From a virus (taxonomy: Duplodnaviria > Heunggongvirae > Uroviricota > Caudoviricetes), in the IMG/VR virus record IMGVR_UViG_3300032291_002057, positions 14,305-78,304 of that record: a stretch of 64,000 nt of DNA; one strand, given 5' to 3'. Positions 1-64,000 of this stretch are shown here, in pieces. Each line of letters opens with the position of its first letter. Within the stretch, counting starts at the first letter, position 1. The position numbers were made by a program, and so were the translations under genes. A model generated the notes under the pieces. That model had not been told where the DNA came from and did not search any database. It saw nothing but the letters and a program-made list of their open reading frames with translations.

Positions 1-1
1 T

Positions 2-1132
2 ACATTACAACTTACAGAGTGGAATGAACGTGTGTTCAAACGTAGGGGTATTGACTATGTAGTAGTACCCGGTGATACATTATCTACTGACCAACAAATT
101 GTTACAGGTCAAGTATTAGATGCACATGGTCGTACATATTTTGGTATGAGTCAATTAATGACACTAATCAAATGGATGAAAGAGGGACTGCTTAACAATG
201 AAGATGTTATCTACTTTGAAGATATGTTTCAGCCAGGTATTGAATCTTTACCCTATATTCTTAAACAAATCGACAAAGCTAACAGGCCTCGGATTTATGT
301 TCGCTGTCTTGCTCAGTCCATTGATCCTGATGATTTTGTTCATGTATGGGGTATGTCTGAGTTTATGGGCCATTATGAAAAGATGGTAGATAGCTTTGTT
401 GATGGCGTACTTGCTAGTAATGAAGAAATGGTAATGCATATGAAAGTAGCAGGGTGGAAGAGTCCCATCTATAACATCAGTGGATTAGCGTTTGGTAAAC
501 AAGAAGTTATTGAACGAGTGGCTGGTAAAATTATTCCATGGAATGAACGAAAGCCCCGTGTTGTGTTCTCAGCACGTTGGGATCAAGAAAAGCAACCTGA
601 CTTTTATATGGATGTTATTGAAGCATGGCATGAACGTCATCCAGGTAGTCCAGTAGAGTTTTGTATTTGTAGTGGTGCTAAACTACGTAGCAATAATCAG
701 AGTTACATGAAACGCACATACGAACTGCAAGCAAAAGGACTATTAACTATTAATGAGGATTTGAACAAAAATTCATACTATGATATTGTTAACAATTCTA
801 GGGTTGTTTTTAATTGTGCGTTACAAGACTGGGTGTCTAACACTGTCAGTGAAGCAGATAGTTTGGGTTGTAATGTTCTCTATCCTGCTTACCGTAGTTT
901 CCCTGAAACTTTTAGTAATGACCATACCAGGCTCTACGTTCCCTGGTCTATAGAAGATGCATTAGATAAACTTGAAAAATTATTGAAGAAGCCAAGTGAC
1001 AACATGGGTAAGATTAGTGATTGGACAGATAAAACAATTGATCGTATCTGTGATATTATCGAAGGAAAAGGCGAACAGTGGTTGCGTATGAGTACCGACT
1101 ATCGTAAACATACACGTGAAGGTAAATATTAA
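2..1132 (+). CDS. glycosyltransferase (GT-B, family 1/4-like), 5'-truncated at window edge
   Basis: Reading frame is open to nt 2. The C-terminal segment [32 protein letters not shown] resembles the R-x-x-EK-G-x-D nucleotide-sugar binding motif of GT4 enzymes. Confidence 0.4.
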
Positions 1133-2163
1133 TGAGAATTGAAGATGATATTAAGTTAGACTTTAAAGATGTACTGATCCGCCCTAAGCGCAGTACATTA
1201 TCAAGTCGTAAAGAAGTAGAACTGTTTAGAGATTATAAATTTAAACACAGCGGTAATACCTATCGTGGTATCCCTATCATGGCAGCTAACATGGATGGTG
1301 TTGGTACTTTTGGTATGGCACAGTCATTACAAAAACACGGATTGTTCACTTGTATGGTCAAGAATTATACACTAGATGACTATCGTACTATTAACACTCA
1401 ATGGATTCGAGACTGGGGCGCAGTCAGTAGTGGTACTAGTAATGAAGATTTTGAACGCCTAAAAGAAATTGTCAATAACATTGAATGGATCAGATTCATT
1501 TGTATTGATGTTGCTAACGGTTACAGTGAACACTTTGGAGATTTTGTAGAAAAGGTTCGAAAAGAATTTCCAAATATCACTATTATTGCAGGTAACGTTG
1601 TTACCGCAGATATGACACAAGAACTTATTTTAAGAGGAGCTGATATTGTCAAAGTTGGAATCGGACCGGGCTCGGTATGCACGACTCGGCTACAAACTGG
1701 GGTTGGCTACCCGCAACTTTCTGCGATCATTGAGTGCGCTGATGCGGCTCATGGCCTCGGTGCCCATATCATTGCTGATGGTGGCTGTATTTGCCCAGGC
1801 GATGTGGCTAAAGCATTTGGGGCAGGCGCAGATTTTGTCATGCTCGGTGGAATGTTTGCTGGACATGATGAAGGTGGTGGAGAAGTTATAGAAGACAATT
1901 ACAAAAAAGTTGTACAATTTTATGGTATGAGTAGTGATACTGCTATGGAAAAACATAGTGGTGGTGTTGCTGAATATCGTAGTAGCGAAGGGCGCACAGT
2001 AACTATCCCGTATCGAGGTGCAGTTAAATATACTGTATTAGATTTATTGGGTGGGTTACGGTCAACATGCACTTATGTAGGTGCATCGGGATTAAAGCAT
2101 TTGGCTAAATGTACTACATTTATCCGAGTTAGTAGACAAATCAATGATGTATTTGTAAAATGA
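1132..2163 (+). CDS. guaC: GMP reductase
   Basis: Near full-length colinear match to enterobacterial GuaC ([23 protein letters not shown]..., [23 protein letters not shown]). ATGA overlap with the upstream gene. Confidence 0.9.
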
Positions 2164-2190
2164 TAGAAGCGATATTTTAAGGAGAAAAAA

Positions 2191-2379
2191 ATGACCGCAC
2201 ATAATGATATTGAAACAAGTTTGGCAGCATACAATGCTGAGAATGATAAGTTTAACAAAGGTAATGCAGCCGCTGGCACCCGTGCCCGTAAAGCATTAGC
2301 AGAGTTAGCTAAAGCCGTCAAAGCACGCCGTAATGAAATTACAGCAGAAAAAACTGCACGTAAAGAAGCTAAGGCATAA
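2191..2379 (+). CDS. small basic Ala/Lys-rich protein (possible DNA-binding)
   Basis: Strong SD (AAGGAG) 8 nt upstream; 62 aa, K/A/R-rich. Confidence 0.45.
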   Translation: MTAHNDIETSLAAYNAENDKFNKGNAAAGTRARKALAELAKAVKARRNEITAEKTARKEAKA

Positions 2380-2560
2380 TTATGACATGCAGAGGATACG
2401 ATAGCAGGGCAATTAAATTGCCAAAAGAAGTAAAACGCAGAGCGGCAACTATTTTAGATAATCATCAGCGAGGTGAATTTATGCGTAGTTGGGTAGTAAT
2501 ATATCAAGAAGCCTCACGTTCAAAAGGCTCTAACAAAAAACAGTCTAAGGAAGATTAATC

Positions 2561-2743
2561 ATGTCACGAAAAAAAATTGAATTATATGCAGAAGCACCTT
2601 ATAAGCAAGGATATGATTCTGCAAAAGCAAATGAAAAATTTATTAATCCATATACCAATGTCAAAGATGCAGAGGCTGATGCTGATGACTATCAGCGTGG
2701 ATATGACAATGCTATGGAAGAAATGAGTGAGCATCATGGATAA
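2561..2743 (+). CDS. hypothetical protein
   Basis: ORF with SD-like AAGGAAG upstream; acidic C-terminus. Confidence 0.3.
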   Translation: MSRKKIELYAEAPYKQGYDSAKANEKFINPYTNVKDAEADADDYQRGYDNAMEEMSEHHG

Positions 2744-3221
2744 AGTCTATTGTATTAAACCTCTAGAAAAGAAAAGTATTAGCTGGCGGGTAGAAATGTA
2801 CCGTGAGAATGATGACGGTTCTATTAGTTGGTTTAATATGGAAGAACTTTATAGATGGGGTCAGGGTTTTATTGAAGCAGATATGGATAGTAATCTGCCT
2901 TATAAAGATTCTACCCTAGTATATTGTAAAACAAATGTCGGCTGGGGATGTGAATTTGAAGATTCAATTAGTATTGATTGGGAATTCTCAGACGATATTT
3001 CAGAATTGGAACAACAAGAAATTAAAGAGTTGTACTATGAAGGTGGGGCAAGTTGGTTATTTGACGGTGAGCATGATTGGCAAACCGAAGATGATTACGT
3101 AATAGTCTTGGCACCCTTTAGTGTTGATTATGCTAATGACAACGGTGATATAATCAATGAGAATGTAGAATTAAAAGAACGTCCCCCGCTTGATAAAGAT
3201 GCCGCTTGGCCTTTTTCTTAA
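2727..3221 (+). CDS. hypothetical acidic protein
   Basis: 164-aa ORF overlapping the previous stop; D/E/W-rich. Confidence 0.4.
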   Translation: MSIMDKVYCIKPLEKKSISWRVEMYRENDDGSISWFNMEELYRWGQGFIEADMDSNLPYKDSTLVYCKTNVGWGCEFEDSISIDWEFSDDISELEQQEIKELYYEGGASWLFDGEHDWQTEDDYVIVLAPFSVDYANDNGDIINENVELKERPPLDKDAAWPFS

Positions 3222-3304
3222 TCAAACACACACTAAGATAAATAAAGATGTAACAAAACGGTTACAAAATATCAAAACAAAACCATCACAAAGGAAGGTT
3301 ATCT

Positions 3305-3979
3305 ATGAGTTATAATAAAACAAAAACAGATCCAGAGTTGGGTCAAAAAGTACACGAACATCTAGTTAAAGTGGGTGTTGAAACTCCTACAGTTAATAAC
3401 AGTATTGACCGCAAAGCTAAAATTGAAATCATTGAAAATGCTTTTACAAACATCATGCTAACACTGGGTCTCGACTTATCAGACGATAGTTTAATTGAAA
3501 CACCCAAACGTGTTGCTAAGATGTATGTTAATGAAATCTTTTGGGGACTAGACTACGATGCATTCCCTAAATGCACAACAGTTGACAACAAGATGAAATA
3601 CAATGAAATGGTATGTGAACGTAATGTTAACGTACAAAGTAATTGTGAACATCACTTTGTAATCATTGATGGGCTTGCTACTGTAGCATATGTTCCTAAA
3701 GACAGAGTACTTGGCTTAAGCAAAATCAATCGCATTGTAGAATACTTTAGCAAGCGACCACAAATCCAAGAACGGTTAACTGAACAAATCTTTCACACAC
3801 TACAATATATTCTGGACACAGAAGATGTTGCAGTTATGATTGACGCACAACATTATTGTGTTAAGAGTCGTGGTGTAGAAGATACTGGTAGTAGCACAGT
3901 TACTAGTCGTTTAGGTGGTGGTTTCAAGACTGACCCAGCGGCACGTGCAGAGTTCTATCAAATTGCTAGACAAAAATGA
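3305..3979 (+). CDS. folE: GTP cyclohydrolase I
   Basis: Strong colinear similarity to FolE: ETPKRVAKMYVNEIFWGLDY, CEHHFVIIDGLATVAYVPKD, LSKINRIVEYFSKRPQIQERLT, HYCVKSRG. SD AAGGAAGG upstream. Confidence 0.9.
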   Translation: MSYNKTKTDPELGQKVHEHLVKVGVETPTVNNSIDRKAKIEIIENAFTNIMLTLGLDLSDDSLIETPKRVAKMYVNEIFWGLDYDAFPKCTTVDNKMKYNEMVCERNVNVQSNCEHHFVIIDGLATVAYVPKDRVLGLSKINRIVEYFSKRPQIQERLTEQIFHTLQYILDTEDVAVMIDAQHYCVKSRGVEDTGSSTVTSRLGGGFKTDPAARAEFYQIARQK

Positions 3980-4102
3980 AATGGTATAAACACAGCAACG
4001 GTAAGATACATTTCTTTCCTGAAGTAATCCCAAAAGGATGGGAAGTTATGTTGAATCCAAATACATTTGATGTTATATGGCGTAGAATTAGGAGTTTAAA
4101 TA

Positions 4103-4339
4103 ATGGGATTTAGAAAACCAATGGACTTTAATCAAATACATCATCAAATTCATATGGCAGGCGTAGAACTACGCAGTCCATATAACGATGGTTTCACTCA
4201 ATGGGAAATAAAAAAAGATTTATATGCAATAAAATGGATGCTAGATCAGATTATGAAAGACAGCCCTACTTTTTCTGATGAAGAAGAATTCTTAAAAGAG
4301 AACGAACAGAGGGTAATGTGGCGCACTTTGAAAAAATGA
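4103..4339 (+). CDS. hypothetical protein
   Basis: 78-aa ORF, SD-like GGAG upstream. Confidence 0.3.
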   Translation: MGFRKPMDFNQIHHQIHMAGVELRSPYNDGFTQWEIKKDLYAIKWMLDQIMKDSPTFSDEEEFLKENEQRVMWRTLKK

Positions 4340-4581
4340 CTAAAGAGGAAGCTAAGGCTTTCATTCGAAGGGTAATGGGCCATGAGAGAAGAACTTTATT
4401 TGACCAAGAGCATGACTACATGCTTACTATTTTTAGATTAATAGATCCTATTGAATCAAGTAATAATCAACTTTCTTGGACTGATGTGTACGAACATGCA
4501 GGAAAAACATACCACGTTCATACTTTTAATGATGGTATTGAAATAGAGGAAATAATAACAAATGATATTCAACAAGATTAA
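4318..4581 (+). CDS. hypothetical protein
   Basis: 87-aa ORF overlapping the previous gene end. Confidence 0.3.
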   Translation: MAHFEKMTKEEAKAFIRRVMGHERRTLFDQEHDYMLTIFRLIDPIESSNNQLSWTDVYEHAGKTYHVHTFNDGIEIEEIITNDIQQD

Positions 4582-5032
4582 AGAATTAAAAGATCAAGGT
4601 AAAACCATTGGTATTACCTTCTCAACGTTTGATATGTTACATGCAGGACATATTGCTATGTTGAGTGAAGCAAAAAATCATTGCGATTATCTTATTGTAG
4701 GATTGCAAACTGATCCTACAATAGATAGACCAGACACTAAAAATAAACCTATTCAAAGTGTAGTAGAAAGACAGATTCAATTAAGTGCTTGTCGCTTTGT
4801 TGATGAAATTGTAGTATATCAAACAGAACAAGACCTAAGAGATTTGATTCTTATTTTACCATTAGATGTTCGCATACTAGGAGTAGAATATCAAAATCAA
4901 GATTTTTCTGGTCGTAAAGAAGGTAGTGACAGAAATATTAAGTGCATATTTAATAGTCGTGACCATTCATTTAGTAGTTCAAGTTTACGTAAACGAGTAG
5001 CAGAAGCTGAAAAAAATAAAGGAGCAAGATGA
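4562..5032 (+). CDS. nucleotidyltransferase of the cytidylyltransferase/HxGH family (sugar-phosphate or NMN adenylyl/cytidylyl-transferase-like)
   Basis: GITFSTFDMLHAGH (G-x-F-D-x-x-H-x-GH) and C-terminal SSSSLRKR (ISST-IR-like) motifs, as in the HldE domain II / TagD / NadD superfamily. Confidence 0.55.
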   Translation: MIFNKIKELKDQGKTIGITFSTFDMLHAGHIAMLSEAKNHCDYLIVGLQTDPTIDRPDTKNKPIQSVVERQIQLSACRFVDEIVVYQTEQDLRDLILILPLDVRILGVEYQNQDFSGRKEGSDRNIKCIFNSRDHSFSSSSLRKRVAEAEKNKGAR

Positions 5033-5826
5033 TGACAAAAAGAATTTTAATTATGGGATTACCTGGATCAGGTAAAACTACATTAGCAAAAGAATTACAA
5101 AAGCAATTGCAAACTGCTAATAAACAAGCAGGCTGGTTAAATGCTGATGAAATACGTGAACAGTATAATGACTGGGACTTTTCAGAAACAGGACGTATTC
5201 GTCAAGCAAAAAGAATGCGTGAACTAGCTGACAAATTAACTGCATATGATTTTATGATTGCTGATTTTGTAGCACCATTAGTAGAAATGCGTAATTTATA
5301 CAAAGCGGATTGGACTATTTGGGTAGACACTATCCGTGAAGGTCGCTATGCTGATACCAACAAAATGTTCGTAGAACCCGAAGTATATGATTTCCGTGTC
5401 AATGAACAAAACAGTGAGAAATGGGCTGAATTTATTGCAGATCATATCATTGAAAATCGCAGACGTCCTGTATTTGATTGGCAAAAAGAAACAGTACAGA
5501 TGTTAGGTCGTTGGCAACCATGGCATGATGGACATCGTGCATTGTTTGAACGTGCTATTGCTAAGACAGGTCAAGTATGTATTATGATTCGTGACTGTCA
5601 AGGTTGGCAAGGATCTAATCCCTTTGAAATTGAAAAAGTAAAAGCGTTTATTAAACGTGATTTAGATCCATTGTATCAAGGTCAATATGAAATACAAGTT
5701 GTTCCAAATATAGTAAATATAACATATGGACGTGACGTTGGATATAAGATTGAACAAGAAAGTTTTGACGAAACTATCCATAGTATTAGTGCTACTAAAA
5801 TTCGTAAAGATTTAGGCTTAAAATGA
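5029..5826 (+). CDS. bifunctional P-loop kinase / HxGH nucleotidyltransferase (NadR-like arrangement, reversed domain order)
   Basis: N-terminal Walker A GLPGSGKTTLAKEL; C-terminal GRWQPWHDGH plus ISATKIRKD, matching NMN/NaMN adenylyltransferase signature motifs. ATGA overlap with upstream gene. Confidence 0.55.
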   Translation: MMTKRILIMGLPGSGKTTLAKELQKQLQTANKQAGWLNADEIREQYNDWDFSETGRIRQAKRMRELADKLTAYDFMIADFVAPLVEMRNLYKADWTIWVDTIREGRYADTNKMFVEPEVYDFRVNEQNSEKWAEFIADHIIENRRRPVFDWQKETVQMLGRWQPWHDGHRALFERAIAKTGQVCIMIRDCQGWQGSNPFEIEKVKAFIKRDLDPLYQGQYEIQVVPNIVNITYGRDVGYKIEQESFDETIHSISATKIRKDLGLK

Positions 5827-6047
5827 ACAAATACCACATTAGATTTAATACCAAACATAATGGTTCTGAACTAGTGTGGCGTGTGTTTGAAAATGGCGTA
5901 GAATATTTGGCTAGTGATGTAAGACTGATTGGCGAAACATTTACTGAATGCACTCACGAATACGGAGAGACAAAATGGAACATTGCTTGCTATGGTAGAT
6001 TAATTTGGAACGACAAGTTAGCAATCATTGTTACCGAAAAAGATTAA
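5823..6047 (+). CDS. hypothetical protein
   Basis: 74-aa ORF with ATGA overlap. Confidence 0.3.
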   Translation: MNKYHIRFNTKHNGSELVWRVFENGVEYLASDVRLIGETFTECTHEYGETKWNIACYGRLIWNDKLAIIVTEKD

Positions 6048-6122
6048 TTATAACCGGCCTTTGGTCATCATCCCGGTATACAAACTCTGCTGCCTATGCT
6101 ATAATTAACATAGGAGAAAAAT

Positions 6123-6662
6123 ATGGCAACCTTAAATCAAATTGGATTTGAACATCATGTTTGGCGTTCAGCCAAACAATACAAATATACTTCAACTAAA
6201 GAGTATCACGATGCATTTCCGTGTGCATATCGTCAATGGCGTGCAGATAGCCATTGTAATTTAATTCATGGTTATAGTTTCAGTATGAAATTTTATTTTG
6301 GTACAGATAATTTAGATGTTCGTAACTGGGCGGCTGATTACGGTGGTTTAAAAGAATTAAAGAAAACTTTAGAAAGTCAATTTGATCACACATTATTAGT
6401 TGCAGAAGACGATCCTGAACTAGAAATATACAAATTGCTAGAACAAAGGAATATGGCTAAACTCACTATTCTTCCTAGACTAGGTTGTGAAGGCCTGGCA
6501 GACATGCTATACAAGTATGTTAATGGTGTTTATATTCCAGACTTATGGGGACCAGGTGAAGCAGAACGTTTGTGGTGTTATCGTGTAGAAGTCCGTGAAA
6601 CTCAAAGTAACATGGCTTGTCGTGAAGGACATCGTGAATGGAATGAGGACTTATTTGTATGA
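6123..6662 (+). CDS. queD: 6-pyruvoyl-tetrahydropterin synthase family protein (QueD-like, 6-carboxy-tetrahydropterin synthase)
   Basis: C-x3-HGY-SF motif (CNLIHGYSF) matching the QueD CxxxHGH zinc site. Strong SD AGGAGAAAAAT upstream. Sits between folE and the queE-like gene. Confidence 0.55.
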   Translation: MATLNQIGFEHHVWRSAKQYKYTSTKEYHDAFPCAYRQWRADSHCNLIHGYSFSMKFYFGTDNLDVRNWAADYGGLKELKKTLESQFDHTLLVAEDDPELEIYKLLEQRNMAKLTILPRLGCEGLADMLYKYVNGVYIPDLWGPGEAERLWCYRVEVRETQSNMACREGHREWNEDLFV

Positions 6663-6850
6663 ATAGCCTAGAGAAAATTTGGGCAAGAGCAACCGGTCAT
6701 CTGATGGGTAATACTGATGATGACCGGCCCGATGTTCCCATTCTTACTTTGCGAGAAGCAAGAGTTGCATTGTTCCTAAAAACTTTCTGGATTATACTAC
6801 ATGTGATAACATGTTGTTTTATTATCGCAAACACAATTAGGCATTGGTAA
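6659..6850 (+). CDS. hypothetical small hydrophobic protein
   Basis: 63-aa ORF, hydrophobic C-terminus. Confidence 0.25.
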   Translation: MNSLEKIWARATGHLMGNTDDDRPDVPILTLREARVALFLKTFWIILHVITCCFIIANTIRHW

Positions 6851-7705
6851 ATGACACAAATTAAAATATCAGAATTATTTTATAGTATTCAGGGTGAAGG
6901 TCGCTATATGGGCGTTCCTTCTGTGTTTCTACGTACATTTGGGTGTAACTTTAAATGTGCAGGCTTTGGCATGCCACGTGGCGAGTTAAGCAAAGAAGTA
7001 GAAGATATTGCTAGTAGAATTCACTATTATGATGATTATAAAAAGCTACCACTTGTAAGTACAGGATGTGATAGTTACGCTAGTTGGGATCCGCGCTTTA
7101 GAAATTTATCTCCGCGACTTTCTACTGATGCAATTGCTGAAGGCATAGTAGATACTCTTCCGTATGGTGAATGGCGTGACGAGCATCTAGTTATTACAGG
7201 TGGTGAGCCTTTGCTAGGTTGGCAACGTGCTTATCCAGACTTACTAGATCATGCTAGTATGAGAAAACTTAAAGAAATTACATTTGAAACTAATGGTACT
7301 CAAAAACTTAGTTTAGAGTTTAGAAAATATTTGATAGATTGGAAAAACAACCAGGTATTGTTTCCTAGAGAAATTACATTTAGTGTCAGTGCTAAACTGC
7401 CATGTAGTGGTGAGAAATGGGAAAAAGCAATTCTACCCGATGTAGTCCGTGAATACGGAGAAGTTGGTACAACATATTTAAAATTTGTTATTGCCAACGA
7501 ACAAGACTTACAAGATGCTGAAAGAGCAGTGAATGCATATCGTAAAGCAGGTTTTAATGGTCATGTATATATTATGCCTTGCGGTGGTGTTGAGCGGGTG
7601 TATTCCCTTAACAATCGTGCAGTGGCAGAAATGGCAATGCGAAAAGGATGGCGATACAGTGATAGACTTCAAGTGCCACTTTTTAAAAATGAATGGGGAA
7701 CTTGA
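6851..7705 (+). CDS. queE: 7-carboxy-7-deazaguanine synthase-like radical SAM protein
   Basis: N-terminus ISELFYSIQGEGRYMGVPSVFLRTFGC matches the QueE signature (IQGEG...G.P..F.R..GC). The Cys spacing after it is atypical. Confidence 0.7.
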   Translation: MTQIKISELFYSIQGEGRYMGVPSVFLRTFGCNFKCAGFGMPRGELSKEVEDIASRIHYYDDYKKLPLVSTGCDSYASWDPRFRNLSPRLSTDAIAEGIVDTLPYGEWRDEHLVITGGEPLLGWQRAYPDLLDHASMRKLKEITFETNGTQKLSLEFRKYLIDWKNNQVLFPREITFSVSAKLPCSGEKWEKAILPDVVREYGEVGTTYLKFVIANEQDLQDAERAVNAYRKAGFNGHVYIMPCGGVERVYSLNNRAVAEMAMRKGWRYSDRLQVPLFKNEWGT

Positions 7706-7948
7706 TTGATGGGCACAGGATATGGTACAAGTATAGCATCAGAATCAGGTGATGCATTTTATAGATGGTCTTTAGGGGCTGAACTTAAATTTGCTTGGCT
7801 ACCCCAAACTTGTTATATATCCAAGAAACGTATTTGGTTAAAGTATGGGTACCGCATGACTAGATTGATTACTGGCCCCGGTGATACAATATTTGAACAC
7901 AGATGGCATGACAAACTAGAACACATTATTTGGAAGTTAAAACAATGA
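7706..7948 (+). CDS. hypothetical protein
   Basis: 80-aa ORF. Confidence 0.3.
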   Translation: MMGTGYGTSIASESGDAFYRWSLGAELKFAWLPQTCYISKKRIWLKYGYRMTRLITGPGDTIFEHRWHDKLEHIIWKLKQ

Positions 7949-8169
7949 ATAAGAAAATTAAAGAAATAGCATTGCAAACAGGTGGTAGTCACTACCCTAA
8001 TGTAAACAGCAAATTATTAGAAATGTTTGCTAACATGATTATTGATGAATGCATTAATGCGGTAAAAGAAACAGAATTTAAAGAAATTATATACACTACG
8101 TTTGATAGAGATATGGCACATGGTATAAAAATTAAATGTGTAGATAATATCAAACAGAGATTTAATTAA
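7930..8169 (+). CDS. small protein, divergent member of the MNE...ELIVREC family
   Basis: MNKKIKEIALQ...FANMIIDECINAVKE parallels the MNERIKEL...FAELIVRECA paralogs elsewhere in the window. Confidence 0.4.
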   Translation: MEVKTMNKKIKEIALQTGGSHYPNVNSKLLEMFANMIIDECINAVKETEFKEIIYTTFDRDMAHGIKIKCVDNIKQRFN

Positions 8170-8172
8170 AAA

Positions 8173-9510
8173 ATGAGAACATATACTAAAAGAATTGGCT
8201 TTTTAGTTAGTTATCAAACATTGATACCACACGGTGGTATTGGACAGTTTGCAAAAAGTTTTTGCGAGTTGATGGATAGTCATAATATCAAGGTTGATAT
8301 CATCACTGACAAAATGCCACAGGATACTGATTTCATTAAGTCACTAAAGGCTAATATAATAAGTCCTGATGAAACTCTAGTATACACCCAACATAGTAAT
8401 ATCTTTATGTACGGTGATACCTTTTGCTATGAACGTATGGCTAACTTTCGCAATAGTGTCATCAAAGCGTTGAGCCATAATTTATACAATGCCTTTGTGT
8501 GTAATACATACGAAACAGTGCAGGTTGCTAGTACTATGGGTCTTGAGGATGTAATTCAAATCATTGCGTATACTCATTTAGAAAGTCAAATCTTTAAGGA
8601 TACTAAGAATCCTTTCTTGTACAACACAAATGTATTGATGCGTCAGCAATTAGAAACAGACAATATTTTTATTGGCACACAAAGCGTTTTTAATCTATTA
8701 AATGTTAACGGTACAGCATATCATCTTCCTATTCCAATTACCGAACAAGGATTATTAGAAGAACATCATAAACCACGTGAAGGTATATTGTTTGTTGGTC
8801 GTTGGGAAGAAGGTAAGAATCCAGAACTATTCTTAGACTTGATTGAACAAACACAGTTACCAGCTAAAGTAATGACTAGTGCAAACGGTGCTAAGAAGTT
8901 TGAAGAACGACTAAAGAAGATTGGTGCACCTTATGAAATTCGTGTAGGTATTATTGGTCAAGAGAAAGTTGACTTTATGACTAGTGCTAGAGTTGCTTTT
9001 AATCCTAGTATAGTAGAGAGTTATGGTATGGCTTTCTATGAACAAATTACACAACTACCCACATTTTGTTTACAAAATCAAAGATGGACTACAAATTTTG
9101 AGGGTAGATTATTCTTTGAAACCAACAAAAAAGATATGGCAAAAGATGTATTGGATGTATATAATATATTTGATACTGCTAAATCTTGGTATGACAAAAA
9201 TGCATTACAAGATACCCAACAAAAAGAAAAAGGTGTATTTCATAAATGGAATAAGTGCTTTAATGATTTTGACCCAAAACAATCAAATAGCAATACAGCC
9301 AAGATACTAGAGAACACAACAGTTAAACATAGTGAATACATCAAAGATTTGGGTCGTAATTTAATTTGTATTGATGATGTTCGTAGTGTATTGACTAACA
9401 AACATAAGTACCGTATAATTTACACAGACGATGACACATACTTAACAAAAGACCCCGCATTTGAACCAACAGAAGAAGTTGAGGGTCTATCGCTATTTGA
9501 AGGATTATAA
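8173..9510 (+). CDS. glycosyltransferase (GT-B, family 4-like)
   Basis: GILFVGRWEEGKNPELFLDLIEQ resembles the GT4 donor-binding region; 445 aa. Confidence 0.45.
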   Translation: MRTYTKRIGFLVSYQTLIPHGGIGQFAKSFCELMDSHNIKVDIITDKMPQDTDFIKSLKANIISPDETLVYTQHSNIFMYGDTFCYERMANFRNSVIKALSHNLYNAFVCNTYETVQVASTMGLEDVIQIIAYTHLESQIFKDTKNPFLYNTNVLMRQQLETDNIFIGTQSVFNLLNVNGTAYHLPIPITEQGLLEEHHKPREGILFVGRWEEGKNPELFLDLIEQTQLPAKVMTSANGAKKFEERLKKIGAPYEIRVGIIGQEKVDFMTSARVAFNPSIVESYGMAFYEQITQLPTFCLQNQRWTTNFEGRLFFETNKKDMAKDVLDVYNIFDTAKSWYDKNALQDTQQKEKGVFHKWNKCFNDFDPKQSNSNTAKILENTTVKHSEYIKDLGRNLICIDDVRSVLTNKHKYRIIYTDDDTYLTKDPAFEPTEEVEGLSLFEGL

Positions 9511-10364
9511 TGAAGAAAGTTTTAATTACAGGTTGTTCAGGCTACATTGGCAGTCATCTAAGTAAGATGCTAATGGATACATTACGATATGAAGTTCATG
9601 GATTAGATATACGTGAGCCCCAGTATCCAATGCATAGATTTTATCGGCAAGATATCAATAGATTATTTACCATTGATGAAGAATTTGATTGTGTGATTCA
9701 TTTGGCTGCACTAGTTCGTGTAGGTGAAAGTGAACAGCAACCAATCAGTTATTACATAACTAACTTGAATGGCACAATGAATATAGTAAACAAGATTAAA
9801 ACTAAAAACTTTATCTTTGCTAGCACAGGTGCCGCACAAGACTGTGAATCAACATATGGTATTAGTAAACGTGCGGCAGAAGATGTTGTTAAAGAATTTT
9901 GTACAATCCATCGACCAACACCATATACAATCTTTAGATTTTATAATGTTATCGGAAGCACCGTCGTGGCTCCCACTAACCCCGATGGATTAATGTACAA
10001 TTTAATGAAGGCACGTGATACTGGTGAATTTACTATTTTTGGTAATGATTATGCTACACGTGATGGTACTTGTGTCCGTGACTATGTACATGTCATGGAG
10101 ATATGTGACGCACTAAAACAAGCAATTGAAAAACCTAGCAATCAGATAGAATGTCTTGGGCATGGTGTAGGACATACTGTGGGTGAAATAGTTGATCTAT
10201 TCAGAAAAGTAAACAATATACCTAATATTGATTTGTTAACTAAAATAGGTCCAAGAAGAAAGGGTGACCTTGAAACGAGCGTACTCGCCAATGTATCACC
10301 CTATATGCGTAATCTCTATACTATAGAAGATTTGCTTAATGTTTCAACAATAGTGTCGAAATAA
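9510..10364 (+). CDS. NAD-dependent sugar epimerase/dehydratase (SDR family)
   Basis: N-terminal Rossmann motif VLITGCSGYIGSHL; catalytic Y-x3-K (YGISKRAAE); ~284 aa, typical of UDP-sugar 4-epimerase-like enzymes. Confidence 0.7.
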   Translation: MKKVLITGCSGYIGSHLSKMLMDTLRYEVHGLDIREPQYPMHRFYRQDINRLFTIDEEFDCVIHLAALVRVGESEQQPISYYITNLNGTMNIVNKIKTKNFIFASTGAAQDCESTYGISKRAAEDVVKEFCTIHRPTPYTIFRFYNVIGSTVVAPTNPDGLMYNLMKARDTGEFTIFGNDYATRDGTCVRDYVHVMEICDALKQAIEKPSNQIECLGHGVGHTVGEIVDLFRKVNNIPNIDLLTKIGPRRKGDLETSVLANVSPYMRNLYTIEDLLNVSTIVSK

Positions 10365-13029
10365 TATTAGAATCATTTGCACTGATATCACCTTCACCCG
10401 GTGCAACAATAACATTATACTTCATACCAGCAGGAATAGACTTGCGTTTTGCCATATACTCATTGTAATCTAATATAGAGTTAGCACTTAATCCATACTC
10501 TTTAGCAAGACGTTGTTTTAATTCAGGTAACTTGTCAGGTTGAACCTGCCATTGACCTTCTGCGCCCTTAACTAAGTTTTTCTTTTCATCCTTAACTAAC
10601 AAGTCTTGGAACAAGTTATCAGGAACAATACGACTATTCTTAGTTGTATCTAAATTAGTATCTTTAGCTTTAACTTGTTTTTCTTGTGCTGTATTAGCAC
10701 CTTCACTCCAGTTGATAATGAAGTTAGGTGGTTTGTTACCTAGTGCGGCTGCAGCCATCTTGGTATAAGCATAGAACTTAGTGTCAGGATGCTTTGCTGC
10801 CATCTTTAATGCTAAGTCTAAGTATTCTGGACTAAAGAAGTCACCAGCATCGTGCCAGCGAATAGTAGTTTGCCAACCCTTAGGAAACTTCTTGTCACCC
10901 TTTTGTCCTGCTGCCTCTTCTTTAGAAATTTCAGCACTTAGTTGATTGAAGAAACCATCTGGATCATTTAATAGATATGTCAAGATACGACCATCACTTT
11001 GCCATGCATTCTTAAATTGAATTTTACCACCCTTCATAGCAAAACAATCTATTTTACATGAACCAGCACCTGGGCATGTATTAACAATGATTAGTTTGTT
11101 TGTGTCTTCATCTAGTGCAATACCAGTTAGCGCAGCAAAGCCAACGTTAAAGAATTGTTCAAACTCTCCGTTACTATGCTTCATCTTTTCATTTTGCTTT
11201 AGTAATGCTTTAGGGCGCTGTGCTAGTGTTTTCTTAACAGCATCCTCATCGTATGTTGTACCATCAGGCCCTAAGTATTCAACTACACTACTACGATGAA
11301 TGTATGGCATTTTGTATCTGTCTGTTTTTGTTTTACCAGATACATATTTTTCAATACCCTTTTTGTCTATCTTAACATTACCTGCTTTGTCTGTATCAGG
11401 AGTACCAACAATACGTTTCATATAGTCTTGGAACTCGTCACCACCAAACTCACGGCTTTGTGCCGGTAGTTTAGTTGCTTCACCTAAGCCAGATAGTTTA
11501 CGGATTCTGTCTAAATGTTCTTGCCCTTCTGCCACACCTTGCTCAAGGCTTTCTTTGGGATTACCTCCCAAGCCATCTTGAGAGTGACTATAACTCGGAG
11601 GTTTGCCTGACGGGTAACTGAGTTCCGGTAATGCAGCAGTATAACCAGGAATTTTATTATTTTTTAGCATATCCAATACTGTTTGCGCTTGCCCCTTGAC
11701 TACTTTAATGAACCAAGTAGCAGGATATTTGTCACCGGTGAATTTTTCATTGGTAGCGCCATCTGTGTATCTAATCTCTGATGTGTTGATTCCCTGTTTT
11801 TTTAATTCGTCACTCAGCTTTTCTAGATTTACCTTTTCACCTTCCCTTGAGTTAGACCCACCATAATAACCAACTGTTGTTCCAGGAATCCATACTTGGT
11901 CGTTAGGGCTTACTTTAACCTTAAAACTGGTTAATTTATTAACCCCTTGCTTGACAGTATCAACTATTCCTTCTGCTACACCTTGCTGTTTATCGCCTTG
12001 ACGCCACCAATATGCGTTGTATTCTTTGCTGTCGTAGCCGGGTACTTTGGCATCACTACCGTGCTTGGCACGCCACTCACGCTTGAATGCGTTGTATTGC
12101 GTCATACCTTTGTCTTCTTCTAAAGAGCCTTCCGCCAGACCTTCTTCAAGATCGTTAATTGCAGCCGAATAAGCCTTTAACACATAATCTTCTATATCTG
12201 GGTGATTACCCCCTATAAACCAATCCATACCAAAGTTACTATTAGGTTGAGGATATATAGTAGCAACTAACCCATTACGAAATTCTAAAACCCAAGTATC
12301 ATCTTCTCCGGGTGGACCGAACGCAAACTCTAAATCTTTTTTAGATGTTCTTAGTGAACCTTGTCTTGTTGTCCTATGTGCCTTCATTTCGGGATCATCA
12401 CTAATGTTCATAACTTCAGTTGGATCAAATTTATCTAAATACCGTTTATCATATTTTGATCTACCAAGCATACCTTCACCTTCCGCCATAGCTTGCTCAC
12501 CTTTAATTGCTTGTAGCATTGCACGGGCAACTACACGGTCTTTTTCTTTTTCGTCTTCTGGTAATTGAGCATAATTCTTTTTCATCAACTCTGCACGTTG
12601 TTGAAGTTTTGCTTCTAATTTACCTGCGGCTTGCAACTTAGCAGTATCATCAAATTGTTTAGGGTTCTGCACAAATGCTTGTGCTGTCACATTCCAACCT
12701 TTGTGAATAGCATCACTGATTGCTTCAATGTCAGTAACACCTTTATCAATCATTTGTTTGGCAAAAGCGGCTGACTTCAAGTTGGCTTGCCAACCAAATG
12801 TATTACCTGGACTACTACGACCGTATCCATATGCTTTGTCTAATGCTTCATCACTGATGGTTGCCAATTGCTGTACGCTTAATTGTTGTCCTTGACCTTC
12901 ATCAACCTCTTCTTCACCAGGCATGTCACCAGCTTTAGCAACGAATTGTTGCGGAGTCATAATTTGGATACCCTTAGGGGCTCCGGGCATCGTTGGCTCT
13001 ACTCCCTCAAATAATTCTTTAAAGTTCAT
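10336..13029 (-). CDS. large hypothetical protein (897 aa; acidic N-terminus, Cys cluster CPGAGSCKIDC)
   Basis: Long uninterrupted minus-strand ORF with protein-like composition; no family recognised by eye. Confidence 0.6.
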   Translation of the reverse strand: MNFKELFEGVEPTMPGAPKGIQIMTPQQFVAKAGDMPGEEEVDEGQGQQLSVQQLATISDEALDKAYGYGRSSPGNTFGWQANLKSAAFAKQMIDKGVTDIEAISDAIHKGWNVTAQAFVQNPKQFDDTAKLQAAGKLEAKLQQRAELMKKNYAQLPEDEKEKDRVVARAMLQAIKGEQAMAEGEGMLGRSKYDKRYLDKFDPTEVMNISDDPEMKAHRTTRQGSLRTSKKDLEFAFGPPGEDDTWVLEFRNGLVATIYPQPNSNFGMDWFIGGNHPDIEDYVLKAYSAAINDLEEGLAEGSLEEDKGMTQYNAFKREWRAKHGSDAKVPGYDSKEYNAYWWRQGDKQQGVAEGIVDTVKQGVNKLTSFKVKVSPNDQVWIPGTTVGYYGGSNSREGEKVNLEKLSDELKKQGINTSEIRYTDGATNEKFTGDKYPATWFIKVVKGQAQTVLDMLKNNKIPGYTAALPELSYPSGKPPSYSHSQDGLGGNPKESLEQGVAEGQEHLDRIRKLSGLGEATKLPAQSREFGGDEFQDYMKRIVGTPDTDKAGNVKIDKKGIEKYVSGKTKTDRYKMPYIHRSSVVEYLGPDGTTYDEDAVKKTLAQRPKALLKQNEKMKHSNGEFEQFFNVGFAALTGIALDEDTNKLIIVNTCPGAGSCKIDCFAMKGGKIQFKNAWQSDGRILTYLLNDPDGFFNQLSAEISKEEAAGQKGDKKFPKGWQTTIRWHDAGDFFSPEYLDLALKMAAKHPDTKFYAYTKMAAAALGNKPPNFIINWSEGANTAQEKQVKAKDTNLDTTKNSRIVPDNLFQDLLVKDEKKNLVKGAEGQWQVQPDKLPELKQRLAKEYGLSANSILDYNEYMAKRKSIPAGMKYNVIVAPGEGDISANDSNIISTLLLKH

Positions 13030-13385
13030 TTCTTATTATTCCTAATATATTGTTCAGCAATCATTACTAATTCTTGTAATTGTTCTACACTCTCGCAGTT
13101 CCAACGGCGTAATGCCTTATTGATTGGGCTGTTAGGGTCTCGTTTAGTTTTAGCACTTGCACGTGACTTTTTCATGCCACTCATACGGGCACAGAATGAT
13201 TTGCGGCGTTTAGCGGCTTTACTACCCTTTTTCAACTTACTAGGTTTAGTAGTAACAGCAGTCTTTAGTTTACTGCCCGGATTCTCTCTACGATAGGCTT
13301 TTACCGCTTTACGGCTCATACCAGAGGTTTTGTCTTTTTTATTGACCTTTTGCCAATCTTCATTTATAATTTCATCTACTCTCAT
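13026..13385 (-). CDS. small highly basic (Lys/Arg-rich) protein, co-transcribed with the 897-aa gene
   Basis: ATGA-type overlap with the downstream gene; 119 aa, K/R-rich (possibly nucleic-acid binding or packaged). Confidence 0.5.
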   Translation of the reverse strand: MRVDEIINEDWQKVNKKDKTSGMSRKAVKAYRRENPGSKLKTAVTTKPSKLKKGSKAAKRRKSFCARMSGMKKSRASAKTKRDPNSPINKALRRWNCESVEQLQELVMIAEQYIRNNKK

Positions 13386-13402
13386 TTTAGTATCCTAAAT
13401 AG

Positions 13403-13431
13403 TTGACTTTATTGCGTAGGTGTGCTACACT
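13403..13431 (+). promoter_or_regulatory. sigma70-like promoter (TTGACT-17-TACACT) upstream of uvdE
   Basis: Hexamers with 17-nt spacing in the divergent intergenic region. Confidence 0.4.
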
Positions 13432-13460
13432 ATATCTATTATTTATCACTTTGGGCTTTT

Positions 13461-14477
13461 ATGTACACAAATCAGTTAGTCAAGCGTATTGGTTTTGCTT
13501 GCAAATGGGCAGAACTTAATCACAAAGGTGAGATTGTTTCAACTGAAGGACTTAATACAGGCGGTACTACTTATGCTTGGGCAAAGCGTAATAGTCGTAG
13601 TGTAGTAGAAGAAAAGATTATGGATGTTGCTAAACGTAACATCATCAATACACATGCATTGGTTAAAAAAGTTGCCTCACTAGAACCTGAACTACGCATG
13701 TTACGGTTAACCAGCGATATGTTTAGTTTTTATACAATGGATGAATATAAAGACTTTTGGAAAAGTAGTGATGTACAAAACAGTTTAGAACGTTGGATGG
13801 CACCAATTGGTGAAACTGCACGTGCCAATGATGTTCGCCTCAGCTTTCACCCTGACCAATTTGTAGTTTTAGCAAGTGATCGTCCTGAGGTAGTAAATAA
13901 GAGTATAGAGGAGTTTGAATATCATGCAGATATGGCCCGTTGGATGGGGTACGGTAAACAATTTCAAGACATTAAAATCAATGTCCACATCTCGGGTCGA
14001 GCCGGTCCAGAAGGTATCAGACAAGCCTATAAAAGACTCTCGCCAGAAGCAAGAAACGCACTTACAATCGAAAACGAGGAAATGACATATGACTTACACA
14101 CAGTATTACAAATTGCAGATTTGGTTCCAATTGTTATGGACATCCATCATCACTGGATCAACTGCGGCGAATACATTGAACCTACTGATGACCGTGTTAA
14201 AAAGGTTATTGATAGTTGGCGCGGTATTCGCCCTACTATGCACTACAGTGTATCTAGGGAAGATTGCCTTATTGAACACCCCAGTGACCAACGTCCCTCC
14301 CGTGATGCGTTGATGGAAAGTGGCCACAATAGGCAAAAATTACGTGCCCATAGTGATTACTTTTGGAATGATGCAGTGAACGATTGGGCATTGACATTTC
14401 GTGATAACTTTGATATCATGTGCGAGAGTAAAGGCAAAAACTTAGCTAGCTTTAAATTACTTGAATATGCCAACTGA
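13461..14477 (+). CDS. uvdE: UV damage endonuclease
   Basis: Colinear similarity to UvsE/Uve1: SFHPDQFVVLAS, INVHISG, TIENEEMTY, DIHHHW, HSDYF. ATG at 13461 chosen over GTG 13422, which lies inside the promoter. Confidence 0.85.
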   Translation: MYTNQLVKRIGFACKWAELNHKGEIVSTEGLNTGGTTYAWAKRNSRSVVEEKIMDVAKRNIINTHALVKKVASLEPELRMLRLTSDMFSFYTMDEYKDFWKSSDVQNSLERWMAPIGETARANDVRLSFHPDQFVVLASDRPEVVNKSIEEFEYHADMARWMGYGKQFQDIKINVHISGRAGPEGIRQAYKRLSPEARNALTIENEEMTYDLHTVLQIADLVPIVMDIHHHWINCGEYIEPTDDRVKKVIDSWRGIRPTMHYSVSREDCLIEHPSDQRPSRDALMESGHNRQKLRAHSDYFWNDAVNDWALTFRDNFDIMCESKGKNLASFKLLEYAN

Positions 14478-14940
14478 TAACAATTCTGCTAACGGTGTAC
14501 ATAGCTATGATAGCACTAGCACCGGGAAATTGATTCACTTCTTTAATAGAAATGTGAGTGAATATCCTACTGAGGCAGGAGGTCCAAAGTTTGATTTAGT
14601 CCCTGTTACTAAGCAGAAGGATTTAATGATTAATCATGCTAGGATGTATGCACAGCAAGAGTATGATCGTATTATGGAATTGGTTAAAGTTTTAGAGAAA
14701 CAAGCGCAAGATATTCAACGTAGGTTATCAATTACTGATGCCGTACATGCGGCTGAATATCAGTTTCAAATTGTTATGGGTAATTCATATTGGTTAGTAT
14801 GGGAACAACGAAAACAAAAAACGTTATTGGTCTTGTTAGGACCTAATGATTGGTGCACAGGCGTGCCAGAATTTTACGAGTATATCACTCAAGTTAAATA
14901 TATGGGTGATCATACATGGATGGAAATAAAAGAGGATTAA
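14461..14940 (+). CDS. hypothetical protein
   Basis: 159-aa ORF overlapping the uvdE end. Confidence 0.4.
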   Translation: MNMPTDNNSANGVHSYDSTSTGKLIHFFNRNVSEYPTEAGGPKFDLVPVTKQKDLMINHARMYAQQEYDRIMELVKVLEKQAQDIQRRLSITDAVHAAEYQFQIVMGNSYWLVWEQRKQKTLLVLLGPNDWCTGVPEFYEYITQVKYMGDHTWMEIKED

Positions 14941-14941
14941 T

Positions 14942-15391
14942 ATGGGAATATTTGATAAATGGTTTAATAAGAAGGCACCTTTGCCTGAACCAGTAAAACC
15001 ACCAGAGATGCCGAAGGTAAAGAAACCTCGCAAACCTAAAGAAAAAAAGATTCAATCTGTACATTCTGATAAGGAAAAAGCTATTCAAGAGGGCTTGCCC
15101 TATGTTAATATTTTAAAAATGGAAATTGATCCATATGATATTAACAGTGGTGCATTTGAACTTGATTTTAATGATAAGTTTGTGTTGAACTTAATACGTG
15201 CAGGATATAAGATACGTGATGATGACACTGATACAATCATTGTAGATCGTTGGTTCCAAACTGTATGTCGCAACGTTGCATTAGAACTATATGAGCAACA
15301 ACAAGCTGATCCTGAGAATCGGGCAATGGCTAGTGACATGCGAGTAGTAAAAGCTAAAGATTTAGGTAACGGACGTACAGAAGTAAGTTAA
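14942..15391 (+). CDS. hypothetical protein with basic PKKP-rich N-terminus
   Basis: 149-aa ORF immediately after the previous stop. Confidence 0.4.
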   Translation: MGIFDKWFNKKAPLPEPVKPPEMPKVKKPRKPKEKKIQSVHSDKEKAIQEGLPYVNILKMEIDPYDINSGAFELDFNDKFVLNLIRAGYKIRDDDTDTIIVDRWFQTVCRNVALELYEQQQADPENRAMASDMRVVKAKDLGNGRTEVS

Positions 15392-15472
15392 TAGTATTAA
15401 TTTTTTCGGTTGACTGCGTATATGTGTTATGTTACACTACGTTCTTCTTAAACAACTTTTTATAGGTTAACA

Positions 15473-16690
15473 ATGGCAGCGACTACACACAATCCCTTTC
15501 CGTTTGTATATGTAAAACCTAAAGCAGTTAAACTGTTGCGTCAAATTGTGCATCGATTGAAACGCAAAAAGGGTGAATACAATGAGGCAAGCATTGAAGA
15601 TCGGCTGAAACAATTATTTGACCCTAGTAATGGTTCTTGGCACAAGCATGTTGCAACACTCAATAAAAAGGGTACAAAATACAATCGTAAGTTGCGTTTA
15701 CAATTTGCAATGGTAAAATTACGAGATATTTTTATTGATGACGATATACAGCGTGATTTGGATATCAAACATCTTGTAAAAATTATGAACATTGCACGTT
15801 TCCGTGTAGAGTTTATGTCTGCAATTCAAGGTATTAAAGAAGTTGGCAAATGGCGATTCCATTCAACTAATGCACAACACACTGTAGTGATTGAAGCCGC
15901 ACTTGCTTATCATGGATTGTGGGACGGATATGATGGTGACTGGCAAGATTTAGAAGTGCCATTCACTTATATTGAAACAGATGACCGTTCTTTTGCACGC
16001 CAGCAATTTGATGTATTCAATGGCAAGTATTCTAAACCAATTGGTCCTTATGACAATCACAAGATTGAAGTATTGTCATATCGTGTTGACGGCAATCTGG
16101 AAACAGAATATAAACAAGCCGCTGAGTTGCAACAAATTTGTGAAGATAACGGCTATGAACCTTTGTCAGGTGATGAAGATGAAAATCGTGGTCATCCCAA
16201 ATGTATCTCACACGTTAGTGCAATGCGTAAGTACAAAGGTAAACCACAACATTGGGAATTCATTTTGAAAACTCATGCTAAGTATTGGCCTAATATTGAA
16301 CTTCATGGTATGGAAATTGACTTGTATGGTTTCTTGTATGAATACTTCAATGTCAAAATGAAATTTGATGTATATTCTAAGAAATTTGAAAAAGACTTTT
16401 TAGAACCATTTCATGCAGTCATTCAATCACTTTTCAGTTCTCCAGAAAACTTGAGTAGTGAAAGTGCTAACACATTCAAGCGATGGTATGCTAAAACATG
16501 GGATGTAACTGTTGATGAAGCAGATAATAAAGTTGAGGCGCAGGCATCGTTTGTTTTGTTGATGAAAATCTATCGTGAATTAGGCGGCACACAACAACTG
16601 CCTGATATCGTAGATTTGTATGACAATACAAAAGCAGGTAACTTGACTACATACTTATCTACTCCCGTCAAGAAAGCTATGAAGCCATGA
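15473..16690 (+). CDS. hypothetical protein (405 aa)
   Basis: Long ORF with protein-like composition; no family recognised. Confidence 0.45.
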   Translation: MAATTHNPFPFVYVKPKAVKLLRQIVHRLKRKKGEYNEASIEDRLKQLFDPSNGSWHKHVATLNKKGTKYNRKLRLQFAMVKLRDIFIDDDIQRDLDIKHLVKIMNIARFRVEFMSAIQGIKEVGKWRFHSTNAQHTVVIEAALAYHGLWDGYDGDWQDLEVPFTYIETDDRSFARQQFDVFNGKYSKPIGPYDNHKIEVLSYRVDGNLETEYKQAAELQQICEDNGYEPLSGDEDENRGHPKCISHVSAMRKYKGKPQHWEFILKTHAKYWPNIELHGMEIDLYGFLYEYFNVKMKFDVYSKKFEKDFLEPFHAVIQSLFSSPENLSSESANTFKRWYAKTWDVTVDEADNKVEAQASFVLLMKIYRELGGTQQLPDIVDLYDNTKAGNLTTYLSTPVKKAMKP

Positions 16691-17133
16691 GTGGATGTTT
16701 CTTTTACATCATTTTGACTGCTCATTACATTAAATATGGTGATGAGTTTGTTCAACTATTGGGGTATGGTATTACTATCAACCCCAAAAAACGTTCTAAG
16801 CAATATAGTGATCATTCAGGCACAGAGCAAGAGTTTTGTAGTTTGTATTTTGGATCCGTTTTACAAATTAAAGCACTTGAATCTATCATCAAACAACGGG
16901 TAGCAAGTAAAACACATAAAATTTACGGGGAGCCTGTTGAATGGATTAGCCCAAAAGCTAACATGAAAGTAGAAGAATTAATTCAATTGGTTAGTGATAC
17001 TATCAAAGAAGAAGGGTTTGACATTAGAGTAATTAAAGATGATTATTTGCCATTTAGTAACTTAGAACATCACCGAAAAGTTACTGTTAAAGAATTAAAG
17101 GAAAATCCAGATATGTATTTGGAAAAAAATTAA
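16687..17133 (+). CDS. hypothetical protein
   Basis: 148-aa ORF, ATGA overlap with upstream gene. Confidence 0.4.
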   Translation: MSGCFFYIILTAHYIKYGDEFVQLLGYGITINPKKRSKQYSDHSGTEQEFCSLYFGSVLQIKALESIIKQRVASKTHKIYGEPVEWISPKANMKVEELIQLVSDTIKEEGFDIRVIKDDYLPFSNLEHHRKVTVKELKENPDMYLEKN

Positions 17134-17134
17134 C

Positions 17135-17163
17135 TTGACATTAACTAAATATACGTATATAAT
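17135..17163 (+). promoter_or_regulatory. consensus sigma70 promoter (TTGACA-17-TATAAT) abutting the ATG at 17170 (leaderless transcript likely)
   Basis: Perfect hexamers; the -10 ends 6 nt before the start codon. Confidence 0.55.
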
Positions 17164-17169
17164 ACACAC

Positions 17170-18183
17170 ATGAAATACGCACTCATTGACACCGCAAATA
17201 CATTCTTCCGTGCTAGGCACGTTGCATCACGCAATAGTACCTTAGATGAAAAGATCGGCATGGCTCTACACTTGACACTTGCATCAGTCAATCAGGCTGT
17301 GCGTAAATATGGAATTGATCACGTAGTCTTTTGTTTAGAAGGTAGGTCGTTTCGCAAAGACTTGTATGCACCTTACAAAAAGAATCGTGTGGTCGATGCA
17401 CAATCAGTTACAGAGGCTGAAGCTGAGGAATCTAAAATGTTTTGGGAAACGTATGAAAAATTCACTACGTACATCAAGGAAAAGACCAATGTGTCTGTAC
17501 TAAGGCATGAACGTGCTGAGGCTGATGACATGATTGCCCGATTCATTCACTTACATCCAAATGACAATCACTGGATAATTTCAACAGATACGGATTATGA
17601 TCAACTCATAACTGAAAAAGTGGTACGCTACAATGGAGTAGGCAATGAACTTGTAACATTAAAGGGCTACTTTAAAGAAAATGGTAAGCCTGTTGTTGAC
17701 AAGAAAACTAAAGAGCCCAAACTATTAGAGGACCCTCAATACTTGCTATTCAAAAAATGTATGCGCGGTGATGCAAGCGATAATGTGTTTAGTGCATATC
17801 CCGGTGTACGTGAAAAAGGTAGCAAAAACAAAGTAGGACTTATGGAAGCATATGCTGACCGTAATAAACAGGGCTTTGATTGGAACAATCTGATGTTGCA
17901 ACGCTGGGTGGATCATGATAGTGTTGAGCATAGGGTACGTGAGGATTATGAACGTAACCGTAAATTAATTGATTTGACTGCACAGCCCCAAGATATCAAG
18001 GATGCAGTTGACGCACGTATCAAAGAGAGTGTCCGTATTGATACCATTCCACAAGTTGGAATTCATTTTATGAAATTTTGCGGAAAATATGAACTTACTA
18101 AAATTTCTGAACAAGCTGAGACTTATGCTAAGTGGCTTAATAGCCCATACAAAGGCACGTTACATGAATCACATACTGCATAG
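17170..18183 (+). CDS. 5'-3' exonuclease / flap endonuclease (RNase H-like, T4 rnh / T5 D15 type)
   Basis: N-terminal LIDTANTFFRA, acidic clusters (ADDMIARF, STDTDYDQL) and a PolI-type 5' nuclease layout. Confidence 0.8.
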   Translation: MKYALIDTANTFFRARHVASRNSTLDEKIGMALHLTLASVNQAVRKYGIDHVVFCLEGRSFRKDLYAPYKKNRVVDAQSVTEAEAEESKMFWETYEKFTTYIKEKTNVSVLRHERAEADDMIARFIHLHPNDNHWIISTDTDYDQLITEKVVRYNGVGNELVTLKGYFKENGKPVVDKKTKEPKLLEDPQYLLFKKCMRGDASDNVFSAYPGVREKGSKNKVGLMEAYADRNKQGFDWNNLMLQRWVDHDSVEHRVREDYERNRKLIDLTAQPQDIKDAVDARIKESVRIDTIPQVGIHFMKFCGKYELTKISEQAETYAKWLNSPYKGTLHESHTA

Positions 18184-18394
18184 ACAAATCTATTCTGGTC
18201 TATTTGAAATTCTCAAAGACAAAGAATTATATTACTACAGCACTGTAGGCAAAGAATATTGCCATTTAACTGAACCAGGGAGAGAGGCTGTAGCAACGTG
18301 GATTAACTTGATGGCATGGGAAATGCTTGAACTTGAAAAAGTAGAGTTAGATATTCGTGCCAAAAAACTAGTATGGGAAGAACTTAAAAAATGA
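18164..18394 (+). CDS. hypothetical protein
   Basis: Internal ATG of ORF 18089-18394, chosen to overlap the upstream gene end. Confidence 0.3.
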   Translation: MNHILHRQIYSGLFEILKDKELYYYSTVGKEYCHLTEPGREAVATWINLMAWEMLELEKVELDIRAKKLVWEELKK

Positions 18395-18582
18395 AATCAA
18401 TTACTCTTAATCGTAAACAAATTAACGACCTAATTCAAATGGTAACACATTTTAATGAGGTTGACGAATTCACAATTAAATGCGATAATTCAAGTGGAAT
18501 AGGTCCTGTAATTAGTGTGACCTTTAACTTGTTTAATAAAAATCCTACAACAGTAGATATCAGTGATGTAGAAAGTTGGTAA
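18391..18582 (+). CDS. hypothetical protein
   Basis: 63-aa ORF, ATGA overlap. Confidence 0.3.
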   Translation: MKSITLNRKQINDLIQMVTHFNEVDEFTIKCDNSSGIGPVISVTFNLFNKNPTTVDISDVESW

Positions 18583-18788
18583 TGAAGTTTAAAAAAATCA
18601 AGCAGGGTGAGGCTGACTTTTTAATGTCAGACGGCATCAAACTTGTACCCCGAGCATGTTTAGAAATTAGTAAAGACTGCTCACCCTATATGAAAAACGT
18701 TATTGCCGAAGCATCCCGAAGAGGATGGTTGAAATCAATTGCGTATGTTAAAGAAACAGATTTTATGTGGGAAGAATTAGCAAAATGA
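18576..18788 (+). CDS. hypothetical protein
   Basis: 70-aa ORF in an overlapping chain. Confidence 0.3.
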   Translation: MVMKFKKIKQGEADFLMSDGIKLVPRACLEISKDCSPYMKNVIAEASRRGWLKSIAYVKETDFMWEELAK

Positions 18789-19246
18789 AAAAGGTGTATT
18801 ATGAAAAAATTGGACGTCGGTATTATCCTGTATGTGAGTATGATAATGATCTTTTGGATAGTTTCCCTAAAGGTAATCACTTGGTCATGTGTTACCCCGG
18901 GGGACAATCCCGTAGGTTTAACGTGGAACCTAACTATGCCGCGTTGATTGCCGCTAGTCGTGTGGCCGAAGATGCAATCTGCCGAGCTATTAGCAAGGCC
19001 AGTGAGCTACGCCCAAAACAGACTCCCATTACTCCCAAGCAGAAAAAGGCCTGGGAAGCACTGGCAAAATCATTTGGTGATGACTTGTGTACCCTACATG
19101 GACTCAGTGTGCATGACTGTGCCGAAGCAGGAGTCAAGGCCATGCAAGATGAAGCAGAAAAATTAATGACTGTACCATCAGTTAAAAAAGCCTATGAACA
19201 TTTTCTATTAGTAGCAGAATTAACAAAGGAACAAAGCTATGATTGA
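18785..19246 (+). CDS. hypothetical protein
   Basis: Start taken at the ATGA overlap (MKKVYYEK...) inside track ORF 18767-19246. Confidence 0.35.
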   Translation: MKKVYYEKIGRRYYPVCEYDNDLLDSFPKGNHLVMCYPGGQSRRFNVEPNYAALIAASRVAEDAICRAISKASELRPKQTPITPKQKKAWEALAKSFGDDLCTLHGLSVHDCAEAGVKAMQDEAEKLMTVPSVKKAYEHFLLVAELTKEQSYD

Positions 19247-19604
19247 TGCAGTATTATTTTTGTTGGTTCTACTTTTTATTAAACATTGGTATATTGATTT
19301 TGTCAATCAAACTAATGAAGAAGTGGCAAGCAAAGGTATCTATGGCGATGGTGCTGGTCTGGGGCATTCAATTAAACATGGCTTTGCCACACTGTTATGT
19401 ATTCTTTCAGTAACAGGATCACAATTCTTTGGATATGCAATGATTCTAGCATTTATTGACTTTGTTGTGCATTACCATGTTGATTGGCTTAAAATGAATT
19501 ATGGCAATCGTGATATCACGACCCCTGCTTTCTGGAATCATTTAGGGCTAGATCAACTTGCACATTATTTGACTTATTTGTTTATTGCAAGGATGATTGT
19601 ATGA
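19239..19604 (+). CDS. hypothetical membrane protein (3-4 predicted TM helices)
   Basis: Hydrophobic segments LFLLVLLFI, LCILSVTGSQFFGYAMILAFIDFVV. Confidence 0.4.
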   Translation: MIDAVLFLLVLLFIKHWYIDFVNQTNEEVASKGIYGDGAGLGHSIKHGFATLLCILSVTGSQFFGYAMILAFIDFVVHYHVDWLKMNYGNRDITTPAFWNHLGLDQLAHYLTYLFIARMIV

Positions 19605-19804
19605 ACGAACGAATTAAAGAACTAATGCAACAAGCAGGCACTGATATTAGTGGCAAATGGATGGGCGTGGACCATGCTGAAAAATTTGCCGAGTTGCTTG
19701 TACGGGAATGTGCCGACGTTCTACTTGAGCAGAAGAAAGAACCTTTCCCTCTTGATCCTGATTTTGCCGCAAGTTTAATCAAAGAACATTTTGAAGTTGA
19801 CTGA
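19601..19804 (+). CDS. MNERIKEL-family small protein (paralog 1)
   Basis: MNERIKELMQQ...FAELLVRECADVL...EHFEVD; 5' nucleotide sequence ATGAACGAACGAATTAAAGAACT is shared with the other copies. Confidence 0.5.
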   Translation: MNERIKELMQQAGTDISGKWMGVDHAEKFAELLVRECADVLLEQKKEPFPLDPDFAASLIKEHFEVD

Positions 19805-19903
19805 TGACTTACATTACTAATAAACACAACAATATTACTCTTCCCTATGAAGAAGGTTTGTTAGAATGGTTGCACAAAAATTATCCAAACTCTCAGTACA
19901 GAA

Positions 19904-20215
19904 TTGTCACCGATGAATAAATTTAGACCGCAAGATATCAATACTCGCTACATTATGAAACAACGGCGTATTACTGGCCGTTCTGAAAATTATAATTGGC
20001 AGACTCGCATCAAATGGTATCCTGCTAGTTGGAAAGTAAATCAAATCAGTATAGGTCGTAGATTTGGTCAACTACATTATTTGGCTTGCCATGCTCCCCT
20101 GCCTATACAAAAGAAATGGAAGCAAGCATACACAACTTTTTGCAGTAAACATTTACCATATCATAACTCAAGTATACGTTTTTTAAATCAATATACTGCA
20201 CATAGGTGGCTATAA
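19904..20215 (+). CDS. hypothetical protein
   Basis: 103-aa ORF. Confidence 0.3.
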   Translation: MSPMNKFRPQDINTRYIMKQRRITGRSENYNWQTRIKWYPASWKVNQISIGRRFGQLHYLACHAPLPIQKKWKQAYTTFCSKHLPYHNSSIRFLNQYTAHRWL

Positions 20216-20550
20216 TGACATTAGCGGAATATTTTGCATTGCATAGATATAAAGCCAAATACGATATAGGAGATAGAGTATTTGGTCATTGGAAGAAAAT
20301 TCCATTTATGGGAACTGTCGGCAACGACACTTTAGTAAATGAAACTGAAGGGCCTCGCATCACTATACATTTGGATTTACCAATTAAGTATGAAAATACA
20401 ATTCATAACTTTATAATAGTAAAGCACAAAGATGTAAAAAAACTTACACCATACAACGAAAAGGAAATATATGACAAAGACACTGATAGCAAAACCAGTA
20501 GTAAAAAACCAGTTTTGGATAGTAACGGACGGAAAAGAAAAAGTCGGTAA
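20206..20550 (+). CDS. hypothetical protein
   Basis: 114-aa ORF; its low-complexity C-terminal tail overlaps the next ORF. Confidence 0.3.
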   Translation: MAIMTLAEYFALHRYKAKYDIGDRVFGHWKKIPFMGTVGNDTLVNETEGPRITIHLDLPIKYENTIHNFIIVKHKDVKKLTPYNEKEIYDKDTDSKTSSKKPVLDSNGRKRKSR

Positions 20551-20932
20551 TGTAATTGCTGATGGTTCTGGATTTAAAGTTAAATTGAATGGTAATAAAA
20601 GCCATTTTAAAAACACTACTGCTATACAGAAACAGATTCAAATAGAATTTCAACCTGCACAGAATAACAAAGTTACCAAAGACACCCCTTTTGCTGAGTT
20701 TCCTACTACAAAAAAAGTGTGTAATTCAATACTTGATATAAAAAGAAAAATACATTTATACACTAAAACCCCCAAAAGTAAATGTTATTATGCCGCAGGT
20801 TGGTATCTAGTGTATCAAGGTATTGAGCCTGTTGTGACTTTTTGCCCAAAATATATCTTTATTCAGCGGTACAAGTACTTAGGACCATTTAAAACTGAAA
20901 ACGAAGCAGAAAACATGATAAATAGTATATGA
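20471..20932 (+). CDS. hypothetical protein
   Basis: 153-aa ORF with protein-like composition; overlaps the previous ORF by 80 nt. Confidence 0.35.
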   Translation: MTKTLIAKPVVKNQFWIVTDGKEKVGNVIADGSGFKVKLNGNKSHFKNTTAIQKQIQIEFQPAQNNKVTKDTPFAEFPTTKKVCNSILDIKRKIHLYTKTPKSKCYYAAGWYLVYQGIEPVVTFCPKYIFIQRYKYLGPFKTENEAENMINSI

Positions 20933-21129
20933 TTCATATAAAAAGGTTTATTGATAAAGTTTCTTATATAGAAACTAAACAAGGAAAAGACGTAGTGATT
21001 CCTGTCTCAGAGGCAAGAGGGTTGCGTGATGAACTTGCTAAATTATTAGTAGACCAATATGAGAATACTGAAAAAATGAAAAACATACCTGATGTTATAG
21101 AGGTAGAGATCATCGGGGGCAAATTTTAA
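20929..21129 (+). CDS. hypothetical protein
   Basis: 66-aa ORF, ATGA overlap. Confidence 0.35.
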   Translation: MIHIKRFIDKVSYIETKQGKDVVIPVSEARGLRDELAKLLVDQYENTEKMKNIPDVIEVEIIGGKF

Positions 21130-21425
21130 TGAGTAGAACACAACCAAAAGTCTTACTTGAACTAGTAGACAAAGTAACATACAAGTGTGATCAAATTGTA
21201 GAAGCATCTGGAATTTGGGCAGTGTTCTATGACGGACAACCTATCAATCTAAAATCACAGCATTACTTAGATAATGAAGCAACTCCTAAATATAAAAAAA
21301 CAAGTTTTAGTAATCCAGGACATGCTAGAAACTTGTGTAGGAAATTGAACACACAATTCAAAACAGATAAGTTTACTGTAGTGTTTATGAACAACGGTAC
21401 AGTAGTGTACCCAGATGAGTCATAA
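21129..21425 (+). CDS. hypothetical protein
   Basis: 98-aa ORF, TAATG overlap. Confidence 0.35.
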   Translation: MSRTQPKVLLELVDKVTYKCDQIVEASGIWAVFYDGQPINLKSQHYLDNEATPKYKKTSFSNPGHARNLCRKLNTQFKTDKFTVVFMNNGTVVYPDES

Positions 21426-21807
21426 CAAAACTAAAAAACAAATTATCACTGAGGCTGTTTTACAACAGCTTCCGCCAAATAACGAACCAATAGATAGAAC
21501 TATAAATGAATGGTGGTTCACCCGTTCCGGAGATGGATTGAGATTATCTGCACACGGTGATTTATGTTTTAGACTAGCAGAGATAGAATTTTTTGATTTA
21601 CCTTTAGAAGTCAAACAACCTAACTGGCACAAATTCATTGTTGATTGTAGTAAAAAAATCAAATGTCCTTATTTTATTGGTGTAAATACAAAGGAAGAAA
21701 AACAAAAGAAAGCCTTCATTAGATTGTATGATAGTAAAATTGCTATGCTTGTACAACTATACGGAGACTTACAAAGTTATTTAGAATCAATAAAGGTAAG
21801 ACAATGA
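21415..21807 (+). CDS. hypothetical protein
   Basis: 130-aa ORF. Confidence 0.35.
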   Translation: MSHNKTKKQIITEAVLQQLPPNNEPIDRTINEWWFTRSGDGLRLSAHGDLCFRLAEIEFFDLPLEVKQPNWHKFIVDCSKKIKCPYFIGVNTKEEKQKKAFIRLYDSKIAMLVQLYGDLQSYLESIKVRQ

Positions 21808-21974
21808 CAGAAGAAAAGAAAAGTAAAAATCCATTTATTAATTTAGCCAATGAAGCTAAGAAAAATAATATTCATCCTGGTTTAGGCAAAGCCCCTAAAA
21901 AACAAGGACCTAAGGTAAATACAAAAGGTTTTGGTGGCGCTAGTACAGTGCGTAGAACCGGACGTGGTGGTTAA
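21804..21974 (+). CDS. small Lys/Gly-rich protein (56 aa), not in the ORF track
   Basis: ATGA overlap with the upstream stop; MTEEKKSKNPFINLANEAKKNNIHPGLGKAPKKQGPKVNTKGFGGASTVRRTGRGG. Confidence 0.3.
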   Translation: MTEEKKSKNPFINLANEAKKNNIHPGLGKAPKKQGPKVNTKGFGGASTVRRTGRGG

Positions 21975-22459
21975 TACCAAACACCTTCATTACGCATTCG
22001 TTTAATTAATGTAACCATATTGCTACATATGCCAAAGCATTTTAATTGAACAGTGCTAAACAAACTTTGATCTTTTACCTCAGGTAAAAAAACAATACTA
22101 GTGTTGTTTATAGCAACAGTTCCCGGGGTGATTAATTTTCCACTGCTAGTTTCGGTTGGAGTGTTTTCTTGTAGATTAGAAAAATAAAAATAATTTGGAT
22201 ATAAATTAGCAGGTTGACTAGAAATCCAATTTCGCATTTCAGTGTTTTTAGCATTGATCCAAAATCTAGGACCTTGTAAATATTTTTCAGTTACCTGAGT
22301 AATTGGTTCGTTTGTACCTAAATATAGTACCCCATTAACTCTCCAAGCATCGACCAGGCAAGAAAAACCAGCATTAAATGCTTTACTTATTTGTTTGGGA
22401 GTATTAGCATCTTGATAGTTTTGCCCATCAAAAATTCCTTGATAAGATATAAATAACAT
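21971..22459 (-). CDS. hypothetical protein (single minus-strand gene island)
   Basis: 162-aa ORF convergent with the upstream plus-strand genes. Confidence 0.45.
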   Translation of the reverse strand: MLFISYQGIFDGQNYQDANTPKQISKAFNAGFSCLVDAWRVNGVLYLGTNEPITQVTEKYLQGPRFWINAKNTEMRNWISSQPANLYPNYFYFSNLQENTPTETSSGKLITPGTVAINNTSIVFLPEVKDQSLFSTVQLKCFGICSNMVTLIKRMRNEGVWY

Positions 22460-22560
22460 CTATTATTTATCTGCAAAATGTCAACGGACATCTATGGTAG
22501 CACGTTATATATATGTAGACAATAAAATCTACAATTTCATTAATCTCAAAGGAAACCAAA

Positions 22561-22827
22561 ATGAAACAAATCGCAACTTTAATTGTTACCCTAGTCGCCG
22601 CAACCGCTTTTGCCGCAGAACCTGCAAAGAAGCCAGCTGACAAAGTTGAAGCTAAACCAGCCGCAACTGCACCGGCTGCTCCTGCTAAAGCAGAAGCACC
22701 AAAAGAAGAAATGAAATTAGCTAAGAAAAAGGATGCTCCCAAAGCAGATACTAAAAGTACCCCTGCCAAGACAGAAGCGGCTCCAGCAAAAACTGCTCCA
22801 AAAGCAGACGCTAAACCAGCCAAATGA
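22561..22827 (+). CDS. small secreted Ala/Pro/Lys-rich protein
   Basis: N-terminal signal peptide MKQIATLIVTLVAATAFAAEP followed by low-complexity AKP/APA repeats; SD AAAGGAAACC upstream. Confidence 0.45.
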   Translation: MKQIATLIVTLVAATAFAAEPAKKPADKVEAKPAATAPAAPAKAEAPKEEMKLAKKKDAPKADTKSTPAKTEAAPAKTAPKADAKPAK

Positions 22828-23007
22828 AGTAGATGATGACGATAACTACAATATAGTTGAATTAGACTTTCATCGTAGTTATAGTCGTCCTAAAGTAGTT
22901 AGTTCTAATCTATGGGATGATGATACGGAATTACCCGATCATATTACTAGTAGATTAGAACTTGCAAGGATAAAAGCATTAGAAGCATATCATAATAAAT
23001 ATGTGTT

Positions 23008-23748
23008 ATGATCTTACCTACTTTAAAACTATCATTTAAGTGTCATCTGTATGCCAGATATACCGGTATAGATAGTGTTAATAAATGTTTAGATAAAGAA
23101 CATTTTTTAAATTATCCATATAAGATAGAATATAAACATAATTCTAGAGGTTTCAGAGGGCCCGAGTGGCCCTCTGATATTGATAATGTATGTTGGTGTA
23201 TAGGTGATAGTTTTACCAGTGGTGTGGGACAGCCATATGAACATACATGGCCGTATGTATTTTCAAGTAAATCAAATATTCCAGTAATCAATGTATCTAT
23301 GGACGGTGCTAGTAACACTTGGATTTCCCGTAAAATACTAGAATTACTAGAAATACAGCCAAAATATATTATCATTCAATGGTCATATATTCATCGTAGA
23401 GAAAAAGACATAGATATAAATGTAGATAGTAAAAATCATATTAATTGTGATGAACAAAGAACTATATGGTATTCATCTGAAACGTCTGAGGACGACATGC
23501 AAAACAATATTGATTGTATTAACTTGGTCGAAGCCAATAAAAGAAATACAACCGTTATACATACTTTCATACCAAAAAATGTTCCTGAAGAATACAAATT
23601 AATATTTAAAGACTTGATTGAAAAAATGAATATAAACGTAGTTTGGTTTGACCAAATTGACTATGCAAGAGATTACTTGCATTATGATATTAAAACCAGT
23701 ACTGATTTGGTAGAAAAAATCATAGCATCTAAATATATAAATATTTAA
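23008..23748 (+). CDS. SGNH/GDSL-like hydrolase (paralog A)
   Basis: CIGDSFTSGVG (GDS-x-x-x-G block I) 60 aa into the protein; paralogous to 59834-60457 and 60454-61206. Confidence 0.5.
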   Translation: MILPTLKLSFKCHLYARYTGIDSVNKCLDKEHFLNYPYKIEYKHNSRGFRGPEWPSDIDNVCWCIGDSFTSGVGQPYEHTWPYVFSSKSNIPVINVSMDGASNTWISRKILELLEIQPKYIIIQWSYIHRREKDIDINVDSKNHINCDEQRTIWYSSETSEDDMQNNIDCINLVEANKRNTTVIHTFIPKNVPEEYKLIFKDLIEKMNINVVWFDQIDYARDYLHYDIKTSTDLVEKIIASKYINI

Positions 23749-23831
23749 CAGCAGTATGTTGTATAAATATTAATGCAGTTATGAGTTCTGTATAAAAACT
23801 CACTTTTAAACACACACATAGGAGATATAAA

Positions 23832-24119
23832 ATGTTTAACACAGCAACTTACGCCTTAGTTGACGGCGTTTCAGACTTCAAAAAGAAATTTGTAGAACAA
23901 ACAGTTCAACACGAAGGCATCAAAACAGCATTGAATTCATTCGTTGATGCACAATCAAACTATACAAAAGCAGCCGCAGATGCAGGAATGCAATCAATGA
24001 TGGCCTTGGGTATGATTTTCACAAGCAAAGATTTTTACACACAATTAGCTGACCAGTATAAAGCAATGGTTCCTGCTTTTAATTTTGCTAAAACTGCAAA
24101 ATCTGCAAAGGCAAAGTAA
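23832..24119 (+). CDS. hypothetical protein with strong RBS
   Basis: AGGAGATATAAA-ATG; 95 aa, amphipathic, Ala-rich. Confidence 0.5.
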   Translation: MFNTATYALVDGVSDFKKKFVEQTVQHEGIKTALNSFVDAQSNYTKAAADAGMQSMMALGMIFTSKDFYTQLADQYKAMVPAFNFAKTAKSAKAK

Positions 24120-24488
24120 TGAAAAATATTCTAGGAACATTAAAAGCGTTCCTAGGTTTCTCAGAAACCTACGGCACTGAGTTAGAAAAATATATTGTCG
24201 GCCGAAATCCACAAGATTTAAGCGACATTGAGCGATTGACCTACGAGTTCCATCGCAAACAATCAAATTGGAGATTTCTATGAACACACTTAAGCAACTT
24301 TTCAACAGCCTCTTAGAGGCAATCAGTGATATTAAAAAATACAAAGCGAGTAAAATGCAATGAACCAATGGCAACCAATGACCGATGAAGATTGGGAGTG
24401 GGTCAATCATGGTACATTACCAAAACCAATTGACATTCCAGTCAATACAAACTACAATTAATACACATACACTTTTAAGGAAAACAAA

Positions 24489-24767
24489 ATGACAGACTCT
24501 AAAGATTGGGCACCAAAATTGCCCGAAGTTAAATTTAACAAGAATGGCTATGAACTACGTACAGATATCCTGGCTATGGCTAAGGATCTAGTACAGAGTG
24601 AATACAGCGTTAAGTTCCAAGGTTGGGAAATGTCAGCCGAGCGTGACCCAAAGACAAATCAAATTGTATCTACTGTTAAAATGCCCGAGTTTCCGGGTCT
24701 AGATAAGATACTAGAAACTGCTGAAAAAATGTACGGCTTTGTAAATCAAGGTCAATCTAAGAAGTAA
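24489..24767 (+). CDS. hypothetical protein
   Basis: AAGGAAAACAAA-ATG; 92 aa; followed by a hairpin (GAAGGCTC/GAGCCTTC). Confidence 0.4.
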   Translation: MTDSKDWAPKLPEVKFNKNGYELRTDILAMAKDLVQSEYSVKFQGWEMSAERDPKTNQIVSTVKMPEFPGLDKILETAEKMYGFVNQGQSKK

Positions 24768-24805
24768 TTCTTAACAACCGAAGGCTCTTTTATGAGCCTT
24801 CCTTT

Positions 24806-25915
24806 ATGGCTATAAATAATGGTATGAATGTACTAATACTAACCCCTGACCGTGTAGGAAGCACCCTACTACAACGCTTAATAACCATATATATGAATGC
24901 ACATACATATGATAAACCTGTTATAAATCTACATGAACTTACCAATGGGTTAGAATCATATTACAGCGATATTTATAATAAAGAGATATTAGGGAAACCC
25001 AAATCAAAAGCATGGGGTTATTATCAAACATTAGAAGAAGTGACAACCCTATTAAGAAACGCCGATCACTACAAGACATGTCGTTTGGCTAGATATCATA
25101 TTGTTAGTAGATTCGATTCATTACCAGACCAGGTGCAATTTTATAATTATATCAATGAAAACTTTTATGTTATATCAGCACGAAGAAACAATCTATTTGA
25201 ACATGCTATCAGTTGGGGAATTCATGGAGTATCAAACAAGTTAAATGTATTTACTCACCAAGAAAAAATAGACACATTCTATAACATTTATAAAAATGGT
25301 GTGACTATTCACCCGACTAAATTAACAAAGCATCTAAATGATTATAAAGAATATATAAATTGGTGTGATACTTATTTCAATGTTTCTTCATATTTTGATT
25401 ACGAAAAAGACTTAAAAAATATTGAAAAATATATATTAGGACTGGATATCTTTCCAAATCAAGAACGTAAAACATGGGAAGACATATTTGATATCCCCTG
25501 GACTGATTGGAATAAATGTCATAAGTTAATTAGTGACTTTGGCGGGTCCGATATTAAATTACTAGAAAACAATACTGTTACTGATTTAACTCCAACTGTA
25601 TTGCAAACAAGTTTAAGTTTAGTTGACCAAAATTATTTATTACAGCACGGGCCAAAATATATGAATGCACACAACGGAATAGCGCAACTTGTTTTCCAAG
25701 GCGCTTTAGTTACTAACGTTCCTATTAAGTTACAAACACTAGCGGAAAAAAGAAAGATAATTAAAAACTTTGATGAATGTGTTGATGTTTATAATAAATG
25801 GGTAGATGATAATGGAATGGGTATAAAATATACACATGATGAATTAAAACTACTTTCTAATAACGAAGTAAAAGAATGGTACAAAGAAGTACCGGAAACT
25901 TTACTACTAAAATAA
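24806..25915 (+). CDS. hypothetical protein, possible sulfotransferase-like fold
   Basis: N-terminal LILTPDRVGSTLLQRLI (PAPS 5'-PSB-like) and VISARRNNLFEHAISW (Stf0-type RR-x-x-x-x-x-A-VS-like). Assignment tentative. Confidence 0.35.
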   Translation: MAINNGMNVLILTPDRVGSTLLQRLITIYMNAHTYDKPVINLHELTNGLESYYSDIYNKEILGKPKSKAWGYYQTLEEVTTLLRNADHYKTCRLARYHIVSRFDSLPDQVQFYNYINENFYVISARRNNLFEHAISWGIHGVSNKLNVFTHQEKIDTFYNIYKNGVTIHPTKLTKHLNDYKEYINWCDTYFNVSSYFDYEKDLKNIEKYILGLDIFPNQERKTWEDIFDIPWTDWNKCHKLISDFGGSDIKLLENNTVTDLTPTVLQTSLSLVDQNYLLQHGPKYMNAHNGIAQLVFQGALVTNVPIKLQTLAEKRKIIKNFDECVDVYNKWVDDNGMGIKYTHDELKLLSNNEVKEWYKEVPETLLLK

Positions 25916-25929
25916 TACTTTTATACCAC

Positions 25930-25958
25930 TTGACAATAAATCCAAAGTATGTGATACT
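25930..25958 (+). promoter_or_regulatory. degenerate copy of the early promoter (TTGACAATAAATCC...GATACT) abutting the lipoprotein gene start
   Basis: Shares the TTGACAATAAATC core with the six cassette promoters. Confidence 0.35.
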
Positions 25959-27200
25959 TTGGACGTGAATAAATTAACCCTATTATCTCTTTTATTTCTT
26001 GCAGGTTGCGGCGGAGGTGGCGGATCACAACCTCCTGCGACAACTGGTATAAACACTACAGCAGTAGATACATCATGCAGTGTTAGTTCCAGTATTGCAC
26101 CTGCAAGTTACACAGGCGTCTATCAGATTCCTGTACCAACTCAAAGATTAGATACAAATATTCAACGTGCAGTGGGCTTAAAGGACTATTACTCAGGTAG
26201 CACATGTTCGTATACTGTCACACTAGATAGATTACAAAAATTAGGTGTTGATAGAGTTTGGGTTTACAACTATGGAGTATGGGATGACTTTAGTAAACCC
26301 GTTTGGTCAATTGCAGATAATAATTGGCAAATCCCACAAGCATCATTTGCACATTTGTTATCAGAAGCAAATAAAAGAAACATCAAAGTGTTTGTGGCAT
26401 TACAGTTTACTGCTATTGATTCGAAGGGTAATATGTTGCCGTTTGGACAGAATATATCACCTACATTATTACAATCAATGCTTGACAGTCACAAAAAAGC
26501 ATTAACTAGTATAACTAACAAATATGGAAATAGTTTAGGCGGTGTCAGTTTAGATTGGAATGCATTTCATATTATAAATATGCAGGATCATACTGATAGA
26601 TGGGCTACCAATATGGTAGCACTAGCAAATGAAATTCGTAAAAACTTCTCAGGTGTCATTACATATGGACAACACGGTATGCCAAGTTATGATAGTAGAA
26701 TTTACAATGTTATTGACGAAATTCATATTAGCCTTGTACCAAGACTTACCTTAACAGAAAATAATAATATATCGGTCGCTTTATTAAAAACAAAATTTAC
26801 TGAGTTGATAAACCAATCGTTTACACAATTACAAAATACAACTAAACCAGTAACTTGGGAACTTAGTATTCAAAGCAGAGACAAGTATTTCTTAGAAGGT
26901 TGGGTAGAAGATGGATTCTGTATTGTGTCGGGAGGTAATGGCTCACCAACTGATTACAACAATCCATTATGCTCTCAAAAAAATCATGTAACTGATTTTA
27001 GTATCCAAGCTATGGGCGTAGAAGCGGCATTACAGGCTATTGCATCGCAAAACAAGTTTATAACTAAATCAGTTGATTTTCACACAAGCTATTGGCACAC
27101 TGATACCGTTACTCCTGGCAATGAAGGATTCCCTAACTTCTCACAATCTATTCGTGGTAAGCCAGCTGAAAGTATTATTAAATACTGGTTCACTAAATAA
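25959..27200 (+). CDS. lipoprotein (lipobox LAGC followed by a Gly-rich linker), possible carbohydrate-active exported enzyme
   Basis: LTLLSLLFLAGCGGGGGSQPP lipoprotein signal; 413 aa. Start codon uncertain (TTG 25959 or GTG 25965). Confidence 0.55.
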   Translation: MDVNKLTLLSLLFLAGCGGGGGSQPPATTGINTTAVDTSCSVSSSIAPASYTGVYQIPVPTQRLDTNIQRAVGLKDYYSGSTCSYTVTLDRLQKLGVDRVWVYNYGVWDDFSKPVWSIADNNWQIPQASFAHLLSEANKRNIKVFVALQFTAIDSKGNMLPFGQNISPTLLQSMLDSHKKALTSITNKYGNSLGGVSLDWNAFHIINMQDHTDRWATNMVALANEIRKNFSGVITYGQHGMPSYDSRIYNVIDEIHISLVPRLTLTENNNISVALLKTKFTELINQSFTQLQNTTKPVTWELSIQSRDKYFLEGWVEDGFCIVSGGNGSPTDYNNPLCSQKNHVTDFSIQAMGVEAALQAIASQNKFITKSVDFHTSYWHTDTVTPGNEGFPNFSQSIRGKPAESIIKYWFTK

Positions 27201-27204
27201 TAAT

Positions 27205-27831
27205 ATGGCACAATATTCAATCATAGGCATCAGTGGGACAGTTGACAATTTTATTGTTGATACTTTTACAAAGTTGGGATTGAGTGTGGAATATAATATT
27301 GATCGCCCGCTAGATGATTCACAAACTGCTGTTATTATTTCATATGGTCACGGTGGTTATGCCTGGGTTATGACTTCACACGCATTAAGAACGGTATTTA
27401 CATTTACACCTGAACTGTTTGATTCTTGGAAAAAGCACTGGGTAGGTGATGAACAAATTTTATGTAGTGAAGATATTACACATGAACGTTGGGCAAATCA
27501 TGTTCTAAAAAGTTATAATCACATCGGAGTCCACGCCCCGCTCAACGGACTACATGTTGAAGTTGAAAAAAGAATAGGTAATGACAAGTGCCCCAGACAT
27601 GAAATCAAACTTGAGGATATAGTCACCAATCCTGAAAAAGTATTGATACAAATTAGCATGATTGTCAACAAAGATATTCCTATAAATGTCAGAGAATTCT
27701 TCCTTACAGAACAAAAAAAGAAGAAGGAAATCATGGCTCCTTGGATGAATGCTATAGTATTACAAAATGAAAACTCACGAAACTTAAAAGTAAAACATTT
27801 TGATTACACTATTGATTTATTGATTGATTGA
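27205..27831 (+). CDS. hypothetical protein
   Basis: Internal ATG (MAQYSIIG...) of track ORF 27073-27831, chosen to avoid overlap with the lipoprotein gene. Confidence 0.4.
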   Translation: MAQYSIIGISGTVDNFIVDTFTKLGLSVEYNIDRPLDDSQTAVIISYGHGGYAWVMTSHALRTVFTFTPELFDSWKKHWVGDEQILCSEDITHERWANHVLKSYNHIGVHAPLNGLHVEVEKRIGNDKCPRHEIKLEDIVTNPEKVLIQISMIVNKDIPINVREFFLTEQKKKKEIMAPWMNAIVLQNENSRNLKVKHFDYTIDLLID

Positions 27832-27853
27832 ACAATTGTCCAAACAAAAATGG

Positions 27854-27882
27854 TTGACAATAAATCGTTTTGGACTTATACT
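27854..27882 (+). promoter_or_regulatory. early promoter copy A (TTGACAATAAATCGTTTTGGACTTATACT)
   Basis: TTGACA-17-TATACT; the downstream leader is near-identical to copy E at 43446. Confidence 0.6.
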
Positions 27883-27915
27883 ATAGTCTGTTCAGTTGAT
27901 TAAAGGAGTTTTCAA

Positions 27916-28116
27916 ATGATTAACGAATCAAAAGTTTTGGAAGTTGTCAAATCTGTAACCGAGACCAATGCTTATTTTTTCAACGGTACGTTGTTTTTGG
28001 AAACTATTGATAGCAAAATTGCTACTGACGTTTTCTTTGAAATTTGCGAAAAGGTTACAGCCGCGCTTGCTTTTGGTAAGGTTGGTAATGAAACTTCTTA
28101 CGATTTTTTCGGTTGA
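27916..28116 (+). CDS. hypothetical small protein (cassette gene)
   Basis: AAAGGAG RBS; its stop TGA lies inside the -35 TTGACA of the next promoter. Confidence 0.5.
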   Translation: MINESKVLEVVKSVTETNAYFFNGTLFLETIDSKIATDVFFEICEKVTAALAFGKVGNETSYDFFG

Positions 28117-28141
28117 CAATAAATCGTTTTGGGCATATAAT
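28113..28141 (+). promoter_or_regulatory. early promoter copy B (TTGACAATAAATCGTTTTGGGCATATAAT)
   Basis: Perfect TTGACA-17-TATAAT. Confidence 0.65.
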
Positions 28142-28166
28142 ACTTGTATTGATTGATTAAAGGAGC

Positions 28167-28505
28167 TTGCAAATGATTAACGTTAAAACACCCCTGAGTA
28201 CTAATGGTTCTGGTTATTGGTCTGATGTCGCTAAGACAGTACTTGTGACTGGATTAGAACTTTCGTATGTAAATGATGAGAATGACTTTGGTGAACTACG
28301 TGTTCATTTTGATACAAATACTTGGGACGTTGACGCTGACGGTCTTATCTATACTGACAAACAATTCATTAATGATTTAAAAGTATTACTTAATCGCATG
28401 GAATTAGATACCGATGTTTCTTATTCTGAACAAGGTATGCAAGGTGATACTTTTGTTAGTTTGGATGTTGGTCCTGAATTCATTAAATCTTTCAAAATGG
28501 CTTGA
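28167..28505 (+). CDS. hypothetical small protein (cassette gene)
   Basis: AAAGGAG RBS; its stop TGA is embedded in the next TTGACA. Confidence 0.5.
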   Translation: MQMINVKTPLSTNGSGYWSDVAKTVLVTGLELSYVNDENDFGELRVHFDTNTWDVDADGLIYTDKQFINDLKVLLNRMELDTDVSYSEQGMQGDTFVSLDVGPEFIKSFKMA

Positions 28506-28530
28506 CAATAAATCGTTTCGGGTATATAAT
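28502..28530 (+). promoter_or_regulatory. early promoter copy C (TTGACAATAAATCGTTTCGGGTATATAAT)
   Basis: TTGACA-17-TATAAT; leader near-identical to copy F at 43727. Confidence 0.65.
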
Positions 28531-28562
28531 AGAATCTTAAACAGTCGAAACAAGGAGTTAAA

Positions 28563-28835
28563 ATGTCTGCACTAGTTGAATACACATTGGAACTGTACAA
28601 ATCTGACAAACGTGTTAAGGGCGGTAAGCGTCTGGTCACTAAAGAAGAATTTGCCCCTGTCACTAGAGCCTACATCAAGGCTGTGATTGAAGCTAAAACT
28701 AAGTTGGGTTTTATTGTAGAACCCCATGAGACTTTTGTTACCAAACGCAACATGATGACTGGTAAGACTTACCAGGAACGTTACGATACTCCTTATTTCT
28801 GTTCTCCTTCTAGCGAATCTTACTGGAGCAACTAA
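28563..28835 (+). CDS. hypothetical small protein (cassette gene)
   Basis: CAAGGAG RBS; 90 aa. Confidence 0.5.
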   Translation: MSALVEYTLELYKSDKRVKGGKRLVTKEEFAPVTRAYIKAVIEAKTKLGFIVEPHETFVTKRNMMTGKTYQERYDTPYFCSPSSESYWSN

Positions 28836-29485
28836 TGCCTAAGTATCAGAAACCTGTTCTTAATTTTAATGCCGATGATGTTTGGGCCGCGGCATGTCAG
28901 GCCCAACGAGTCAATGGTGCGTATGTTAAACTGAGTGTGTCGTCCGAATCTGATCCTAGTATGGATCGAAAATCTAATCGCCAACTGGTAGAATTATTGT
29001 TGGCAGACACTACACAAATTACTGACGAGGATCGTGAGCAGGCTAAAACGGTTCGCAAGTATTATCAAGCACTTACCTTTAAAATCCTTAAGGGAATTAA
29101 ATTGAGTGAGTTTGATAACACTGCAATGCTTATTGCCAATCGTGATATCATTGATAGTAATTATGATGTGGCAGTTATGGCAAGTTTGCCAAGTTGCTAT
29201 GAGCGTAGTATCAAGCGTGATAGTGTTGATCAACGTATTACTTTTGCTAACGGCGGCTATGTAGGTTGTCCCGGTGACAAAGTAACTCACCAAGTAGAAG
29301 TACTCAAGTGTTTTTATTCTCAGAAATGGGATACTCACTATGTAACAGGTATTACTGAGGCAGAACAAGTATTTTTCTTTGCTTATAAAAATCCCGTTGA
29401 TCTTGGTAGTACAATTAAAATTCAAGGCACTGTCAAAGCACATCGGGATAACTCAACTCAACTTAATCGTGTAAAGGTGATATAA
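28835..29485 (+). CDS. hypothetical protein
   Basis: 216-aa ORF with TAATG overlap. Confidence 0.5.
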   Translation: MPKYQKPVLNFNADDVWAAACQAQRVNGAYVKLSVSSESDPSMDRKSNRQLVELLLADTTQITDEDREQAKTVRKYYQALTFKILKGIKLSEFDNTAMLIANRDIIDSNYDVAVMASLPSCYERSIKRDSVDQRITFANGGYVGCPGDKVTHQVEVLKCFYSQKWDTHYVTGITEAEQVFFFAYKNPVDLGSTIKIQGTVKAHRDNSTQLNRVKVI

Positions 29486-29625
29486 TGTCTAAATTGTTTA
29501 TTGGTTTTATTCTTGGCGTAGTCGTAAGTTCAGTAGGCTTTAGTGGTATTGCACGTATGCTTGACAACGGGGTAAATAAAGTGAAAGAAGTTTCACAGGA
29601 GCAAATCAAGTAATGAAAGAAATTA

Positions 29626-29853
29626 ATGCATCCGGTATTTAAAGATATTATTATAATTATTATTGCAGTTGGTACTATACTTTTTTGGCTAGAACCGGAT
29701 GAAGAAGAATATGAAGAGGATCCTGATACTGTTACCATAGAATATCGTTGTTCTCTTATTGAAGAATACAACAATGTTCCACAGGCAGTAAAAGAAGAAT
29801 GTTTAAATCGTAATCGTTTTAATAATTCTACAGAAAACAAAGATACAATTTAA
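29626..29853 (+). CDS. small membrane protein with acidic C-terminal domain
   Basis: TM segment IIIIIIAVGTILFWL followed by an EEEYEEDPD stretch. Confidence 0.35.
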   Translation: MHPVFKDIIIIIIAVGTILFWLEPDEEEYEEDPDTVTIEYRCSLIEEYNNVPQAVKEECLNRNRFNNSTENKDTI

Positions 29854-29863
29854 AGGAAAAAAA

Positions 29864-31213
29864 ATGTCAGCAAGTTGGATTCGTAAGTTAAACGAGAGTG
29901 ATAGTCGCCTTCATAAAGAAGATGTAATTTTGCAGGCGCTTGAGGCAAGTGTCCTAGGTAGCAGTAACGCTATCAATTTCTTGTCATTTACTAAAGCATG
30001 TTACAATCCTTATGTGACGTTTGGTGTTCGTCAAGTGCCAGACACAGTTGGTATTACTGATGCAGAAAATCCTTGGGAAGAGTTTAACGAGTTGATGCTA
30101 CAACTTAGTCAACGTAGATTGACCGGACATGCCGCACGTGATGCTATTCAAAGTATGGCTGAACGATTTGATAGTGATGAGTGGAATACATTCTTAGCAC
30201 CTGTATTGCGTAGAGACTTACGTGCAGGTATTAGTGATAAGACAATTAACAAAATTTGTAAAAAAACAGATTATGAAATTCCTGTATTTGGTTGTCAACT
30301 AGCAACCAATAGTGAAGGTCGCCCTGAGATGAAAGGCATCAAACGTCTTGAACCTAAACTTGACGGTGTGCGTATGTTGTTGATGGTTATCCCAGGTGCA
30401 AGTGAAGGTGTAACTACTATTTGTTTTAGTCGTAATGGAAAACAGTTTGATAACTTTGGTCACATTGAAGAACAAGTACGTGACAATTGGGTTAAGATTG
30501 TTCGTGCATGTAAAGGGGTAGATCAAGGTCGTAGTTTGATTGATGGTTTTGTACTTGATGGTGAAGTGATTGGTAATACATTCCAAGAACTAATGCGCCA
30601 AGCACGCCGCAAAACTGATGTCCAAGCTGATGACAGTGTGTTTAATATTTTTGATATTATTCCATTAAGTGATTTCCGTGAAGGACATTGGAATGCTCAA
30701 CTACGTAAACGTATTGCACTACTTGATGCAATGCGACCTGTTGTTGATACGATGCCCAACGTAGAACTATTACCTCACATCATGGTTGACTTAGATACAG
30801 CCGCAGGTCGTGATCAACTTGAACGTTATGCCAAAGACAACGTGAATGCAGGCTTTGAAGGCATTATGATTAAAGAGTTAGAAGCCCCATATGTCTGTAA
30901 ACGTAGTACAGACTGGATGAAATGGAAACCTACGATTACTGTAGACTTGGAGGTCATCGGTGTTGAAGAAGGTACAGGACGAAATATGGGAAGAGTTGGA
31001 GCTCTTGTTTGCGCCGGAATTGATGACGGTAAAGAGATCCATGTCAATGTTGGTAGTGGCTTTAGCGATACTGATAGAGATAATCTTTGGAGTGACCGCA
31101 ATTTGGTTATTGGTCGAACTTGTGAAATCTTGTGTGATGTAATTACACAAAATCGTGATGGTACATACAGTTTGCGATTCCCTCGCTTTGTTAGATTTAG
31201 GGATGATAAATGA
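29864..31213 (+). CDS. ATP-dependent DNA ligase
   Basis: Adenylation motif I KLDGVRM (K-x-DG-x-R); 449 aa; strong RBS AAAGGAAAAAAA-ATG. Confidence 0.85.
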   Translation: MSASWIRKLNESDSRLHKEDVILQALEASVLGSSNAINFLSFTKACYNPYVTFGVRQVPDTVGITDAENPWEEFNELMLQLSQRRLTGHAARDAIQSMAERFDSDEWNTFLAPVLRRDLRAGISDKTINKICKKTDYEIPVFGCQLATNSEGRPEMKGIKRLEPKLDGVRMLLMVIPGASEGVTTICFSRNGKQFDNFGHIEEQVRDNWVKIVRACKGVDQGRSLIDGFVLDGEVIGNTFQELMRQARRKTDVQADDSVFNIFDIIPLSDFREGHWNAQLRKRIALLDAMRPVVDTMPNVELLPHIMVDLDTAAGRDQLERYAKDNVNAGFEGIMIKELEAPYVCKRSTDWMKWKPTITVDLEVIGVEEGTGRNMGRVGALVCAGIDDGKEIHVNVGSGFSDTDRDNLWSDRNLVIGRTCEILCDVITQNRDGTYSLRFPRFVRFRDDK

Positions 31214-31422
31214 ACGAACGAATTAAAGAACTTTACGACCAGGCTAACATCCGTTATTCAGTATATGAAATATTGAAACCACGAGATGAACGAAAAAATA
31301 TTCCGGATATATTCGCCGAGTTGATTGTGCGGGAATGTGTCCAGGCCGTAAAAAATGTCGGTGGCTACAACGAAGACTATCATATGAATGCTATCAAAAA
31401 ATATTTCGGAGTTGAAGAATGA
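31210..31422 (+). CDS. MNERIKEL-family small protein (paralog 2)
   Basis: MNERIKELYDQ...FAELIVRECVQAV...KYFGVEE; ATGA overlap with ligase. Confidence 0.5.
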   Translation: MNERIKELYDQANIRYSVYEILKPRDERKNIPDIFAELIVRECVQAVKNVGGYNEDYHMNAIKKYFGVEE

Positions 31423-31604
31423 TTAAACTTTGGTTAGCATTTATTATTATCGCTGTTCTTATTCACTTTGGTATTACTGCTTTGAGAAATATGAATGGTT
31501 TGGAACAATTAGCCTTGACAAAAAGCATAGGATATAGTATACTTGTATCAATGGCAGCAGTAATGTTGATCACAGTATTTGTAATTTTATTTTAAAGGAA
31601 AAAC

Positions 31605-32408
31605 ATGAAACGTATTTTGACACTCTCCGTAATCGCAGCCTCTATCTTGATGACTGGCTGTACCCGTATTGAAACTGGTGAGGTTGGCTTGCGAGTTGGC
31701 TTTGACAAACAGATCAAGAATGAGGAATTGCTTCCGGGTTCATTTAATCAAATTATCATCGGAGAAGTACTTACTTTCCCGATCAAAGAAATCTCAGTCA
31801 AAGTTGAAGACATGACGCCATTGGCTAAAGACAACAGCACAATGAAAGACTTTGATACACTAGTTACTTATAACATCAATCAAGCACAAGTGGCTGAGAT
31901 TTATAATGCCAAGAACCGTAGCTTCCACGCTAATCATAATGGTGATGTTTACTTGATGTACAATTACATCTATAATGCCGCACGTAATGCTATCTACAAG
32001 GCATCACGTAAGTATGAAGCATTAGAAATGGGTGATGCACGGCAAGCAATGGAAACTGAAATCAAAGAACAGATCACACGCACCTTGGCAGAAGAAAAGT
32101 TAGATGGTACTATTGTAATTGGACAAGTGTTGATTCGTAACATTGTTCCAGCAGATAGTGTTGTTGCAAGTGCTAACGAATTGGTCAAGGCTAAAAACGA
32201 ATTCAAAACCGAAGAAGTTAAGGTAGCTACTGCCAAGAAACGCAATGAGTCTATGCAGGCTAACCCAATGGCTATTCCCTTGTTGATGGCAGAAGCACAA
32301 GCAGACGCAATGCGTAAGTTGCCGGATGCTATTGCTAGCTTTAAAGGTCAGACACTAGTTATTAACGGAGTAGTTACCCCCACAGTTCAAACTAATACAG
32401 GTAAGTAA
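31605..32408 (+). CDS. SPFH/band-7 (prohibitin/HflC-like) lipoprotein
   Basis: Lipobox LMTGC; ETGEVGLRVGFDKQI and downstream coiled-coil region typical of SPFH domain proteins; RBS AAAGGAAAAAC-ATG. Confidence 0.65.
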   Translation: MKRILTLSVIAASILMTGCTRIETGEVGLRVGFDKQIKNEELLPGSFNQIIIGEVLTFPIKEISVKVEDMTPLAKDNSTMKDFDTLVTYNINQAQVAEIYNAKNRSFHANHNGDVYLMYNYIYNAARNAIYKASRKYEALEMGDARQAMETEIKEQITRTLAEEKLDGTIVIGQVLIRNIVPADSVVASANELVKAKNEFKTEEVKVATAKKRNESMQANPMAIPLLMAEAQADAMRKLPDAIASFKGQTLVINGVVTPTVQTNTGK

Positions 32409-32430
32409 TATACAATTTTTAATTTAAACA

Positions 32431-32937
32431 ATGACAAATACTAATATTTACCTAGACATGGATGATGTAGTAGCCGATTGGTTAGTCTACGCACAAGAGT
32501 TTTTAAAGATGCGTTGGGACGAATCAAAAGGCGAACGCATCCCTCAAGCCGATTGGGATAGATTGAAAGAGAATGCACGATTCTACCGCAATTTGCCATT
32601 GAAGCCCGGAGCACACGAACTTGTTAATTGGTGTCGTACATATTGTGCGAGGACAGGTGCAAACTTGTACTTTTTAACAGCACTTCCCCATGACTATTCA
32701 ACACCTTATGCGGCAATGGATAAAGTCAATTGGGCGGCAGAACACTTTCCTGGTATCCCTGTCTTCTTGGGTCCTTTCAGCCATGATAAGTATCGTTATT
32801 GTAAAAGCCCAGAAGATATTTTAATTGATGACCGTCATTCAAACTGTCACGAATGGACAGCAGCCGGTGGGCGAAGTCATATCTATACTACTTGGGAAAA
32901 TTGCAAACCTTGGTTAGAATCAACATTAGGAGTTTAA
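32431..32937 (+). CDS. 5'(3')-deoxyribonucleotidase (HAD superfamily, NT5C family)
   Basis: N-terminal YLDMDDVVADW matches the NT5C D-M-D-G/D-V-L-A-D motif. Confidence 0.7.
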   Translation: MTNTNIYLDMDDVVADWLVYAQEFLKMRWDESKGERIPQADWDRLKENARFYRNLPLKPGAHELVNWCRTYCARTGANLYFLTALPHDYSTPYAAMDKVNWAAEHFPGIPVFLGPFSHDKYRYCKSPEDILIDDRHSNCHEWTAAGGRSHIYTTWENCKPWLESTLGV

Positions 32938-32938
32938 A

Positions 32939-33445
32939 ATGGTAACTATTGTAAAACATGAATGGCATCAACATGACCGCCAATATGCAATTGAACTTGA
33001 TGAAAGTTTGTTAGGTGAAATCTATCCTGACTTGGATGAAGATGAAATTGCTGAAAAATTAAAACAAATCGAAAACGGTGAAGTTGATTATGAAGAAGTT
33101 ATCAATGATGCATATGAAAACGATGTTGAAATTGAATGGGAGTTTCAATATGATGACTGTTGGACTGACCGTAAAGGTGGTTACGATGTTACATACGAAC
33201 TAGGTGATGAAGATAGTTGGCACATTGATCCGCCCCCACCAGAACCAACACACAAGTGTACTAAGTGTAAGTGGGTAGGTCAGAATTATGATGCTGATTG
33301 GCAATGGCAAGACAGTGATGGCAAAGACCTTGATGAACCAAAGAAAGTTTGCCCAATGTGCGACAGTGATACTGAATTAACCGAAGCCGGTATCAAAGAA
33401 GAAAAAGAAAAAGCAGAACGTGTTGCACGTTTAGCAATGGTGTAA
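32939..33445 (+). CDS. acidic protein with C-terminal zinc-ribbon (CTKC...CPMC)
   Basis: Four Cys in C-x2-C...C-x2-C spacing; D/E-rich. Confidence 0.45.
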   Translation: MVTIVKHEWHQHDRQYAIELDESLLGEIYPDLDEDEIAEKLKQIENGEVDYEEVINDAYENDVEIEWEFQYDDCWTDRKGGYDVTYELGDEDSWHIDPPPPEPTHKCTKCKWVGQNYDADWQWQDSDGKDLDEPKKVCPMCDSDTELTEAGIKEEKEKAERVARLAMV

Positions 33446-33449
33446 AATA

Positions 33450-33677
33450 ATGGCAGTTGCTGAATTAATGGGTAAAAAGTATATCTTTGAAGATGGTAAT
33501 GCAATTGAAGTTATTCAAGTAAAAAAGACTGATCCGGATAGGGGACATTTAATCACCTATCTGGTTCATCAAGGTGCTAACAACCTGCCACGTAAATTAG
33601 TTATGTCAACCAAAGAATTTAATGATAACTTTGGTCATTTGTTTGATGTTGACTTAACAGAAGATGACATATATTAG
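33450..33677 (+). CDS. hypothetical protein
   Basis: 75-aa ORF. Confidence 0.35.
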   Translation: MAVAELMGKKYIFEDGNAIEVIQVKKTDPDRGHLITYLVHQGANNLPRKLVMSTKEFNDNFGHLFDVDLTEDDIY

Positions 33678-35262
33678 TGGCTACAATAGAATAAATATAA
33701 AGATGTTTAAAAAATTATTTGGATTCTCCAACCTTACCTTATTAGTAGCACTTATATTAAGTACAATTGCCGCATGGTATAGTATCATAGGTTTAACTGC
33801 TATCTTTGCTGGGGCGGTTATACCCATTATTATTATGGGTTCAGCATTAGAACTTGCAAAGATAATCACAACCGTTTGGTTACGTAAGTACTGGACACGG
33901 TGTAACTGGATTATAAAAATGTATCTAGTGCCTGCTGTTATGGCACTAGCAATATTAACCAGCATGGGTATATTTGGATTCTTAAGTAAAGCACACTTAG
34001 ATCAAGGTGTGCCTACCAGTGATATTGCTGCCAAAGTTGCATTGTTTGATGAAAAGATTAAAACAGAACGAGACAATATAGAGACCAGCAGAAAAGCATT
34101 ACAACAAATGGATGCACAAGTTGATCAAATGTTAGGACGCACGGACAATGACAAAGGTGCTGAACGTGCTGTAACTATTCGTAGACAACAACAAAAAGAA
34201 CGAAGTGCCCTGCAAGCTGACATAGCTAAATCTCAAACTACTATTGCTAAATTAAATGAAGAACGAGCACCTATTGCTACCGAGTTACGTAAAGTAGAAG
34301 CCGAAGTAGGACCAATCAAATACATTGCGGCTTTGATATACGGAGATAATCCTGATGCAAATCTATTAGAACGTGCTGTGCGTTGGGTTATCATATTATT
34401 AGTTCTTGTATTTGACCCACTTGCCCTAATGTTAGTGATTGCGGCTAATCAAAGTCGTGAATGGGATAAGGAAGAAGAAAAAGAAAAAGAACTACAAGCA
34501 TTCATAGATAATAGCAAGGAAGTTGCACGTAGATTAGATTCAGGAGAAAGTCTAGAAGGTTTACCTGACGTAACCACAAATTATGAACCTGACGATGGCC
34601 CCTTGACTGACGAGCAAGTTGAACAACTTAAAAAATCAATAGAAGCATTTAAAGAAGAATCGGTACCAGAACCTATCAATTGCTATAAGTGTAATACTGA
34701 ATTGGTAGACGTTCCTAGTATAGGATTAGTTTGTCCAAATAAAGATTGTAAAGATTCTGAACTAGAAGAAGTTGAAGTTCGAGTAGAAGTCACTGAACCC
34801 ACAATCGACCAAGAAATAACAGCAGATTCATCCGTAGTAGTTACTGAAATAGAAACTGACGGTGTGACTACAGTAAAACCTTTTAAAGAATTAGAGGGCG
34901 GATATGTAGTATTTGACGGCAAGCATATGCATCGTGATGTATTGAAGGATTCACACCCAGATTTATTTAAATTAGTAGCAGACTCAGCAAGATCAAGTAA
35001 TACGAGTTTTGGAACTGATTTCCCAAAAACAGCAGAAAAGGGTGATACCTTCGTCAGGGTAGATGTATTACCAAATCGTGTATATAAATTCGACGGTATA
35101 CGTTGGATTGCAGTAAACAAGGAAATATCAACCAGTTACCTTCATGACCAAGAATATATCAAATTCTTGATTAAAATGATTGATAAGGGTGAATATGATG
35201 TTGAATTGTTGTCCGACACTGAAAAACAACAGATAGAAGAATATTTGACCCAAAATCGTTGA
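33664..35262 (+). CDS. membrane protein with N-terminal TM helices, central coiled coil and C-terminal zinc ribbon
   Basis: Hydrophobic helices at aa 20-110 and ~230-250; CYKCN...CPNKDC. Confidence 0.5.
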   Translation: MTYISGYNRINIKMFKKLFGFSNLTLLVALILSTIAAWYSIIGLTAIFAGAVIPIIIMGSALELAKIITTVWLRKYWTRCNWIIKMYLVPAVMALAILTSMGIFGFLSKAHLDQGVPTSDIAAKVALFDEKIKTERDNIETSRKALQQMDAQVDQMLGRTDNDKGAERAVTIRRQQQKERSALQADIAKSQTTIAKLNEERAPIATELRKVEAEVGPIKYIAALIYGDNPDANLLERAVRWVIILLVLVFDPLALMLVIAANQSREWDKEEEKEKELQAFIDNSKEVARRLDSGESLEGLPDVTTNYEPDDGPLTDEQVEQLKKSIEAFKEESVPEPINCYKCNTELVDVPSIGLVCPNKDCKDSELEEVEVRVEVTEPTIDQEITADSSVVVTEIETDGVTTVKPFKELEGGYVVFDGKHMHRDVLKDSHPDLFKLVADSARSSNTSFGTDFPKTAEKGDTFVRVDVLPNRVYKFDGIRWIAVNKEISTSYLHDQEYIKFLIKMIDKGEYDVELLSDTEKQQIEEYLTQNR

Positions 35263-35322
35263 TAGTGAATACGTTATATATTATACTATCTTTATTCTTT
35301 AACTACACCGAAAGGTAATTGT

Positions 35323-35946
35323 ATGAAACACACACTCACAACTATTGCGTTGGTTAGCTTGCTTTCCGCTTGCTCAAGCACTAAATCGGTTAATCCAGAT
35401 GAACCGATTCGCAATCAGAAACTTTCTACAAACTTTACTCAGGACAATATTAAAATTGAAACAAATTGTGCTTGGTATAAGCCTTGGAAAAGTGATTGTG
35501 AAGTTATCTCAATTGAAGCCACTGCTAGTACTTTTACTAATGGTGGAAGTACCGTACAAGTTAGCGAAGCACGTAAGGTTGCACGTATGGAAGCAAGTGC
35601 AAACGTTGCACATTTTCTTAATGAAGAAGTTACTAGTAATCGTGTAGTAAGCACTATGGCTAAACATATTGAAAAAGCCCAAGATAAAATGTCTAAAGGT
35701 GATAGTAGCGATAGTGACATGACTGACAAGGAAGCTAAAGCAACCAACAAGGCAATACGTGAGAATAGCAATGATACTGCACGAACTGTTACCCGAACAG
35801 TAAACACAAACGCAAAAACCATGCTTAAAGGCTTTTATGTAAAAGATGAAGGTAAGGCTGGTGATCAGGAAGTTTACGTTACTATTCGATGGGATAAAAA
35901 TAGTGACAGTACCGCAAGCCAATTACGTAAACGTTTCGGTAATTAA
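35323..35946 (+). CDS. lipoprotein
   Basis: Signal peptide with lipobox LLSACSS; 207 aa. Confidence 0.5.
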   Translation: MKHTLTTIALVSLLSACSSTKSVNPDEPIRNQKLSTNFTQDNIKIETNCAWYKPWKSDCEVISIEATASTFTNGGSTVQVSEARKVARMEASANVAHFLNEEVTSNRVVSTMAKHIEKAQDKMSKGDSSDSDMTDKEAKATNKAIRENSNDTARTVTRTVNTNAKTMLKGFYVKDEGKAGDQEVYVTIRWDKNSDSTASQLRKRFGN

Positions 35947-35948
35947 TT

Positions 35949-36938
35949 ATGAAAATGCTACTAAGCATAGTAGCATTTTTTTTGTTTGTGTTTAATGCCA
36001 ACGCCAGCAATTACATACGTGTAACAGGCGAGGGTGCTACATTAGAACATGCAAAAGAAAATGCTTTCACAGAAGCCATACAAATTCGTGTAGGTATGGT
36101 TGTACTCAGTGAACGTCAATCTAATTTACGTAAACTAGAAAAAGATATAATATCAGTTTATAGCGCGGGCTACGTTGATGACTTTAAAATAATTGATATT
36201 AGCCATACCTCCAGAACGGTCAAACTAACAGTTGATGTATTGGTTGCCGATAGCAAATTGTTTAATCAAACTCTTTCTACTGGTAAATCAAAAGATAGTA
36301 TTGACGGTGAAAGTGCCGGCGCTAGATATCAAACATACTTGAACCAAAAAAATAAAGGTGATAAGGTATTGAGCAGAGTATTAAATACCTATCCACAAAA
36401 TGCATTTATTGTAAATCAAAAACCCTATAGGTTATCAGTTGATAGTTTTAGAAATGCAGTATTAGAAGTACCGTATCAACTTAAATGGAACTATGATTAC
36501 ATAGTAGCATTGAATGAGGCTATGTCATTACTAGAAGATAGCAAGTTTAGTTTCTTACAAAAAGCACCTAGTAATGTTGTTATCATGGCAAAGAATCCTA
36601 AAGATTTACTTATAGGAGAAAAAAATCATTACAAGTTTAATGATATTCCCTTGCTTAATAACATCAAAGATTCAATGACGGGTGATAAAGAAGTCCGTAT
36701 TATGTTGACAATTGCTGACGTTTCTAATAAAATTCTATACAAGAACTGTTGGATACCTTATTCATTATCAGGTAGAAAATCTAGTTTTTATTCAATAGGA
36801 ATACCCGAAGCATTGATTATATACGGCAATGAAAAAGAGGAAAATGTATTGAGAATAGATATTCCCCCGTCACATGATTACGTGATACACCGTGCAAAAA
36901 ATGTGGAAGTTTCCGTAGTTCCACATAACAAATGTTAA
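35949..36938 (+). CDS. secreted protein
   Basis: Sec signal MKMLLSIVAFFLFVFNANAS; 329 aa. Confidence 0.5.
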   Translation: MKMLLSIVAFFLFVFNANASNYIRVTGEGATLEHAKENAFTEAIQIRVGMVVLSERQSNLRKLEKDIISVYSAGYVDDFKIIDISHTSRTVKLTVDVLVADSKLFNQTLSTGKSKDSIDGESAGARYQTYLNQKNKGDKVLSRVLNTYPQNAFIVNQKPYRLSVDSFRNAVLEVPYQLKWNYDYIVALNEAMSLLEDSKFSFLQKAPSNVVIMAKNPKDLLIGEKNHYKFNDIPLLNNIKDSMTGDKEVRIMLTIADVSNKILYKNCWIPYSLSGRKSSFYSIGIPEALIIYGNEKEENVLRIDIPPSHDYVIHRAKNVEVSVVPHNKC

Positions 36939-36974
36939 AAATAACAGAAGAAAATTAAAACGATAAATTAATAC

Positions 36975-38180
36975 ATGACCACTGATTCTAAACTAAACCA
37001 TTGCTCTTTTTGTAATACACATAAAGATAAAGTTAAAAAGCTAATTGTCGGAGATGATGTTGCAATTTGTAGTGACTGTATTGATTTATGCACCCAGCTT
37101 ATAGTTGATGATTCGTCAATTCCAGAAACCGAAACCAAACCAGAAGAAATAAAACACGACCCTTCATCTATTAAAGAATATTTAGATTTGCATGTGATTG
37201 GGCAAGACAGTGCAAAAGCAGTATTAAGCGTTGCTATTGCTAATCACTATAAACGTATTACTCATCCTCCTAAAGATTTAGAAATACAAAAAGGTAATGT
37301 ATTGATAATTGGACCCACTGGATCAGGTAAAACATTACTTGCTAAAACTGTCGCCAAATATCTCAAAGTGCCCTTTGTAGTAGCTGATGCTACGAGTTTG
37401 ACCGAAGCTGGATATGTGGGTGATGACGTTGAAAGTATGATTAGTATGCTAGTAAACGCCGCGGGCGGCGATGCTAAATTAGCTGAACGTGGTATTGTAT
37501 TTGTTGATGAAATTGACAAGATTGCACGTAAAAGTGAAGGATCTAGTATTACCCGTGATGTATCAGGTGAAGGTGTACAGCAAGCACTATTGAAATTAGT
37601 TGAAGGAACAGTATGTCGCATTCCAGCAGGTGGCGGAAGAAAACACCCCGGTGGTGACATGTTAGAAGTTAACACCAAAAATATTTTATTCATTGCAGGA
37701 GGAGCCTTTGTGGGATTGAAAGAAATTATCAACAATCGCACAAACGGAACAAGTATGGGATTTGGTGCTAAGATTAAAGATCAGAATACAGAGGGTGACT
37801 TAACATTAGTTACGCCTGATGACTTAACACGTTTTGGAATGATTCCTGAATTTATTGGACGATTTACAACCACAGTTAGTATTGGTGAACTAAGTAGAGA
37901 AGACCTTAAAAAGGTATTGACAGAAGTAAAAAATAATTACATCCAACAATATCAATATTTGTTGAGTATTGACGATATTGAGTTAACTTTTACAGACGAT
38001 GCACTTGACCAAATTGTAGATAATTGTCTTAAACTAAAAACAGGGGCACGTGGATTGCATACTGAAATTGAAAAAGTGTTGATGCCACACATGTTCAATA
38101 CTCGCAAATACCGTGAAAACAACATTAAAAAGATAAATATCAATCAGGAGCAAGTATTAAAACCAAAAGCAATTTTATGA
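36975..38180 (+). CDS. clpX: ATP-dependent Clp protease ATP-binding subunit ClpX
   Basis: N-terminal zinc-binding domain CSFC...CSDC; Walker A GPTGSGKTLLAKT; near full-length colinear match to ClpX including the IGF-loop region. Confidence 0.9.
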   Translation: MTTDSKLNHCSFCNTHKDKVKKLIVGDDVAICSDCIDLCTQLIVDDSSIPETETKPEEIKHDPSSIKEYLDLHVIGQDSAKAVLSVAIANHYKRITHPPKDLEIQKGNVLIIGPTGSGKTLLAKTVAKYLKVPFVVADATSLTEAGYVGDDVESMISMLVNAAGGDAKLAERGIVFVDEIDKIARKSEGSSITRDVSGEGVQQALLKLVEGTVCRIPAGGGRKHPGGDMLEVNTKNILFIAGGAFVGLKEIINNRTNGTSMGFGAKIKDQNTEGDLTLVTPDDLTRFGMIPEFIGRFTTTVSIGELSREDLKKVLTEVKNNYIQQYQYLLSIDDIELTFTDDALDQIVDNCLKLKTGARGLHTEIEKVLMPHMFNTRKYRENNIKKININQEQVLKPKAIL

Positions 38181-38398
38181 GTATATTAGGAAGACGAGTT
38201 ATAGTTACTGACGGAAACGTTGAAAAAGCCCTACGTAAATTTAAAAAGAAAATTAACGATTTGGGTTTGTTGCAAGAAGTGCGTGACCGTCAGGAATTTG
38301 TAAAACCTACTGTACAAAGAAAAATTGAAAAAGGTCTAGCTAAACGTAGATGGCAAAAATACTTGCGTGATCAAAGTCTTCCCAAGAAACTTTTTTAA
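38177..38398 (+). CDS. rpsU: 30S ribosomal protein S21
   Basis: EKALRKFKKK...LLQEVRDRQEFVKPTVQRK pattern matches the bS21 family; ATGA overlap with clpX. Confidence 0.8.
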   Translation: MSILGRRVIVTDGNVEKALRKFKKKINDLGLLQEVRDRQEFVKPTVQRKIEKGLAKRRWQKYLRDQSLPKKLF

Positions 38399-38501
38399 CC
38401 TAAATAATAGAATTTTTTGCGTATTTTTATTATAATAAATACGTATTCAGATGCCGATGGTCGGGTCTGAAAACAGTCATCTTGCTTAATAGGAGAAAAA
38501 A

Positions 38502-38954
38502 ATGACAAAAACTTTAACCCTTCGTTCCCTTGACATTCCGTCACTACACAAATTTGGAATCGGTTTTGATTCAATGTTTGATGAGTTACACAGAATCCAT
38601 TCTCAACAATCCAACTCAAACTATCCCCCATATAATATCGTCCAACTCAATGAGGACGAATATATGATTAGTGTTGCCGTTGCAGGATTTGGTCTTGAAA
38701 ATCTTTCAATAACAAAAGAGAAAAACTTTTTGATTATTGAAGGTAAAGAGTATAACCAAGAGAGTGAACAAATTGTACCGAACTATCTACACAAAGGTAT
38801 TAGCAACAGAGACTTCCGTCGTGAATTCAAACTTGCAGACCATGTAGAGATAGTAAATGCAAACTTGGAATTAGGTATTCTGAATATTCACTTAAAACGT
38901 GAAGTTCCTGAAGAACAAAAACCCAAGACTATTGCTATTACTTACACTAAATAA
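38502..38954 (+). CDS. ibpA: small heat-shock protein (IbpA/IbpB, Hsp20 family)
   Basis: GFDSMFDELHRI, YPPYNIVQLNEDEYMISVAVAGF, ISNRDFRREFKLAD match IbpA; RBS AGGAGAAAAAA-ATG. Confidence 0.85.
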   Translation: MTKTLTLRSLDIPSLHKFGIGFDSMFDELHRIHSQQSNSNYPPYNIVQLNEDEYMISVAVAGFGLENLSITKEKNFLIIEGKEYNQESEQIVPNYLHKGISNRDFRREFKLADHVEIVNANLELGILNIHLKREVPEEQKPKTIAITYTK

Positions 38955-38964
38955 TATAATAGCA

Positions 38965-38995
38965 AGTGTGTAGTTGAAAGGCTACACACTTTATT
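38965..38995 (+). terminator. rho-independent terminator after ibpA
   Basis: AGTGTGTAG / CTACACACT 9-bp stem followed by TTTATT. Confidence 0.5.
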
Positions 38996-39016
38996 AAATC
39001 CATTATAGGTAACAAA

Positions 39017-39328
39017 ATGTCAAAAACATCAACTGAAACAAAAATTAGAATTAAACCCAATCTTGCTATCAAAGAACCTCCGTTGTTCAAGATTATCTAC
39101 ATGAATGATAATGTTACTAGTATGGAATTTGTCGTAGGTACGTTGATCGATTATTTTAATTATAATGAAGATACTGCTACTTCTATCACTCATAATATTC
39201 ATGAGGAAGGAAGTGCAATTGTTGCAGTTTTACCCTATGAAATTGCAGAACAAAAAGGCATGGAAGTAACACTTGAAGCACGTAGTCAAGGATTCCCTTT
39301 GCTAGTTAAAGTGGAATCTGAAGCCTAA
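39017..39328 (+). CDS. clpS: ATP-dependent Clp protease adaptor ClpS
   Basis: PPLFKIIYMNDNVTSMEFVVGTL matches the ClpS core (VILLNDDYTPMEFV). Confidence 0.8.
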   Translation: MSKTSTETKIRIKPNLAIKEPPLFKIIYMNDNVTSMEFVVGTLIDYFNYNEDTATSITHNIHEEGSAIVAVLPYEIAEQKGMEVTLEARSQGFPLLVKVESEA

Positions 39329-40023
39329 ATAGTGACTTCTATTCGTTTAGCCCAATATGGTTTACGCTTAAAATATCCATTGTTAACATAGTTGATGCCT
39401 CTTACATGAGTATCAACTATTTTATCATACGTGCCATATGCCCAATGTGATATTTTACTTTCAGTATCTGAGACTAATACTATTCCCAAACTAAGTTGTG
39501 TCATAATATCATCTGGCTCCTCACCAAAATACAAATCTGGGCTAGGCACTGAATTAGACACTAAAATAATTTTCTTTACGTCTAGGTGTTTTTGTAGTCG
39601 TTCTACTGTATTTCTAAGATACAATAAATCTTCATTTCTATGCTGTTCTACTTCCATACCCGTTATTAAATCGGGGATGACTGAATCACCAAACCATCCG
39701 TTAGCACCCGCTATTGCAATTCCGTCTATGATTACTACATGGTGATGTAATATTGCAATATTTCTAACGGCTCTGCACATTCTATATATTTCCTCAGTGC
39801 GTTTTTCTATGGAAATAGCATTTTTATATTCTAGTGAACCTAGAACATAAAAAATGCCTTGATAATGTTTGGATAAATGTAATAGAGTTTGTCTTATTGT
39901 TCGTAAGTCAGAACTAATATTACCTGCTATTATACAGTATAAACTAGTTGCTTTACCTTCCCAATTAAAGCTGTCCTCAGGTGACAGATTTAAATCGCTG
40001 ATAATATCAAACCCTATTGACAT
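39325..40023 (-). CDS. hypothetical protein (weak metallophosphoesterase-like pattern)
   Basis: 232-aa minus-strand ORF; DLNL...AGNIS and HHHVVIIDG segments. Family assignment uncertain. Confidence 0.4.
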   Translation of the reverse strand: MSIGFDIISDLNLSPEDSFNWEGKATSLYCIIAGNISSDLRTIRQTLLHLSKHYQGIFYVLGSLEYKNAISIEKRTEEIYRMCRAVRNIAILHHHVVIIDGIAIAGANGWFGDSVIPDLITGMEVEQHRNEDLLYLRNTVERLQKHLDVKKIILVSNSVPSPDLYFGEEPDDIMTQLSLGIVLVSDTESKISHWAYGTYDKIVDTHVRGINYVNNGYFKRKPYWAKRIEVTI

Positions 40024-40026
40024 TAA

Positions 40027-40347
40027 TTACTTTGCCACTGTCATTCTAGGCTTTCTCGGAGCCTTTGGCTTAGCAGGTGCTTTAGTTTTAGGGGCAGCCG
40101 GAGCTTTTGGCTTAGCAGGCGCTTTAGCTTTTGGTGTTTCAACTGGAGTTGCAGTTTCAACTGGAGTTGCAGTTTCAACTGGAGTTGCAGTTTCAACTTT
40201 CACTGGTTCTGCAACAGGTACAACAGGGGTTTCTATCTTATATGGTACCTCTGTTGCTGTGTGAGGTGCTACACCTAACGGTAACGTTGATGGGGTAGAT
40301 TCTCTGGGTTTGTCCATACCGAATAGATTTTTTAAAAACTTAATCAT
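40027..40347 (-). CDS. repeat protein: TPVETA x4 plus KAPAKPKAP lysine-rich tail (histone H1-like low complexity)
   Basis: Encoded by 18-bp tandem DNA repeats; RBS AGGAGAAAAT on minus strand. Confidence 0.5.
   Translation of the reverse strand: MIKFLKNLFGMDKPRESTPSTLPLGVAPHTATEVPYKIETPVVPVAEPVKVETATPVETATPVETATPVETPKAKAPAKPKAPAAPKTKAPAKPKAPRKPRMTVAK
40057..40198. repeat. tandem repeats (18-bp unit CAACTGGAGTTGCAGTTT x3.5 and an adjacent ~36-bp unit x2) inside the gene
   Basis: Direct reading of 40057-40198. Confidence 0.8.
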
Positions 40348-40447
40348 AATTTTCTCCTTATATTATATTTAATATCGGACAAAAAAACCTTAATTTTTCC
40401 TAATGTATACATAGTTTGCGTGATTTGCTATAATTAAATACAGGATC

Positions 40448-40939
40448 ATGCTATACAAAAATGAGCTACGTGATATGATGCTAGAAGACCTTCCTGGCAT
40501 AGGGTATCAAAAAAGACTCGGTTATAGAACCAACTATGACGAGGTGGTATATCTTTACCGCTTGATTAATAAAACTATATTCAATAATGAACTAGAAATG
40601 CCTGAAATTGAAGTATTTCCTAGATGCAGAAAATATTGGGGAATGTGTTTTGGTTCTTATGAAAGAATTCGCGGCCGTAGAAGTTTTTGTAAAATACGAC
40701 TAATGGACAAATGGTATTGCAAGCAATGGTTAATTAGCACACTAGCGCATGAAATGTGTCATCAGTATCAATGGGATATTATGGGTAATAAACGTGAGGC
40801 TGAAGGCAAGGATAGGCTTATGAGCCATGGAATTAGCTTTTTTGTTTTTAAAGAAAAACTTGCTAAACATGGTATTTCACTAAAAAGAGCGCACGGAAGA
40901 CGCCGTTGGTTTAAATATCAAGATTTCTGGAAGTGTTAA
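40448..40939 (+). CDS. SprT-like zinc metallopeptidase domain protein
   Basis: HEMCHQYQWD (HExxH-x-x-x-x-x) in a SprT-like context. Confidence 0.5.
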   Translation: MLYKNELRDMMLEDLPGIGYQKRLGYRTNYDEVVYLYRLINKTIFNNELEMPEIEVFPRCRKYWGMCFGSYERIRGRRSFCKIRLMDKWYCKQWLISTLAHEMCHQYQWDIMGNKREAEGKDRLMSHGISFFVFKEKLAKHGISLKRAHGRRRWFKYQDFWKC

Positions 40940-40956
40940 GTCTAGATAAATACTAG

Positions 40957-42489
40957 ATGCGTGATATTTTAGAACAATTGGAACAACTGAATGAAAGCAC
41001 TGGATTAGCAGGACGAAAAGTAGGTGATACTTTTAAGAATGATGAAGGCGCAACTCTTACCTTTCAGGATTTGAAGTTTTTTCCTGAAGAAGGAAAATAT
41101 GATCCAGAACAATTGGATCAAGCACTAACTCAAATAACCAAACAAGCACCAAATATTTATTGGCAAAATGAAAGATCCAATAGAACAGGTGGATTTGGCA
41201 TTGCAAGTTTTATGGATGATGCAGGAGGTATAGTCAATGTAGGCCGGTATGTGCAAGAAGTTAAGCCTTCTTATACAGATAATTATATATCCAATAGTTT
41301 TAAAGCACTTGATATGGATTGGCAATACGGTAGCGCTGCCGCTGTTAAAGCACAATCATTTTTAACACCACAAGATTTATTAACTGACAAAATTGATTTA
41401 ACAACTCCTGACATAATGAAACAACTTGCAGTAAGTTTAGGAACAGATAATCCATTGTATGCAGTAGCCCATCATATTGCAATAGGTGGAGAATTACCTT
41501 ATCAATTTAAAGCACCTAGCAATGTAAGTTTTACTGCATTTCGTGATTACTTCTGTGAGATATTGCAACCAATGGCATTACAAAAGGGTACATACGAAGG
41601 TAATGCAGGTGAAGCAGCCGCAAGATTTTTAGATGGAGATTTTAGTGATACTGTGATTACTTTTGATCAAAGTAAAACAGCTGGATTGAGCGATAGTATT
41701 ATGAGTGATTCCAAAGGTCGTTATGTAAAAATCAGTAGCAAAGGTAAAAAAGGAGCAACTGCTAGTACACAAAATTTAATTGATGGTGTGAATGAATTAC
41801 GTCAAACACCAATCGGTAAAAAGATGATTAACAATTACAAAGAAGAAATAGATATTTTAGAAACAATAGCAAATAATGGACAAGCAGATGCACCATTAAT
41901 ATTAGGTATTGAGTACGGTATAATCAAAGATGATGAAGTTGGAATGATTCAAGATTTAAAAAGTCAACGTAACATTAATTTAAAAAATATTGAACGTGTT
42001 GGATTGACTCCTAATCTAACAAAACTAGCAATGGAACGCGGAACAGATAATCCGCAGAATTTGAATTTATATTACCATTTAATGGCTGCAGTAGCACACA
42101 AAGTAGCAAATTATATCAATGAAAATACAAAATTCACTAAAGCTGCTACTGATATTCTTAACAACGGTGCATTGGTACAAATATATACAATAGCTAGTCA
42201 AGGTAAAGAAACATGGACATTAGAAAATTTTAAAACAATATATCCAGGTGAAACTATTAAGGGTGTTTTTTTAGATGCTGGTAAAACGTATTATAGTACA
42301 GGAATAAAAGGTAAATTTACTTTTAAGATTGACAAAGGCAAAGGTGTCCCCAAAGATGATGTAACATCATCGCAATCTGATGTGGGTAGAAATAAACGTA
42401 ACACTGATTTGGCAACAATGGCAAAGCAAGTTGTAGGTGGTGCAGTTAAAGCAAAAGAAACAAGCCCAAGAAAAAAACGAAAAAAATAA
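40957..42489 (+). CDS. hypothetical protein (510 aa, basic KKRKK C-terminus)
   Basis: Long ORF, no family recognised. Confidence 0.5.
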   Translation: MRDILEQLEQLNESTGLAGRKVGDTFKNDEGATLTFQDLKFFPEEGKYDPEQLDQALTQITKQAPNIYWQNERSNRTGGFGIASFMDDAGGIVNVGRYVQEVKPSYTDNYISNSFKALDMDWQYGSAAAVKAQSFLTPQDLLTDKIDLTTPDIMKQLAVSLGTDNPLYAVAHHIAIGGELPYQFKAPSNVSFTAFRDYFCEILQPMALQKGTYEGNAGEAAARFLDGDFSDTVITFDQSKTAGLSDSIMSDSKGRYVKISSKGKKGATASTQNLIDGVNELRQTPIGKKMINNYKEEIDILETIANNGQADAPLILGIEYGIIKDDEVGMIQDLKSQRNINLKNIERVGLTPNLTKLAMERGTDNPQNLNLYYHLMAAVAHKVANYINENTKFTKAATDILNNGALVQIYTIASQGKETWTLENFKTIYPGETIKGVFLDAGKTYYSTGIKGKFTFKIDKGKGVPKDDVTSSQSDVGRNKRNTDLATMAKQVVGGAVKAKETSPRKKRKK

Positions 42490-42501
42490 TATCCAAAATA
42501 C

Positions 42502-42530
42502 TTGAAATAGTATAGACAATACTTTATACT
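42502..42530 (+). promoter_or_regulatory. sigma70-like promoter (TTGAAA-17-TATACT) upstream of clpP
   Basis: Hexamers and spacing, followed by RBS TAAGGAG. Confidence 0.5.
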
Positions 42531-42555
42531 AGCAACAAGTTAATTAAGGAGCATT

Positions 42556-43146
42556 ATGAATTTAGTCCCAATCGTTTTAGAACAAACAGCAAAAGGTGAG
42601 CGTAGTTATGATATCTATTCACGCCTCTTGCGTGACCGTGTAATCTTACTTGAAGGTGAAGTACACGACCAAATGGCAAATCTTATCGTTGCCCAATTAC
42701 TTTACTTAGAAAGTGAAGGCGATAAAGATATCTCAATGTATATCAATAGCCCGGGTGGTAGTGTAACTGCTGGTATGGCTATCTATGATACAATGCAATT
42801 TATCAAACCTGAAGTTATGACAATCGTTATGGGTCAGGCTTGTTCAATGGGAAGTCTATTAGCACAAGCAGGTGCACCAAACAAACGTTTTATTCTTCCA
42901 AATGCACGACACATGATCCATCAGCCTAGTGGTGGCGCACGTGGTCAAGCAACTGATATGCTAATTCAAGTAGAAGAAATTCTTGAAATGAAACGTAACT
43001 TAACCAATATATATGTTAAACACAATTCAAAAGAAAAAACTTTTGAACAACTAACACAAGATATGGAACGTGATAATTTTATGAGTGCTGATCAAGCCGT
43101 AAATTATGGCCTTGCAGACAAAATACTTACATCACGAAATAGTTAA
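42556..43146 (+). CDS. clpP: ATP-dependent Clp protease proteolytic subunit ClpP
   Basis: Colinear match to ClpP: catalytic Ser in GQACSMGS, His in MIHQP, Asp in DNFMSAD; [21 protein letters not shown]. Confidence 0.9.
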
Positions 43147-43160
43147 TTAGTATTACTTTT

Positions 43161-43184
43161 AGCCCCGTTTTTGGGGCTTTTTTA
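43161..43184 (+). terminator. rho-independent terminator after clpP
   Basis: AGCCCC-GTTTTT-GGGGCT followed by TTTTTT. Confidence 0.7.
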
Positions 43185-43187
43185 CGG

Positions 43188-43216
43188 TTGACAATAAAAT
43201 ATTTTGGGCATATAAT
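43188..43216 (+). promoter_or_regulatory. early promoter copy D (TTGACAATAAAATATTTTGGGCATATAAT), leaderless
   Basis: TTGACA-17-TATAAT; ATG 43223 lies 6 nt after the -10. Confidence 0.6.
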
Positions 43217-43222
43217 TCATGT

Positions 43223-43441
43223 ATGAAATCAAGAATTTATATCACTCAAAAAGATAACGACAAATACTTTAAGCAAAAATTACCTACATTCCGTAATGGT
43301 TTTTGCTATATTGAACGTGTTGTAACTTTTGAACAGGACCCAACCAATTCGTTTGACGAGGGTGAGTGGGGTTACATCACTGTAGGTAAACAAAAAGTAT
43401 TCGTTTTTGGTGACAAAAATTCCTTCGAAATTTGGAAGTAA
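43223..43441 (+). CDS. hypothetical small protein (cassette gene)
   Basis: 72-aa ORF directly downstream of promoter D. Confidence 0.45.
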   Translation: MKSRIYITQKDNDKYFKQKLPTFRNGFCYIERVVTFEQDPTNSFDEGEWGYITVGKQKVFVFGDKNSFEIWK

Positions 43442-43445
43442 ATGG

Positions 43446-43474
43446 TTGACAACAAATCATTTTGGGTTTATACT
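43446..43474 (+). promoter_or_regulatory. early promoter copy E (TTGACAACAAATCATTTTGGGTTTATACT)
   Basis: TTGACA-17-TATACT; leader TATAGTCTGTTCAGTTGATTAAAGGAG is identical to copy A. Confidence 0.6.
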
Positions 43475-43505
43475 ATAGTCTGTTCAGTTGATTAAAGGAG
43501 CATTT

Positions 43506-43730
43506 ATGTCTTTCACACAGTACATGATGGATTTTTATGGTCCCCAAAGTGATCTTTACCCCGAGTTGAATTTCAACGAAACACAAATCGCCATCGCTAC
43601 AGGCATCTACAAAATGCGCCTGACTACCGAAGGTAGGGAATTCTATGGGGACACTATGGATCGTGAAATGGTTCGTGATATCATCCTTGAAGCCCGTGAA
43701 AAAGTTTTGCCAGAGTTTGCAAAGGCTTGA
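43506..43730 (+). CDS. hypothetical small protein (cassette gene)
   Basis: ATG 8 nt after AAAGGAG (as in copy A); the track ORF start at 43488 would read through the RBS; stop TGA inside the next TTGACA. Confidence 0.45.
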   Translation: MSFTQYMMDFYGPQSDLYPELNFNETQIAIATGIYKMRLTTEGREFYGDTMDREMVRDIILEAREKVLPEFAKA

Positions 43731-43755
43731 CAATAAATCATTTTGGGTATATAAT
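43727..43755 (+). promoter_or_regulatory. early promoter copy F (TTGACAATAAATCATTTTGGGTATATAAT)
   Basis: Perfect TTGACA-17-TATAAT; leader AGAATCTTAAACAGTC...GGAGTTAAAA shared with copy C. Confidence 0.65.
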
Positions 43756-43789
43756 AGAATCTTAAACAGTCAACAAACAGGAGTTAAAA

Positions 43790-44245
43790 ATGGGTACACG
43801 TTCACTTATTGCAGTTGTTCATGGTGACAATTACAAAACAGTTTATTGTCATTGGGATGGCTACCTGTCGCACAATGGTCGCATTTTGCAAGAACACTAC
43901 AATAGTTCAAAAGCCAATCATCTTGTTGCATTGGGCAATATCTCTAGTCTTGGAACTGAGATTGGCGAAAAGCATCCCTTCAGTCAATTTGATACTGACA
44001 TGCCAGCCAAAGAGTTTGAAGAAAAGTATGGCAACATGACTACATTCTATGGTCGTGACCGTGAAGAAGAAGGTCAAGAGTTTATCACGCACACCAGCAA
44101 AGAATCATTGATTGAACATTTCAACGAGTCTTGGTGTGAGTTTGCATACATTATGAAAGACAGCACATGGTATGTTATGTATCAAGGTGATACTGAATTG
44201 CGTGTGTTGTCAGAAGAATTGGCTAAAGTAACTGAGGAAGTTTAA
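43790..44245 (+). CDS. hypothetical protein (cassette gene)
   Basis: 151-aa ORF after the shared leader. Confidence 0.5.
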   Translation: MGTRSLIAVVHGDNYKTVYCHWDGYLSHNGRILQEHYNSSKANHLVALGNISSLGTEIGEKHPFSQFDTDMPAKEFEEKYGNMTTFYGRDREEEGQEFITHTSKESLIEHFNESWCEFAYIMKDSTWYVMYQGDTELRVLSEELAKVTEEV

Positions 44246-44574
44246 TGGAAGCAGTAGTAGAAACAACAGTATGGAGTGATAGCAATCTTGCCAATCACAC
44301 TTACCTTCTTGATGGTACTAAAATGATTGCGTACATTAAAGTTGGTTCTACTACTCCATTCTATTTTAAGAACCCGATCACCATCGACAAACGTGGTCGC
44401 AAGTTCCAAGCATTGAAAGTTAATCCTTTCAAAAAGATAAAAGAAAAATCTACTATAATTAAAGTATCTGGTAGCAAGGGTAATATATATAGTATTGATA
44501 CAGTAGATAAAACATGCACATGCCCTGGATACACATTTCGCGGTACTTGTAAACATATTACGGAGTTGGTATGA
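44245..44574 (+). CDS. SWIM zinc-finger protein
   Basis: C-terminal CTCPGYTFRGTCKHI (C-x-C-x(n)-C-x-H). Confidence 0.5.
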   Translation: MEAVVETTVWSDSNLANHTYLLDGTKMIAYIKVGSTTPFYFKNPITIDKRGRKFQALKVNPFKKIKEKSTIIKVSGSKGNIYSIDTVDKTCTCPGYTFRGTCKHITELV

Positions 44575-44810
44575 ACGAACAAACAATTGATCTTTACAAA
44601 CAAGCAACAGAGTTTGCCTATGATTCTATCGGAAAAGAACATTCCAATACCGCATACTTTCAAGGTACTATTGCAGGAAAGTTTGCCGAGTTGATGTTGA
44701 CAGAATTTAAAAGTGTATTACTTAACATGATGAATAAAGGTCAAGGTGAGTTTGATACTTTGGACCAAGCACTTACAGAAATTAACGAACATTTCGGAGT
44801 TGAAGAATGA
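44571..44810 (+). CDS. MNE-family small protein (paralog 3)
   Basis: MNEQTIDLYKQ...FAELMLTEF...EHFGVEE; starts ATGAACGAAC. Confidence 0.5.
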   Translation: MNEQTIDLYKQATEFAYDSIGKEHSNTAYFQGTIAGKFAELMLTEFKSVLLNMMNKGQGEFDTLDQALTEINEHFGVEE

Positions 44811-45178
44811 CCAATGAAATCACCGTAGAAATGCTGGACCGCAAGATTGCATGGTGTGAGCAAAAGCTAGCGGACGCCAAGGCAGCAGCCATCCAGCACA
44901 TGCAGGATTTTTACTTTGAAAAGACCCGGGCCAGTGTGACCGAGTCTTGGCCTGAAACATTCTCATCACAGGAACTTGCTGATACTTTGGGTATAGAGCA
45001 AGTGCGGTATAGAATCTACTACAGCCGAGATAATCTCACTTGCCGACTGTTTGTGTTTCGCCCTTACTGTACACCAACTGAAATGGAAACAATGTTGGGT
45101 ATGGGGTTTGTGTTTGCACAAGATGGTGATACAGAAAATATCCCTGATAAACCAGTAGAAGAGGAAGTTGAAGAATGA
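44807..45178 (+). CDS. hypothetical acidic protein embedded in the MNE array
   Basis: 123 aa, ends VEEEVEE; ATGA overlaps on both sides. Confidence 0.45.
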   Translation: MTNEITVEMLDRKIAWCEQKLADAKAAAIQHMQDFYFEKTRASVTESWPETFSSQELADTLGIEQVRYRIYYSRDNLTCRLFVFRPYCTPTEMETMLGMGFVFAQDGDTENIPDKPVEEEVEE

Positions 45179-45351
45179 ACGAACGAATGTTTGAACTATT
45201 AGCGCAAGCCCGCAATCAACCACTTGATGTGGTCAAGGCTGCACCATTTGGATCAGCCATGCTTACCCCTGCACAATTGGAAACATACACCAAATTGGTT
45301 ATTGAAGAATGTGCTAAAATAACCAAACAACATTTTGGAGTTGAAGAATGA
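45175..45351 (+). CDS. MNE-family small protein (paralog 4, 58 aa, not in the ORF track)
   Basis: MNERMFELLAQ...LVIEECAKITKQHFGVEE; ATGA overlaps. Confidence 0.45.
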   Translation: MNERMFELLAQARNQPLDVVKAAPFGSAMLTPAQLETYTKLVIEECAKITKQHFGVEE

Positions 45352-45584
45352 ACGAACGAATTAAACAACTTGAACTTCAGGCTGCTGACGGCACTGTCGA
45401 TCCTAATGGACCATTTACAGCGGAAGAATTCAACAACTTTACAAAAAAGTTCGCCGAGTTGATTGTTAAGGAAATGTGTAGTGTGTTAGACAAGGCACAA
45501 TGGGACAAAGGTGAAGATTGGATATGTGCTGACGGCACACGAATCATCCCACAGATTAAAGAACATTTCGGAGTTGAAGAATGA
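45348..45584 (+). CDS. MNERIKEL-family small protein (paralog 5)
   Basis: MNERIKQLELQ...FAELIVKEMCSV...EHFGVEE. Confidence 0.5.
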   Translation: MNERIKQLELQAADGTVDPNGPFTAEEFNNFTKKFAELIVKEMCSVLDKAQWDKGEDWICADGTRIIPQIKEHFGVEE

Positions 45585-45819
45585 TTGAAAGTATTATTAT
45601 TGTCGCAGTTGTTATTATTGTTGGTGTAAATATTCTAACAACAGTATCAACAAGATTTCGCCGCTGGTTATATAAGGATATGACATGAATGAAGAATTAA
45701 AGCAATTGGTTTTAAAAGCAGGTGCACCTAAAGAAGTGCTTGATGAATTGTGGTTCAATATCTTTTGTCAACAATTCGTTGATGTATTACTCACCGAAGT
45801 AGAAACAATTTTATAAATT

Positions 45820-46662
45820 ATGAAAATAGCAGTATGTAGTGATTTGCACCTAGAGTTTCAGGACATCAATCTCAAAAATGAAGAGGGTGCAGAGGTCCTG
45901 ATCCTCAGCGGTGATATTATGCTTGCGGAAGATTTACACAATCATCCGCCTGTGCATCCAAATGATCCAGTTAATATCCCTAACTTAGGGCGCAGACAAG
46001 AGACTGCACTGCGATTCCGTAACTTTCTTAGCCGTTGTAGTTTTCAATTTCCGCATGTAATTTATATTGCAGGTAACCATGAATTCTATCACGGACTTTG
46101 GAAAGCTAGCCTACAACATTTGCGTGATGAATGTGCAAGATATCCAAACGTTTATTTCCTTGAAAACGATATCAAGGTAATTAATGAAGTGTCCTTTATC
46201 GGTGCTACATTGTGGACTGACTGCAACAAAGGTGATCCATTAACATTACATGCATTAACTGATATGATGAATGACTTTAGAATCATTCGTAATGATGAGC
46301 ATGGGTACACTAAATTGCGTCCTGCACACATAATGTATCGGCACCAGCAAACTCTGTCATATCTAAAAGCGGTTCTTCCTGATATGAAAGATAAGAAGGT
46401 TGTCTTTGTTGGTCACCATACACCAAGTCACCAATCGGTCCATGAAAGATACAAGGGTGATTACTTGATGAACGGTGGGTATCATAGTGACTTGAGTGAA
46501 TTTATTTTGGATCATCCTGAGATTGTCTTATGGACGCATGGTCATACACATGAACCATTTGACTATATGATTGGTACTACCCGTGTATTTGCTAATCCTC
46601 GTGGTTACGGTGGACATGATCCTCAAGCTGATGTGTTTGAATTAAAGTATTTGGACATCTAA
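45820..46662 (+). CDS. calcineurin-like metallophosphoesterase
   Basis: Motifs CSDLH (D-x-H), SGD (GD), AGNHE, GHHT, HGHTHE in canonical order. Confidence 0.75.
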   Translation: MKIAVCSDLHLEFQDINLKNEEGAEVLILSGDIMLAEDLHNHPPVHPNDPVNIPNLGRRQETALRFRNFLSRCSFQFPHVIYIAGNHEFYHGLWKASLQHLRDECARYPNVYFLENDIKVINEVSFIGATLWTDCNKGDPLTLHALTDMMNDFRIIRNDEHGYTKLRPAHIMYRHQQTLSYLKAVLPDMKDKKVVFVGHHTPSHQSVHERYKGDYLMNGGYHSDLSEFILDHPEIVLWTHGHTHEPFDYMIGTTRVFANPRGYGGHDPQADVFELKYLDI

Positions 46663-46761
46663 TTGAAGCAAGGTGTCCAATACTTATTGATTAATAATAG
46701 ATATCATCGTATAATCTATGTACGTTGTGAGAACAACGAATTAACCAAAAGGAAATCAAAA

Positions 46762-47016
46762 ATGATGACAAAGAGCGAACGCCTAATTGGGGCACTCAAG
46801 ACTGGTGAAAAACTCACTGCAAAGCAAATTGCCGCACGTTTCGGCATTGCTAACCCAACTGCTACTGTAAGCGACTTGCGCTTGCGTGGTGGCCATGCAG
46901 TTTATGCTAATGAGCATAAAGATACTAAAGGTCGCATGACCGTTAAGTATGAGTTGGGTCGTCCAAGCCGCAAGGTAGTAGCCGCTGGCTACCGTGCATT
47001 GGCACAACAAGCCTGA
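46762..47016 (+). CDS. small helix-turn-helix DNA-binding protein
   Basis: RBS AAAAGGAAATCAAAA-ATG; LTAKQIAARFGI...TATVSDLR HTH-like; followed by tandem terminators. Confidence 0.45.
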   Translation: MMTKSERLIGALKTGEKLTAKQIAARFGIANPTATVSDLRLRGGHAVYANEHKDTKGRMTVKYELGRPSRKVVAAGYRALAQQA

Positions 47017-47059
47017 TACAAGGCTTTTTAATTAAAAGGGTGATTCGTCACCCTTTTTC
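47009..47059 (+). terminator. two tandem rho-independent terminators
   Basis: AAGCCT-GATACA-AGGCTT TTTTAATT, then AGGGTGA-TTCG-TCACCCT TTTTT. Confidence 0.65.
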
Positions 47060-47062
47060 TAC

Positions 47063-47091
47063 TTGCATTTAAATAAAAGTTGTGTTATAAT
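47063..47091 (+). promoter_or_regulatory. sigma70-like promoter (TTGCAT-17-TATAAT)
   Basis: Hexamers and spacing immediately after the terminators. Confidence 0.45.
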
Positions 47092-47118
47092 TATTACTCT
47101 ACTTCTATAGGATTCAAT

Positions 47119-47652
47119 ATGGGTTTGTTTCACAAAATAATGAATAAGCTAGATCGGTATCGATTGATTCCTGATCGTCAAACAGGCGAAGATTATATGC
47201 ACCGTTATTATCTTTTTTTGAAAGATCGTAAATGGTTTCCCTTTAATTTGACACTTCACAAAATTGTAAAAAGTGATGATCCAATCTTTCATGATCATCC
47301 TTGGCCCTATATGACAATCATTCTTAAAGGTGGTTATTGGGAACATACTCCTGTCTTTAATAGTGAAGGCAACATGATTGCACAATTTCAGCAATGGCGT
47401 GGCCCTGGTTCTGTTATCATTCGTAAAGCAAAAGATTATCACTGGCTAGAACTTGATGACCGTGTAGGACCTGCAACTACATTATTTTTTATGGGAGCCC
47501 AACAACGAGAATGGGGTTTTCTTGTTGACAAGTCTAAGACTAAAAAGAAAACTCAATGGATTCAATGGCAGTACTATTTGGATCATTATAAAGAATATCA
47601 TAAACAGTATATCCATCCTAAAATGCAAGCTATGAATAAAAAGAAAGACTAA
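47119..47652 (+). CDS. hypothetical protein
   Basis: Internal ATG of track ORF 47080-47652 chosen because 47080 lies in the promoter -10. Confidence 0.4.
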   Translation: MGLFHKIMNKLDRYRLIPDRQTGEDYMHRYYLFLKDRKWFPFNLTLHKIVKSDDPIFHDHPWPYMTIILKGGYWEHTPVFNSEGNMIAQFQQWRGPGSVIIRKAKDYHWLELDDRVGPATTLFFMGAQQREWGFLVDKSKTKKKTQWIQWQYYLDHYKEYHKQYIHPKMQAMNKKKD

Positions 47653-47653
47653 C

Positions 47654-47935
47654 ATGAATGAAGATTTGAGAGAAACACTAGTTATTTTAGGTGAAGAGTG
47701 CAATGAAGTATCAAAAGAAATTTTTAAAATTTTGCGTTATGGACCAGATCAGATTAAACCCGAAACTGAAAAAACAAACATTAAACATTTAGAAACTGAA
47801 ATAGGTGACTTGGAAGCAATGATTGAATTGCTCAAAGACTTGCATGTAGGCGTGTCTGCACAAGGTACATTTGAAGCTAAACTAAAAAAGTTTACAAAAC
47901 TCAAAAAATGGTCTACTCTAAAAATTAATAAATAA
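47654..47935 (+). CDS. mazG: MazG-like nucleoside triphosphate pyrophosphohydrolase (small single-domain type)
   Basis: LVILGEECNEVSKEI (E-E-x-x-E) and ETEIGDLEAMIELL (E-x-x-D) metal-binding motifs typical of MazG/HisE folds. Confidence 0.55.
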   Translation: MNEDLRETLVILGEECNEVSKEIFKILRYGPDQIKPETEKTNIKHLETEIGDLEAMIELLKDLHVGVSAQGTFEAKLKKFTKLKKWSTLKINK

Positions 47936-47939
47936 CATT

Positions 47940-48269
47940 ATGGATATACTTTTATACTTCATTATATTTTACTTAGGTATTCAATTAGGAGAAATCCTAA
48001 CTTCTTTGCGTATACGTCATTTTATATCAAATATAGAAATGGAAAAAATTCAAGGTAAAGAAACGGAAATCAAAAAATTAATTACAGAACAAATTAATGA
48101 CGTATTATATCTATATAACTATGAAACAAAAGATTTTATTTGCCAAGGATCTTCTATAGAAGAATTAGCAAAAATGGCTAAAGAATATAAAAATATAAAT
48201 TTGGCAGCAGTAATTCATAAAGAAAAACTGTTTTTGTTTAATAACGGCACTTGCAAAGAACAAGTATGA
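47940..48269 (+). CDS. hypothetical protein with N-terminal TM helix
   Basis: MDILLYFIIFYLGIQLGEIL hydrophobic start. Confidence 0.35.
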   Translation: MDILLYFIIFYLGIQLGEILTSLRIRHFISNIEMEKIQGKETEIKKLITEQINDVLYLYNYETKDFICQGSSIEELAKMAKEYKNINLAAVIHKEKLFLFNNGTCKEQV

Positions 48270-48805
48270 AAGTAAAAATCGGGAAGTATCCCAAAAATAA
48301 TCGTAGAAAAATCAATATAGAAATTGACAAGTACGATACATGGAGTTTGGATCATACGTTAGCTATGATTATCTATCCTGCTTTGTTGCAACTTAAGGCT
48401 ACTAAACATGGAGTACCCAGTGAGTTTGTAAATGATATCGGCGGTGCTGAATGGGAAGAACAAAATAGTTTTGATTTCTATAAAGAAACACATGACGAAG
48501 CCTGGAAAGAAGGTAATAAACGCTGGGATGAAGTATTAGACAAAATGATTTGGTCGTTTGAGCAAATACTCAAAGATGACTATGATTCAAATCTATATCA
48601 TCATGGCACTGCAAAGTACGACTGGGTTAAAACTGACAAGACATTTCCAAATCCGATTACGGGTAAACTTGAAGAAACATATCAAATGGTCGATAAGAAT
48701 CCCGATGAACATTGGTATGACCATGTTGGTCATATGAAACATGAAGAACGTGTTCAAGAAGGTCTTGAATTGTTTGGTAAACATTTTCGTAATCTTTGGG
48801 ATTAA
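48251..48805 (+). CDS. hypothetical protein
   Basis: 184-aa ORF. Confidence 0.4.
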   Translation: MQRTSMKVKIGKYPKNNRRKINIEIDKYDTWSLDHTLAMIIYPALLQLKATKHGVPSEFVNDIGGAEWEEQNSFDFYKETHDEAWKEGNKRWDEVLDKMIWSFEQILKDDYDSNLYHHGTAKYDWVKTDKTFPNPITGKLEETYQMVDKNPDEHWYDHVGHMKHEERVQEGLELFGKHFRNLWD

Positions 48806-49043
48806 AATGTTTGATAATATAGCCAAACAATTAGAAGTTCAAACTTTGGGTAAAACACAAAATTTAAAAATTACACAACAAGAGTTTGATGACTTTTGTA
48901 AGGGATTTTTATTTGAAATTTTAAAAGATAACAAATCATTGGGTGTAGCTTTTTGCGAAAAATATAATGAACCTAATTTTGTACTAAGTATATTACCCAA
49001 TCAATCAGCAAAAAAACATATAAAGAAATTTTACGTAAAATGA
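48806..49043 (+). CDS. hypothetical protein
   Basis: ATG right after the previous stop (internal start of track ORF 48741-49043). Confidence 0.3.
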
Positions 49044-49366
49044 CACATTTAGTAACCGAAGGTTGCATTAATTGCAAATACACAGACTGCGTAATAGTTT
49101 GCCCTGTTGATTGTTTTTACGAAGGACCTAACTTTCTGGCAATCAATCCTGATGAATGCATTGATTGTGCAGTATGTATTCCTGAATGCCCCACAAATGC
49201 TATTGTTGATGAAGCAGATTTATCAGAAGAAGAACGTAAAAAATGGTATGACATTAATGCAGAATTAGCTAAGAAATGGCCAAACATTACTAAAATGAAA
49301 CCTGCATTACCAAGTGCAGATGAATGGGCTAATAGATCAGATAAATTAATCTTTTTAGAAAAATGA
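49040..49366 (+). CDS. fdxA: 7Fe (3Fe-4S/4Fe-4S) ferredoxin, Azotobacter FdxA type
   Basis: [21 protein letters not shown]...[14 protein letters not shown] matches the FdxA cysteine pattern and its flanking residues. Confidence 0.85.
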
Positions 49367-49884
49367 TGAAACAAAAATTTGTTGACTACTTTATGGATGT
49401 TGCTGAACGCACAAGTCAATTAAGCTATGCTATACGTTTGAAGGTAGGTGCTATCATTGTTAAAGACAATAGAATCATTAGCATTGGATATAACGGTATG
49501 CCTGCAGGGTGGGACAATGACTGCGAAGATAGAGTTTGGGATTCCGGAGCAGGTGGTTGGCTTGATCCAGAAGAGATTTTAGAACAATATCCCTACGAAG
49601 GATGGCACAAAGAAGCAGGACGTAATGTTCGTTACGGACTAAAAACTAAACCGGAGGTATTACATGCAGAAACGAACGCAATCAGTAAACTCGCTAGAAG
49701 TAATGAAGCTGGCGATAATTCTACTATGTTTTGCACTCATGCTCCGTGCATTGATTGTGCTAAACTAATATACCAATCAGGTATAAAAAATCTTTATTAT
49801 CGTGATACATATCGTGATAATAAAGGATTAGAGTTTTTGGAAAAGAGTAATATCAGTGTCAATAGATACGAACACAAAAACTGA
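49363..49884 (+). CDS. dCMP deaminase (cytidine/deoxycytidylate deaminase family)
   Basis: HAETNAI and PCIDCAKLI zinc-binding motifs (H-A-E...P-C-x-x-C). Confidence 0.8.
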
Positions 49885-50056
49885 AATTATTATTGATTTT
49901 GGTCAACTAAAATCCATGATTGATTGGTTAGAGCGCAATTGTGTTGGTGAATGGGGGTATAATTGCGTTATCCCCGCAGGACGTGATGCAGGGTTGTATG
50001 AATTTTATTTTGAATCAAACAAAGATTTAGTAGCATTTAGGATTTGGAAACAATGA
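49856..50056 (+). CDS. hypothetical protein
   Basis: 66-aa ORF. Confidence 0.3.
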   Translation: MSIDTNTKTEIIIDFGQLKSMIDWLERNCVGEWGYNCVIPAGRDAGLYEFYFESNKDLVAFRIWKQ

Positions 50057-50331
50057 AATATTACACCTTTTACCGAGAGAACAATAATTTTAATGATTTA
50101 TTAAAAGATCCTATTGTTAAAAAAATTGTAGACATTAAGATTCAATGGACTAATTATCTAATGATCGGCATTGAGTCTTATTCAAATGGCAACGATCAAA
50201 ATTTTAGTTATATTACTCTTAAGTATGGCGATGATATGGTTGGTTATCTTTGTAAAGATTTTACACCAATACCTGGTGTAGATTATATTCCCGATAAGAA
50301 TAAGAGTAAATTCAATAAAGTAATTACTTAA
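50044..50331 (+). CDS. hypothetical protein
   Basis: 95-aa ORF. Confidence 0.3.
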   Translation: METMKYYTFYRENNNFNDLLKDPIVKKIVDIKIQWTNYLMIGIESYSNGNDQNFSYITLKYGDDMVGYLCKDFTPIPGVDYIPDKNKSKFNKVIT

Positions 50332-51071
50332 TACAAAGTAGAAAGCAGATATGCTTCCGGTAGTCTTGTTTTAGTATTTTTACTACCTAATAATATTACT
50401 GTTCGTATACCTTGAACGGTATCCATCATCATAACAATACAACCTCCACTTTTTGTTATCCATCCTGTTTTGCTAACAATAAAATGATGTCCGTGTTTTA
50501 CAAGCGAGTTAGTATTATGAAACTCTAAAAACTTCTTTTTATTTGTTTCTACCTTAACACTATTTTTTCCGCTTGAATTTACTATAATGGGATATTTACT
50601 TGCTGCCATTACAAGTTTAACTAAATCTTCGGCTGTGCTAATATTAGACGCAAGCAAACCAGTTGGGTCAGTAAATACGCTAGTATACATATTTAAATAT
50701 TTTGCTTTTTCATTCATAGCTTGTATGCAAGATTTTATACCACCGGGATAATATTCACAAAGCATTTTAGCCGCAGTGTTATCTGATTTTACAATAGCTA
50801 GTTCAATTAAAGTTTTTCTGGTTAGTTTTTTATTATATAAATTTTTAGGGATAGTTTCGGTCAATGATTGATTACTGTCTAAAACAACCATTACAGTCAT
50901 TAACTTAGTTATACTAGCAATAGACCTTATAGTTGAAGTGTTCGTTCCCTCCAACATTTTTCCATTTTCGTCTGCTATTAACCATGCTTGGGCAGTAACA
51001 GAAGGCATTGCGGCATTTACTAAACCAAATGAAAATAGTGATATCAATAATAAGAAAAGATGTTTAATCAT
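50328..51071 (-). CDS. D-alanyl-D-alanine carboxypeptidase (PBP5/S11 serine peptidase family), secreted
   Basis: Signal peptide; S-x-x-K (SITKLM), S-x-N (KSDNTAA) and K-T-G (SKTGWIT) motifs in canonical order. Confidence 0.7.
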   Translation of the reverse strand: MIKHLFLLLISLFSFGLVNAAMPSVTAQAWLIADENGKMLEGTNTSTIRSIASITKLMTVMVVLDSNQSLTETIPKNLYNKKLTRKTLIELAIVKSDNTAAKMLCEYYPGGIKSCIQAMNEKAKYLNMYTSVFTDPTGLLASNISTAEDLVKLVMAASKYPIIVNSSGKNSVKVETNKKKFLEFHNTNSLVKHGHHFIVSKTGWITKSGGCIVMMMDTVQGIRTVILLGSKNTKTRLPEAYLLSTLY

Positions 51072-51081
51072 TATGCAATCC

Positions 51082-51423
51082 TTAGATATTAGGGCCTTTG
51101 GGGTAAGGAATTAAATTCATTTCTATTCCATATCCAATAACGCATGACAATGTATCTTTAGTTGCGATTATAGTCCATGTTTTTGATAATGGATTAACCC
51201 AAACAGTCATTACTGTTCCGGCAGTATCACTTGTTTTTCCATACAAAAAGGGAATTTCTCGAAATGACCCGCTTAATTGTTTTATTAATTTTTCAGTTTC
51301 AAAACAGGGGATATCTGTAACTATAGATTCTACAATAGCGTTTTCTATTGGTTCTTTAGCATGTGTATTATTTGCTAGTAGCCCTATACACACCATCCCA
51401 ATCAGTAGGTAAATTTTGTTCAC
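51082..51423 (-). CDS. small secreted protein
   Basis: Signal peptide MNKIYLLIGMVCIGLLANNTHA; 113 aa; overlaps the cyclase gene end. Confidence 0.45.
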   Translation of the reverse strand: MNKIYLLIGMVCIGLLANNTHAKEPIENAIVESIVTDIPCFETEKLIKQLSGSFREIPFLYGKTSDTAGTVMTVWVNPLSKTWTIIATKDTLSCVIGYGIEMNLIPYPKGPNI

Positions 51424-53425
51424 GTAGTTCTCCTATTCTTTCAATCATCATTTCATAATAATGATCCATTTTACCGTCAAACTCTCCTTTGAGTTTATCA
51501 ATATAGTGTAACGCACTTGTCCACTTTTGTTCACGGTAATAGTCAAGCATTAGGTCATGCAACTCACGTGCCGATAGATACTCTACCATTGCGCCTGCAT
51601 CTGTTTCTAATACTGTATAGATGTTTACACCTTCTTTTTTGCCTTTAACAGCAATACAGTCTAATTCTAACACAAAATATTCGTCTTGTATATACTCTGC
51701 GGTTTTACTGCCCAATACAATTTTCACTCCGTAGGGCTTACTCTGACCTTCCAATCTACTAGCCAAATTAACGCCATCACCCAAACAAGTGTAATCAAAG
51801 CGTTGAATTGATCCCATGTTACCAACGACCACAGTATCGGTATTAATGCCAAGACCCATACCGAAAGCAGGAATACCTTCTGCCGTAACTTCTTTATTAA
51901 ATTCATCTAAACTCCCCATCATTTGTAAACCTGTACGTACAGCATTCTTTGCATGATTAATATCATCTAACGGAGCATTCCAAAATGCCATCTGTGCGTC
52001 ACCAATATACTTATCTAGTGTGCCTTCGTTCTCTATTATTTTAGCAGTCATTGCAGTCATATATCGATTCATAATCTTTGTAAGGCCTTGTACATCTTTG
52101 CCATAGTGTTCGCTGATACTAGTAAAGCCGCGAACATCTGTAAACATAATACTCAATTCACGTGATTCACCGCCAAGTTGCAATAACTTAGGATTCTTTT
52201 GTAATTTCTCAACCATAGCTGGACTCAAGTATGTCCCAAACTGTTTCTTTATTTGTTGCTTTTGTAAGAACTCGCTGATGAACTTGACACCATAGGCGTG
52301 CAGAGAGACCAAGATAATTCCAAGGGTAAACGCAGTACTGTCAAATAACCATAAAAAATTAGAGAACATATAGGCACTACCAAAGACAGCACCAACACAT
52401 AACGCAATAACCGACGCCAATCCAACATAAGTCCACCTTGTTAAAAATAATAATAACACACTTGCAATAGCTATAGCAAGTATTTCTAGTCCATCTGCAT
52501 AATCAGGTCTTTGTATAACTGATCCGTTAATCATTGTTCCGATTACAGCGGCTTGCATATCTTGTGGCCACACACTACCTATACTAGTGGGCACTGGATT
52601 GCCTAATCCTGCGGCTGCTGTACCTACTATCACAATAGCACCCTCAAAGTCTTTTGGCATATTCATTAGACTTACATTTTTGTTTACTTGGCTGTAGTCA
52701 ATCCAAATGCGACCTAAATTGTCTGTAGTTATAGGCCCGAACTTTGGTATACGCATTTTCTCAACGCCATTACTACTCAATTTAACCTGAACAGTAGAAT
52801 CACCTGCGGCTACTCTTAATGTTTCCATTGATAATGATGGGTACACCTTACCATCAACTGTTATGATTAATGGTATTCTGCGATTGACACCGTCTACTTC
52901 AGGTAGAGTACTTACGATACCTACACCTGCAGCATTGTTTTCTAACTGTGGTATGTTAGCTATTAATCCAGGATACTGAACAATTTGATTCATGTGTTCA
53001 GGGCCTAAAATCGCACTACCTGGATTACGAGGTTCGTTGCGTGTTTTATCACTGGGTATGCTTGGAAGCACAACTGGATATTTATTTAAAGTTCGTGCTA
53101 AGATTGGGTCTTGACCCAATCTATCTGAATTAGGCATAAGCACGTTGAAAACAACAAGTCCTGCATTACGTTGATACAGGTCTTCGATAATTTTTGCGTA
53201 CTCGCCTCTTGGTAAAGGCCATTGTCCATACTTAGCTAACGCATCTTCATCAATGTTAACTGTGTAAATGTTGTTAGTTGTTTTTTCTTTGTGTGTTATT
53301 AGTGTGTCAAAATAACGTAATCTAACACTTTCAACAAAGGAAGGGTCTATAGTTCTTACTAATAATACTAAGATTAATGTAAGAAGTGCAGTCCAGGGGC
53401 TTATTATTATTTTTTTAATGTCCAT
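51368..53425 (-). CDS. CHASE2-sensor membrane-anchored class III adenylate/guanylate cyclase
   Basis: N-terminal TM plus periplasmic CHASE2-like region, three central TM helices, C-terminal cyclase domain (FTDVRGFTSISE, YIGDAQMAFWNAP, GLGINTDTVVVGNMGS, LGDGVNLASRLE). Confidence 0.8.
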   Translation of the reverse strand: MDIKKIIISPWTALLTLILVLLVRTIDPSFVESVRLRYFDTLITHKEKTTNNIYTVNIDEDALAKYGQWPLPRGEYAKIIEDLYQRNAGLVVFNVLMPNSDRLGQDPILARTLNKYPVVLPSIPSDKTRNEPRNPGSAILGPEHMNQIVQYPGLIANIPQLENNAAGVGIVSTLPEVDGVNRRIPLIITVDGKVYPSLSMETLRVAAGDSTVQVKLSSNGVEKMRIPKFGPITTDNLGRIWIDYSQVNKNVSLMNMPKDFEGAIVIVGTAAAGLGNPVPTSIGSVWPQDMQAAVIGTMINGSVIQRPDYADGLEILAIAIASVLLLFLTRWTYVGLASVIALCVGAVFGSAYMFSNFLWLFDSTAFTLGIILVSLHAYGVKFISEFLQKQQIKKQFGTYLSPAMVEKLQKNPKLLQLGGESRELSIMFTDVRGFTSISEHYGKDVQGLTKIMNRYMTAMTAKIIENEGTLDKYIGDAQMAFWNAPLDDINHAKNAVRTGLQMMGSLDEFNKEVTAEGIPAFGMGLGINTDTVVVGNMGSIQRFDYTCLGDGVNLASRLEGQSKPYGVKIVLGSKTAEYIQDEYFVLELDCIAVKGKKEGVNIYTVLETDAGAMVEYLSARELHDLMLDYYREQKWTSALHYIDKLKGEFDGKMDHYYEMMIERIGELREQNLPTDWDGVYRATSK

Positions 53426-53428
53426 CTA

Positions 53429-53584
53429 CTATTTAGTAGATTTTGGTTCCTTATTATCTTCATTGTATTTGCTAGGTCCTAATTTCTTTGATTCGTCTAA
53501 TATTTTTTCAGTAGTAGGGCCACGACGGTGACGTGGCAGTTTTACTGGTTCTTTTATTCTAGGCTTTCTGTTAAACCAACTCAT
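53429..53584 (-). CDS. small basic protein (51 aa) translationally coupled to the cyclase, not in the ORF track
   Basis: RBS GGAAGGAAAAAAA-ATG on the minus strand; stop 4 nt before the cyclase ATG; MSWFNRKPRIKEPVKLPRHRRGPTTEKILDESKKLG... Confidence 0.3.
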   Translation of the reverse strand: MSWFNRKPRIKEPVKLPRHRRGPTTEKILDESKKLGPSKYNEDNKEPKSTK

Positions 53585-53598
53585 TTTTTTTCCTTCCG

Positions 53599-53620
53599 TA
53601 AAAAATCCCCTTTCGGGGAA
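53599..53620 (-). terminator. rho-independent terminator (minus strand), possibly bidirectional
   Basis: TCCCC-GAAA-GGGGA followed by TTTTTT on the minus strand. Confidence 0.55.
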
Positions 53621-53622
53621 TA

Positions 53623-53826
53623 TTATTTGTAAAAATATTCATATGCTTTATTTTTAGCTTCCACTTCATCCAACGCAAGCAATGTCACTTGTGCAGTTTT
53701 TCCTTTTATTGTCATGTCAAAAGGAATTGTTCCCGAAAACATAAAATCTTCCGGTAGTTCTACTGTAACTGTATGTTCAGTAAGATTTTTTATTCTATTA
53801 ATTATGTCTTTCATCAATATTGCCAT
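53623..53826 (-). CDS. hypothetical small cytoplasmic protein ending the curli-like operon
   Basis: 67-aa ORF with RBS GGAG on the minus strand. Confidence 0.4.
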   Translation of the reverse strand: MAILMKDIINRIKNLTEHTVTVELPEDFMFSGTIPFDMTIKGKTAQVTLLALDEVEAKNKAYEYFYK

Positions 53827-53849
53827 CCTAAAATGCTCCTATATTGTAT

Positions 53850-54431
53850 TTAGTTCTTTATGTAATTCCACGTACCTCCGCAACCAAAATTACAATTTAT
53901 CAACATACTTGCAGAATCCGGAGCTGATCCTGTTTGCTGAACGTTCACCGTTGATCCTATTGCTCCGTTTAAGTTAACTTGAAACCATTTATTTGCACCT
54001 ACTCCACCTGATTGAGTAGCGTTTATATTGTTTCCATTATTAGTAGAACCATTCCAATTATCCACATTAAATGTATGACTTCCTACACCACTCTGATTTA
54101 CATTTATGCCATTATTAGATCCATTTAGATTTATAACACTTGCAGTATGATTACCAGTGCCTTGTTGATTGACATTGATGTTATTATAAATTCCTGCATT
54201 TAAAGTAATACTAGTGGTTTTTATTCCTGGATCTTGTTGTGTTACATTGATAGAGTTATTATTCGCATTAATTGCTTTACCCATTACAATACTAGTAATA
54301 TGCTGGTCATCAGTTTGATTAACTGTGATTGTGTTATTGTCACCTATTTGGTCAATATGTACGTTTGGTGATGGTTGTGCAAATGATATAGAACAAAAAA
54401 ATAAAAGAATAATAAATCTCATTTTAATCAC
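53850..54431 (-). CDS. secreted curlin-repeat protein (CsgA/CsgB-like amyloid subunit candidate 2)
   Basis: Sec signal; repeated S/N-x5-Q-x-G-x-G-N-x-A-x3-Q-like units (IDQIGDNNTITVNQ, INVNQQGTGNHTASV, INVNQSGVGSHTFNV, NINATQSGGVGANKW); Asn/Gln/Gly-rich. Confidence 0.65.
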   Translation of the reverse strand: MIKMRFIILLFFCSISFAQPSPNVHIDQIGDNNTITVNQTDDQHITSIVMGKAINANNNSINVTQQDPGIKTTSITLNAGIYNNINVNQQGTGNHTASVINLNGSNNGINVNQSGVGSHTFNVDNWNGSTNNGNNINATQSGGVGANKWFQVNLNGAIGSTVNVQQTGSAPDSASMLINCNFGCGGTWNYIKN

Positions 54432-55533
54432 TCTGCCTTAATGTAATTATTGTATTGCCACCTTGATTTATACGGTTGTTAACTTCAAAACTTCCCTGAA
54501 CCATAGATACTAATGAATTTTGTGTTCGGGGAGTTTGCACACATGCAATGTTGCTCCCTGCATCTTCTCTACATAACTGAACAGACAAATCATCCACAGC
54601 AACTTTGACACCTGTCAATGCATTATAATCCGGTAACAATTTTCCGTCAATAGTATTCAGTACATTCAGTTGCGCTGCCAGTTGCATATTAATTAGATCC
54701 AATACATTAACTAAAAAGTCTTGTTCTAAAAAGTTTTGACTAAGTTTGTCTTGCCACATTTCTTTTTCTATTTTATCTAACTCATTTATTAATTTGTTTT
54801 CAGCAAGAAAGTCTACATCTAACGACCCTGATGCATTTACTCTTACTGTTGATCTTTCTTCTTTAAATTCTTTAGGTGGACTAACAATAATCATGTTATT
54901 AATTTCAATGTCAGTGAGTTTTAAAATTACTGACTTAAGTGAACTACGCGGTGTTTCTACACGTGTTGCTTGAAATGCTTGATTTAGTATAATAGTCCCA
55001 ATTTCATTAGTGATACTGATTTCACCCACTTTACAATCACGGTCAATTACTTTCCAATTAGGAGGACAACTAGGTAGTAATATAACTGTGCTACGACCTA
55101 TTTCATCAACACTAGCAGTAAAATCAGTACCACGAACACTGATTGTAGCGGTTGGAGTGTTAACTGAGACATTTTGAGGAGAGTTTTTAGCAATTTGTCC
55201 ACTAGCATATCTTACAGTCCCTAAAGCTACTTTCATCCCTAATTTACCAACTTTGCTTTTAGGGTCATAAACAAAATCATCAATTACTAATCTACTGTTT
55301 TCAGTAATTTGAACTTTGGTGTCATCATCAAATGTTATCCCTGCTTTGCCTTGAACTGTTCTCACCGCATCGTTCATTTCTACTGCGGTGCCTTTCTTCC
55401 CATCCACGGTCGTCTTCTGTCGTTGTATCGAAGCTGGGTTGTTGGATATCTCTGTTATTGTCCCAATCCCCGCGACGGCGTGCAGAGATATACTTAGCAA
55501 CAATAAACATTTTAGCTGGTTCCATATTTTCAT
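54424..55533 (-). CDS. secreted protein with FecR-like beta-sandwich region, embedded between the two curlin genes
   Basis: Signal peptide; ISVRGTDFTASV resembles the FecR domain core (RGT-x-F). Confidence 0.45.
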   Translation of the reverse strand: MKIWNQLKCLLLLSISLHAVAGIGTITEISNNPASIQRQKTTVDGKKGTAVEMNDAVRTVQGKAGITFDDDTKVQITENSRLVIDDFVYDPKSKVGKLGMKVALGTVRYASGQIAKNSPQNVSVNTPTATISVRGTDFTASVDEIGRSTVILLPSCPPNWKVIDRDCKVGEISITNEIGTIILNQAFQATRVETPRSSLKSVILKLTDIEINNMIIVSPPKEFKEERSTVRVNASGSLDVDFLAENKLINELDKIEKEMWQDKLSQNFLEQDFLVNVLDLINMQLAAQLNVLNTIDGKLLPDYNALTGVKVAVDDLSVQLCREDAGSNIACVQTPRTQNSLVSMVQGSFEVNNRINQGGNTIITLRQSD

Positions 55534-55542
55534 TAATACACC

Positions 55543-56346
55543 TTATTTTGTATTACTGTTTATAGTGAATGTGTTACCGTTACCAGTTGTTTTAATACTA
55601 ACTATACTGTTTCCACTTGTTCCGGCTTGTGTGATATCAAACGTATTATTACTTCCACCTGCACTTCCGTCAACAGTAGTACTATGTCCACTTCCGGTTC
55701 CACTGTCTTGTGTTAACGTAATTTTGTTTCCTGTTCCGTTAGTTGTAATAGAGTTAGTTGCGGCAACTACTGCGGTAGTTGCACCGGCAGTATATGTAAA
55801 CTCATTACCTGCACCACCTGTCATACTAACCGTAGTGCTTGTATTTGAACCAGTAATGCTAGCAAGAACTACTTGATTTACACCACCGTATTGAGTAGTA
55901 TTCAACGTATTCTGTGAACCGTTAATAGTTACATTAGCAGTAGAACCATCTGCTGTGTTGCCACTTGTACCTTGCACAACAGATATTGTGTTATTGTCAC
56001 AAGTTTTACCACCTGATGCATCACAACTAATATTTGCGGTAGAATTATTACCTTGCATTGTATAAGTTAATGAATTATTACTTCCTAAATTACCTGCATT
56101 CAACGCAAGTTTTAACAAGTTACTACTACCTATTTGGTCTATAAGTACAGTGGTGCCATTCCCATATATTCTGGCATCATCATCACTTGCTACCCCAGGA
56201 CCTTTTACGGTATTACCCGCGCCGTCTTGGGTCATAGTGATAGTGCTATTATCACCTATCTGGTCAATATAAATTTTATTATCTGCGGCAAAAGCAGAAA
56301 CCATATATAATGCCATCATTGTTATTATTATTTTTTTCAATGACAT
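55543..56346 (-). CDS. secreted curlin-repeat protein (CsgA/CsgB-like amyloid subunit candidate 1)
   Basis: Sec signal MSLKKIIITMMALYMVSAFAA; repeated IDQIGDNSTITMTQDG / LIDQIGSSN units; G/N/T/S-rich beta-solenoid-like repeats. Confidence 0.6.
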   Translation of the reverse strand: MSLKKIIITMMALYMVSAFAADNKIYIDQIGDNSTITMTQDGAGNTVKGPGVASDDDARIYGNGTTVLIDQIGSSNLLKLALNAGNLGSNNSLTYTMQGNNSTANISCDASGGKTCDNNTISVVQGTSGNTADGSTANVTINGSQNTLNTTQYGGVNQVVLASITGSNTSTTVSMTGGAGNEFTYTAGATTAVVAATNSITTNGTGNKITLTQDSGTGSGHSTTVDGSAGGSNNTFDITQAGTSGNSIVSIKTTGNGNTFTINSNTK

Positions 56347-56349
56347 TTT

Positions 56350-57153
56350 TTATTTTTCCTTTGTGTTAAGTTCAGCGTACTTCCATATGCCTTTACGCTC
56401 TCCTTCCTTTATTAACTCTATCACACTTGCTTCAATGGCACTCTTAACTGCAAATGTTCCGGGCTCATTTATCGTGACCCCTGTTTCAAACTCAAATGCA
56501 TTAGTACCGGCATCTAAAAACTTCAATGCTGAAATACTATCACTTGCGCTTAAAATTCTTTTTTGTACTGTTACTGTTATTAAAACTTCTCCAGTACTTA
56601 CACTAATTGCTCTTAAACTTACAGTTACAATATCTTCACTATATTGTGTCTGTGGCCCTACTCCTAACCAACGAGCAGCCATACCACCTGATTTTACAGA
56701 ACTATCATATCCTATAATTCCACCGTCAAGTATTATACCTGCGAACTTCAATGGTGTTAAAGGTTTTGCATTTGGTCCTTCATATGCTTCACGCATTTGA
56801 CGAATGATAGTGCGCTCACGTGTCAATGCATCAATACTAACTCTTTCTATAACAGTAAACCATTTACCTTTTCCAACATCTTGTAATGCTTTGATTAAGA
56901 ATGTTTCTGCACCTTGTGTAACCGCTGTACTTAAACTTGCTATGTTTGCTTGTGGTCTACGCTGTCCTGTTTTATCAGCAAAACTATAAACTGCTACTGT
57001 CATAGGCGCTGATGCCGGTAACGGCACCAAATCAATATCACGTGCCATTTTTGTAGGCACTATCTCAGGTTCGCTGCCGCCCTTTTCTAAGTAGCTTATA
57101 GCACATCCTGACAATGAAAATATCAAACATAGTAATAAAAATTTTTGTTTCAT
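56350..57153 (-). CDS. csgG: curli production assembly/transport outer-membrane lipoprotein CsgG
   Basis: Lipobox LSGC; colinear similarity to E. coli CsgG: VAVYSFADKTGQ, STAVTQGAETFLIKALQD, GGIIGYDSSVKSGGMAARWLGVGPQTQY, VSLRAISVSTGEVL. Confidence 0.9.
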   Translation of the reverse strand: MKQKFLLLCLIFSLSGCAISYLEKGGSEPEIVPTKMARDIDLVPLPASAPMTVAVYSFADKTGQRRPQANIASLSTAVTQGAETFLIKALQDVGKGKWFTVIERVSIDALTRERTIIRQMREAYEGPNAKPLTPLKFAGIILDGGIIGYDSSVKSGGMAARWLGVGPQTQYSEDIVTVSLRAISVSTGEVLITVTVQKRILSASDSISALKFLDAGTNAFEFETGVTINEPGTFAVKSAIEASVIELIKEGERKGIWKYAELNTKEK

Positions 57154-57602
57154 TAAAATTGAAATTGTCCTAATGGTACTGTTATTTGTGTGCTAGTCCC
57201 TGTAGTATCTGTTACTGTTAGATATACATTGCTAGAATCCTTACTCCAAAAAATAGTATTCCCTTCAAAGTTTAGTGTTCCAGAACTACTACCGCCATTT
57301 GCAAACATAGCAGTGGCTAAGTTTTGACTAATCTGTGCATAGATACGACTTTCTAAGTTATTTAAAAATTTCTGTAAATTCGTGTTTTTTGCATCAGAAG
57401 CTGCCTTATCAATTGCTGCCTGTATAGCATCTTTCATGGCTTTTTTTCTAGTGGATTCTTGATTCTCAATTGTTAACACATGACTGCTATAACCTTGGCC
57501 GTTAAAACTAGGACTTTTAAAACTATAATCAGGCAACGGAGCACTATACACAACACTTGTGCAAGTTAATAACGTCAACAATAATATAGGTTTTGTATCC
57601 AT
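57153..57602 (-). CDS. csgF: curli assembly protein CsgF
   Basis: Signal peptide; mature N-terminus FKSPSFNGQGYS (compare FQFRNPNFGG in E. coli CsgF) and C-terminal TGTSTQITVPLGQFQF. TAATG overlap with csgG, same order as E. coli csgFG. Confidence 0.7.
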   Translation of the reverse strand: MDTKPILLLTLLTCTSVVYSAPLPDYSFKSPSFNGQGYSSHVLTIENQESTRKKAMKDAIQAAIDKAASDAKNTNLQKFLNNLESRIYAQISQNLATAMFANGGSSSGTLNFEGNTIFWSKDSSNVYLTVTDTTGTSTQITVPLGQFQF

Positions 57603-57678
57603 AGTTTTGATAAATATATATAATATTTAGTTGATATATATCAATAAAATATTAGATTACATAACAAAAGGGATAAAT

Positions 57679-57960
57679 ATGGACCAGTTTTTGAAGTTAG
57701 TAGCCGAAGTAGGTTTTCCTATAGCAGCCGCATGCGGTGCAGGATATTTTGTATTTTTAACATTAAAATTTATTCTTGCTGGAGTGACGAGTAGTGTTAA
57801 CGGCATTAAAGGTATTATTGGTGCATTAGATAATCGTGTTAAAACCATGAACCATGATGTTGTACGTATTGATGTTACAGTAAGTAATGCTTTAGGGTTA
57901 AGACCAGACGTTGACCGCATTGCACGTGCTGACGGCAAAAATGACGCAAGGAGAGACTAA
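57679..57960 (+). CDS. small membrane protein (GFPxxAAxGxGY family, paralog 1)
   Basis: RBS AAAAGGGATAAAT-ATG; MDQFLKLVAEVGFPIAAACGAGYFVFL TM segment. Start chosen inside track ORF 57631-57960. Confidence 0.4.
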   Translation: MDQFLKLVAEVGFPIAAACGAGYFVFLTLKFILAGVTSSVNGIKGIIGALDNRVKTMNHDVVRIDVTVSNALGLRPDVDRIARADGKNDARRD

Positions 57961-58154
57961 TGCGGCATTTTGATTACGAGTGGGATTTGAATCCTGATTC
58001 AATTATCTTTGACAAAGAATTAGACACTAATAAATTAGGTTGGAAAATAGGTGAGTACTGGAAATCAGTAGAAGTAGACGGAAGATTAATGTTTAGAAAA
58101 GTAGATAAGTTAGAAGAATTTATATTAAAAGGAGTTGATAATGGAAATAGCTGA
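57960..58154 (+). CDS. hypothetical protein
   Basis: 64-aa ORF, TAATG overlap. Confidence 0.3.
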   Translation: MRHFDYEWDLNPDSIIFDKELDTNKLGWKIGEYWKSVEVDGRLMFRKVDKLEEFILKGVDNGNS

Positions 58155-58479
58155 AATGATAAACAAATATGGATTTCCTGTGATTGCCGCAGGTGGCATG
58201 GGATACTTGATATACTATGTTTGGGAATGGGCTACCAAAGAAATCAAACCTGTTTTAAGTGAGGCAAACACCACTTTAATTGCATTGATTGACCGAATTC
58301 GTATGTTAGATAATGACCTAATTAGGTTACAACAGAAGGTAAATACTACTTTACATTTGCGCGGGAAAATTATAGAATCAGAACGTGTATTAGAAGCACA
58401 TAAAGTAGATAATGAAGCTGAAAATAAATTTAAAAGTGCAATTGATGACAAGAAAACTGCAGGTAGTGGTGAAGGATAA
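58135..58479 (+). CDS. small membrane protein (GFPxxAAxGxGY family, paralog 2) with coiled-coil tail
   Basis: KYGFPVIAAGGMGYLIYYVW parallels paralog 1. Confidence 0.4.
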   Translation: MIMEIAEMINKYGFPVIAAGGMGYLIYYVWEWATKEIKPVLSEANTTLIALIDRIRMLDNDLIRLQQKVNTTLHLRGKIIESERVLEAHKVDNEAENKFKSAIDDKKTAGSGEG

Positions 58480-58523
58480 ATTATCCAAACATAAGTATAC
58501 GATAAATATTTCTACCAAAGCAG

Positions 58524-58552
58524 TTGACAACACATTAATTAATTAGTATCAT
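58524..58552 (+). promoter_or_regulatory. sigma70-like promoter (TTGACA-17-TATCAT)
   Basis: Located 8 nt upstream of the unlisted 59-aa ORF. Confidence 0.4.
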
Positions 58553-58559
58553 TATAAGT

Positions 58560-58739
58560 ATGACGAAACCCAATCCCGGACAAGATAATGTCCGATACGA
58601 AGTTATAACCCAAGAAGATGGTGATGATGTATTGTTGCCCATTCCACAAATTTTATTAGATCAAATGGGATGGAAAGAAGGAGACACCATAGATTTTGGG
58701 CTGGATCAAGAAGGTCGTTATATTTTAAAGAAAATCTAA
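58560..58739 (+). CDS. AbrB/MazE-like (swapped-hairpin) small DNA-binding protein, 59 aa, not in the ORF track
   Basis: VLLPIPQILLDQMGWKEGDTIDFGLDQEGRYIL matches the SpoVT/AbrB-MazE beta-hairpin pattern. Confidence 0.35.
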   Translation: MTKPNPGQDNVRYEVITQEDGDDVLLPIPQILLDQMGWKEGDTIDFGLDQEGRYILKKI

Positions 58740-58740
58740 C

Positions 58741-59139
58741 ATGAGTACAAATTTAAATTCAGGTACTTACACTATTGGAGATAACCTTACAGAAAATTTC
58801 CCTAGTATTAGTGTAACAAGTATTGACCCCGGATATATATTTACAACAAACAATACCGGTGCTAGTTCTTGGAATTGGGGTAATATTACTACTGATCCAA
58901 ATTTACAAGGTGCTTCTATTCAAATTAAAGGTGACGCTGAGTTTGATGGTGAAGTTACTATCAAGGGCAAGAACATAGCTGATATGTTTGCCAAGATTGA
59001 AGAACGATTGGCTATTCTTCATCCAAATGAAAAACTAGAAGAAAAATGGGATGAGTTAAAAGAATTGGGTAAACGCTATAAAGAACTTGAAGCCGAAATC
59101 ATAGAGAAAGAAAAGATTTGGGATATACTAAAAAAGTAG
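58741..59139 (+). CDS. hypothetical protein with C-terminal coiled coil
   Basis: 132-aa ORF. Confidence 0.4.
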   Translation: MSTNLNSGTYTIGDNLTENFPSISVTSIDPGYIFTTNNTGASSWNWGNITTDPNLQGASIQIKGDAEFDGEVTIKGKNIADMFAKIEERLAILHPNEKLEEKWDELKELGKRYKELEAEIIEKEKIWDILKK

Positions 59140-59142
59140 TAC

Positions 59143-59171
59143 TTGACAACGTATCTATAATCCACTATAAT
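59143..59171 (+). promoter_or_regulatory. consensus sigma70 promoter (TTGACA-17-TATAAT) with duplicated CTATAATCCACTAT element
   Basis: Perfect hexamers; a second copy of TCTATAATCCACTAT overlaps the -10. Confidence 0.55.
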
Positions 59172-59200
59172 TGTCTATAATCCACTATGAACCAAGTTCT

Positions 59201-59596
59201 ATGACAATGCACCTCGCACATCCTGCCCTAACTATGGGCGGCAAACGTAAAGGCAAAACTAAATTCAAGAATTCAGCAGAGGCTCAAAAAGCCCGTGATC
59301 TTGATGCATCTTGGAAAGAATTACAAAAAAAGTGGGGAGTTGAGCAAGAAAACAAGAAACGTAAACGTGCGTTATCTCAACCTACACTCAGTTATAAACT
59401 GTCTGCCCCTCCGGGTCGTTCAACTAGCAATCATATTCCATCACTCAACACTGGTGACGGTATTGCATCTGCAAAAAAGATTCCACAGTATACTGGAACT
59501 AAAATTATTGGCATTGGTACCATGCATAAATCTAATGCTGTACCTATCTTTAGTGACGAGCAAGCAAAAGATATTTCAACAATGCGCCGAAATTAA
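59201..59596 (+). CDS. hypothetical basic protein (start uncertain)
   Basis: Frame of track ORF 59171-59596, trimmed to the first ATG downstream of the promoter -10; no clear SD. Confidence 0.3.
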
Positions 59597-59618
59597 AAGG
59601 AGTTTTAAAGGTAACCAA

Positions 59619-59834
59619 ATGGCTAAAGAAGAAGGCATTAAAATGGATGGCAAGGTAATTGACGTATTACCCAACGCTATGTTTCGTATTGAGATGGATC
59701 CGGGCAACACAGTGACGGGTTACATTAGTGGCCGTATGCGTAAGCATGATATTAAGATTCTACTAGGAGATACAGTAGAAATTGAGTTTAGTCCTTATGA
59801 CTTGACTAAAGGAAGAATTGTAAGGCGTAGGTAA
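59619..59834 (+). CDS. infA: translation initiation factor IF-1
   Basis: [71 protein letters not shown] is a near full-length match to bacterial IF-1; AAAAGGAG upstream. Confidence 0.85.
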
Positions 59835-60457
59835 TGAAATTTTATGATGGATTTTTAGGACATGAATTAGCTCCAATATTTAACAGTAGAGGTCATCGCT
59901 GTAGGGAATTAGAAGATATAAACCTACGCAAATATATTTTGTTTGCAGGCGATAATGTAGGTGTTGGGTGGGACAAGCCTATAGAAGAAACCTATCCCCA
60001 TTTAGTTTCAAAAAAATTGAACATGGATTACTATAATCTATCTATCTTCAATGGTGGATTAGATGCAATAAAATATAATCTTATCACATGGTTTAACACT
60101 GTTGATACTTTACCTAAGGCAGTAATTCTAAGCACTGAGTTTGTAAATTCGTTTTTAGTTGCTGACAAAAATTATGAATTCATAAGAGCATGTGATTTAT
60201 CCGAAGAAAATGTAAAGATAATACTAGACACCGGAAACACTACAGGATTTTTTGGTGGTAGATTAGCTATGGTAGACAAGTTGATGTTAAATTCAATTAG
60301 TGTTCCAATATATCAAATAGTGTTCAAAAATAAAATTCCATTACTCACCTCCAATGTTCATAATATTAACTATGAAGGTGATTTGCAAGATCATCATTCT
60401 ATCGCAGATGCAGTAGTTAATGAATTTAACAAAATAGGAAGAAGCACAAAGCCATGA
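59834..60457 (+). CDS. SGNH-like hydrolase family protein (paralog B)
   Basis: NSRGHRCRELEDINLRKYILFAGDNVGVGW...YYNLS aligns with the N-terminal block of 23008-23748 and 60454-61206. Confidence 0.45.
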   Translation: MKFYDGFLGHELAPIFNSRGHRCRELEDINLRKYILFAGDNVGVGWDKPIEETYPHLVSKKLNMDYYNLSIFNGGLDAIKYNLITWFNTVDTLPKAVILSTEFVNSFLVADKNYEFIRACDLSEENVKIILDTGNTTGFFGGRLAMVDKLMLNSISVPIYQIVFKNKIPLLTSNVHNINYEGDLQDHHSIADAVVNEFNKIGRSTKP

Positions 60458-61206
60458 GATGGTATAATGATTTTATTGGACTGGATGAAAATAACAGTGT
60501 AATTCCTTTCTTAACTGGTGATAGCGAAGAAAGTTTTAAAAAAAATTTACTAACCACACCCGAAGATTGGTACTATCGTAATGTACCTATCACATATCAA
60601 TATAATAAGCTAGGGCATAGAAGCAAAAATATTGATGAGATTGATTTAGAAAACTACATCTTATTCACTGGATGTAGTCACACCACAGGCATTGGTTTAG
60701 AATTAGAAAAAACATTTCCCGATATCGTTAGTAAAAAACTAGGTTATGATTATTACAATTTATCTATGCCCGGAACAGGTATAGATATCCTAGAATACAA
60801 TTTGTTAACATGGTTTGCAAAAGTAAAGAAAAAACCAAAACTAGTATGTATTCAATGGCCTGATCATAGTAGATATATGTCATTTCATCCTGAATATGTA
60901 CGTATGATAGAACGAGGAACTTGGGATAAAGAAAAAGATAATATTGCATTAGTGGTGAACTGTGAAGATTCTGGTTTATTCTATGCTAGGAAAAAATTAG
61001 CTGTAAATCTCATCAACAATGTAGTTAATTGCCCTATAATTTCAGTTAACTTTGGTAACCAAAGTCAATATGATTTAGAAAATTTTGTCATGAAGCGTAT
61101 AGATTTGGCAAGAGATTTAGGACATGCCGGGATAAAATCAAATGAAATCTTTGCCAATGACATATATAAAAAAATGACTGAAATCTTGTGTCCAAAAGAT
61201 AAATAA
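60454..61206 (+). CDS. SGNH-like hydrolase family protein (paralog C)
   Basis: NKLGHRSKNIDEIDLENYILFTGCSHTTGIGLE...YYNLSMPG; ATGA overlap with paralog B. Confidence 0.45.
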   Translation: MRWYNDFIGLDENNSVIPFLTGDSEESFKKNLLTTPEDWYYRNVPITYQYNKLGHRSKNIDEIDLENYILFTGCSHTTGIGLELEKTFPDIVSKKLGYDYYNLSMPGTGIDILEYNLLTWFAKVKKKPKLVCIQWPDHSRYMSFHPEYVRMIERGTWDKEKDNIALVVNCEDSGLFYARKKLAVNLINNVVNCPIISVNFGNQSQYDLENFVMKRIDLARDLGHAGIKSNEIFANDIYKKMTEILCPKDK

Positions 61207-61766
61207 TGACTATGCGTGACATTATTACATTATTGGAAGATAAAGCAAAACCCCAAGATATTGAAATCATCCCACTAAATTTCACTCCAAATGAAGTTAG
61301 TCCAGTACTGTCTAAAGATACATTAGAATTACATTACGGAAAACTTGCCCATGGATATGCAGAACGATATAACAAGGGTGAGGGTGACAAAGATTTTAAC
61401 TATGCAGGTGCATTCTTACATAATACATTATTCCCTCAATTCCGTGAAGTTATAAACAATAACAAACCTAATGGTCCTATGTATGGATTTATCAATAAAC
61501 ACTATGGTGATTATGATAACATGAAAAGTGAATTTGAAACTGAAGCTATGAAGATACAAGGCTCAGGATGGATTTACTTAGCTAATGACGGGAAGATAAA
61601 AACAATACCAAACCATCAAGTTCGCAATGATATATTGTTATTGATTGACTGGTGGGAACATGCTTGGATATTAGACTACGGTGCAGATAAAAAGAAGTAT
61701 TTAAAAGAGCAATGGAAAATAATTAACTGGAATGTAATTAATACACGCTGGGGTCGATCATTGTGA
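61206..61766 (+). CDS. Fe/Mn superoxide dismutase-like protein (divergent)
   Basis: LELHYGKLAHGY (compare YHYGKHHQTY), FLHNTLF (compare NHSIFW), GSGWIYL (compare GSGWAWL), DWWEHAWILDY (compare DVWEHAYYLDY). Confidence 0.55.
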   Translation: MTMRDIITLLEDKAKPQDIEIIPLNFTPNEVSPVLSKDTLELHYGKLAHGYAERYNKGEGDKDFNYAGAFLHNTLFPQFREVINNNKPNGPMYGFINKHYGDYDNMKSEFETEAMKIQGSGWIYLANDGKIKTIPNHQVRNDILLLIDWWEHAWILDYGADKKKYLKEQWKIINWNVINTRWGRSL

Positions 61767-63025
61767 GAGCAAAAGAGATACAACCCAGTAAATTAGTAAT
61801 ATTTGATATAGATGATACTTTAGTCCATACACAAACTAAGGTACATGTTATCAAAGACGGCAAAGTAATTAAAAGCCTTAATAGCCACGACTTCACACAC
61901 TACAAACTACAGCCCGAAGAATCATTTGACTTCGGCGATTTTGCCAATGCAGAAGAATTCTTTATCAATGCTAAACCAATCATACCAATGATGAATCAAC
62001 TTAAACGTGATATAGCAACTGGTAATAAGGTTGTTATGGTCACTGCCCGTAGTGATTTTAATGACAAAGAATTGTTTTTAGATACCTTCCGTAAATATGG
62101 AATAGATATGAGTAAAGTCCACGTATATCGTGCAGGCAATATAGTCAGTAAGATTCCTACAGAAGAAAAGAAAAAAATAATTATAAAAAATCTATTAGAT
62201 AAAAATAATTATACAAAAACAATTATGTATGATGATGCTATTCCTAATCTACATGCATTTATGAGTTTAAAGAAAGATTATCCAAACACTAAATTTTATG
62301 CATGGCATGTAAGTTTAGACGGAGAAGCTAGTGAATATAGTAGAACCGATGAAGGTATTATAGAAGCTGAAGAAGACACACCCAACGCTAGAGAAATTTC
62401 AAACACTTTACTAAAAGCCGGTTACAAACAATTAGGAAGCGGTGCAGATTCTACAGTCTGGTCAAAAGACGAGGGCAGTGTTATAAAAATTATTATGCCT
62501 GAAGAGGGTGAAGCTATCACTACGGCAGCTAACACTTTCTATAAGTTTTATGAATTCTGTCAGAAAAATAAAGGTGTTCCCAACTTACCCAAGTTTATAG
62601 ATATAGGTGGAAAACATCATGCTACCTTTGAGATAAACGGCAAAGAATATCTACAAATTGCTATGGAAAGATTATATCCTATTCCAAACAATAGCGTACA
62701 GGAGGCACTAGTGTGGGCATTATCAGATTTTGTTCTTAGTCACACACCTTGGAATAAAGTTATTTCTACAATTAATAACACTGAATATTTTAAAAACTAT
62801 GAAACGGCAAATGTTCAACAAATTGAACAAGCAGTAAAACAAACACTAAGTAATAAACAAGAAAACGAAAAATATCATTATCTGTATGAATTGATGAGAT
62901 TAGTATATGCAACCGGAAGAATAAACAAGGTGGGTTGGGATTTACATACAGAAAACGTTATGATGCGTAAGAATGGTGAATTAGTGATAATTGACCCGTG
63001 GTTTGCAATGAATGAAGGATCATAA
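61763..63025 (+). CDS. fusion of HAD-superfamily phosphatase (N) and protein-kinase-like/phosphotransferase domain (C)
   Basis: N-terminal [12 protein letters not shown] (HAD motif I D-x-D-x-T); C-terminal DLHTENVMM...IIDPWFA resembles the kinase catalytic loop and DFG-equivalent. Confidence 0.5.
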
Positions 63026-63026
63026 T

Positions 63027-63353
63027 ATGCTAACAGTAACAGAATCAGCACAATCTAAAATAGCAGAAATTTTAGCAGAAGAAAACAATCCTAGTTTAAA
63101 ACTACGTATGTTTGTACAAGGTGGCGGATGTAGTGGAATGCAATATGGATTCACACTTGATGAAGCAATAAACGAGGACGATTTTCAAATTGATGCTGGT
63201 TTGTCAAGTGTCCTAGTTGATGCAATGTCTGCACAATACGTTACCGGTGCGGAAATTGATTACGTAGATGACCTGCAAGGATCAAGATTTAGTATAAAAA
63301 ACCCACAAGCTACTACAACTTGTGGATGCGGGAGTAGTTTTAGTCCCGGATAA
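63027..63353 (+). CDS. erpA: A-type iron-sulfur cluster carrier protein (ErpA/IscA, HesB family)
   Basis: [19 protein letters not shown] and C-terminal [10 protein letters not shown]; close colinear match to ErpA. Start at 63027 ATG (track ORF starts at 63012). Confidence 0.8.
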
Positions 63354-63398
63354 CACTGATTTGATCCTTATTGATAAATACACTATAAGGATTAAATC

Positions 63399-64000
63399 AT
63401 GGCAATTCAAGGAATACAGGTAATAAATATTGGGTTACAAAACGAATCCGTTGGAAGTGACTCACTATACACTGCATTTACAAAAACTAAAGATAATTTT
63501 ACCACCCTATTTGGGAATTCCAGTCCCTATAACACTTTTTCAGGAAATACAGGTATTGCTGTTTCAGCAAACTCAACACTAGGAACAGTTGATATATTAA
63601 ATACCGGTGTGACAAATATCATAGCCGGCACAGGAATTGTAATTGATCAGGCTAACGGTAATGTAACTATTACTTCAACCGGTGGTGGTAATGGTGGTGG
63701 GTCAGGAACTGTAACAAGCGTTGGCGTAGAACCCGTTTCAAATACAAGACTAGTTGTTTCCGGTAGCCCTATCGTAAGTTCCGGAGTAATGACAATAGAT
63801 TTGGCAAACTCTGGAGTAACCGCAGGTACTTATGCTTACCCAACAGTTACAGTAGATCAATATGGTCGTGTTACTACCATTGCAAATGCCAACTCAGTAG
63901 GTACAGTTACAAGCGTAGGATTAACAACATCTGGAACTGGTATACAACTTTCCGGTGGCCCAATAACTACTGCTGGAAATATCAACATTATTAACACAGG
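63399..64000 (+). CDS. virion structural protein, tail-fibre-like (3'-truncated at window end)
   Basis: RBS TAAGGATTAAATC-ATG; Gly/Thr/Ser/Val-rich with repeated GTVTSVG(V/L) units, typical of beta-rich fibre shafts. Confidence 0.5.
   Translation, partial: MAIQGIQVINIGLQNESVGSDSLYTAFTKTKDNFTTLFGNSSPYNTFSGNTGIAVSANSTLGTVDILNTGVTNIIAGTGIVIDQANGNVTITSTGGGNGGGSGTVTSVGVEPVSNTRLVVSGSPIVSSGVMTIDLANSGVTAGTYAYPTVTVDQYGRVTTIANANSVGTVTSVGLTTSGTGIQLSGGPITTAGNINIINT

Follow-up and report, generated by a model that had tools for sequence, protein, structure and literature searches.

The 64,000-nucleotide stretch of viral DNA analysed here (the window) carries two arrays in which small genes alternate with copies of a promoter-like repeat; all of the elements listed below lie on the + strand. 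In the first array, on the ligase side, promoter A (27854..27882, TTGACA-17-TATACT) is followed by a leader of type A (27883..27915, ATAGTCTGTTCAGTTGATTAAAGGAG..., with its Shine-Dalgarno (SD) sequence at 27902-27908) and by gene A (27916..28116, 66 aa), whose TGA stop at 28114-28116 lies within the -35 hexamer of promoter B (28113..28141, TTGACA-17-TATAAT, matching the consensus at 12 of 12 positions). The type B leader (28142..28172, ACTTGTATTGATTGATTAAAGGAG..., SD at 28159-28165), in which stops close all three frames ahead of the SD, leads into gene B (28173..28505, 110 aa), and the TGA of gene B at 28503-28505 falls in turn within the -35 of promoter C (28502..28530, TTGACA-17-TATAAT). 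Gene C (28563..28835, 90 aa, dN/dS 0.09-0.29) is preceded by a type C leader (28531..28562, AGAATCTTAAACAGTC...AAGGAG), the place of which is taken by a type B leader in close relatives. Conserved gene D (28835-29485) comes next, with no promoter between it and gene C, followed by the DNA ligase gene (29864-31213).

The second array, on the ClpP side, opens with an intrinsic-terminator hairpin (43161..43184, AGCCCCGTTTTTGGGGCT plus a T run) that lies 3' of ClpP and abuts promoter B' (43188..43216, TTGACA-17-TATAAT). This promoter comes without a leader: the ATG at 43223 is only 6 nt past the -10, and the apparently leaderless gene B' (43223..43441, 72 aa) ends with a TAA 4 nt before the next -35. 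There follow promoter A' with its type A leader (43446..43505, TTGACAACAAATCA...TATACT); gene A' (43506..43730, 74 aa, phrog_7799), with its TGA at 43728-43730 within the -35 of promoter C'; promoter C' with a type C leader (43727..43789, TTGACA-17-TATAAT); gene C' (43790..44245, 151 aa, phrog_1987), a conserved gene that anchors the second hyperplastic region; and a SWIM-finger gene (44245-44574). Likeness extends across the arrays: promoter A with its leader is 93% identical over 61 nt to the copy at 43440-43500. A diverged copy of the repeat (25930..25964, TTGACAATAAATCC, with a 17-nt spacer and a TG-extended GATACT) lies directly 5' of the GTG at 25965 that starts a lipoprotein-like ORF running to 27200.

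A preliminary description of this DNA had reported three near-identical promoters placed head to tail in the first array, and six copies altogether. The coordinates, + strand placement and 17-nt spacers of the three are correct (taking the 28113 copy as reference, the 29-mers at 27854, 28113 and 28502 show 3, 0 and 2 differences); the copies at 43188, 43446 and 43727 complete the set of six, and the diverged copy at 25930 makes a seventh. Each of the six has a 17-nt spacer and matches 11-12 of the 12 consensus positions, where none is expected by chance: 100 dinucleotide shuffles yielded 0 matches to the promoter pattern. Were the motif a commonplace of this genome's composition, it should turn up inside genes at similar frequency; every window copy instead lies on the coding strand and none lies within a gene body. 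From one copy to the next the distance is 259 and 389 bp within the first array, 258 and 281 bp within the second. The TGn extended -10 is absent from 6/6 window copies and present only in the diverged one at 25930. Three further consensus promoters in the window (17135, 24430 and 59143) have spacers unrelated to those of the repeat family; promoter function alone consequently cannot explain why the spacer of the repeats is conserved.

The repeat is the property of a clade rather than of one genome. Its 21-nt core is present on at least 119 uncultured viral contigs, while bacterial genomes totalling 596 Gb, scanned for a possible host or prophage origin, returned 2 matches, the chance level. 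Against 50,697 GenBank phage records, blastn with the promoter-leader sequence gave chance-level matches only and megablast with 27000-31500 gave none; a full-text literature search for the motif brought up nothing but unrelated primers, and the literature on jumbo-phage promoter motifs contributed nothing relevant. Geometry was counted on 113 unique related copies, with the -10 positions kept out of the search pattern. The -10 nevertheless stands at exactly 17 bp in all 113 (TATAAT in 97, TACAAT in 10, TATACT in 3, others in 3; all of the form TAnnnT), and all 113 have a small ATG ORF downstream (median 90 aa). An SD is present in 98 of the 113, with the ATG 26-35 nt past the -10; about 9 copies are leaderless. 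Conservation also extends upstream of the -35, where A occupies positions -5 to -3 in 45-70% of copies and position -2 is always a purine, and this A-rich/purine extension is seen in coding and non-coding context alike. The extended consensus of the repeats reads AAA-R-N-TTGACAATAAATCRTTTYGGGYA-TATAAT-A. Among 384 consensus-like promoters outside the strict pattern, spacer positions 1-6 read ATAAAT at 71-87% each. (A technical note: this ATAAAT after the -35 was considered as a T4-type late promoter core, TATAAATA, and dropped, since it matches at 6/8 positions and lacks the first T.) Variable promoter positions show no significant homogenisation within loci (P 0.23, 0.59, 0.037, 0.25 and 0.46), so that local gene conversion or concerted evolution is not supported as the cause of spacer conservation.

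Leaders are less uniform than promoters. A conserved leader with AAAGGAG had been ascribed to each cassette; this stands except for the C-type leaders, which have CAAGGAG or ACAGGAG, and for the 43188 copy, which is leaderless. The A and B leaders of the window carry stops in all three frames, and so do 51 of 100 copies overall, a count on which the rule that leaders always close three frames was rejected; closure of all frames by the leader alone (31%, vs 14% in shuffles) is a tendency. Secondary structure is likewise a property of some copies. A stem-loop surrounds the -35 of promoter A (27838..27875, -10.1 kcal/mol, z -2.1; arms GTCCAAA at 27838-27844 and TTTGGAC at 27869-27875), with the GGAC variant in the spacer paired by the matching upstream arm. 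The window's other hairpins are at 43161-43178 and at 25940-25964, the latter an 11-bp hairpin overlapping the spacer and -10 of the diverged copy; there is none at 28113, 28502, 43446 or 43727 (z -0.5 to +0.9). In the family at large, an upstream arm of at least 7 nt is found in 17/129 copies vs 1/127 controls and covaries with the spacer; the strongest hairpins are those of contigs L007 (-19.1 kcal/mol, z -5.8) and L097 (-15.7 kcal/mol, z -4.3). No U run follows the hairpins that enclose a -35.

Why should a gene end inside the promoter of its neighbour? That the TGA at 28113 and 28502 is shared with the next TTGACA had already been seen, the coordinates are right, and a third case exists at 43727: ORFs 27916-28116, 28173-28505 and 43506-43730 each stop on the TGA inside the following TTGACA. 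Three of the four between-promoter genes in the window end in this way, which has a probability of ~0.11 under a one-in-three frame null and is not significant alone. On related contigs the TGA frame is used by 62 of the 66 ORFs that run into a promoter (binomial 4e-25, a value overstated because the counted copies have common ancestry and are not fully independent), and in 53 of the 113 unique copies (47%) the upstream gene's stop lies inside the -35. Endings within a gene family switch with context: ...TGAcaataaat where a promoter comes next, TAA plus an SD where it does not. Among 601 TGA stops in the clade, 311 are ATGA overlaps and 123 lie in TTGACA. Compaction together with preservation of the cassette boundary is probably the reason for the embedded stops.

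The small proteins were first described as lacking recognisable homologues, and this proves to be wrong: gene B has 2792 metagenome-protein clusters, genes A', C' and D match PHROG families, and gene A has homologues in relatives (a family of 15). The cassette proteins have many homologues, none of them with an annotated function. Scans of the small proteins against Pfam, PHROGs and PADLOC assigned no function except the SWIM finger in 44245-44574; searches of the PDB with the sequences of C' and D returned nothing meaningful; and an AF2 model of gene B (pLDDT 92.9) has no PDB fold match, only uncharacterised viral ones. Judged by their sequences, the cassette ORFs are real genes. Their dN/dS is 0.09-0.29 (0.19-0.20 for gene B) with dS up to >2, while the adjacent 29-mer has changed at 3 positions or fewer, and the genes between copies fall into six unrelated families. 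Related loci encode a gp32-like SSB, UvsX, UvsY and rIIA; the recombination genes are absent from the window itself, which holds an RNaseH/FEN-like gene, the ligase, and auxiliary genes of the sort found in Melnitz and HTVC008M. A tRNA scan found none.

In relatives, between 0 and 9 cassettes are present at two fixed sites bounded by conserved genes: fam13...gene D/ligase at site one and ClpP...C'/SWIM at site two. The arrays exchange contents: A' homologues are found beside the ligase and B' in the ligase region, and B and C have turned up around ClpP. Leaders are exchanged as well: between identical flanks, the leader of gene C is of type C in the window but of type B in L093/L096 and L025. 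Cassette A, a unit of 259 bp, is precisely missing from L123 and L124, two metagenome contigs from two samples that are 93-98% identical to the window; the switch point is inside the shared TTGATTAAAGGAG, the SD 13-mer, and a contig carrying cassette A was found in the same sample as L124. Another crossover, in the region upstream of B, maps to the promoter 5' edge when the window is set against L096. The compact, modular organisation into promoter, leader and small gene that had been proposed from the window now has comparative support in invariant spacing, variable content, a leader swap and a one-cassette indel.

From the nucleotide sequences one can read a repeat family of fixed geometry, the rule of the stop in the -35, cassette polymorphism, and crossovers within the modules. 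What these add up to, very probably, is a set of strong-promoter cassettes in two hyperplastic regions, shuffled by homologous recombination between the promoter-leader repeats. The setting would be a large, uncultured, T4-related phage with two such regions. The repeats would serve the host's primary-sigma RNA polymerase as strong promoters, and a promoter joined to one of a few stereotyped SD leaders would make each small gene a self-contained expression cassette. Since the promoter-leader modules are direct repeats of 30-60 bp, homologous recombination between them would shuffle cassettes: it could add, remove, reorder and exchange them, within one genome, between its two arrays, and between co-infecting relatives. 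UvsX, UvsY and the gp32-like protein of the relatives make up a T4-type recombination machinery, and recombination is presumably carried out by the phage's own machinery. Within the arrays no terminator stands between cassettes, and the upstream ORF sits flush against the promoter, borrowing the TGA of its TTGACA. Because the upstream stop is the TGA of the next TTGACA, the cassette boundary lies inside the recombining repeat, and any crossover there should restore both the stop of the gene to the left and the promoter of the gene to the right. Promoter activity and use of the σ70 polymerase are suggested by the sequence match and by analogy; early or host-takeover timing in the host, probably a freshwater one, is likewise suggested by the match to the σ70 consensus together with the T4-type analogy.

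Several other accounts can be offered. That the repeats reflect recent local tandem duplication or chance, without functional meaning, might be thought from their head-to-tail arrangement at short spacing, and is already refuted: six unrelated gene families lie between the copies, the element is kept on more than 100 contigs beside genes saturated at their synonymous sites, and shuffled sequence produces no match. A weightier proposal, compatible with cassette shuffling and in our judgment unlikely, is that the 29-mer is mainly a binding site for a protein (a repressor, an activator, or a phage-modified RNA polymerase reading the spacer) and secondarily a generic promoter; the invariant ATAAATCRTTTYGGG would then turn all the cassettes on or off at once. 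The spacer is conserved far beyond the needs of a σ70 promoter, as the 384 consensus-like promoters attest, the other consensus promoters of the window have unrelated spacers, and local gene conversion has left no signal; moreover, the spacer centre AAATCATTT reads as a 4+1+4 palindrome, and T4 early promoters also carry an unexplained extra consensus, with some of them responding to Alt-modified polymerase. However, no candidate regulator has been found, the dyad symmetry, a weak one, is disrupted in the CG variant, and pairing and covariation of the 3' half of the spacer with an upstream arm in some copies provide an alternative reason for its conservation.

Two more readings remain to be weighed. 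One makes RNA the main level of action, with hairpins that terminate, attenuate or stabilise upstream transcripts or mark them for processing, and relegates promoter likeness to second place. The strong hairpins of L007, L097 and window positions 27838-27875, the GC-rich terminator abutting the promoter at 43188 and the 11-bp hairpin at 25940-25964 speak for it; yet significant structure is missing from 4/6 window copies and from most of the family, the hairpins enclosing a -35 lack the U run, and what never varies is the pair of hexamers, set 17 bp apart, and how far away the SD and ATG lie, making this reading highly improbable. The other takes the driving role away from homologous recombination and gives it to a dedicated site-specific, integron-like system that recognises the promoter or the stem-loop. 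The extreme conservation of the core on more than 100 contigs and the covarying stem-loop around the -35 of some copies would be understandable on these terms, and a helper protein for comparable elements was raised as a possibility by Arbiol et al. (PMC2839356). We nonetheless think it very unlikely: the crossovers differ from event to event (the SD 13-mer in L123/L124, the -10 and SD/ATG around the leader in L093/L096, the promoter 5' edge in window vs L096), as is typical of exchange driven by homology; the window ORFs scanned (a subset, from an incomplete genome) include neither integrase nor recombinase; and most copies have no stem-loop. One can also imagine, as an improbable further reading, that the promoter-leader module is no mere passive stretch of homology but the attachment site of a clade-wide exchange system, in which single genes would pass among co-infecting phages as 250-400-bp circles, each with its stop supplied by the -35 of its own promoter, and a dedicated phage protein reading the spacer or stem-loop would promote exchange or co-regulate the pool.

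Homology-driven shuffling of cassettes is a known strategy of T4-type phages, probably met here in a very compact form. The two arrays are an unusually clean natural example of the turnover of small accessory genes in large phages: environmental populations display, down to the nucleotide, what is exchanged, which repeats mediate the exchange, and a real polymorphism of one unit. The rule that a gene stops on the TGA of the next -35 indicates the extent to which regulatory and coding signals can merge. For the annotation of uncultured T4-related phages it provides an aid, in that the 29-nt motif marks cassette boundaries, and a warning, in that most TGA stops do double duty as signals. The conserved spacer and the leaderless subclass offer openings into how promoters are recognised and messages translated in the host.

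The nearest known relations are the PeSL (promoter-early stem-loop) cassettes of the T4-type phages RB49/phi1, PST/T4 and nt-1/KVP40 (Arbiol et al. 2010, PMC2839356; Comeau et al. 2014, PMC4122927), for which crossovers between the -10 and the SD or ATG, as well as mini-circles, have been reported, and for which recombination between repeats is the proposed mechanism (PMC2839356; PMC4122927). Shared with PeSLs are the T4-related background; the many near-perfect copies of TTGACA-N17-TATAAT, A-rich upstream and with SD and start codon at the 3' end; clustering in hyperplastic regions before small ORFans that differ between relatives; indel or replacement junctions inside the repeats, including some between -10 and SD as for the mini-circles; and, in some copies, a stem-loop over the -35 or -10, which is a described PeSL subclass. 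The differences are equally plain. Most family copies, and 4/6 here, have neither stem-loop nor terminator; about half of the copies have the upstream stop in the -35 itself, as its TGA, instead of in an AT-rich stretch before it, with no spacer at the junction; an entire uncultured clade has conserved the promoter spacer and a few types of leader; and there is a leaderless subclass. The likeness is one of sequence, mini-circles and promoter or terminator activity being features of the PeSLs.

T4 early promoters also have a consensus extending beyond the hexamers, and some respond to Alt-modified polymerase (Hinton 2010, PMC2988021). They resemble the present repeats in their very good match to host σ70 with extra consensus outside the hexamers (PMC2988021), in their density before small early genes, and in read-through between units. 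They differ in having a GTTTAC-like -35 and usually a TGn extended -10, in place of a perfect TTGACA with no TGn, and the two extended consensus sequences are unrelated. Integrons offer a more distant parallel, in that single small genes are gained, lost and reordered in arrays whose boundaries fall within a conserved repeat. Integron cassettes lack promoters, and an integrase shifts them by way of their attC site, always crossing over at one fixed point. In the present arrays every cassette brings a promoter with it, exchanges have taken place at various points of the repeat, and the subset of ORFs scanned contained no integrase. The embedded stop itself is best compared with the ATGA stop/start overlaps of coupled phage genes, in which the TGA likewise doubles as an expression signal for the next gene; there the shared signal is translational, whereas in these arrays it is transcriptional, the -35 hexamer of a promoter.

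Three near-identical promoters on the + strand define the first array: their TTGACA hexamers start at 27854, 28113 and 28502, each followed by a 17-nt spacer that opens with ATAAATCG and then by TATACT or TATAAT. The preliminary description had placed promoters at these sites and TGA stop codons inside the next TTGACA; coordinates and ORF ends bear this out. The 29-mer composed of TTGACA, spacer and -10 hexamer occurs at five sites across the 64-kb window when up to 3 mismatches are allowed, and at none in dinucleotide shuffles of the window sequence; a sixth copy, at 43446, was found by a repeat finder (it has five mismatches to the 29-mer), and 25930 is a diverged seventh. The copies form two arrays of "cassettes" (promoter, leader and one small gene), 27854/28113/28502 and 43188/43446/43727, and all have the orientation of the surrounding genes. 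Leaders of 31-34 nt, each with a Shine-Dalgarno (SD) site and an ATG, follow all copies but 43188. Leader type A is shared by 27854 and 43446 (93% identity over 61 nt including the promoter) and type C by 28502 and 43727 (94% over 51 nt including the promoter); type B follows 28113, with a shortened relative at 43188. The cassettes run A-B-C in the first array and B'-A'-C' in the second.

The six cassette genes are real and unrelated, each belonging to a family of its own; dN/dS against relatives is 0.19-0.20 for gene B and 0.09-0.29 for gene C. The preliminary description is wrong that the small proteins lack recognizable homologues; what they do lack is a known function: gene B (28173-28505) has 2792 homologue clusters in a metagenome protein database, none annotated, and A', C' and D (28835-29485, just downstream of the first array) match PHROG families without known function. 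The confident AlphaFold model of gene B (pLDDT 92.9) has an alpha/beta fold; against solved structures it finds no match (best E 0.15), and its structural matches are uncharacterized viral proteins only.

How far does this promoter extend beyond the window? Its 21-nt core TTGACAAYAAATCRTTTYGGG is present on at least 119 IMG/VR contigs and has 2 matches in 596 Gb of bacterial and archaeal genomes, about the chance expectation; blast searches found no GenBank phage record with the element, and a full-text literature search found no paper with the motif. In 113 unique copies with sufficient flanking sequence, features were scored at positions outside the search pattern, and these positions behave as expected of a promoter: at exactly 17 bp, 97 copies have TATAAT, 10 TACAAT, 3 TATACT and 3 some other hexamer; an ATG ORF lies downstream in all 113 (median 90 aa), with an SD in 98 and the ATG 26-35 nt past the -10; upstream of the -35, the sequence is A-rich at -5 to -3 and invariably purine at -2, whether coding or non-coding. 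The element is a real and conserved feature and probably a functional one. We infer that the cassettes have promoter activity and are expressed early.

The conservation of the spacer goes beyond what consensus promoters of this genome require: those in the window at 17135, 24430 and 59143 have unrelated spacers. In 384 other consensus-like promoters of the same loci, a set free of ascertainment, spacer positions 1-6 still read ATAAAT (71-87% per position), with T-rich positions 10-12 and G-rich positions 13-15; together with the unrelated spacers at those three sites, this marks a distinct and dominant promoter class of the clade. The conservation is not explained by local gene conversion, and a stem-loop explains it in a minority of copies only. 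In these, an upstream arm is the complement of the spacer's 3' portion, placing the -35 in a hairpin loop; arms of at least 7 nt occur in 17 of 129 copies and 1 of 127 controls, and the two variable positions of the spacer covary with them (TACCCAAAAT/ATTTTGGGTA, TGCCC/GGGCA, GTCCC/GGGAC). At promoter A, GTCCAAA (27838-27844) and TTTGGAC (27869-27875) on the + strand can base-pair; the folding energy at 27854 is -10.1 kcal/mol (z -2.1), and the best copies reach -19.1 (z -5.8) and -15.7 (z -4.3). A GC-rich terminator hairpin after ClpP abuts promoter 43188, the 25930 copy has an 11-bp hairpin across its -10, and folding of the internal copies 28113, 28502, 43446 and 43727 yields no significant structure. 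Thus, both arrays have a hairpin at the first promoter and coding sequence entering the -35 at the internal ones. Possible bases for the conservation are recognition of the spacer by a protein and selection for homology that permits exchange.

The coding sequence that enters the -35 ends there in a particular way. ORFs 27916-28116, 28173-28505 and 43506-43730 terminate at the TGA within the following TTGACA, and ORF 43223-43441 at a TAA 4 nt ahead of the next -35; three of four cases within the window alone are not significant. Family-wide, the TGA of TTGACA is the upstream gene's stop in 53 of 113 copies, and in another 35 that stop lies 4-11 nt before the promoter. Open frames of at least 40 codons entering the promoter do so in the TGA frame in 62 of 66 cases, with two in each other frame (binomial P 4e-25 against a one-in-three null, which is overstated, since copies share ancestry, although they include 52 distinct C-terminal pentapeptides). 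Within single gene families, members with a promoter next end in ...GCT TGA caataaat or ...ATT TGA caataaat, while those with the next gene directly after end in TAA plus an SD. On these counts, the stop in the -35 is a rule in this family and no accident. Family genes of the related loci and the window stop at TAA (799), TGA (601) or TAG (49); 311 of the TGA stops are ATGA stop/start overlaps and 123 lie in TTGACA (together 72%), so that most TGA stops are shared with the next gene's expression signal. (ATGA overlaps also link most members of one set of small paralogues, 58-79 aa, "MNERIKEL...EHFGVEE", to their neighbours; in the window these genes lie at 19601-19804, 31210-31422, 44571-44810, 45175-45351 and 45348-45584, and with 77 members the family is the largest in the related loci examined.)

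At about 9 of the 113 copies, 43188 included, the ATG comes 6 nt after the -10, which would imply leaderless mRNAs. In the window, ATG 43223 of B' is at exactly this distance (43188-43225); its homologue in the related locus L047 has a normal SD leader, and the alignment begins at residue 1. The consensus promoter at 17135-17172 likewise has the ATG (17170) of an RNaseH/FEN-like gene exactly 6 nt past its -10, and GTG 25965 of a lipoprotein-like ORF is perhaps also so placed (25930-25967).

Gene maps of related uncultured viral loci (L-numbers) show two hyperplastic regions with conserved genes at both borders. Between the family-13 gene and gene D, which the ligase gene follows, L075 has no cassette, L030 and L086 have A alone, L096 has B-C, L047 has B'-93-C, L048 has C-217-A, and the window has three larger genes and A-B-C. 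The lipoprotein-like ORF (25965-27200, about 411 aa, lipobox LFLAGC, no family match) and its neighbours 24806-25915 and 27205-27831 are absent at the equivalent position in relatives and are therefore an insertion before the first array. The region from ClpP to C' and the SWIM gene holds one to nine cassettes in relatives. (In the window, Pfam matches and locus annotation identify ClpX-like and ClpP genes, and inspection by eye a small ClpS-adaptor-like ORF, at 36975-38180, 39017-39328 and 42556-43146; a small minus-strand ORF, 40027-40347, contains an 18-nt tandem repeat, 40057-40198, encoding ETATPV x4 and KAPAKPKAP-type low-complexity sequence.) Cassettes also change regions: A' is near ClpP in the window and L024 and adjoins the ligase gene in L085, L029 and L064; the ClpP region holds B in L073 and C in L069, and the ligase region B' in L047.

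Two events can be followed to the nucleotide. One is a leader swap: the window matches L093/L096 exactly up to the end of gene B, across the promoter and over the opening 36 nt of gene C, but the leader of ~25 nt from the -10 to the ATG of gene C is of type C in the window, and L093/L096 and L025 have type B there. The other is the indel of a single cassette. L123 and L124 (two JGI samples, 93-98% identity to the window) follow the window through the upstream gene, promoter A and the 5' portion of leader A, and continue with the 3' portion of leader B and with gene B; exactly one 259-bp unit, cassette A, is missing, and the switch point lies inside the common 13-mer TTGATTAAAGGAG. L124's sample also has a contig carrying A, its protein 100% identical. 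Is the junction a false join? A 13-nt identity is probably too short for k-mer assembly to join falsely at usual settings, and the junction recurs in two samples; the indel is therefore provisionally taken as real. We infer that recombination machinery acts on the cassettes; the varied crossover positions argue against a fixed-site recombinase.

The proteins of this uncultured phage indicate an affinity with large T4-related myoviruses. Related loci encode a gp32-like SSB, UvsX, UvsY and rIIA; the RNaseH/FEN-like gene is closest to those of jumbo phages PA5oct and XbC2, and homologues of C' occur in cyanophages and in jumbo phages, GAP32 and CBB among them. CHASE2-cyclase and curlin-repeat genes resemble those of Methylophilales phage Melnitz and Pelagibacter phage HTVC008M (cyclase identity 40% and 37%, respectively); in the window, a minus-strand block (50328-57602) encodes a curlin-repeat protein, a FecR-domain protein and a CHASE2-adenylate/guanylate cyclase. 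Auxiliary genes at 1132-2163, 9510-10364 and 13422-14477 encode an IMP dehydrogenase/GMP reductase-like protein, an NAD-dependent sugar epimerase/dehydratase and the UV endonuclease UvdE.

The promoter-early stem-loop (PeSL) cassettes of T4-type phages (RB49/phi1, PST/T4, nt-1/KVP40) are built on a repeated σ70-like early promoter that has AT-rich sequence ahead of it and is combined with a stem-loop, an SD and an ATG; they concentrate in hyperplastic regions, where ORFans are inserted, deleted and replaced by means of them, the crossovers of their mini-circles fall in the stretch from the -10 to the SD or ATG, and stem-loop subclasses overlapping the -35 or -10 have been described (PMC2839356, PMC4122927). 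The consensus of T4 early promoters also extends beyond the hexamers (PMC2988021). The arrangement in the window matches these cassettes, and the arrays are a compact variant of the known PeSL/early-promoter cassette system in a new uncultured clade. Their main value lies in the junction rule that places a stop in the -35 and in showing, at nucleotide resolution, how cassettes turn over in natural populations. They differ from PeSLs in several ways: the upstream stop of a PeSL lies in the AT-rich region before the -35, whereas about half of the copies here have it within the -35; the majority are without a stem-loop, and the six array copies have no TGn element; conservation of the spacer and of a few leader types is clade-wide, and about 9 of 113 copies are of the leaderless type.

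Follow-up and report, generated by a model that had tools for sequence, protein, structure and literature searches.

The evidence presented here supports the view that a block of genes within a 64-kb stretch of viral DNA (the window, meaning all 64,000 nucleotides analysed) is a protein-quality-control cluster in which a gene for ribosomal protein S21 is embedded (Table 1). The explanation that we favour as a whole, its mechanism included and with moderate confidence, is that the block is a vertically inherited quality-control module belonging to a large and widespread clade of jumbo phages from fresh water, all uncultured, whose genomes are roughly 330-365 kb in size. The module has 262 relatives in IMG/VR (largest contigs kept mostly 230-364 kb, one 525 kb). 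ClpX, ClpP, the IbpA-like small heat-shock protein and ClpS keep all their functional motifs, and S21, the SprT-like protease, the 510-aa protein and DnaK are accessory inserts. The last of these, a full-length DnaK (HSP70, 860 bits), is encoded between S21 and hsp20 in 18 of the relatives at the 78 loci compared. The dN/dS values of clpX (0.066), S21 (0.066) and hsp20 (0.18) show that these three genes are under purifying selection. All nine ORFs were found where an earlier note on this DNA had placed them.

Table 1. Genes and signals of the module. Positions are those of the window, genes follow the ORF list, and counts refer to 78 loci.
Feature	Position	Strand	Loci (of 78)	Description and basis
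GATAA[AG]T box	36961..36974	+		conserved; ends 6 nt 5' of clpX AUG; window sequence cgATAAATtaatacATG
clpX	36975..38180	+	78	AAA+ unfoldase, N-terminal zinc-binding domain; NF003745, Pfam, motif alignment
rpsU-like (bS21)	38177..38398	+	69	73 aa; start overlaps clpX stop; TIGR00030, Pfam
TATAATAAATAC box, -10-like	38431..38442	+		just 5' of hsp20 leader; putative promoter
ROSE-like hsp20 5'-UTR element	38445..38507	+		candidate RNA thermometer; Rfam, covariation
hsp20	38502..38954	+	76	IbpA-like, Hsp20/alpha-crystallin family, 150 aa; Pfam, NCBIfam
GC-rich hairpin	38964..38991	+		between hsp20 and clpS
clpS	39017..39328	+	75	putative N-degron adaptor of ClpA/ClpC-class unfoldases, 103 aa; Pfam, E. 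coli alignment
232-aa core gene	39325..40023	-	74	predicted metallophosphoesterase fold, degenerate metal-binding motifs
106-aa low-complexity protein	40027..40347	-	55 (family)	PVETAT repeats; lysine/alanine/proline-rich C-terminal tail
SprT-like zinc metalloprotease	40448..40939	+	47	163 aa; Pfam, HEMCH motif
510-aa phage-specific protein	40957..42489	+	35	accessory; ORF list
clpP	42556..43146	+		serine peptidase subunit, 196 aa; NF001368, Pfam, triad
Terminator-like hairpin and T-run	43161..43178	+		AGCCCCGTTTTTGGGGCT then TTTTT; closes module after clpP

The small heat-shock protein and the control signals

The small heat-shock protein matches Pfam HSP20 with 56 bits (cut-off 20.8), and its PDB relatives include AgsA. 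Among the NCBIfam models IbpA fits it best, over nearly the whole length, but at 125.5 bits the match stays under the cut-off of 212; the protein is IbpA-like rather than a certified IbpA. In the leader of its gene, a first hairpin (hairpin 1) is accompanied by two boxes, GUCAU as anti-start box and CUUGCU facing the AGGAG Shine-Dalgarno sequence. The full Rfam model ROSE_3 (RF02523) matches here with 28.2 bits (E = 0.019 over 12 kb) and is the sole Rfam match, at the same place, in six of nine relatives (27-34 bits), all of these scores being below the Rfam gathering score of 43. Hairpin 1 is 99.8% paired, whereas slid controls reach 47.5% at most, and it covaries strongly, with double changes in seven of nine pairs (80 cells; 19.9 in shuffles). 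GUCAU can pair with AUGAC in 43 of 47 sequences. The helix masking the Shine-Dalgarno sequence is invariant and therefore yields no covariation evidence; in nearest-neighbour folding, the Shine-Dalgarno sequence did not open in response to temperature. On these features, the hsp20 5'-UTR is a candidate ROSE-like (ibpA-type) RNA thermometer, which would gate hsp20 translation by masking both the Shine-Dalgarno sequence and the AUG.

Several further signals flank the genes. The columns of the -10-like box before the hsp20 leader are nearly invariant in an alignment of 47 relatives, and a similar box, TATAATTAAATAC, precedes sprT at 40431-40443. Between hsp20 and clpS, a hairpin of varying sequence occurs in 53 of 55 distinct relatives, with a T-run after several of them; in the window it is immediately preceded by TATAAT at 38955-38960. 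This hairpin may terminate the hsp20 transcript, or else it may be a 5' hairpin of the clpS transcript. At clpX, which has no Shine-Dalgarno sequence before it, the GATAA[AG]T box stands at equal distance from the gene in almost every one of some 60 distinct relatives, and the same arrangement recurs at eight other gene starts within the window. The box is a candidate -10-like promoter that would give a leaderless or near-leaderless clpX-S21 mRNA.

Unfoldase, peptidase and adaptor

ClpX scores 516 bits against NF003745 (cut-off 359) over residues 5-396 of 401 and contains the Pfam domains zf-C4_ClpX, AAA_2 and ClpB_D2-small. Alignment with E. coli ClpX shows the Walker A/B motifs, the GYVG pore loop, the RKH loop, the PEFIGR arginine finger and the GARGL sensor, and MGF in place of IGF. 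These motifs are kept across 82 sequences of the clade, the zinc finger and the GYVG and RKH loops in all of them. ClpP is likewise nearly complete (NF001368, 300 bits, cut-off 249, residues 1-195 of 196; Pfam CLP_protease, 261 bits); its Ser/His/Asp triad is seen in the alignment with E. coli ClpP and across the clade, and the protein begins at the mature N-terminus, without a propeptide. With these motifs kept, ClpX and ClpP probably form a working protease, in which phage ClpX hexamers would dock on phage ClpP via the IGF/MGF loops.

ClpS matches Pfam with 83.7 bits (cut-off 23), is 39% identical to E. coli ClpS and falls under every NCBIfam ClpS equivalog cut-off. The phage protein retains N34, D35, T38, M40 and H66, has N in place of D36, and keeps E79 and K84, the residues that contact ClpA. 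ClpS docks onto the N-domain of ClpA/ClpC, and no ClpA-class gene was found within the 64-kb window, so the description of the block as a full or whole Clp system was overstated. Phage ClpS would thus be an N-degron adaptor, but not that of ClpXP: it would be unable to serve ClpX, and its docking partner is most likely an unfoldase of the ClpA class, presumably that of the host. Host ClpAP might thereby be redirected to N-degron substrates and away from others, in line with the proposal that ClpS of jumbo phages feeds target proteins to host ClpAP (Iyer et al.; PMC7824862).

The same proposal belongs to a reading of the module as mainly a weapon, in which phage ClpXP, together with ClpS on host ClpAP, selectively destroys host regulators or defence proteins, or the host Clp machinery is poisoned. 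Iyer et al. regard the patchily distributed peptidases of jumbo phages, ClpP foremost, as probably used against the host (PMC7824862), and such a role would suit the substrate- and adaptor-binding zinc domain kept in ClpX, the complete N-degron pocket of ClpS and the SprT-like protease at 47 of the 78 loci. We nevertheless consider it unlikely: the neighbouring chaperones, a holdase (the small heat-shock protein) and in 18 relatives also a foldase (DnaK), and the heat-shock-type RNA element point to quality control instead of targeted attack, the intact catalytic motifs make a dominant-negative role improbable, and none of the evidence identifies a specific target.

ClpP-fold proteases are common among the head-maturation enzymes of phages. 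Accordingly, the Clp genes could serve virion morphogenesis and not cell-wide proteostasis, with ClpP as prohead or scaffold protease and ClpX as assembly or packaging unfoldase. ClpP does match the head-maturation model NF045542, at 108 bits and under its cut-off of 120, and Iyer et al. suggested that ClpA/ClpX of jumbo phages may help virion assembly (PMC7824862). This role is distinctly improbable, since the protein scores over its full length as a genuine ClpP close to that of E. coli and is conserved alongside ClpX, ClpS, the small heat-shock protein and DnaK instead of genes for capsid, portal or scaffold; structural genes are absent from the module and its 10-kb flanks, as far as these are annotated.

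S21 and the remaining genes

S21 exceeds the cut-off of TIGR00030 (48.8 bits against 28.95) and matches Pfam Ribosomal_S21 with 51.7 bits; its best solved relatives are 71-aa bS21 chains, that of E. coli among them. The earlier note had linked S21 to clpX through an ATGA overlap, which is confirmed in the sequence (ATG 38177-38179, TGA 38178-38180) and conserved across the clade. This arrangement supports translational coupling, whereby ribosomes terminating at the stop codon of clpX would reinitiate to make bS21. The product probably enters host 30S subunits; a phage bS21 has been found incorporated into E. coli ribosomes (PMC6375957).

S21 is missing from about 10 of the 78 relatives, which are dispersed over the ClpX tree and retain a gap of about 100 bp between clpX and hsp20, and it is therefore not essential to the module. 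Other relatives accept DnaK, HNH or GIY-YIG genes at the same spot, and in L163, a distant relative, a different ORF of 83 aa occupies it, as would be expected if S21, perhaps with other accessory inserts, were a passenger in a recombination hotspot that contributes little. That S21 is such a passenger seems very improbable in view of its dN/dS, as low as that of clpX, its near-constant length (71-73 aa in 69 loci), its conserved C-terminus LPKKL[F/Y], the conserved ATGA coupling and the more than 1,400 related sequences in public data.

The 232-aa protein of the minus-strand island has no sequence match in Pfam, NCBIfam or PDB. Its AlphaFold2 model (pLDDT 89.9) finds PptH, Dbr1, Mre11 and MPPED2 as best Foldseek matches (E down to 6e-8), and the predicted structure is that of a metallophosphoesterase fold with degenerate motifs: the window version has DLN, GN, GSLEY and GTYD where the L163 homologue keeps DxH, GD, GNDEH and GHxH intact. 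The 106-aa protein has no credible family match in Pfam or NCBIfam. The SprT-like protein (Pfam, 30.8 bits, cut-off 25.6) and ClpP do follow this island, as the earlier note had it, with the phage-specific 510-aa ORF, which it did not mention, between them. The 510-aa protein has 650 homologues, all unnamed, and no match in Pfam, NCBIfam or PHROG; its AlphaFold2 model (pLDDT 76.7) has no fold match in PDB and in BFVD matches only uncharacterised proteins of 'uncultured Caudovirales phage'.

Phage origin and relation to known jumbo phages

The earlier note had raised the possibility of a bacterial contig mis-joined to phage sequence. That the block is such a mis-join, or a bacterial contig miscalled viral, is close to refuted. 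In its favour, the 64-kb window yielded no virion hallmark gene, many of its genes are of bacterial type (such as curli CsgG/CsgF, FecR, CHASE2 cyclase, ErpA, GMP reductase), and one distant relative, adjoined by ABC-permease genes, was assigned to a Haliscomenobacter MAG. Against it, the gene order, phage-only flanking ORFs included, recurs in many metagenomes, on no fewer than 78 viral contigs of IMG/VR (several of 300-364 kb, one of 525 kb), and identical proteins in identical order occur in separate ENA and Logan assemblies. Moreover, in all bacterial sequences retrieved clpP directly precedes clpX, and their clpX is only about 50% identical to the phage gene, whereas the window has clpP 4.4 kb downstream of clpX. 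The window also has a coding density of 93% with many ORFans and PHROG matches (among them a full-length phrog_11543, a T4-type polynucleotide kinase and a dCMP deaminase), and homing endonucleases break up the module in some relatives. These observations, in which phage identity is based on IMG/VR membership, PHROG matches and gene content, support a phage-borne block.

The gene combination is less unusual than the earlier note assumed. Its gene types also occur in Atu_ph07, AP-J-162 and Phosso, in the last of these in a looser version of the order, and Hsp20 and Clp genes have been counted beside phage S21 (Chen et al. 2022). Every gene type of the module has already been reported in jumbo phages, and novelty is confined to the tight arrangement and the control signals.

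Under the quality-control reading, proteins prone to aggregate while phage proteins are being mass-produced would be held by the small heat-shock protein, and in some relatives also by DnaK, and ClpXP would act as a protease in the infected cell independently of host gene expression. The window also encodes an IF-1, 21 kb downstream (TIGR00008, 105 bits, cut-off 61), and together with it phage bS21 may sustain or bias translation initiation. The earlier suggestion of a deliberate remodelling of protein turnover and ribosome composition is plausible and matches published ideas.

Gene content, order and phage origin of the module

The ORF list reproduces, at the same positions, every gene that the earlier note had named in the block from clpX to clpP, and the ATGA in which the clpX stop overlaps the S21 start, also claimed there, is read in the sequence. 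Additionally, a 510-aa ORF that was absent from that note lies between the SprT-like gene and clpP. When the window genes are mapped onto the corresponding loci of related, uncultured freshwater jumbo phages, these loci have a common order, i.e., three upstream ORFs, clpX, S21, hsp20, clpS and the 232-aa gene, followed by the SprT-like gene and/or the 510-aa ORF and then by clpP. Within the clade, clpX and S21 each have a pairwise dN/dS of 0.066 and hsp20 one of 0.18, in line with purifying selection. With these values and the intact motifs described below, the module consists of working genes and not of decaying passengers.

Genes of the module in the window, from the ORF list, and their presence, together with that of the DnaK inserted in some relatives, among 78 related loci, counted by clustering all module-region ORFs
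Gene	Coordinates	Strand	Loci with the gene
clpX	36975-38180	+	78/78
S21	38177-38398	+	69/78
DnaK			18/78
Hsp20-family gene	38502-38954	+	76/78
clpS	39017-39328	+	75/78
232-aa gene, no sequence-family match	39325-40023	-	74/78
106-aa low-complexity ORF, lysine-rich tail	40027-40347	-	55/78
SprT-like gene	40448-40939	+	47/78
510-aa ORF	40957-42489	+	35/78
clpP	42556-43146	+	57/78 (count limited by contig ends)

The three ORFs that are constantly upstream of clpX in the relatives occupy 33664-36938 (+) in the window, and none has a family match. The first encodes a 519/532-aa membrane and coiled-coil protein, the second a 207-aa protein whose N-terminus resembles a lipoprotein signal (LSAC), and the third a 329-aa protein whose N-terminus resembles a signal peptide.

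The SprT-like product exceeds its Pfam cut-off (30.8 against 25.6 bits) and contains HEMCH, an instance of the HExxH motif. The 232-aa gene is as conserved as ClpS; its sequence has no Pfam match, and a profile search of PDB sequences found nothing. Its AlphaFold2 model (pLDDT 89.9) is matched by Foldseek to PptH, Dbr1, Mre11, MPPED2 and purple acid phosphatase with a probability of 1.00, and the predicted fold is that of a calcineurin-like metallophosphoesterase. In the window clade the metal motifs read DLN, GN, GSLEY and GTYD instead of DxH, GDxxD, GNH[DE] and GHxH, and they are intact only in the distant homologue of L163, a distant relative of the module discussed below. The 510-aa ORF has no family, and its AlphaFold2 model has no fold match in the PDB. 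Elsewhere in the window, a 62-aa ORF at 2191-2379 (+) has a precomputed Pfam match to the chlamydial histone-like protein Hc1, and the 106-aa ORF, through its lysine-rich tail, may be another nucleic-acid binder.

The earlier note had considered that the block might lie on a bacterial contig mis-joined to phage sequence. Such a mis-join is excluded by the conserved locus order on many viral contigs, by independent assemblies with the same synteny, by the phage families encoded in the window and by the differing context of bacterial clpX. No near DNA match to the window was found in about 50,000 deposited phages. Scanning IMG/VR with ClpX gave 262 relatives, 80 of which were retained; these are 74-96% identical, and their contigs reach 525 kb, with several of 300-364 kb; homologues of other module genes are found on contigs of 332-361 kb, and the genome size of the clade is taken as roughly 330-365 kb. 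The exact ClpX protein, with the same neighbours, occurs on separately assembled ENA and Logan contigs, and another ENA assembly contains other parts of the window. Coding sequence makes up 93% of the window, which has many short ORFans and encodes a T4-type polynucleotide kinase (phrog_415), a dCMP deaminase (phrog_174) and a T7-type protein kinase, as well as a protein matching phrog_11543 over its full length. The matches of the 510-aa ORF are exclusively uncharacterised "uncultured Caudovirales phage" proteins, and HNH and GIY-YIG homing endonucleases interrupt the module in some relatives. Bacterial clpX genes retrieved with their upstream flank encode proteins about 50% identical to the phage ClpX, and clpP is directly upstream of them in all 77 loci. 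No virion hallmark gene (capsid, portal, terminase or tail) turned up in the window or within 10 kb past its 3' end.

The distant version of the module in L163 (NZ_JBBAKG010000031.1, 1-7176; 44.7% GC) is labelled as part of a Haliscomenobacter MAG. Its ClpX is 59% identical to that of the window, it has an intact metallophosphoesterase and no S21, and ABC-transporter permease genes are directly upstream; it is either a mis-binned phage contig or something integrated. The MAG labels carried by phage-like contigs (Nanopelagicus; Haliscomenobacter) were not trusted as evidence of a host.

Other parts of the window have notable gene content of their own. At 50328-57602 (-) are genes for a D-Ala-D-Ala carboxypeptidase, a CHASE2-adenylate/guanylate cyclase, a FecR-domain protein, a curlin-repeat protein, CsgG and CsgF, an island of genes of bacterial envelope and signalling type that amounts to a curli-type secretion set on a phage. 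At 3305-7705 (+), GTP cyclohydrolase I, a PTPS/QueD-like gene and a faint radical-SAM gene could indicate a 7-deazaguanine (queuosine-type) pathway; a GMP reductase gene and several glycosyltransferase and nucleotidyl-sugar genes are nearby. Finally, 61206-63353 (+) contains a truncated-looking Fe/Mn superoxide-dismutase homologue, reduced to its C-terminal domain, and an ErpA-type iron-sulfur carrier (159.6 bits, cut-off 117).

ClpX, ClpP, ClpS and the ClpA partner

ClpX scores above the cut-offs of the NCBIfam model NF003745 (516 against 359 bits) and of the equivalog TIGR00382 (489.5 against 370.75), and it has the N-terminal C4 zinc domain (Pfam zf-C4_ClpX, 48 against 27 bits), whose CxxC...CxxC zinc-finger cysteines are present in all 82 clade sequences. 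Aligned to E. coli ClpX, it keeps Walker A and B, the GYVG pore-1 loop, the RKH loop, the arginine finger and sensor-2; across the clade, GYVG is found in 82/82 and RKH in 81/82 sequences. The ClpP-docking loop reads MGF in the window instead of the IGF of E. coli, a variant found in 6 sequences (the window and its closest relatives), with IGF in 61 others. Similarly, ClpP exceeds the cut-off of the subfamily model NF001368 (300.4 against 249 bits), and it stays below that of the stricter equivalog TIGR00493 (282.6 against 308.6). Its motifs GQACSMG, MIHQP and ERD align with the catalytic Ser-His-Asp triad of E. coli ClpP, and all three are present in 54 of the 57 full-length clade sequences. 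The protein lacks a propeptide, since its start aligns with the N-terminus of mature E. coli ClpP.

The earlier note had proposed phylogenies to date the acquisition of these genes. In a neighbour-joining tree, the clade ClpX forms its own long branch, about 50-53% identical to bacterial sequences and equally so to those of the jumbo phages Atu_ph07 and Phosso; the tree thus recovers a long separate branch but pinpoints neither donor nor host. The acquisition is old, from a donor that cannot be named. A donor or host call from ClpX was dropped, as the scan gave mixed phyla at about 50% identity and was biased by the peptide patterns TEAGYVGD and DVESMI[SN]M. Shine-Dalgarno use, an IbpA-like small heat-shock protein (sHSP) and an ErpA homologue could presumably be read as signs of a proteobacterial host, and the host hints conflict.

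ClpS is recognised at the level of the Pfam family (83.7 bits, cut-off 23), which bears out that part of the match claimed for it in the earlier note, but it falls below the cut-offs of all nine NCBIfam ClpS equivalogs (at best 74.2 against 149). It is 39% identical to E. coli ClpS, in which N34, D35, D36, T38, M40 and H66 form the N-degron pocket, and E79 and K84 the contacts with the ClpA N-domain. The window protein keeps N34, D35, T38, M40 and H66 (E. coli numbering) and has N in place of D36, a position at which clade sequences with a scorable pocket motif have D, E or N. The two contact residues are kept as E75 and K80, and EIAEQK is found in 63 of the 75 clade sequences.

ClpS docks on ClpA or ClpC and is not an adaptor of ClpXP. 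Its description in the earlier note as the N-degron adaptor of ClpXP therefore has to be replaced by that of a ClpA/ClpC partner, and the "whole Clp system" of that note does not hold either, as the 64-kb window has no ClpA-class gene, whether beside clpS, as in the bacterial clpS-clpA arrangement, or elsewhere. Two scans of IMG/VR with E. coli ClpA gave 211 ClpA-like matches on contigs, and the best 80 of these 211 ClpA-bearing contigs have none in common with the 80 ClpX contigs retained of 262. Single window genes have counterparts of 50-75% identity on a few ClpA contigs, in a different context. Jumbo-phage ClpS has been proposed to act on host ClpAP (Iyer et al.; PMC7824862), and this is also the most economical reading of the ClpS studied here. 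A hybrid protease of host ClpA and phage ClpP would go one step beyond that proposal. Because ClpS needs ClpA, the testable claim is a hybrid host-phage protease and not a self-contained phage system.

The S21 slot, start signals and the hsp20 leader

The S21 product exceeds the cut-offs of Pfam PF01165 (51.7 against 27 bits) and TIGR00030 (48.8 against 28.95) and is closest to 71-aa bS21 chains in the PDB, including that of E. coli, with a lower score against the 64-aa chain 7jil_z. Its gene has no Shine-Dalgarno sequence and would therefore be translated by reinitiation at the clpX stop. A tblastn search of deposited phage records gave no S21 match at E <= 1e-5; Phosso nevertheless has an annotated S21, from which it follows that the protein is too short and divergent for that search. 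S21 does not belong to the constant genes of the module, being absent from about 10 loci scattered over the ClpX tree. In loci without S21, the gap between clpX and hsp20 is about 100 bp, the same spacing that otherwise separates S21 and hsp20, and in L163 an unrelated 83-aa ORF takes the S21 position. Conversely, 18 relatives carry a full-length DnaK (HSP70, 860 bits) between S21 and hsp20, in some cases accompanied by an HNH endonuclease (DnaK and homing-endonuclease examples in three related loci: L026:11479-13425; L031:11390-14190; L058:15902-16681). The slot between the unfoldase and the holdase thus holds S21, DnaK or nothing.

S21 is not the only translation factor in the window. A phage IF-1 (infA equivalog TIGR00008, 105 against 61 bits) is encoded at 59619-59834 (+), hidden in the mechanical ORF list inside a longer GTG-started ORF (59295-59834). 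IF-1, like bS21, acts on 30S initiation. The bS21 of another phage was shown to enter 30S subunits in E. coli (Mizuno et al.; PMC6375957).

The clpX gene also lacks a Shine-Dalgarno sequence, and a GATAA[AG]T box ends 6 nt before its AUG in the window and in nearly all relatives. This box looks like a -10-type element that would give a leaderless or near-leaderless mRNA. The shorter form ATAA[AG]T is found 5-7 nt before the ATG, again without a Shine-Dalgarno sequence, at nine starts in the window (20929, 22459(-), 23008, 24824, 33703, 36975, which is clpX, 40957, 47940 and 61212), and these may be the starts of a class of phage transcripts with no leader or almost none. Further along the module, a covarying hairpin lies between hsp20 and clpS, and clpP is followed by a terminator-like hairpin with a T-run. 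A scan of the module for sigma-70 sites and terminators gave overall counts no higher than those in shuffles, so only single sites are cited. The T4-late-type promoter motifs TATAAATA and ATAAATAC are not enriched in the window, and the idea of T4-late-type promoters was dropped for that reason.

Past the clpP terminator and before a group of short ORFs, 43188-43755 (+) contains three perfect or near-perfect sigma-70 promoters within 570 bp: TTGACA-17-TATAAT (12/12) at 43188 and 43727, and an 11/12 match at 43446. This layout resembles an early-gene region. Consecutive small genes at 31419, 44807, 45175 and 45348 (+) are preceded by the near-identical sequence ..TTYGGAGTTGAAGAATG, and at least the ORF that ends at 44810, overlapping the next start, ends in ..FGVEE; these genes may form a paralogue family with a common C-terminus.

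The hsp20 product contains the alpha-crystallin domain (Pfam HSP20, 56.1 bits, cut-off 20.8) and ends in ...KTIAITYTK, with the C-terminal I-x-I anchoring motif of sHSPs, an ending also found in relatives. The near full-length match to IbpA claimed in the earlier note is indeed almost end to end (residues 8-146 on model positions 2-136 of 137), but it does not amount to equivalog status, with 125.5 bits against the cut-off of 212 for NF008013.

Upstream of this gene, Rfam RF02523 (ROSE_3) matches over the full model at 38445-38507, ending on the hsp20 AUG (38502), with 28.2 bits and E = 0.019. It is the only credible Rfam match in 12 kb around the module, and in six of nine relatives scanned it is likewise the sole match, at the same place. 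The gathering score of 43 is not reached in the window (28.2) or in these six relatives (26.8-34.2 bits). A conserved TATAATAAATAC box precedes the leader. The core of hairpin 1, GAUGCCGA...UCGGGUC, is common to the ROSE_3 consensus, and in a second hairpin CUUGCU lies opposite the AGGAG Shine-Dalgarno with a bulged G; in the model alignment this part reads CUUGCU-UAAU-AGGAG. The leader thus resembles the ROSE_3 family in its position in the 5'-UTR of an IbpA-like gene, in the hairpin 1 core, in the U(U/C)GCU box facing the Shine-Dalgarno and in the full model match, and differs from it in a shorter Shine-Dalgarno hairpin with a 4-nt loop, in an additional GUCAU box and in being located on a phage genome.

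Across 47 aligned relatives, hairpin 1 shows 99.8% pairing, and seven of its nine pairs are changed on both sides; its covariation amounts to 80 cells, compared with 19.9 for shuffles, and the maximum among slid controls is 47.5%. The CUUGCU box is invariant or nearly so, and in 43 of the 47 relatives a GUCAU box could pair with the start-codon sequence AUGAC. The Shine-Dalgarno helix is invariant in this alignment and hence gives no covariation information. Partition functions from 4 to 45 C give no change in Shine-Dalgarno accessibility, with models that miss the non-canonical pairs of ROSE elements. The conserved structure makes the hsp20 leader a good candidate for an RNA thermometer, and it stays a candidate because the Shine-Dalgarno helix is invariant and thermodynamic folding yields no melting transition. 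The match is absent from L163 and from the sHSP gene of Phosso, and a search of the literature for ROSE elements on phage heat-shock genes gave no such case.

Known systems and the proposed working of the module

Every gene type found here is already documented in jumbo phages. ClpP, ClpS, SprT-like proteases, Hsp20, ClpA and ClpX were described in jumbo phages by Iyer et al. (PMC7824862), and IF1, IF3 and S21 in huge phages by Al-Shayeb et al. (2020; PMC7162821). Among cultured jumbo phages, Atu_ph07, AP-J-162 and Phosso have ClpX, ClpP, ClpS, Hsp20 and S21 together with translation factors; Atu_ph07 encodes ClpX, ClpA, ClpB, ClpP and ClpS (PMC6102473), and AP-J-162 six Clp proteins, Hsp20, S21 and IF-3 (PMC11242549). 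In Atu_ph07 these genes are dispersed from gp2 to gp708, whereas the window module occupies a compact 6.2 kb and couples S21 to clpX; Atu_ph07-like phages also encode ClpA and ClpB, and their ClpX proteins are about 52% identical to that of the window. Phosso (L247; PV764938.1, 379000-403000) has a looser form of the arrangement, with ClpX, S21, sHSP and ClpS in this order on one strand, as in the window. Its full order over about 24 kb is ClpX, IF-3, S21, sHSP, thymidine kinase, ClpS, ribosome recycling factor and ThrRS, and its genes from ClpX to ClpS extend over about 17 kb, interspersed with tRNAs, IF-3, thymidine kinase and many unrelated ORFs.

Relatives of the sHSP occur in 509 phage records, with 35-43% identity among the best matches listed, in agreement with the Hsp20 of cyanophages and pelagiphages, i.e., with sHSPs as common auxiliary genes of aquatic phages. 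Among the best matches listed, only Phosso has ClpS (and ClpX) near the sHSP; ClpS itself is found in 30 phage records, mostly of jumbo phages. Compared with the E. coli clpP-clpX and clpS-clpA operons, ClpX, ClpP and ClpS have the same domain architecture and functional motifs, but in E. coli clpP is directly upstream of clpX and clpS is beside clpA, whereas in the window clpX comes first, clpP lies 4.4 kb downstream and clpS has no clpA neighbour.

Phage bS21 in general is under purifying selection and found mostly in aquatic phages (Mizuno et al., 2019, PMC6375957; Al-Shayeb et al., 2020, PMC7162821; Chen et al., 2022, PMC9723584), and it has been proposed to replace host bS21 and to favour phage mRNAs (PMC9723584; PMC6375957; PMC7162821). 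In 900 published genomes, Hsp20 (n=127) and two Clp protease families (n=50 and n=47) are among the commonest neighbours of bS21, a neighbourhood that was tallied and not analysed (Chen et al., 2022; PMC9723584). In the clades of that study, bS21 lies on the reverse strand inside a block of structural genes, and the predicted hosts are Bacteroidetes. In the window, by contrast, S21 follows clpX on the same strand with the ATGA overlap, and Shine-Dalgarno motifs are clear at 48 of 109 genes. What sets the clade apart is that the module is compacted into 6.2 kb, that S21 is translationally coupled to clpX, that hsp20 has a ROSE-like leader and that S21 and DnaK may each be present or missing at a single spot.

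From the gene identities, intact motifs, conserved order, purifying selection and conserved RNA hairpin observed here, a working of the module can be proposed. ClpXP and a holdase supplied by the phage, with DnaK in some lineages, would provide quality control independent of host gene expression in a long jumbo-phage infection. Translation of the holdase would be gated by its leader, and ClpS would re-target a ClpA-class unfoldase. The bS21 protein, made in step with ClpX, would join host 30S subunits, and the phage IF-1 would act at the same initiation step.

Other readings of the same genes were weighed. The module could be mainly a weapon, through targeted destruction of host proteins or poisoning of the host Clp machinery; the ClpS pocket and ClpA contacts are largely kept, the module also carries a holdase and in some relatives DnaK, and we regard this reading as unlikely. 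A morphogenetic role for ClpXP is quite improbable: ClpP comes near the model for phage head-maturation proteases (NF045542), with 108.1 bits against a cut-off of 120, and falls short of it. That S21 is a passenger, missing as it is from some loci and having a dN/dS equal to that of clpX, is hardly to be expected.

A more far-reaching version would have the phage take over host ribosomes by degradation and replacement, behind a fixed ATGA coupling of bS21 to ClpX. Phage ClpXP and host ClpAP redirected by ClpS would remove free or exchangeable host initiation components, and phage bS21, made in step with ClpX, would re-equip 30S subunits together with phage IF-1. The re-equipped subunits would favour phage mRNAs that are Shine-Dalgarno-less and possibly leaderless, such as that of clpX, while the chaperone arm would be turned on through a phage-borne RNA thermometer, independent of the host heat-shock sigma factor. 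Taken jointly, all of these steps make a long shot.

Phage bS21 and Clp components, whose roles are so far only proposed, have been listed many times, and the gene content described here is unsurprising to a specialist. It is the RNA-thermometer candidate and the variants with and without S21 that make questions about phage S21 and chaperones directly testable. The clade is abundant, as public freshwater data contain hundreds to over a thousand sequences related to it, and relatives that differ by S21 or DnaK at one exact spot constitute a ready-made comparison of what these genes add. Should the hsp20 leader prove to function as a ROSE-type thermometer, a phage would here have kept an RNA sensor of host style to run its own heat-shock protein.

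Follow-up and report, generated by a model that had tools for sequence, protein, structure and literature searches.

The window analysed here, a 64,000-nt stretch of phage DNA, contains exactly six copies of a 29-bp sigma70-type promoter, TTGACAATAAATnnnTTTGGGyATATAAT, all on the + strand. They start at positions 27854 (A), 28113 (B), 28502 (C), 43188 (D), 43446 (E) and 43727 (F). The initial annotation had described the last three as repeats of one consensus, and three separate searches agree with it. The 29-mer with up to 3 mismatches detected five of the six copies (expectation 0.00 from 100 shuffles), and a looser promoter pattern recovered all six where 0.01 were expected. A profile HMM built from the copies of related phages returned the six at E-values of 2e-11 to 7e-7, the next match lying at 0.047, and thus found no further module copy in the window. 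The −35 and −10 hexamers are perfect, with 17-bp spacing (TTGACA-17-TATAAT), in B, C, D and F, and match at 11 of 12 positions in A and E, which carry TATACT; all six correspond to a strong sigma70 consensus.

In the first array, module A (27854–27915, + strand) combines the promoter at 27854–27882 with a 33-nt leader carrying the Shine-Dalgarno (SD) sequence AAGGAG, and precedes a 66-aa ORF (27916–28116, family f13). Module B (28113–28172, +) has its promoter at 28113–28141 and the leader ACTTGTATTGATTGATTAAAGGAG, followed by a 110-aa ORF (28173–28505, f15); module C (28502–28562, +), with the promoter at 28502–28530 and the leader AGAATCTTAAACAGTC...GGAGTTAAA, precedes a 90-aa ORF (28563–28835, f6). 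The second array begins after clpP with an intrinsic terminator on the + strand (43161–43184; AGCCCCGTTTTTGGGGCT followed by a T run; 7-bp stem with five GC pairs), the hairpin of which is also present in the minimum-energy fold. This terminator abuts module D, the only one of the six window modules with a classical terminator just upstream. Module D (43188–43222, +) comprises the promoter at 43188–43216 and 6 nt (TCATGT) ahead of the ATG of a 72-aa ORF (43223–43441, f11). Module E (43446–43505, +; promoter at 43446–43474) shares its leader with A over 26 nt and precedes a 74-aa ORF (43506–43730, f18), and module F (43727–43789, +; promoter at 43727–43755) carries the leader AGAATCTTAAACAGTC...GGAGTTAAAA ahead of a 151-aa ORF (43790–44245, f1). 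Five modules (A, B, C, E and F) have an SD sequence, AAGGAG or AGGAG, 5–8 nt ahead of the start codon; module D, predicted to be leaderless, is the exception.

Genes and promoters interlock. As had been noticed before, ORF 43506–43730 ends within a TTGACA: its stop is the TGA inside the −35 element of module F (43727–43732), and the stops of ORFs 27916–28116 and 28173–28505 likewise lie inside the −35 elements of modules B and C. None of the six cassette products belongs to a Pfam family, and PHROG matches were obtained for f1 and f18 only, in both cases to PHROGs of unknown function. The six modules show no more folding than shuffled sequence does (z = −1.3 to +0.9); the −35 of module A is enclosed by a weak 7-bp stem, GTCCAAA/TTTGGAC, that is not significant (z = −1.3). 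A search of the whole window against Rfam gave nothing at gathering thresholds, and a permissive search of the second array (43100–43900) gave sub-threshold noise only.

The promoter motif occurs in at least 120 IMG/VR stretches, including contigs of 303–364 kb; together with at least 600 matches to the FEN gene of the window, this marks a very abundant, uncultivated clade. Among bacteria and archaea, a scan of 185,579 species (one genome each) produced a single match, in a 1.9-kb MAG contig, and on this basis an origin of the motif as a host promoter or from a prophage was rejected. GenBank phages yielded no match to the second array by megablast, nor to a neighbouring 510-aa protein of the window by tblastn. 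For the ligase, identity to cultured phages does not exceed 34%, and the matches to ligase and ClpX reach only 30–52% amino-acid identity. Of the cassette genes only some (f1, f18) have distant homologues (33–42% amino-acid identity), which are found in T4-like cyanophages, Vibrio phages and jumbo phages, GAP32 and CBB among them, and no T4 core gene lies within the window. We considered whether GAP32 carries the same module and rejected this: its f1 homologue starts 14 nt after the preceding ORF in a tightly packed run, which leaves no room for a module. In full-text searches of the literature the motif strings matched only unrelated mouse work, and a broader term search came back empty.

Across the relatives, 393 copies were analysed, with 344 unique copies used for counts of stems and stop codons. 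All are co-oriented with their genes. The upstream stop is the TGA inside TTGACA in 127 of the 344, and lies 4–8 nt upstream in 107 more. On the 5′ side of the module, conservation is limited to a short AAA(G/A)(G/T) lead-in; an extended AT-rich block is absent there. When f1 orthologues were collected by protein similarity, together with their upstream sequence, the module preceded 12 of 12.

Conservation was expressed as per-family means over orthologous copies in seven families, and the copies having been gathered by motif, the apparent values for the promoter are inflated. The 26 fixed promoter positions are 92–98% identical, compared with 55–79% for third codon positions, 30–65% for the upstream flank (30–48% in six of the seven families) and 44–63% for the central triplet of the spacer (about 46% in six families). 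Within the spacer, positions 6–11 and 15–22 are 81–99% conserved while positions 12–14 vary freely. The window also contains perfect TTGACA-17-TATAAT promoters without the cassette spacer, at 17135 and 59143; the conserved spacer thus marks a distinct promoter class.

Recognition by sigma70 alone leaves a near-invariant spacer unexplained, and a phage factor may be involved. One possible, though not favoured, explanation is that a regulator encoded by the phage, for example a global early-gene repressor, an activator or an appropriator, uses the invariant spacer halves (ATAAAT ... TTTGGGTA) as its operator or recognition site. The conservation of the module would then reflect co-regulation, with recombination a by-product, and this could coexist with the explanation that we prefer (see below). 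The pattern of conserved and free spacer positions points in this direction, sigma70 not normally being so constraining, as do the near-absence of the motif from bacterial genomes and the separate class formed by the promoters at 17135 and 59143. On the other hand, the regulator is hypothetical, and apart from AAA-N4-TTT the spacer as read from its sequence offers no convincing dyad symmetry. Gene conversion, through concerted evolution, would keep the spacer equally well, and the inflation of the conservation estimates by motif-based collection weakens the argument further.

The leaders of distant modules proved closely similar. Leader E (43475–43505) had been reported as identical to leader A (27883–27913); the identity is real over 26 nt (ATAGTCTGTTCAGTTGATTAAAGGAG; 27883–27908 and 43475–43500) and does not extend over the full 31 nt, since the final 5–7 nt before the ATG differ (TTTTCAA versus CATTT). 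Pairwise alignment of the 33-nt regions upstream of all window genes nevertheless ranked A/E first among 6105 pairs, with 28 of 33 positions identical and a longest run of 26, against a background of 13.0 ± 2.0 identical positions and a mean run of 5.3; leader identity is thus well above that of random upstream pairs. The proposed match between leaders C and F also held: they have the blocks AGAATCTTAAACAGTC and GGAGTTAAAA in common (16 + 10 nt) around a divergent middle, and rank within the top seven of the 6105 pairs. Modules A and B share TTGATTAAAGGAG and, in addition, the first three codons ATGATTAAC of their ORFs.

The proteins behind these leaders are another matter. BLASTP among them gave one weak match, of 24 residues between ORF A and ORF E (E = 5e-4 for a single comparison). 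The distant homology hinted at by this match was rejected by hhalign, which gave a probability below 1% for each pair of the six cassette families; sensitive profile–profile comparison thus bears out the view that the downstream ORFs are unrelated. It also speaks to the proposal that whole cassettes were duplicated and their coding parts diverged beyond recognition, which would make A/E and C/F very distant paralogues. The 24-residue match and the three shared initial codons of ORFs A and B are what can be said for it. Against it stand the profile comparison, the presence across the clade of well-conserved orthologues proper to each family, the differences in length (66 versus 74 aa, 90 versus 151 aa) and cases in which the leader changes while the gene stays. 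We find this origin scarcely credible.

Such cases are frequent among the relatives. The 393 copies fall into about ten leader types, the commonest of which (AGAATCTTAAACAGT) serves 34 protein families, while each of the 22 largest protein families (4–34 copies) uses 2–7 types. The leader type of module B recurs exactly in 28 places in relatives, and f18 orthologues carry at least four leader variants. Comparison of locus L002 with L001 and L006 revealed replacement of the 33-nt leader alone between nearly identical flanks, the promoters differing at a single position, the middle of the variable triplet in the spacer; in L009, a hybrid leader lies upstream of f1. These swaps on orthologous genes and the leader-only replacement in L002 substantiate the earlier suggestion that promoter-UTR modules are exchanged independently of the coding regions. 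The accompanying idea that the leaders of the second array were duplicated from the first fared less well: there is no sign of copying from one to the other, and both arrays use the clade-wide pool of about ten types. Some of the variety among leaders may go back to old alleles that co-infecting relatives have reassorted through ordinary homologous recombination.

Most leaders are unstructured (0 to −3 kcal/mol). A rarer ‘G-type’ leader, not represented in the window, folds into a stable hairpin (−10.3 kcal/mol) in which the SD is masked. Anti-SD pairing was considered as a general feature of the leaders and discarded, this type alone forming such a hairpin.

Neighbouring copies also resemble each other where the promoter is otherwise free to vary. 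In the window the spacer triplet is CGT in all three copies of the first array and CAT in both E and F. Over the relatives, adjacent copies have the triplet in common in 28.9% of 173 pairs versus 9.9% of random pairs (p = 2e-12, an optimistic value given the shared phylogenetic history of the loci and their collection around modules). This local homogenisation is relevant to the simplest alternative, namely that each upstream region was independently selected toward an optimal promoter and RBS, modules being neither duplicated nor exchanged. The −35, −10 and SD are indeed the textbook consensus that selection for strong expression favours. Yet the identity covers positions without a consensus role (the 26-nt A/E leader; AGAATCTTAAACAGT in 34 gene families), the leader has been replaced between near-identical flanks and neighbouring copies agree in the free triplet. 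Convergence is therefore already contradicted by the leader types, the A/E identity, the sharing of triplets and the replacement in L002, and we hold it to be very improbable as the sole cause.

Whole cassettes also come and go. Locus L009 equals L005 plus exactly one 390-bp cassette between two promoter copies. The f6 cassette (module C) has a closely similar gene in four genomes, with most alignment columns identical; its homology starts at TTGACA, and leftward of this point the sequence is unrelated in all five genomes compared. The arrays of relatives read, for instance, [f18][f6], [f2][f15][f0][f1] and [f11][f12][f6], whereas the window has [f13][f15][f6] and, 14.7 kb further, [f11][f18][f1]; genes from the first and the second array of the window are thus mixed within single arrays of relatives. 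The backbone running from clpP to f1-SWIM-phosphoesterase is syntenic and the cassettes between the anchors differ. The cassette shuffling proposed in the initial annotation is well borne out by the single-cassette indel and these permuted arrays.

Homology breakpoints concentrate at the modules. Modules cover 2.4% of the sequence and contain 24.5% of the internal breakpoints, an enrichment of about 10-fold. A breakpoint was found at 61% of 387 module boundaries versus 22% of 2068 other gene starts (odds ratio 5.6), a comparison whose p-value is again optimistic, the loci being non-independent and collected around modules. The enrichment is also expected if rearrangements arise anywhere and selection spares those at gene boundaries.

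Exact boundaries of this kind could suggest a dedicated mobile-element or site-specific recombination site, similar to an integron attC, a MITE or a homing target, with the match to a promoter being secondary. Single-gene cassettes flanked by a conserved 29-bp site, the exact, promoter-bounded indel of L009/L005 and the start of homology precisely at the left edge of the site would all fit. However, terminal inverted repeats and target-site duplications are absent, a stem-loop occurs in a minority of copies and without covariation, and the site is always upstream, co-oriented and at a fixed distance from the ATG. Linkage decays gradually across the module, as expected of homologous exchange and not of a fixed crossover point, and no integrase-like gene was seen adjoining either array. 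We regard a dedicated site as quite improbable.

Our preferred interpretation, which we consider probable, is that a lytic jumbo phage uses the modules as early promoter-leader expression cassettes, which double as sites of recombination and gene conversion. Each cassette would consist of a promoter of about 31 bp (an A-rich/GG lead-in, a perfect −35 TTGACA, a 17-bp spacer near-invariant save for three central bases and the −10 TATAAT), one of about ten leader ‘alleles’, mostly of 26–34 nt, largely unstructured and ending in a strong Shine-Dalgarno sequence, or else the leaderless state, and one small gene of unknown function. The promoters would most likely be read early in infection by the host's sigma70-type RNA polymerase; their predicted strength, timing and start sites derive from the consensus match and from the likeness to T4-type early promoters. 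Cassettes would abut, the upstream stop often being provided by the TGA inside the next TTGACA. Present in near-exact form many times per genome and common to co-infecting relatives, the promoter could offer portable homology to recombination and to short-patch gene conversion. Crossing-over between promoter copies would delete, insert or permute whole cassettes, and conversion tracts running from the promoter to leader blocks (CAGT, AAAGGAG) or to the ATG would replace the leader alone, with the caution that the right-hand homology then amounts to only a few nucleotides. The two arrays of the window would be two hyperplastic sites stocked from a common cassette pool. The anatomy and distribution of the modules, the leader swaps, the single-cassette indels, the permuted order, the breakpoint enrichment and the local homogenisation are direct observations; recombination at the promoter is presumably the cause of the mosaicism, and promoter activity, early timing, start sites and leaderless translation are predictions of the same interpretation.

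A bolder version would cast the 29-bp core as a recognition platform for a phage factor, common to a whole clade of freshwater jumbo phages, and at the same time as the preferred exchange site of an integron-like pool of early cassettes, with the ten or so leader alleles, the leaderless state counted among them, under diversifying selection. A possible pressure on the leaders would be escape from RNA- or DNA-targeting host defences that could hit dozens of early transcripts via one leader. We offer this version as a speculation that is unlikely to hold in full.

The closest known counterparts of the modules are the promoter-early stem-loops (PeSLs) of the T4-type phages RB49/phi1, PST/T4 and nt-1/KVP40, whose cassettes form mini-circles, that is, circular cassette DNAs (Arbiol et al. 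2010, PMC2839356; Comeau et al. 2014, PMC4122927). In both, the repeated unit is a strong promoter of sigma70 consensus that leads into an SD and start codon; both are found just ahead of small ORFans within hyperplastic regions, the stop of the preceding gene falling at the module edge; both are associated with single-gene insertions, deletions and replacements between close relatives, and homologous recombination between repeats is the proposed mechanism in each case. In contrast to PeSLs, most copies described here lack the defining stem-loop terminator. A stem of at least 5 bp (ACCCAAA/TTTGGGT) surrounds the −35 in 41 of 344 unique copies (about 12%), and covariation beyond column composition was not detected (8 stems of at least 8 bp among the 344 copies, versus 5.1 ± 1.5 expected from column composition). 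A PeSL-type stem-loop was consequently rejected as a general feature on the grounds of its low frequency, the lack of covariation and the non-significant z, and was kept as a minority feature; perfect stems of 11–12 bp exist in relatives L020 and L025. Sequences upstream of the modules are enriched in CCAAA, complementary to the spacer TTTGG. Further differences from PeSLs are the 17-bp spacer, near-invariant across the whole clade, the ten or so discrete leader types swapped without the gene, a predicted leaderless state with exact 6-nt spacing, and the phage lineage itself, an uncultivated clade with contigs of 303–364 kb and without close GenBank relative. On the best reading, the modules resemble T4-type PeSLs mostly devoid of the defining stem-loop, and represent a variant of an already known cassette type.

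Two other systems invite comparison. The early promoters of T4 are host-RNAP promoters present in many copies, conserved beyond the sigma70 hexamers and driving small non-essential early genes. The present promoters are alike in number, in conservation beyond the hexamers and in the small, presumably early genes that they precede, but they have a different extended consensus, and the phage need not be related to T4. Integron cassettes are usually promoterless, carry a structured attC at their 3′ end and need an integrase. Integron arrays resemble those described here in that single unrelated genes are split by a conserved short site and vary in order and content between relatives; in the phage, by contrast, the repeat is a 5′ promoter that is co-oriented with the gene and lacks conserved structure, and a domain scan of ORFs flanking the arrays revealed no integrase.

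To our knowledge, repeated early promoters doubling as portable recombination sites have so far been described only in T4-type phages. The modules would extend this principle to an abundant uncultivated clade of jumbo phages, and they add a 5′ leader that can be exchanged as a module in its own right and comes in a few alleles, among which would figure a leaderless state of exact geometry. In practical terms, the 29-mer is a specific marker by which the clade and its hyperplastic regions can be recognised in metagenomes, sigma70 and Shine-Dalgarno signals of canonical form narrow the range of plausible hosts, the modules are candidate strong promoter/leader parts, and the natural swaps amount to experiments of nature on the assembly of phage ORFan regions.

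The leaderless state was first suspected from the position of the module D −10 element only 6 nt from the ATG, and the coordinates confirm this: TATAAT ends at 43216, the ATG starts at 43223 and no SD is present in between. The promoter of the FEN/5′-3′ exonuclease gene (17170–18183; phrog_107 exonuclease), which had been likened to D, extends over 17135–17169 on the + strand. The likeness holds for the hexamers (a perfect TTGACA-17-TATAAT) and for the geometry, with the TATAAT ending at 17163 and 6 nt separating it from the ATG at 17170; it does not hold for the promoter class, this promoter being without the conserved cassette spacer and scoring only E = 0.13 with the cassette profile HMM. 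An ATG placed exactly 6 nt after the −10 puts the predicted +1 on the A of the AUG, where transcription should begin.

This spacing is kept with precision. The distance between −10 and ATG is strictly bimodal, being 6 nt in 28 of the 393 copies and 26–34 nt in 342. The f11 orthologues are leaderless in four further distinct copies and have a leader with SD in three others, with the N-terminus aligned throughout. The exact, conserved spacing supports the earlier suggestion that the D and FEN mRNAs are probably leaderless. The cI mRNA of lambda transcribed from PRM is an example of a leaderless phage mRNA, and the modules are like it in having the start codon at the predicted transcription start and no SD. 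Unlike in lambda, the leaderless state would here be one interchangeable ‘allele’ of a repeated promoter cassette, and it is associated with presumed early lytic genes and with the FEN nuclease gene. Of 42 readable FEN starts in relatives, 22 follow a −10-like hexamer at a distance of exactly 6 nt, and in family f8 the 6-nt distance is kept in 15 of 15 copies, while the six nucleotides themselves vary in sequence.

The window carries six copies of one predicted promoter, all on the plus strand and grouped in two arrays: modules A, B and C of the first array start at 27854, 28113 and 28502, and modules D, E and F of the second at 43188, 43446 and 43727. Their consensus, read in 43000-44200 and 27600-28800, is (G)G-TTGACAATAAATC(G/A)TTTTGGG(C/T)(A/T)-TATAAT. 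A search of the window with the 29-mer, allowing at most 3 mismatches, returned five of the six copies (0.00 expected from shuffled sequences), and a looser pattern retrieved all six. With a profile HMM trained solely on copies from relatives, exactly these six were found (E = 2e-11 to 7e-7), the next match having E = 0.047. A general TTGACA-N17-TATAAT scan picked up further good sigma70-like sites, such as those at 17135 and 59143, lacking the conserved spacer. The repeated promoter-leader modules described in the initial annotation are thus real, and their interpretation there was essentially right.

Leader E had been taken to be identical to leader A. This holds for the 26 nt that follow the -10 (ATAGTCTGTTCAGTTGATTAAAGGAG) but not for the final 5-7 nt before the ATG, which differ. 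When the 33-nt upstream regions of the window were compared in 6105 pairs, A/E came first, with 28/33 matching positions and a run of 26, far above the background (13.0 +/- 2.0 identical; 99.9th-percentile run, 12.9); hence leader identity does exceed that of random intergenic pairs, and this refutation of the initial annotation fails. The match proposed between leaders F and C is borne out by two blocks common to both, AGAATCTTAAACAGTC and GGAGTTAAAA, and by the rank of this pair within the top seven of the 6105. Modules A and B have TTGATTAAAGGAG and the first three codons in common. The genes that follow encode products of 66, 110, 90, 72, 74 and 151 aa (A to F), none of them assigned to a Pfam family; PHROGs matches, both of unknown function, were obtained only for the products of E (family f18) and F (family f1). 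With BLASTP, the A and E products matched weakly over one local stretch, and the other pairs not at all. Hidden homology between the proteins is rejected as well, since hhalign comparison of the six families, using per-family alignments built from relatives, gave a probability below 1% for all 15 pairs. The downstream proteins are unrelated, as initially claimed.

Across relatives, 393 module copies with up to 4 mismatches were collected from 134 sources, 344 of them unique. Grouping by the 16 nt directly following the -10 yielded about ten recurrent leader types. The C/F type, AGAATCTTAAACAGT, is the most frequent and lies upstream of 34 unrelated protein families, and each of the 22 largest families (4-34 copies) is associated with 2-7 leader types. 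In stretches L001, L006 and L002 the genes on either side of the module are nearly identical; between L002 and the other two, all 33 nt from TATAAT to ATG have been replaced (B type versus C/F type), and the promoters differ at a single position, the central base of the variable triplet in the spacer. Stretch L009 contains a hybrid leader in which an A/E-like 5' half is fused at CAGTT to the 3' half that f1 orthologues typically carry. The -10 variant and the leader type are linked: TATACT accompanies the A/E type of the window, and TACAAT the G type. Linkage among module features falls off with distance across the module, a pattern that fits homologous exchange and not crossover at one fixed point. 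Most leader types are predicted to be unstructured. The G type is the only one to hide the Shine-Dalgarno (SD) sequence, in a predicted 10-bp hairpin (-10.3 kcal/mol), and, in contrast to the unstructured types, may be regulated. The G-type leader AGAGGCUUCUGUAGUGAAAAGGAGCUUUU, whose -10 is always TACAAT, is found upstream of family f2 in L001-L012 and others (e.g., L001:1572-1630).

Entire cassettes have also changed context. Module C precedes the f6 gene (window 28563), whose DNA closely resembles that of the copies in L032, L064 and L116, with most alignment columns identical; the copy in L062 is more diverged. In these five contexts leftward similarity stops at TTGACA, and the upstream genes are unrelated in 5/5. 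A homologue of the window gene 27073-27831 directly adjoins the f6 cassette in L062; at this position the window has two additional cassettes (f13 and f15). Around the second array, the backbone clpS, 39325, 40448, clpP, slot, f1, SWIM, phosphoesterase is syntenic between the window and L005 and L008-L012; the slot after clpP is occupied by f11 and f18 in the window and by f2 and f0, with or without f15 or f28, in these relatives. Exactly one additional 390-bp cassette, lying between two promoter copies, sets L009 apart from L005, and this cassette is the orthologue of the first-array gene 28173. Members of the two arrays of the window occur together within one array in relatives, as [f18][f6] in L089, [f11][f12][f6] in L102 and [f9][f6]..[f1] in L133.

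Modules make up 2.4% of the sequence and contain 24.5% of the internal homology breakpoints between loci. A breakpoint was found at 61% of 387 module boundaries versus 22% of 2068 control windows of equal size preceding predicted gene starts elsewhere (odds ratio 5.6). The spacer triplet is alike in 28.9% of adjacent copies versus 9.9% of random pairs (p = 2e-12); in the window, all three first-array modules (A, B and C) have CGT, and modules E and F have CAT. The p-values for breakpoints and triplets are optimistic because the loci are mutually related and were fetched around modules, but the direction of both effects is clear. Together, the leader-only swap between L002 and L001/L006, the 390-bp indel, the mixed arrays and the breakpoint enrichment support the proposal that modules are exchanged independently of the coding regions. 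Recombination at the promoter may have caused the mosaic boundaries or may only correlate with them.

Within the 29-mer, conservation across the 393 copies is 81-100% at positions 0-11 and 15-28, a figure inflated because copies were gathered by motif, and positions 12-14 are free ([G/C][G/A]N). The module is present in all 12 f1 orthologues found by protein similarity and having upstream sequence. Mean identities among orthologous copies, calculated per family for seven families, were 92-98% for the 26 fixed promoter positions and 44-63% for the three central spacer bases (about 46% in six of the seven), as compared to 78-95% for first and second codon positions, 55-79% for third codon positions and 30-65% for the upstream flank (30-48% in six of the seven). 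The occurrence of invariant beside free positions inside 29 bp argues for a module under constraint or continual homogenisation, and not merely recently copied.

In the 393 copies, the spacing between the -10 and the first ORF-opening ATG is bimodal, measuring exactly 6 nt in 28 and 26-34 nt in 342. Module D belongs to the short class: its TATAAT ends at 43216 and the ATG starts at 43223. Since this ATG sits 7 nt after the -10, the canonical sigma70 +1, the predicted start of transcription is the A of the ATG. Module D is without an SD and lies directly downstream of a predicted intrinsic terminator (43161-43184). Among orthologues of its gene (f11), the leaderless geometry recurs in four more distinct copies, and three others have a full leader plus SD; because the N-terminus aligns between the two forms, the start codon is fixed. 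Family f8 has the leaderless geometry in 15/15 copies, the 6 nt varying in sequence but never in length. As the initial annotation noted, the promoter at 17135, preceding the FEN/5'-3' exonuclease gene (17170-18183, +), has the same 6-nt geometry; in relatives, a -10-like hexamer stands exactly 6 nt before the FEN ATG in 22/42 readable starts. Many of these relatives (L135-L214) conserve AAATAGTAGTATATAAT (or TAGTAGTATACT), with or without a TTGACA -35. By its sequence, the FEN promoter is of another class and not a copy of the cassette module; the upstream motif (window 17135-17169) may represent a distinct phage promoter class, e.g., a middle class. At 31515-31543 (+), TTGACA-17-TATACT is followed by TGTATCA and an ATG (7 nt from -10 to ATG), and may be another near-leaderless start.

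Cassettes are tightly packed. The upstream ORF stops at the TGA within TTGACA in 127 of the 344 unique copies and ends 4-8 nt 5' of the promoter in a further 107; in just one does it run past this TGA, to end at promoter position +8. Besides the ORF 43506-43730, for which this overlap had been reported, the window ORFs ending at 28116 and 28505 have their stop inside TTGACA. No terminators were found between the cassettes of the window arrays, which should therefore yield nested, overlapping transcripts.

The closest described system is the promoter-early stem-loop (PeSL) cassette of T4-type phages, consisting of repeated sigma70-consensus early promoters with a 3' SD and a stem-loop terminator, located upstream of ORFans in hyperplastic regions and proposed to promote the shuffling of modules through recombination, mini-circles being the intermediates (PMC2839356, PMC4122927). 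The present modules are alike in every evolutionary respect tested. They differ from PeSLs in mostly lacking the name-giving stem-loop: predicted folding of the six window modules is no stronger than that of shuffled sequence, and a stem of at least 5 bp around the -35 occurs in only about 12% of all copies, with no covariation. They differ further in having an invariant spacer, discrete and separately exchangeable leader alleles and one state predicted to be leaderless, and in belonging to a different phage lineage. Likeness to integron cassettes is superficial only. Rfam holds no matching family, and both motif strings are absent from the relevant papers in the searchable literature. The modules extend a known, PeSL-like kind and involve no new principle. 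A few copies (L025:5713, L020:1056; compare window 27838-27876, with a weak 7-bp stem) show perfect 11-12 bp inverted repeats around the -35, where spacer deviations are mirrored by the upstream arm (e.g., ATAGTCCCAAAA / TTTTGGGACTAT); overall covariation is not significant.

GenBank phages gave no DNA match to the region and no match to the neighbouring 510-aa protein, and the ligase and ClpX of the window have distant homologues only. In IMG/VR, 13 loci, including one on a contig of 359,563 bp, encode proteins 76-88% identical in amino-acid sequence to f1 (43790-44245); the exact motif TTGACAATAAATNNNTTTGGGTATATAAT occurs in at least 120 stretches, among them contigs of 303-364 kb, and the FEN protein in at least 600. 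Among bacteria and archaea (185,579 species, one genome each) the motif occurs once, in a contig (CAIUKZ010000432.1, 1880 bp) binned in a Lake Erken Bacteroidales MAG; this contig is probably phage DNA assigned to the wrong bin. In a Bacteroidota host, canonical sigma70 and SD signals would be out of place. The GenBank absence, the many IMG/VR matches and the single MAG contig indicate that the window is a member of an abundant, uncultivated jumbo-phage clade, to which the motif is specific.

Other genes of the window include, besides the DNA ligase and FEN nuclease, a ClpX homologue (36975-38180, +) that shares about 50% identity with the ClpX of Atu_ph07 and of the Lak phages; within 6 kb of it, ORFs 39017-39328 and 42556-43146 (+) are read as ClpS and ClpP, and the second array begins directly after the clpP terminator. 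GTP cyclohydrolase I (1e-61; 3305-3979, +) and a radical-SAM protein (sub-threshold Pfam match; 6851-7705, +) may form a putative 7-deazaguanine (preQ0-type) DNA-modification pathway. A curli-type secretion set (54424-57602, -), with CsgG (1e-45), CsgF (2e-14), a curlin-repeat protein and a FecR-domain protein, is unusual phage cargo. Seven small paralogous ORFs (7945-8169, 19601-19804, 31210-31422, 44571-44810, 45175-45351, 45348-45584 and 45685-45816, all +), with no Pfam or PHROG family, have the N-terminus MNERIKEL and mostly the C-terminus HFGVEE. Their C-terminal codons, GGAGTTGAAGAATGA, supply a GGAG resembling an SD, and the stop overlaps the start of the following gene (ATGA), an arrangement suggestive of translational coupling. 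The upstream regions of these ORFs account for the remaining top-scoring pairs among the 6105 of the window.
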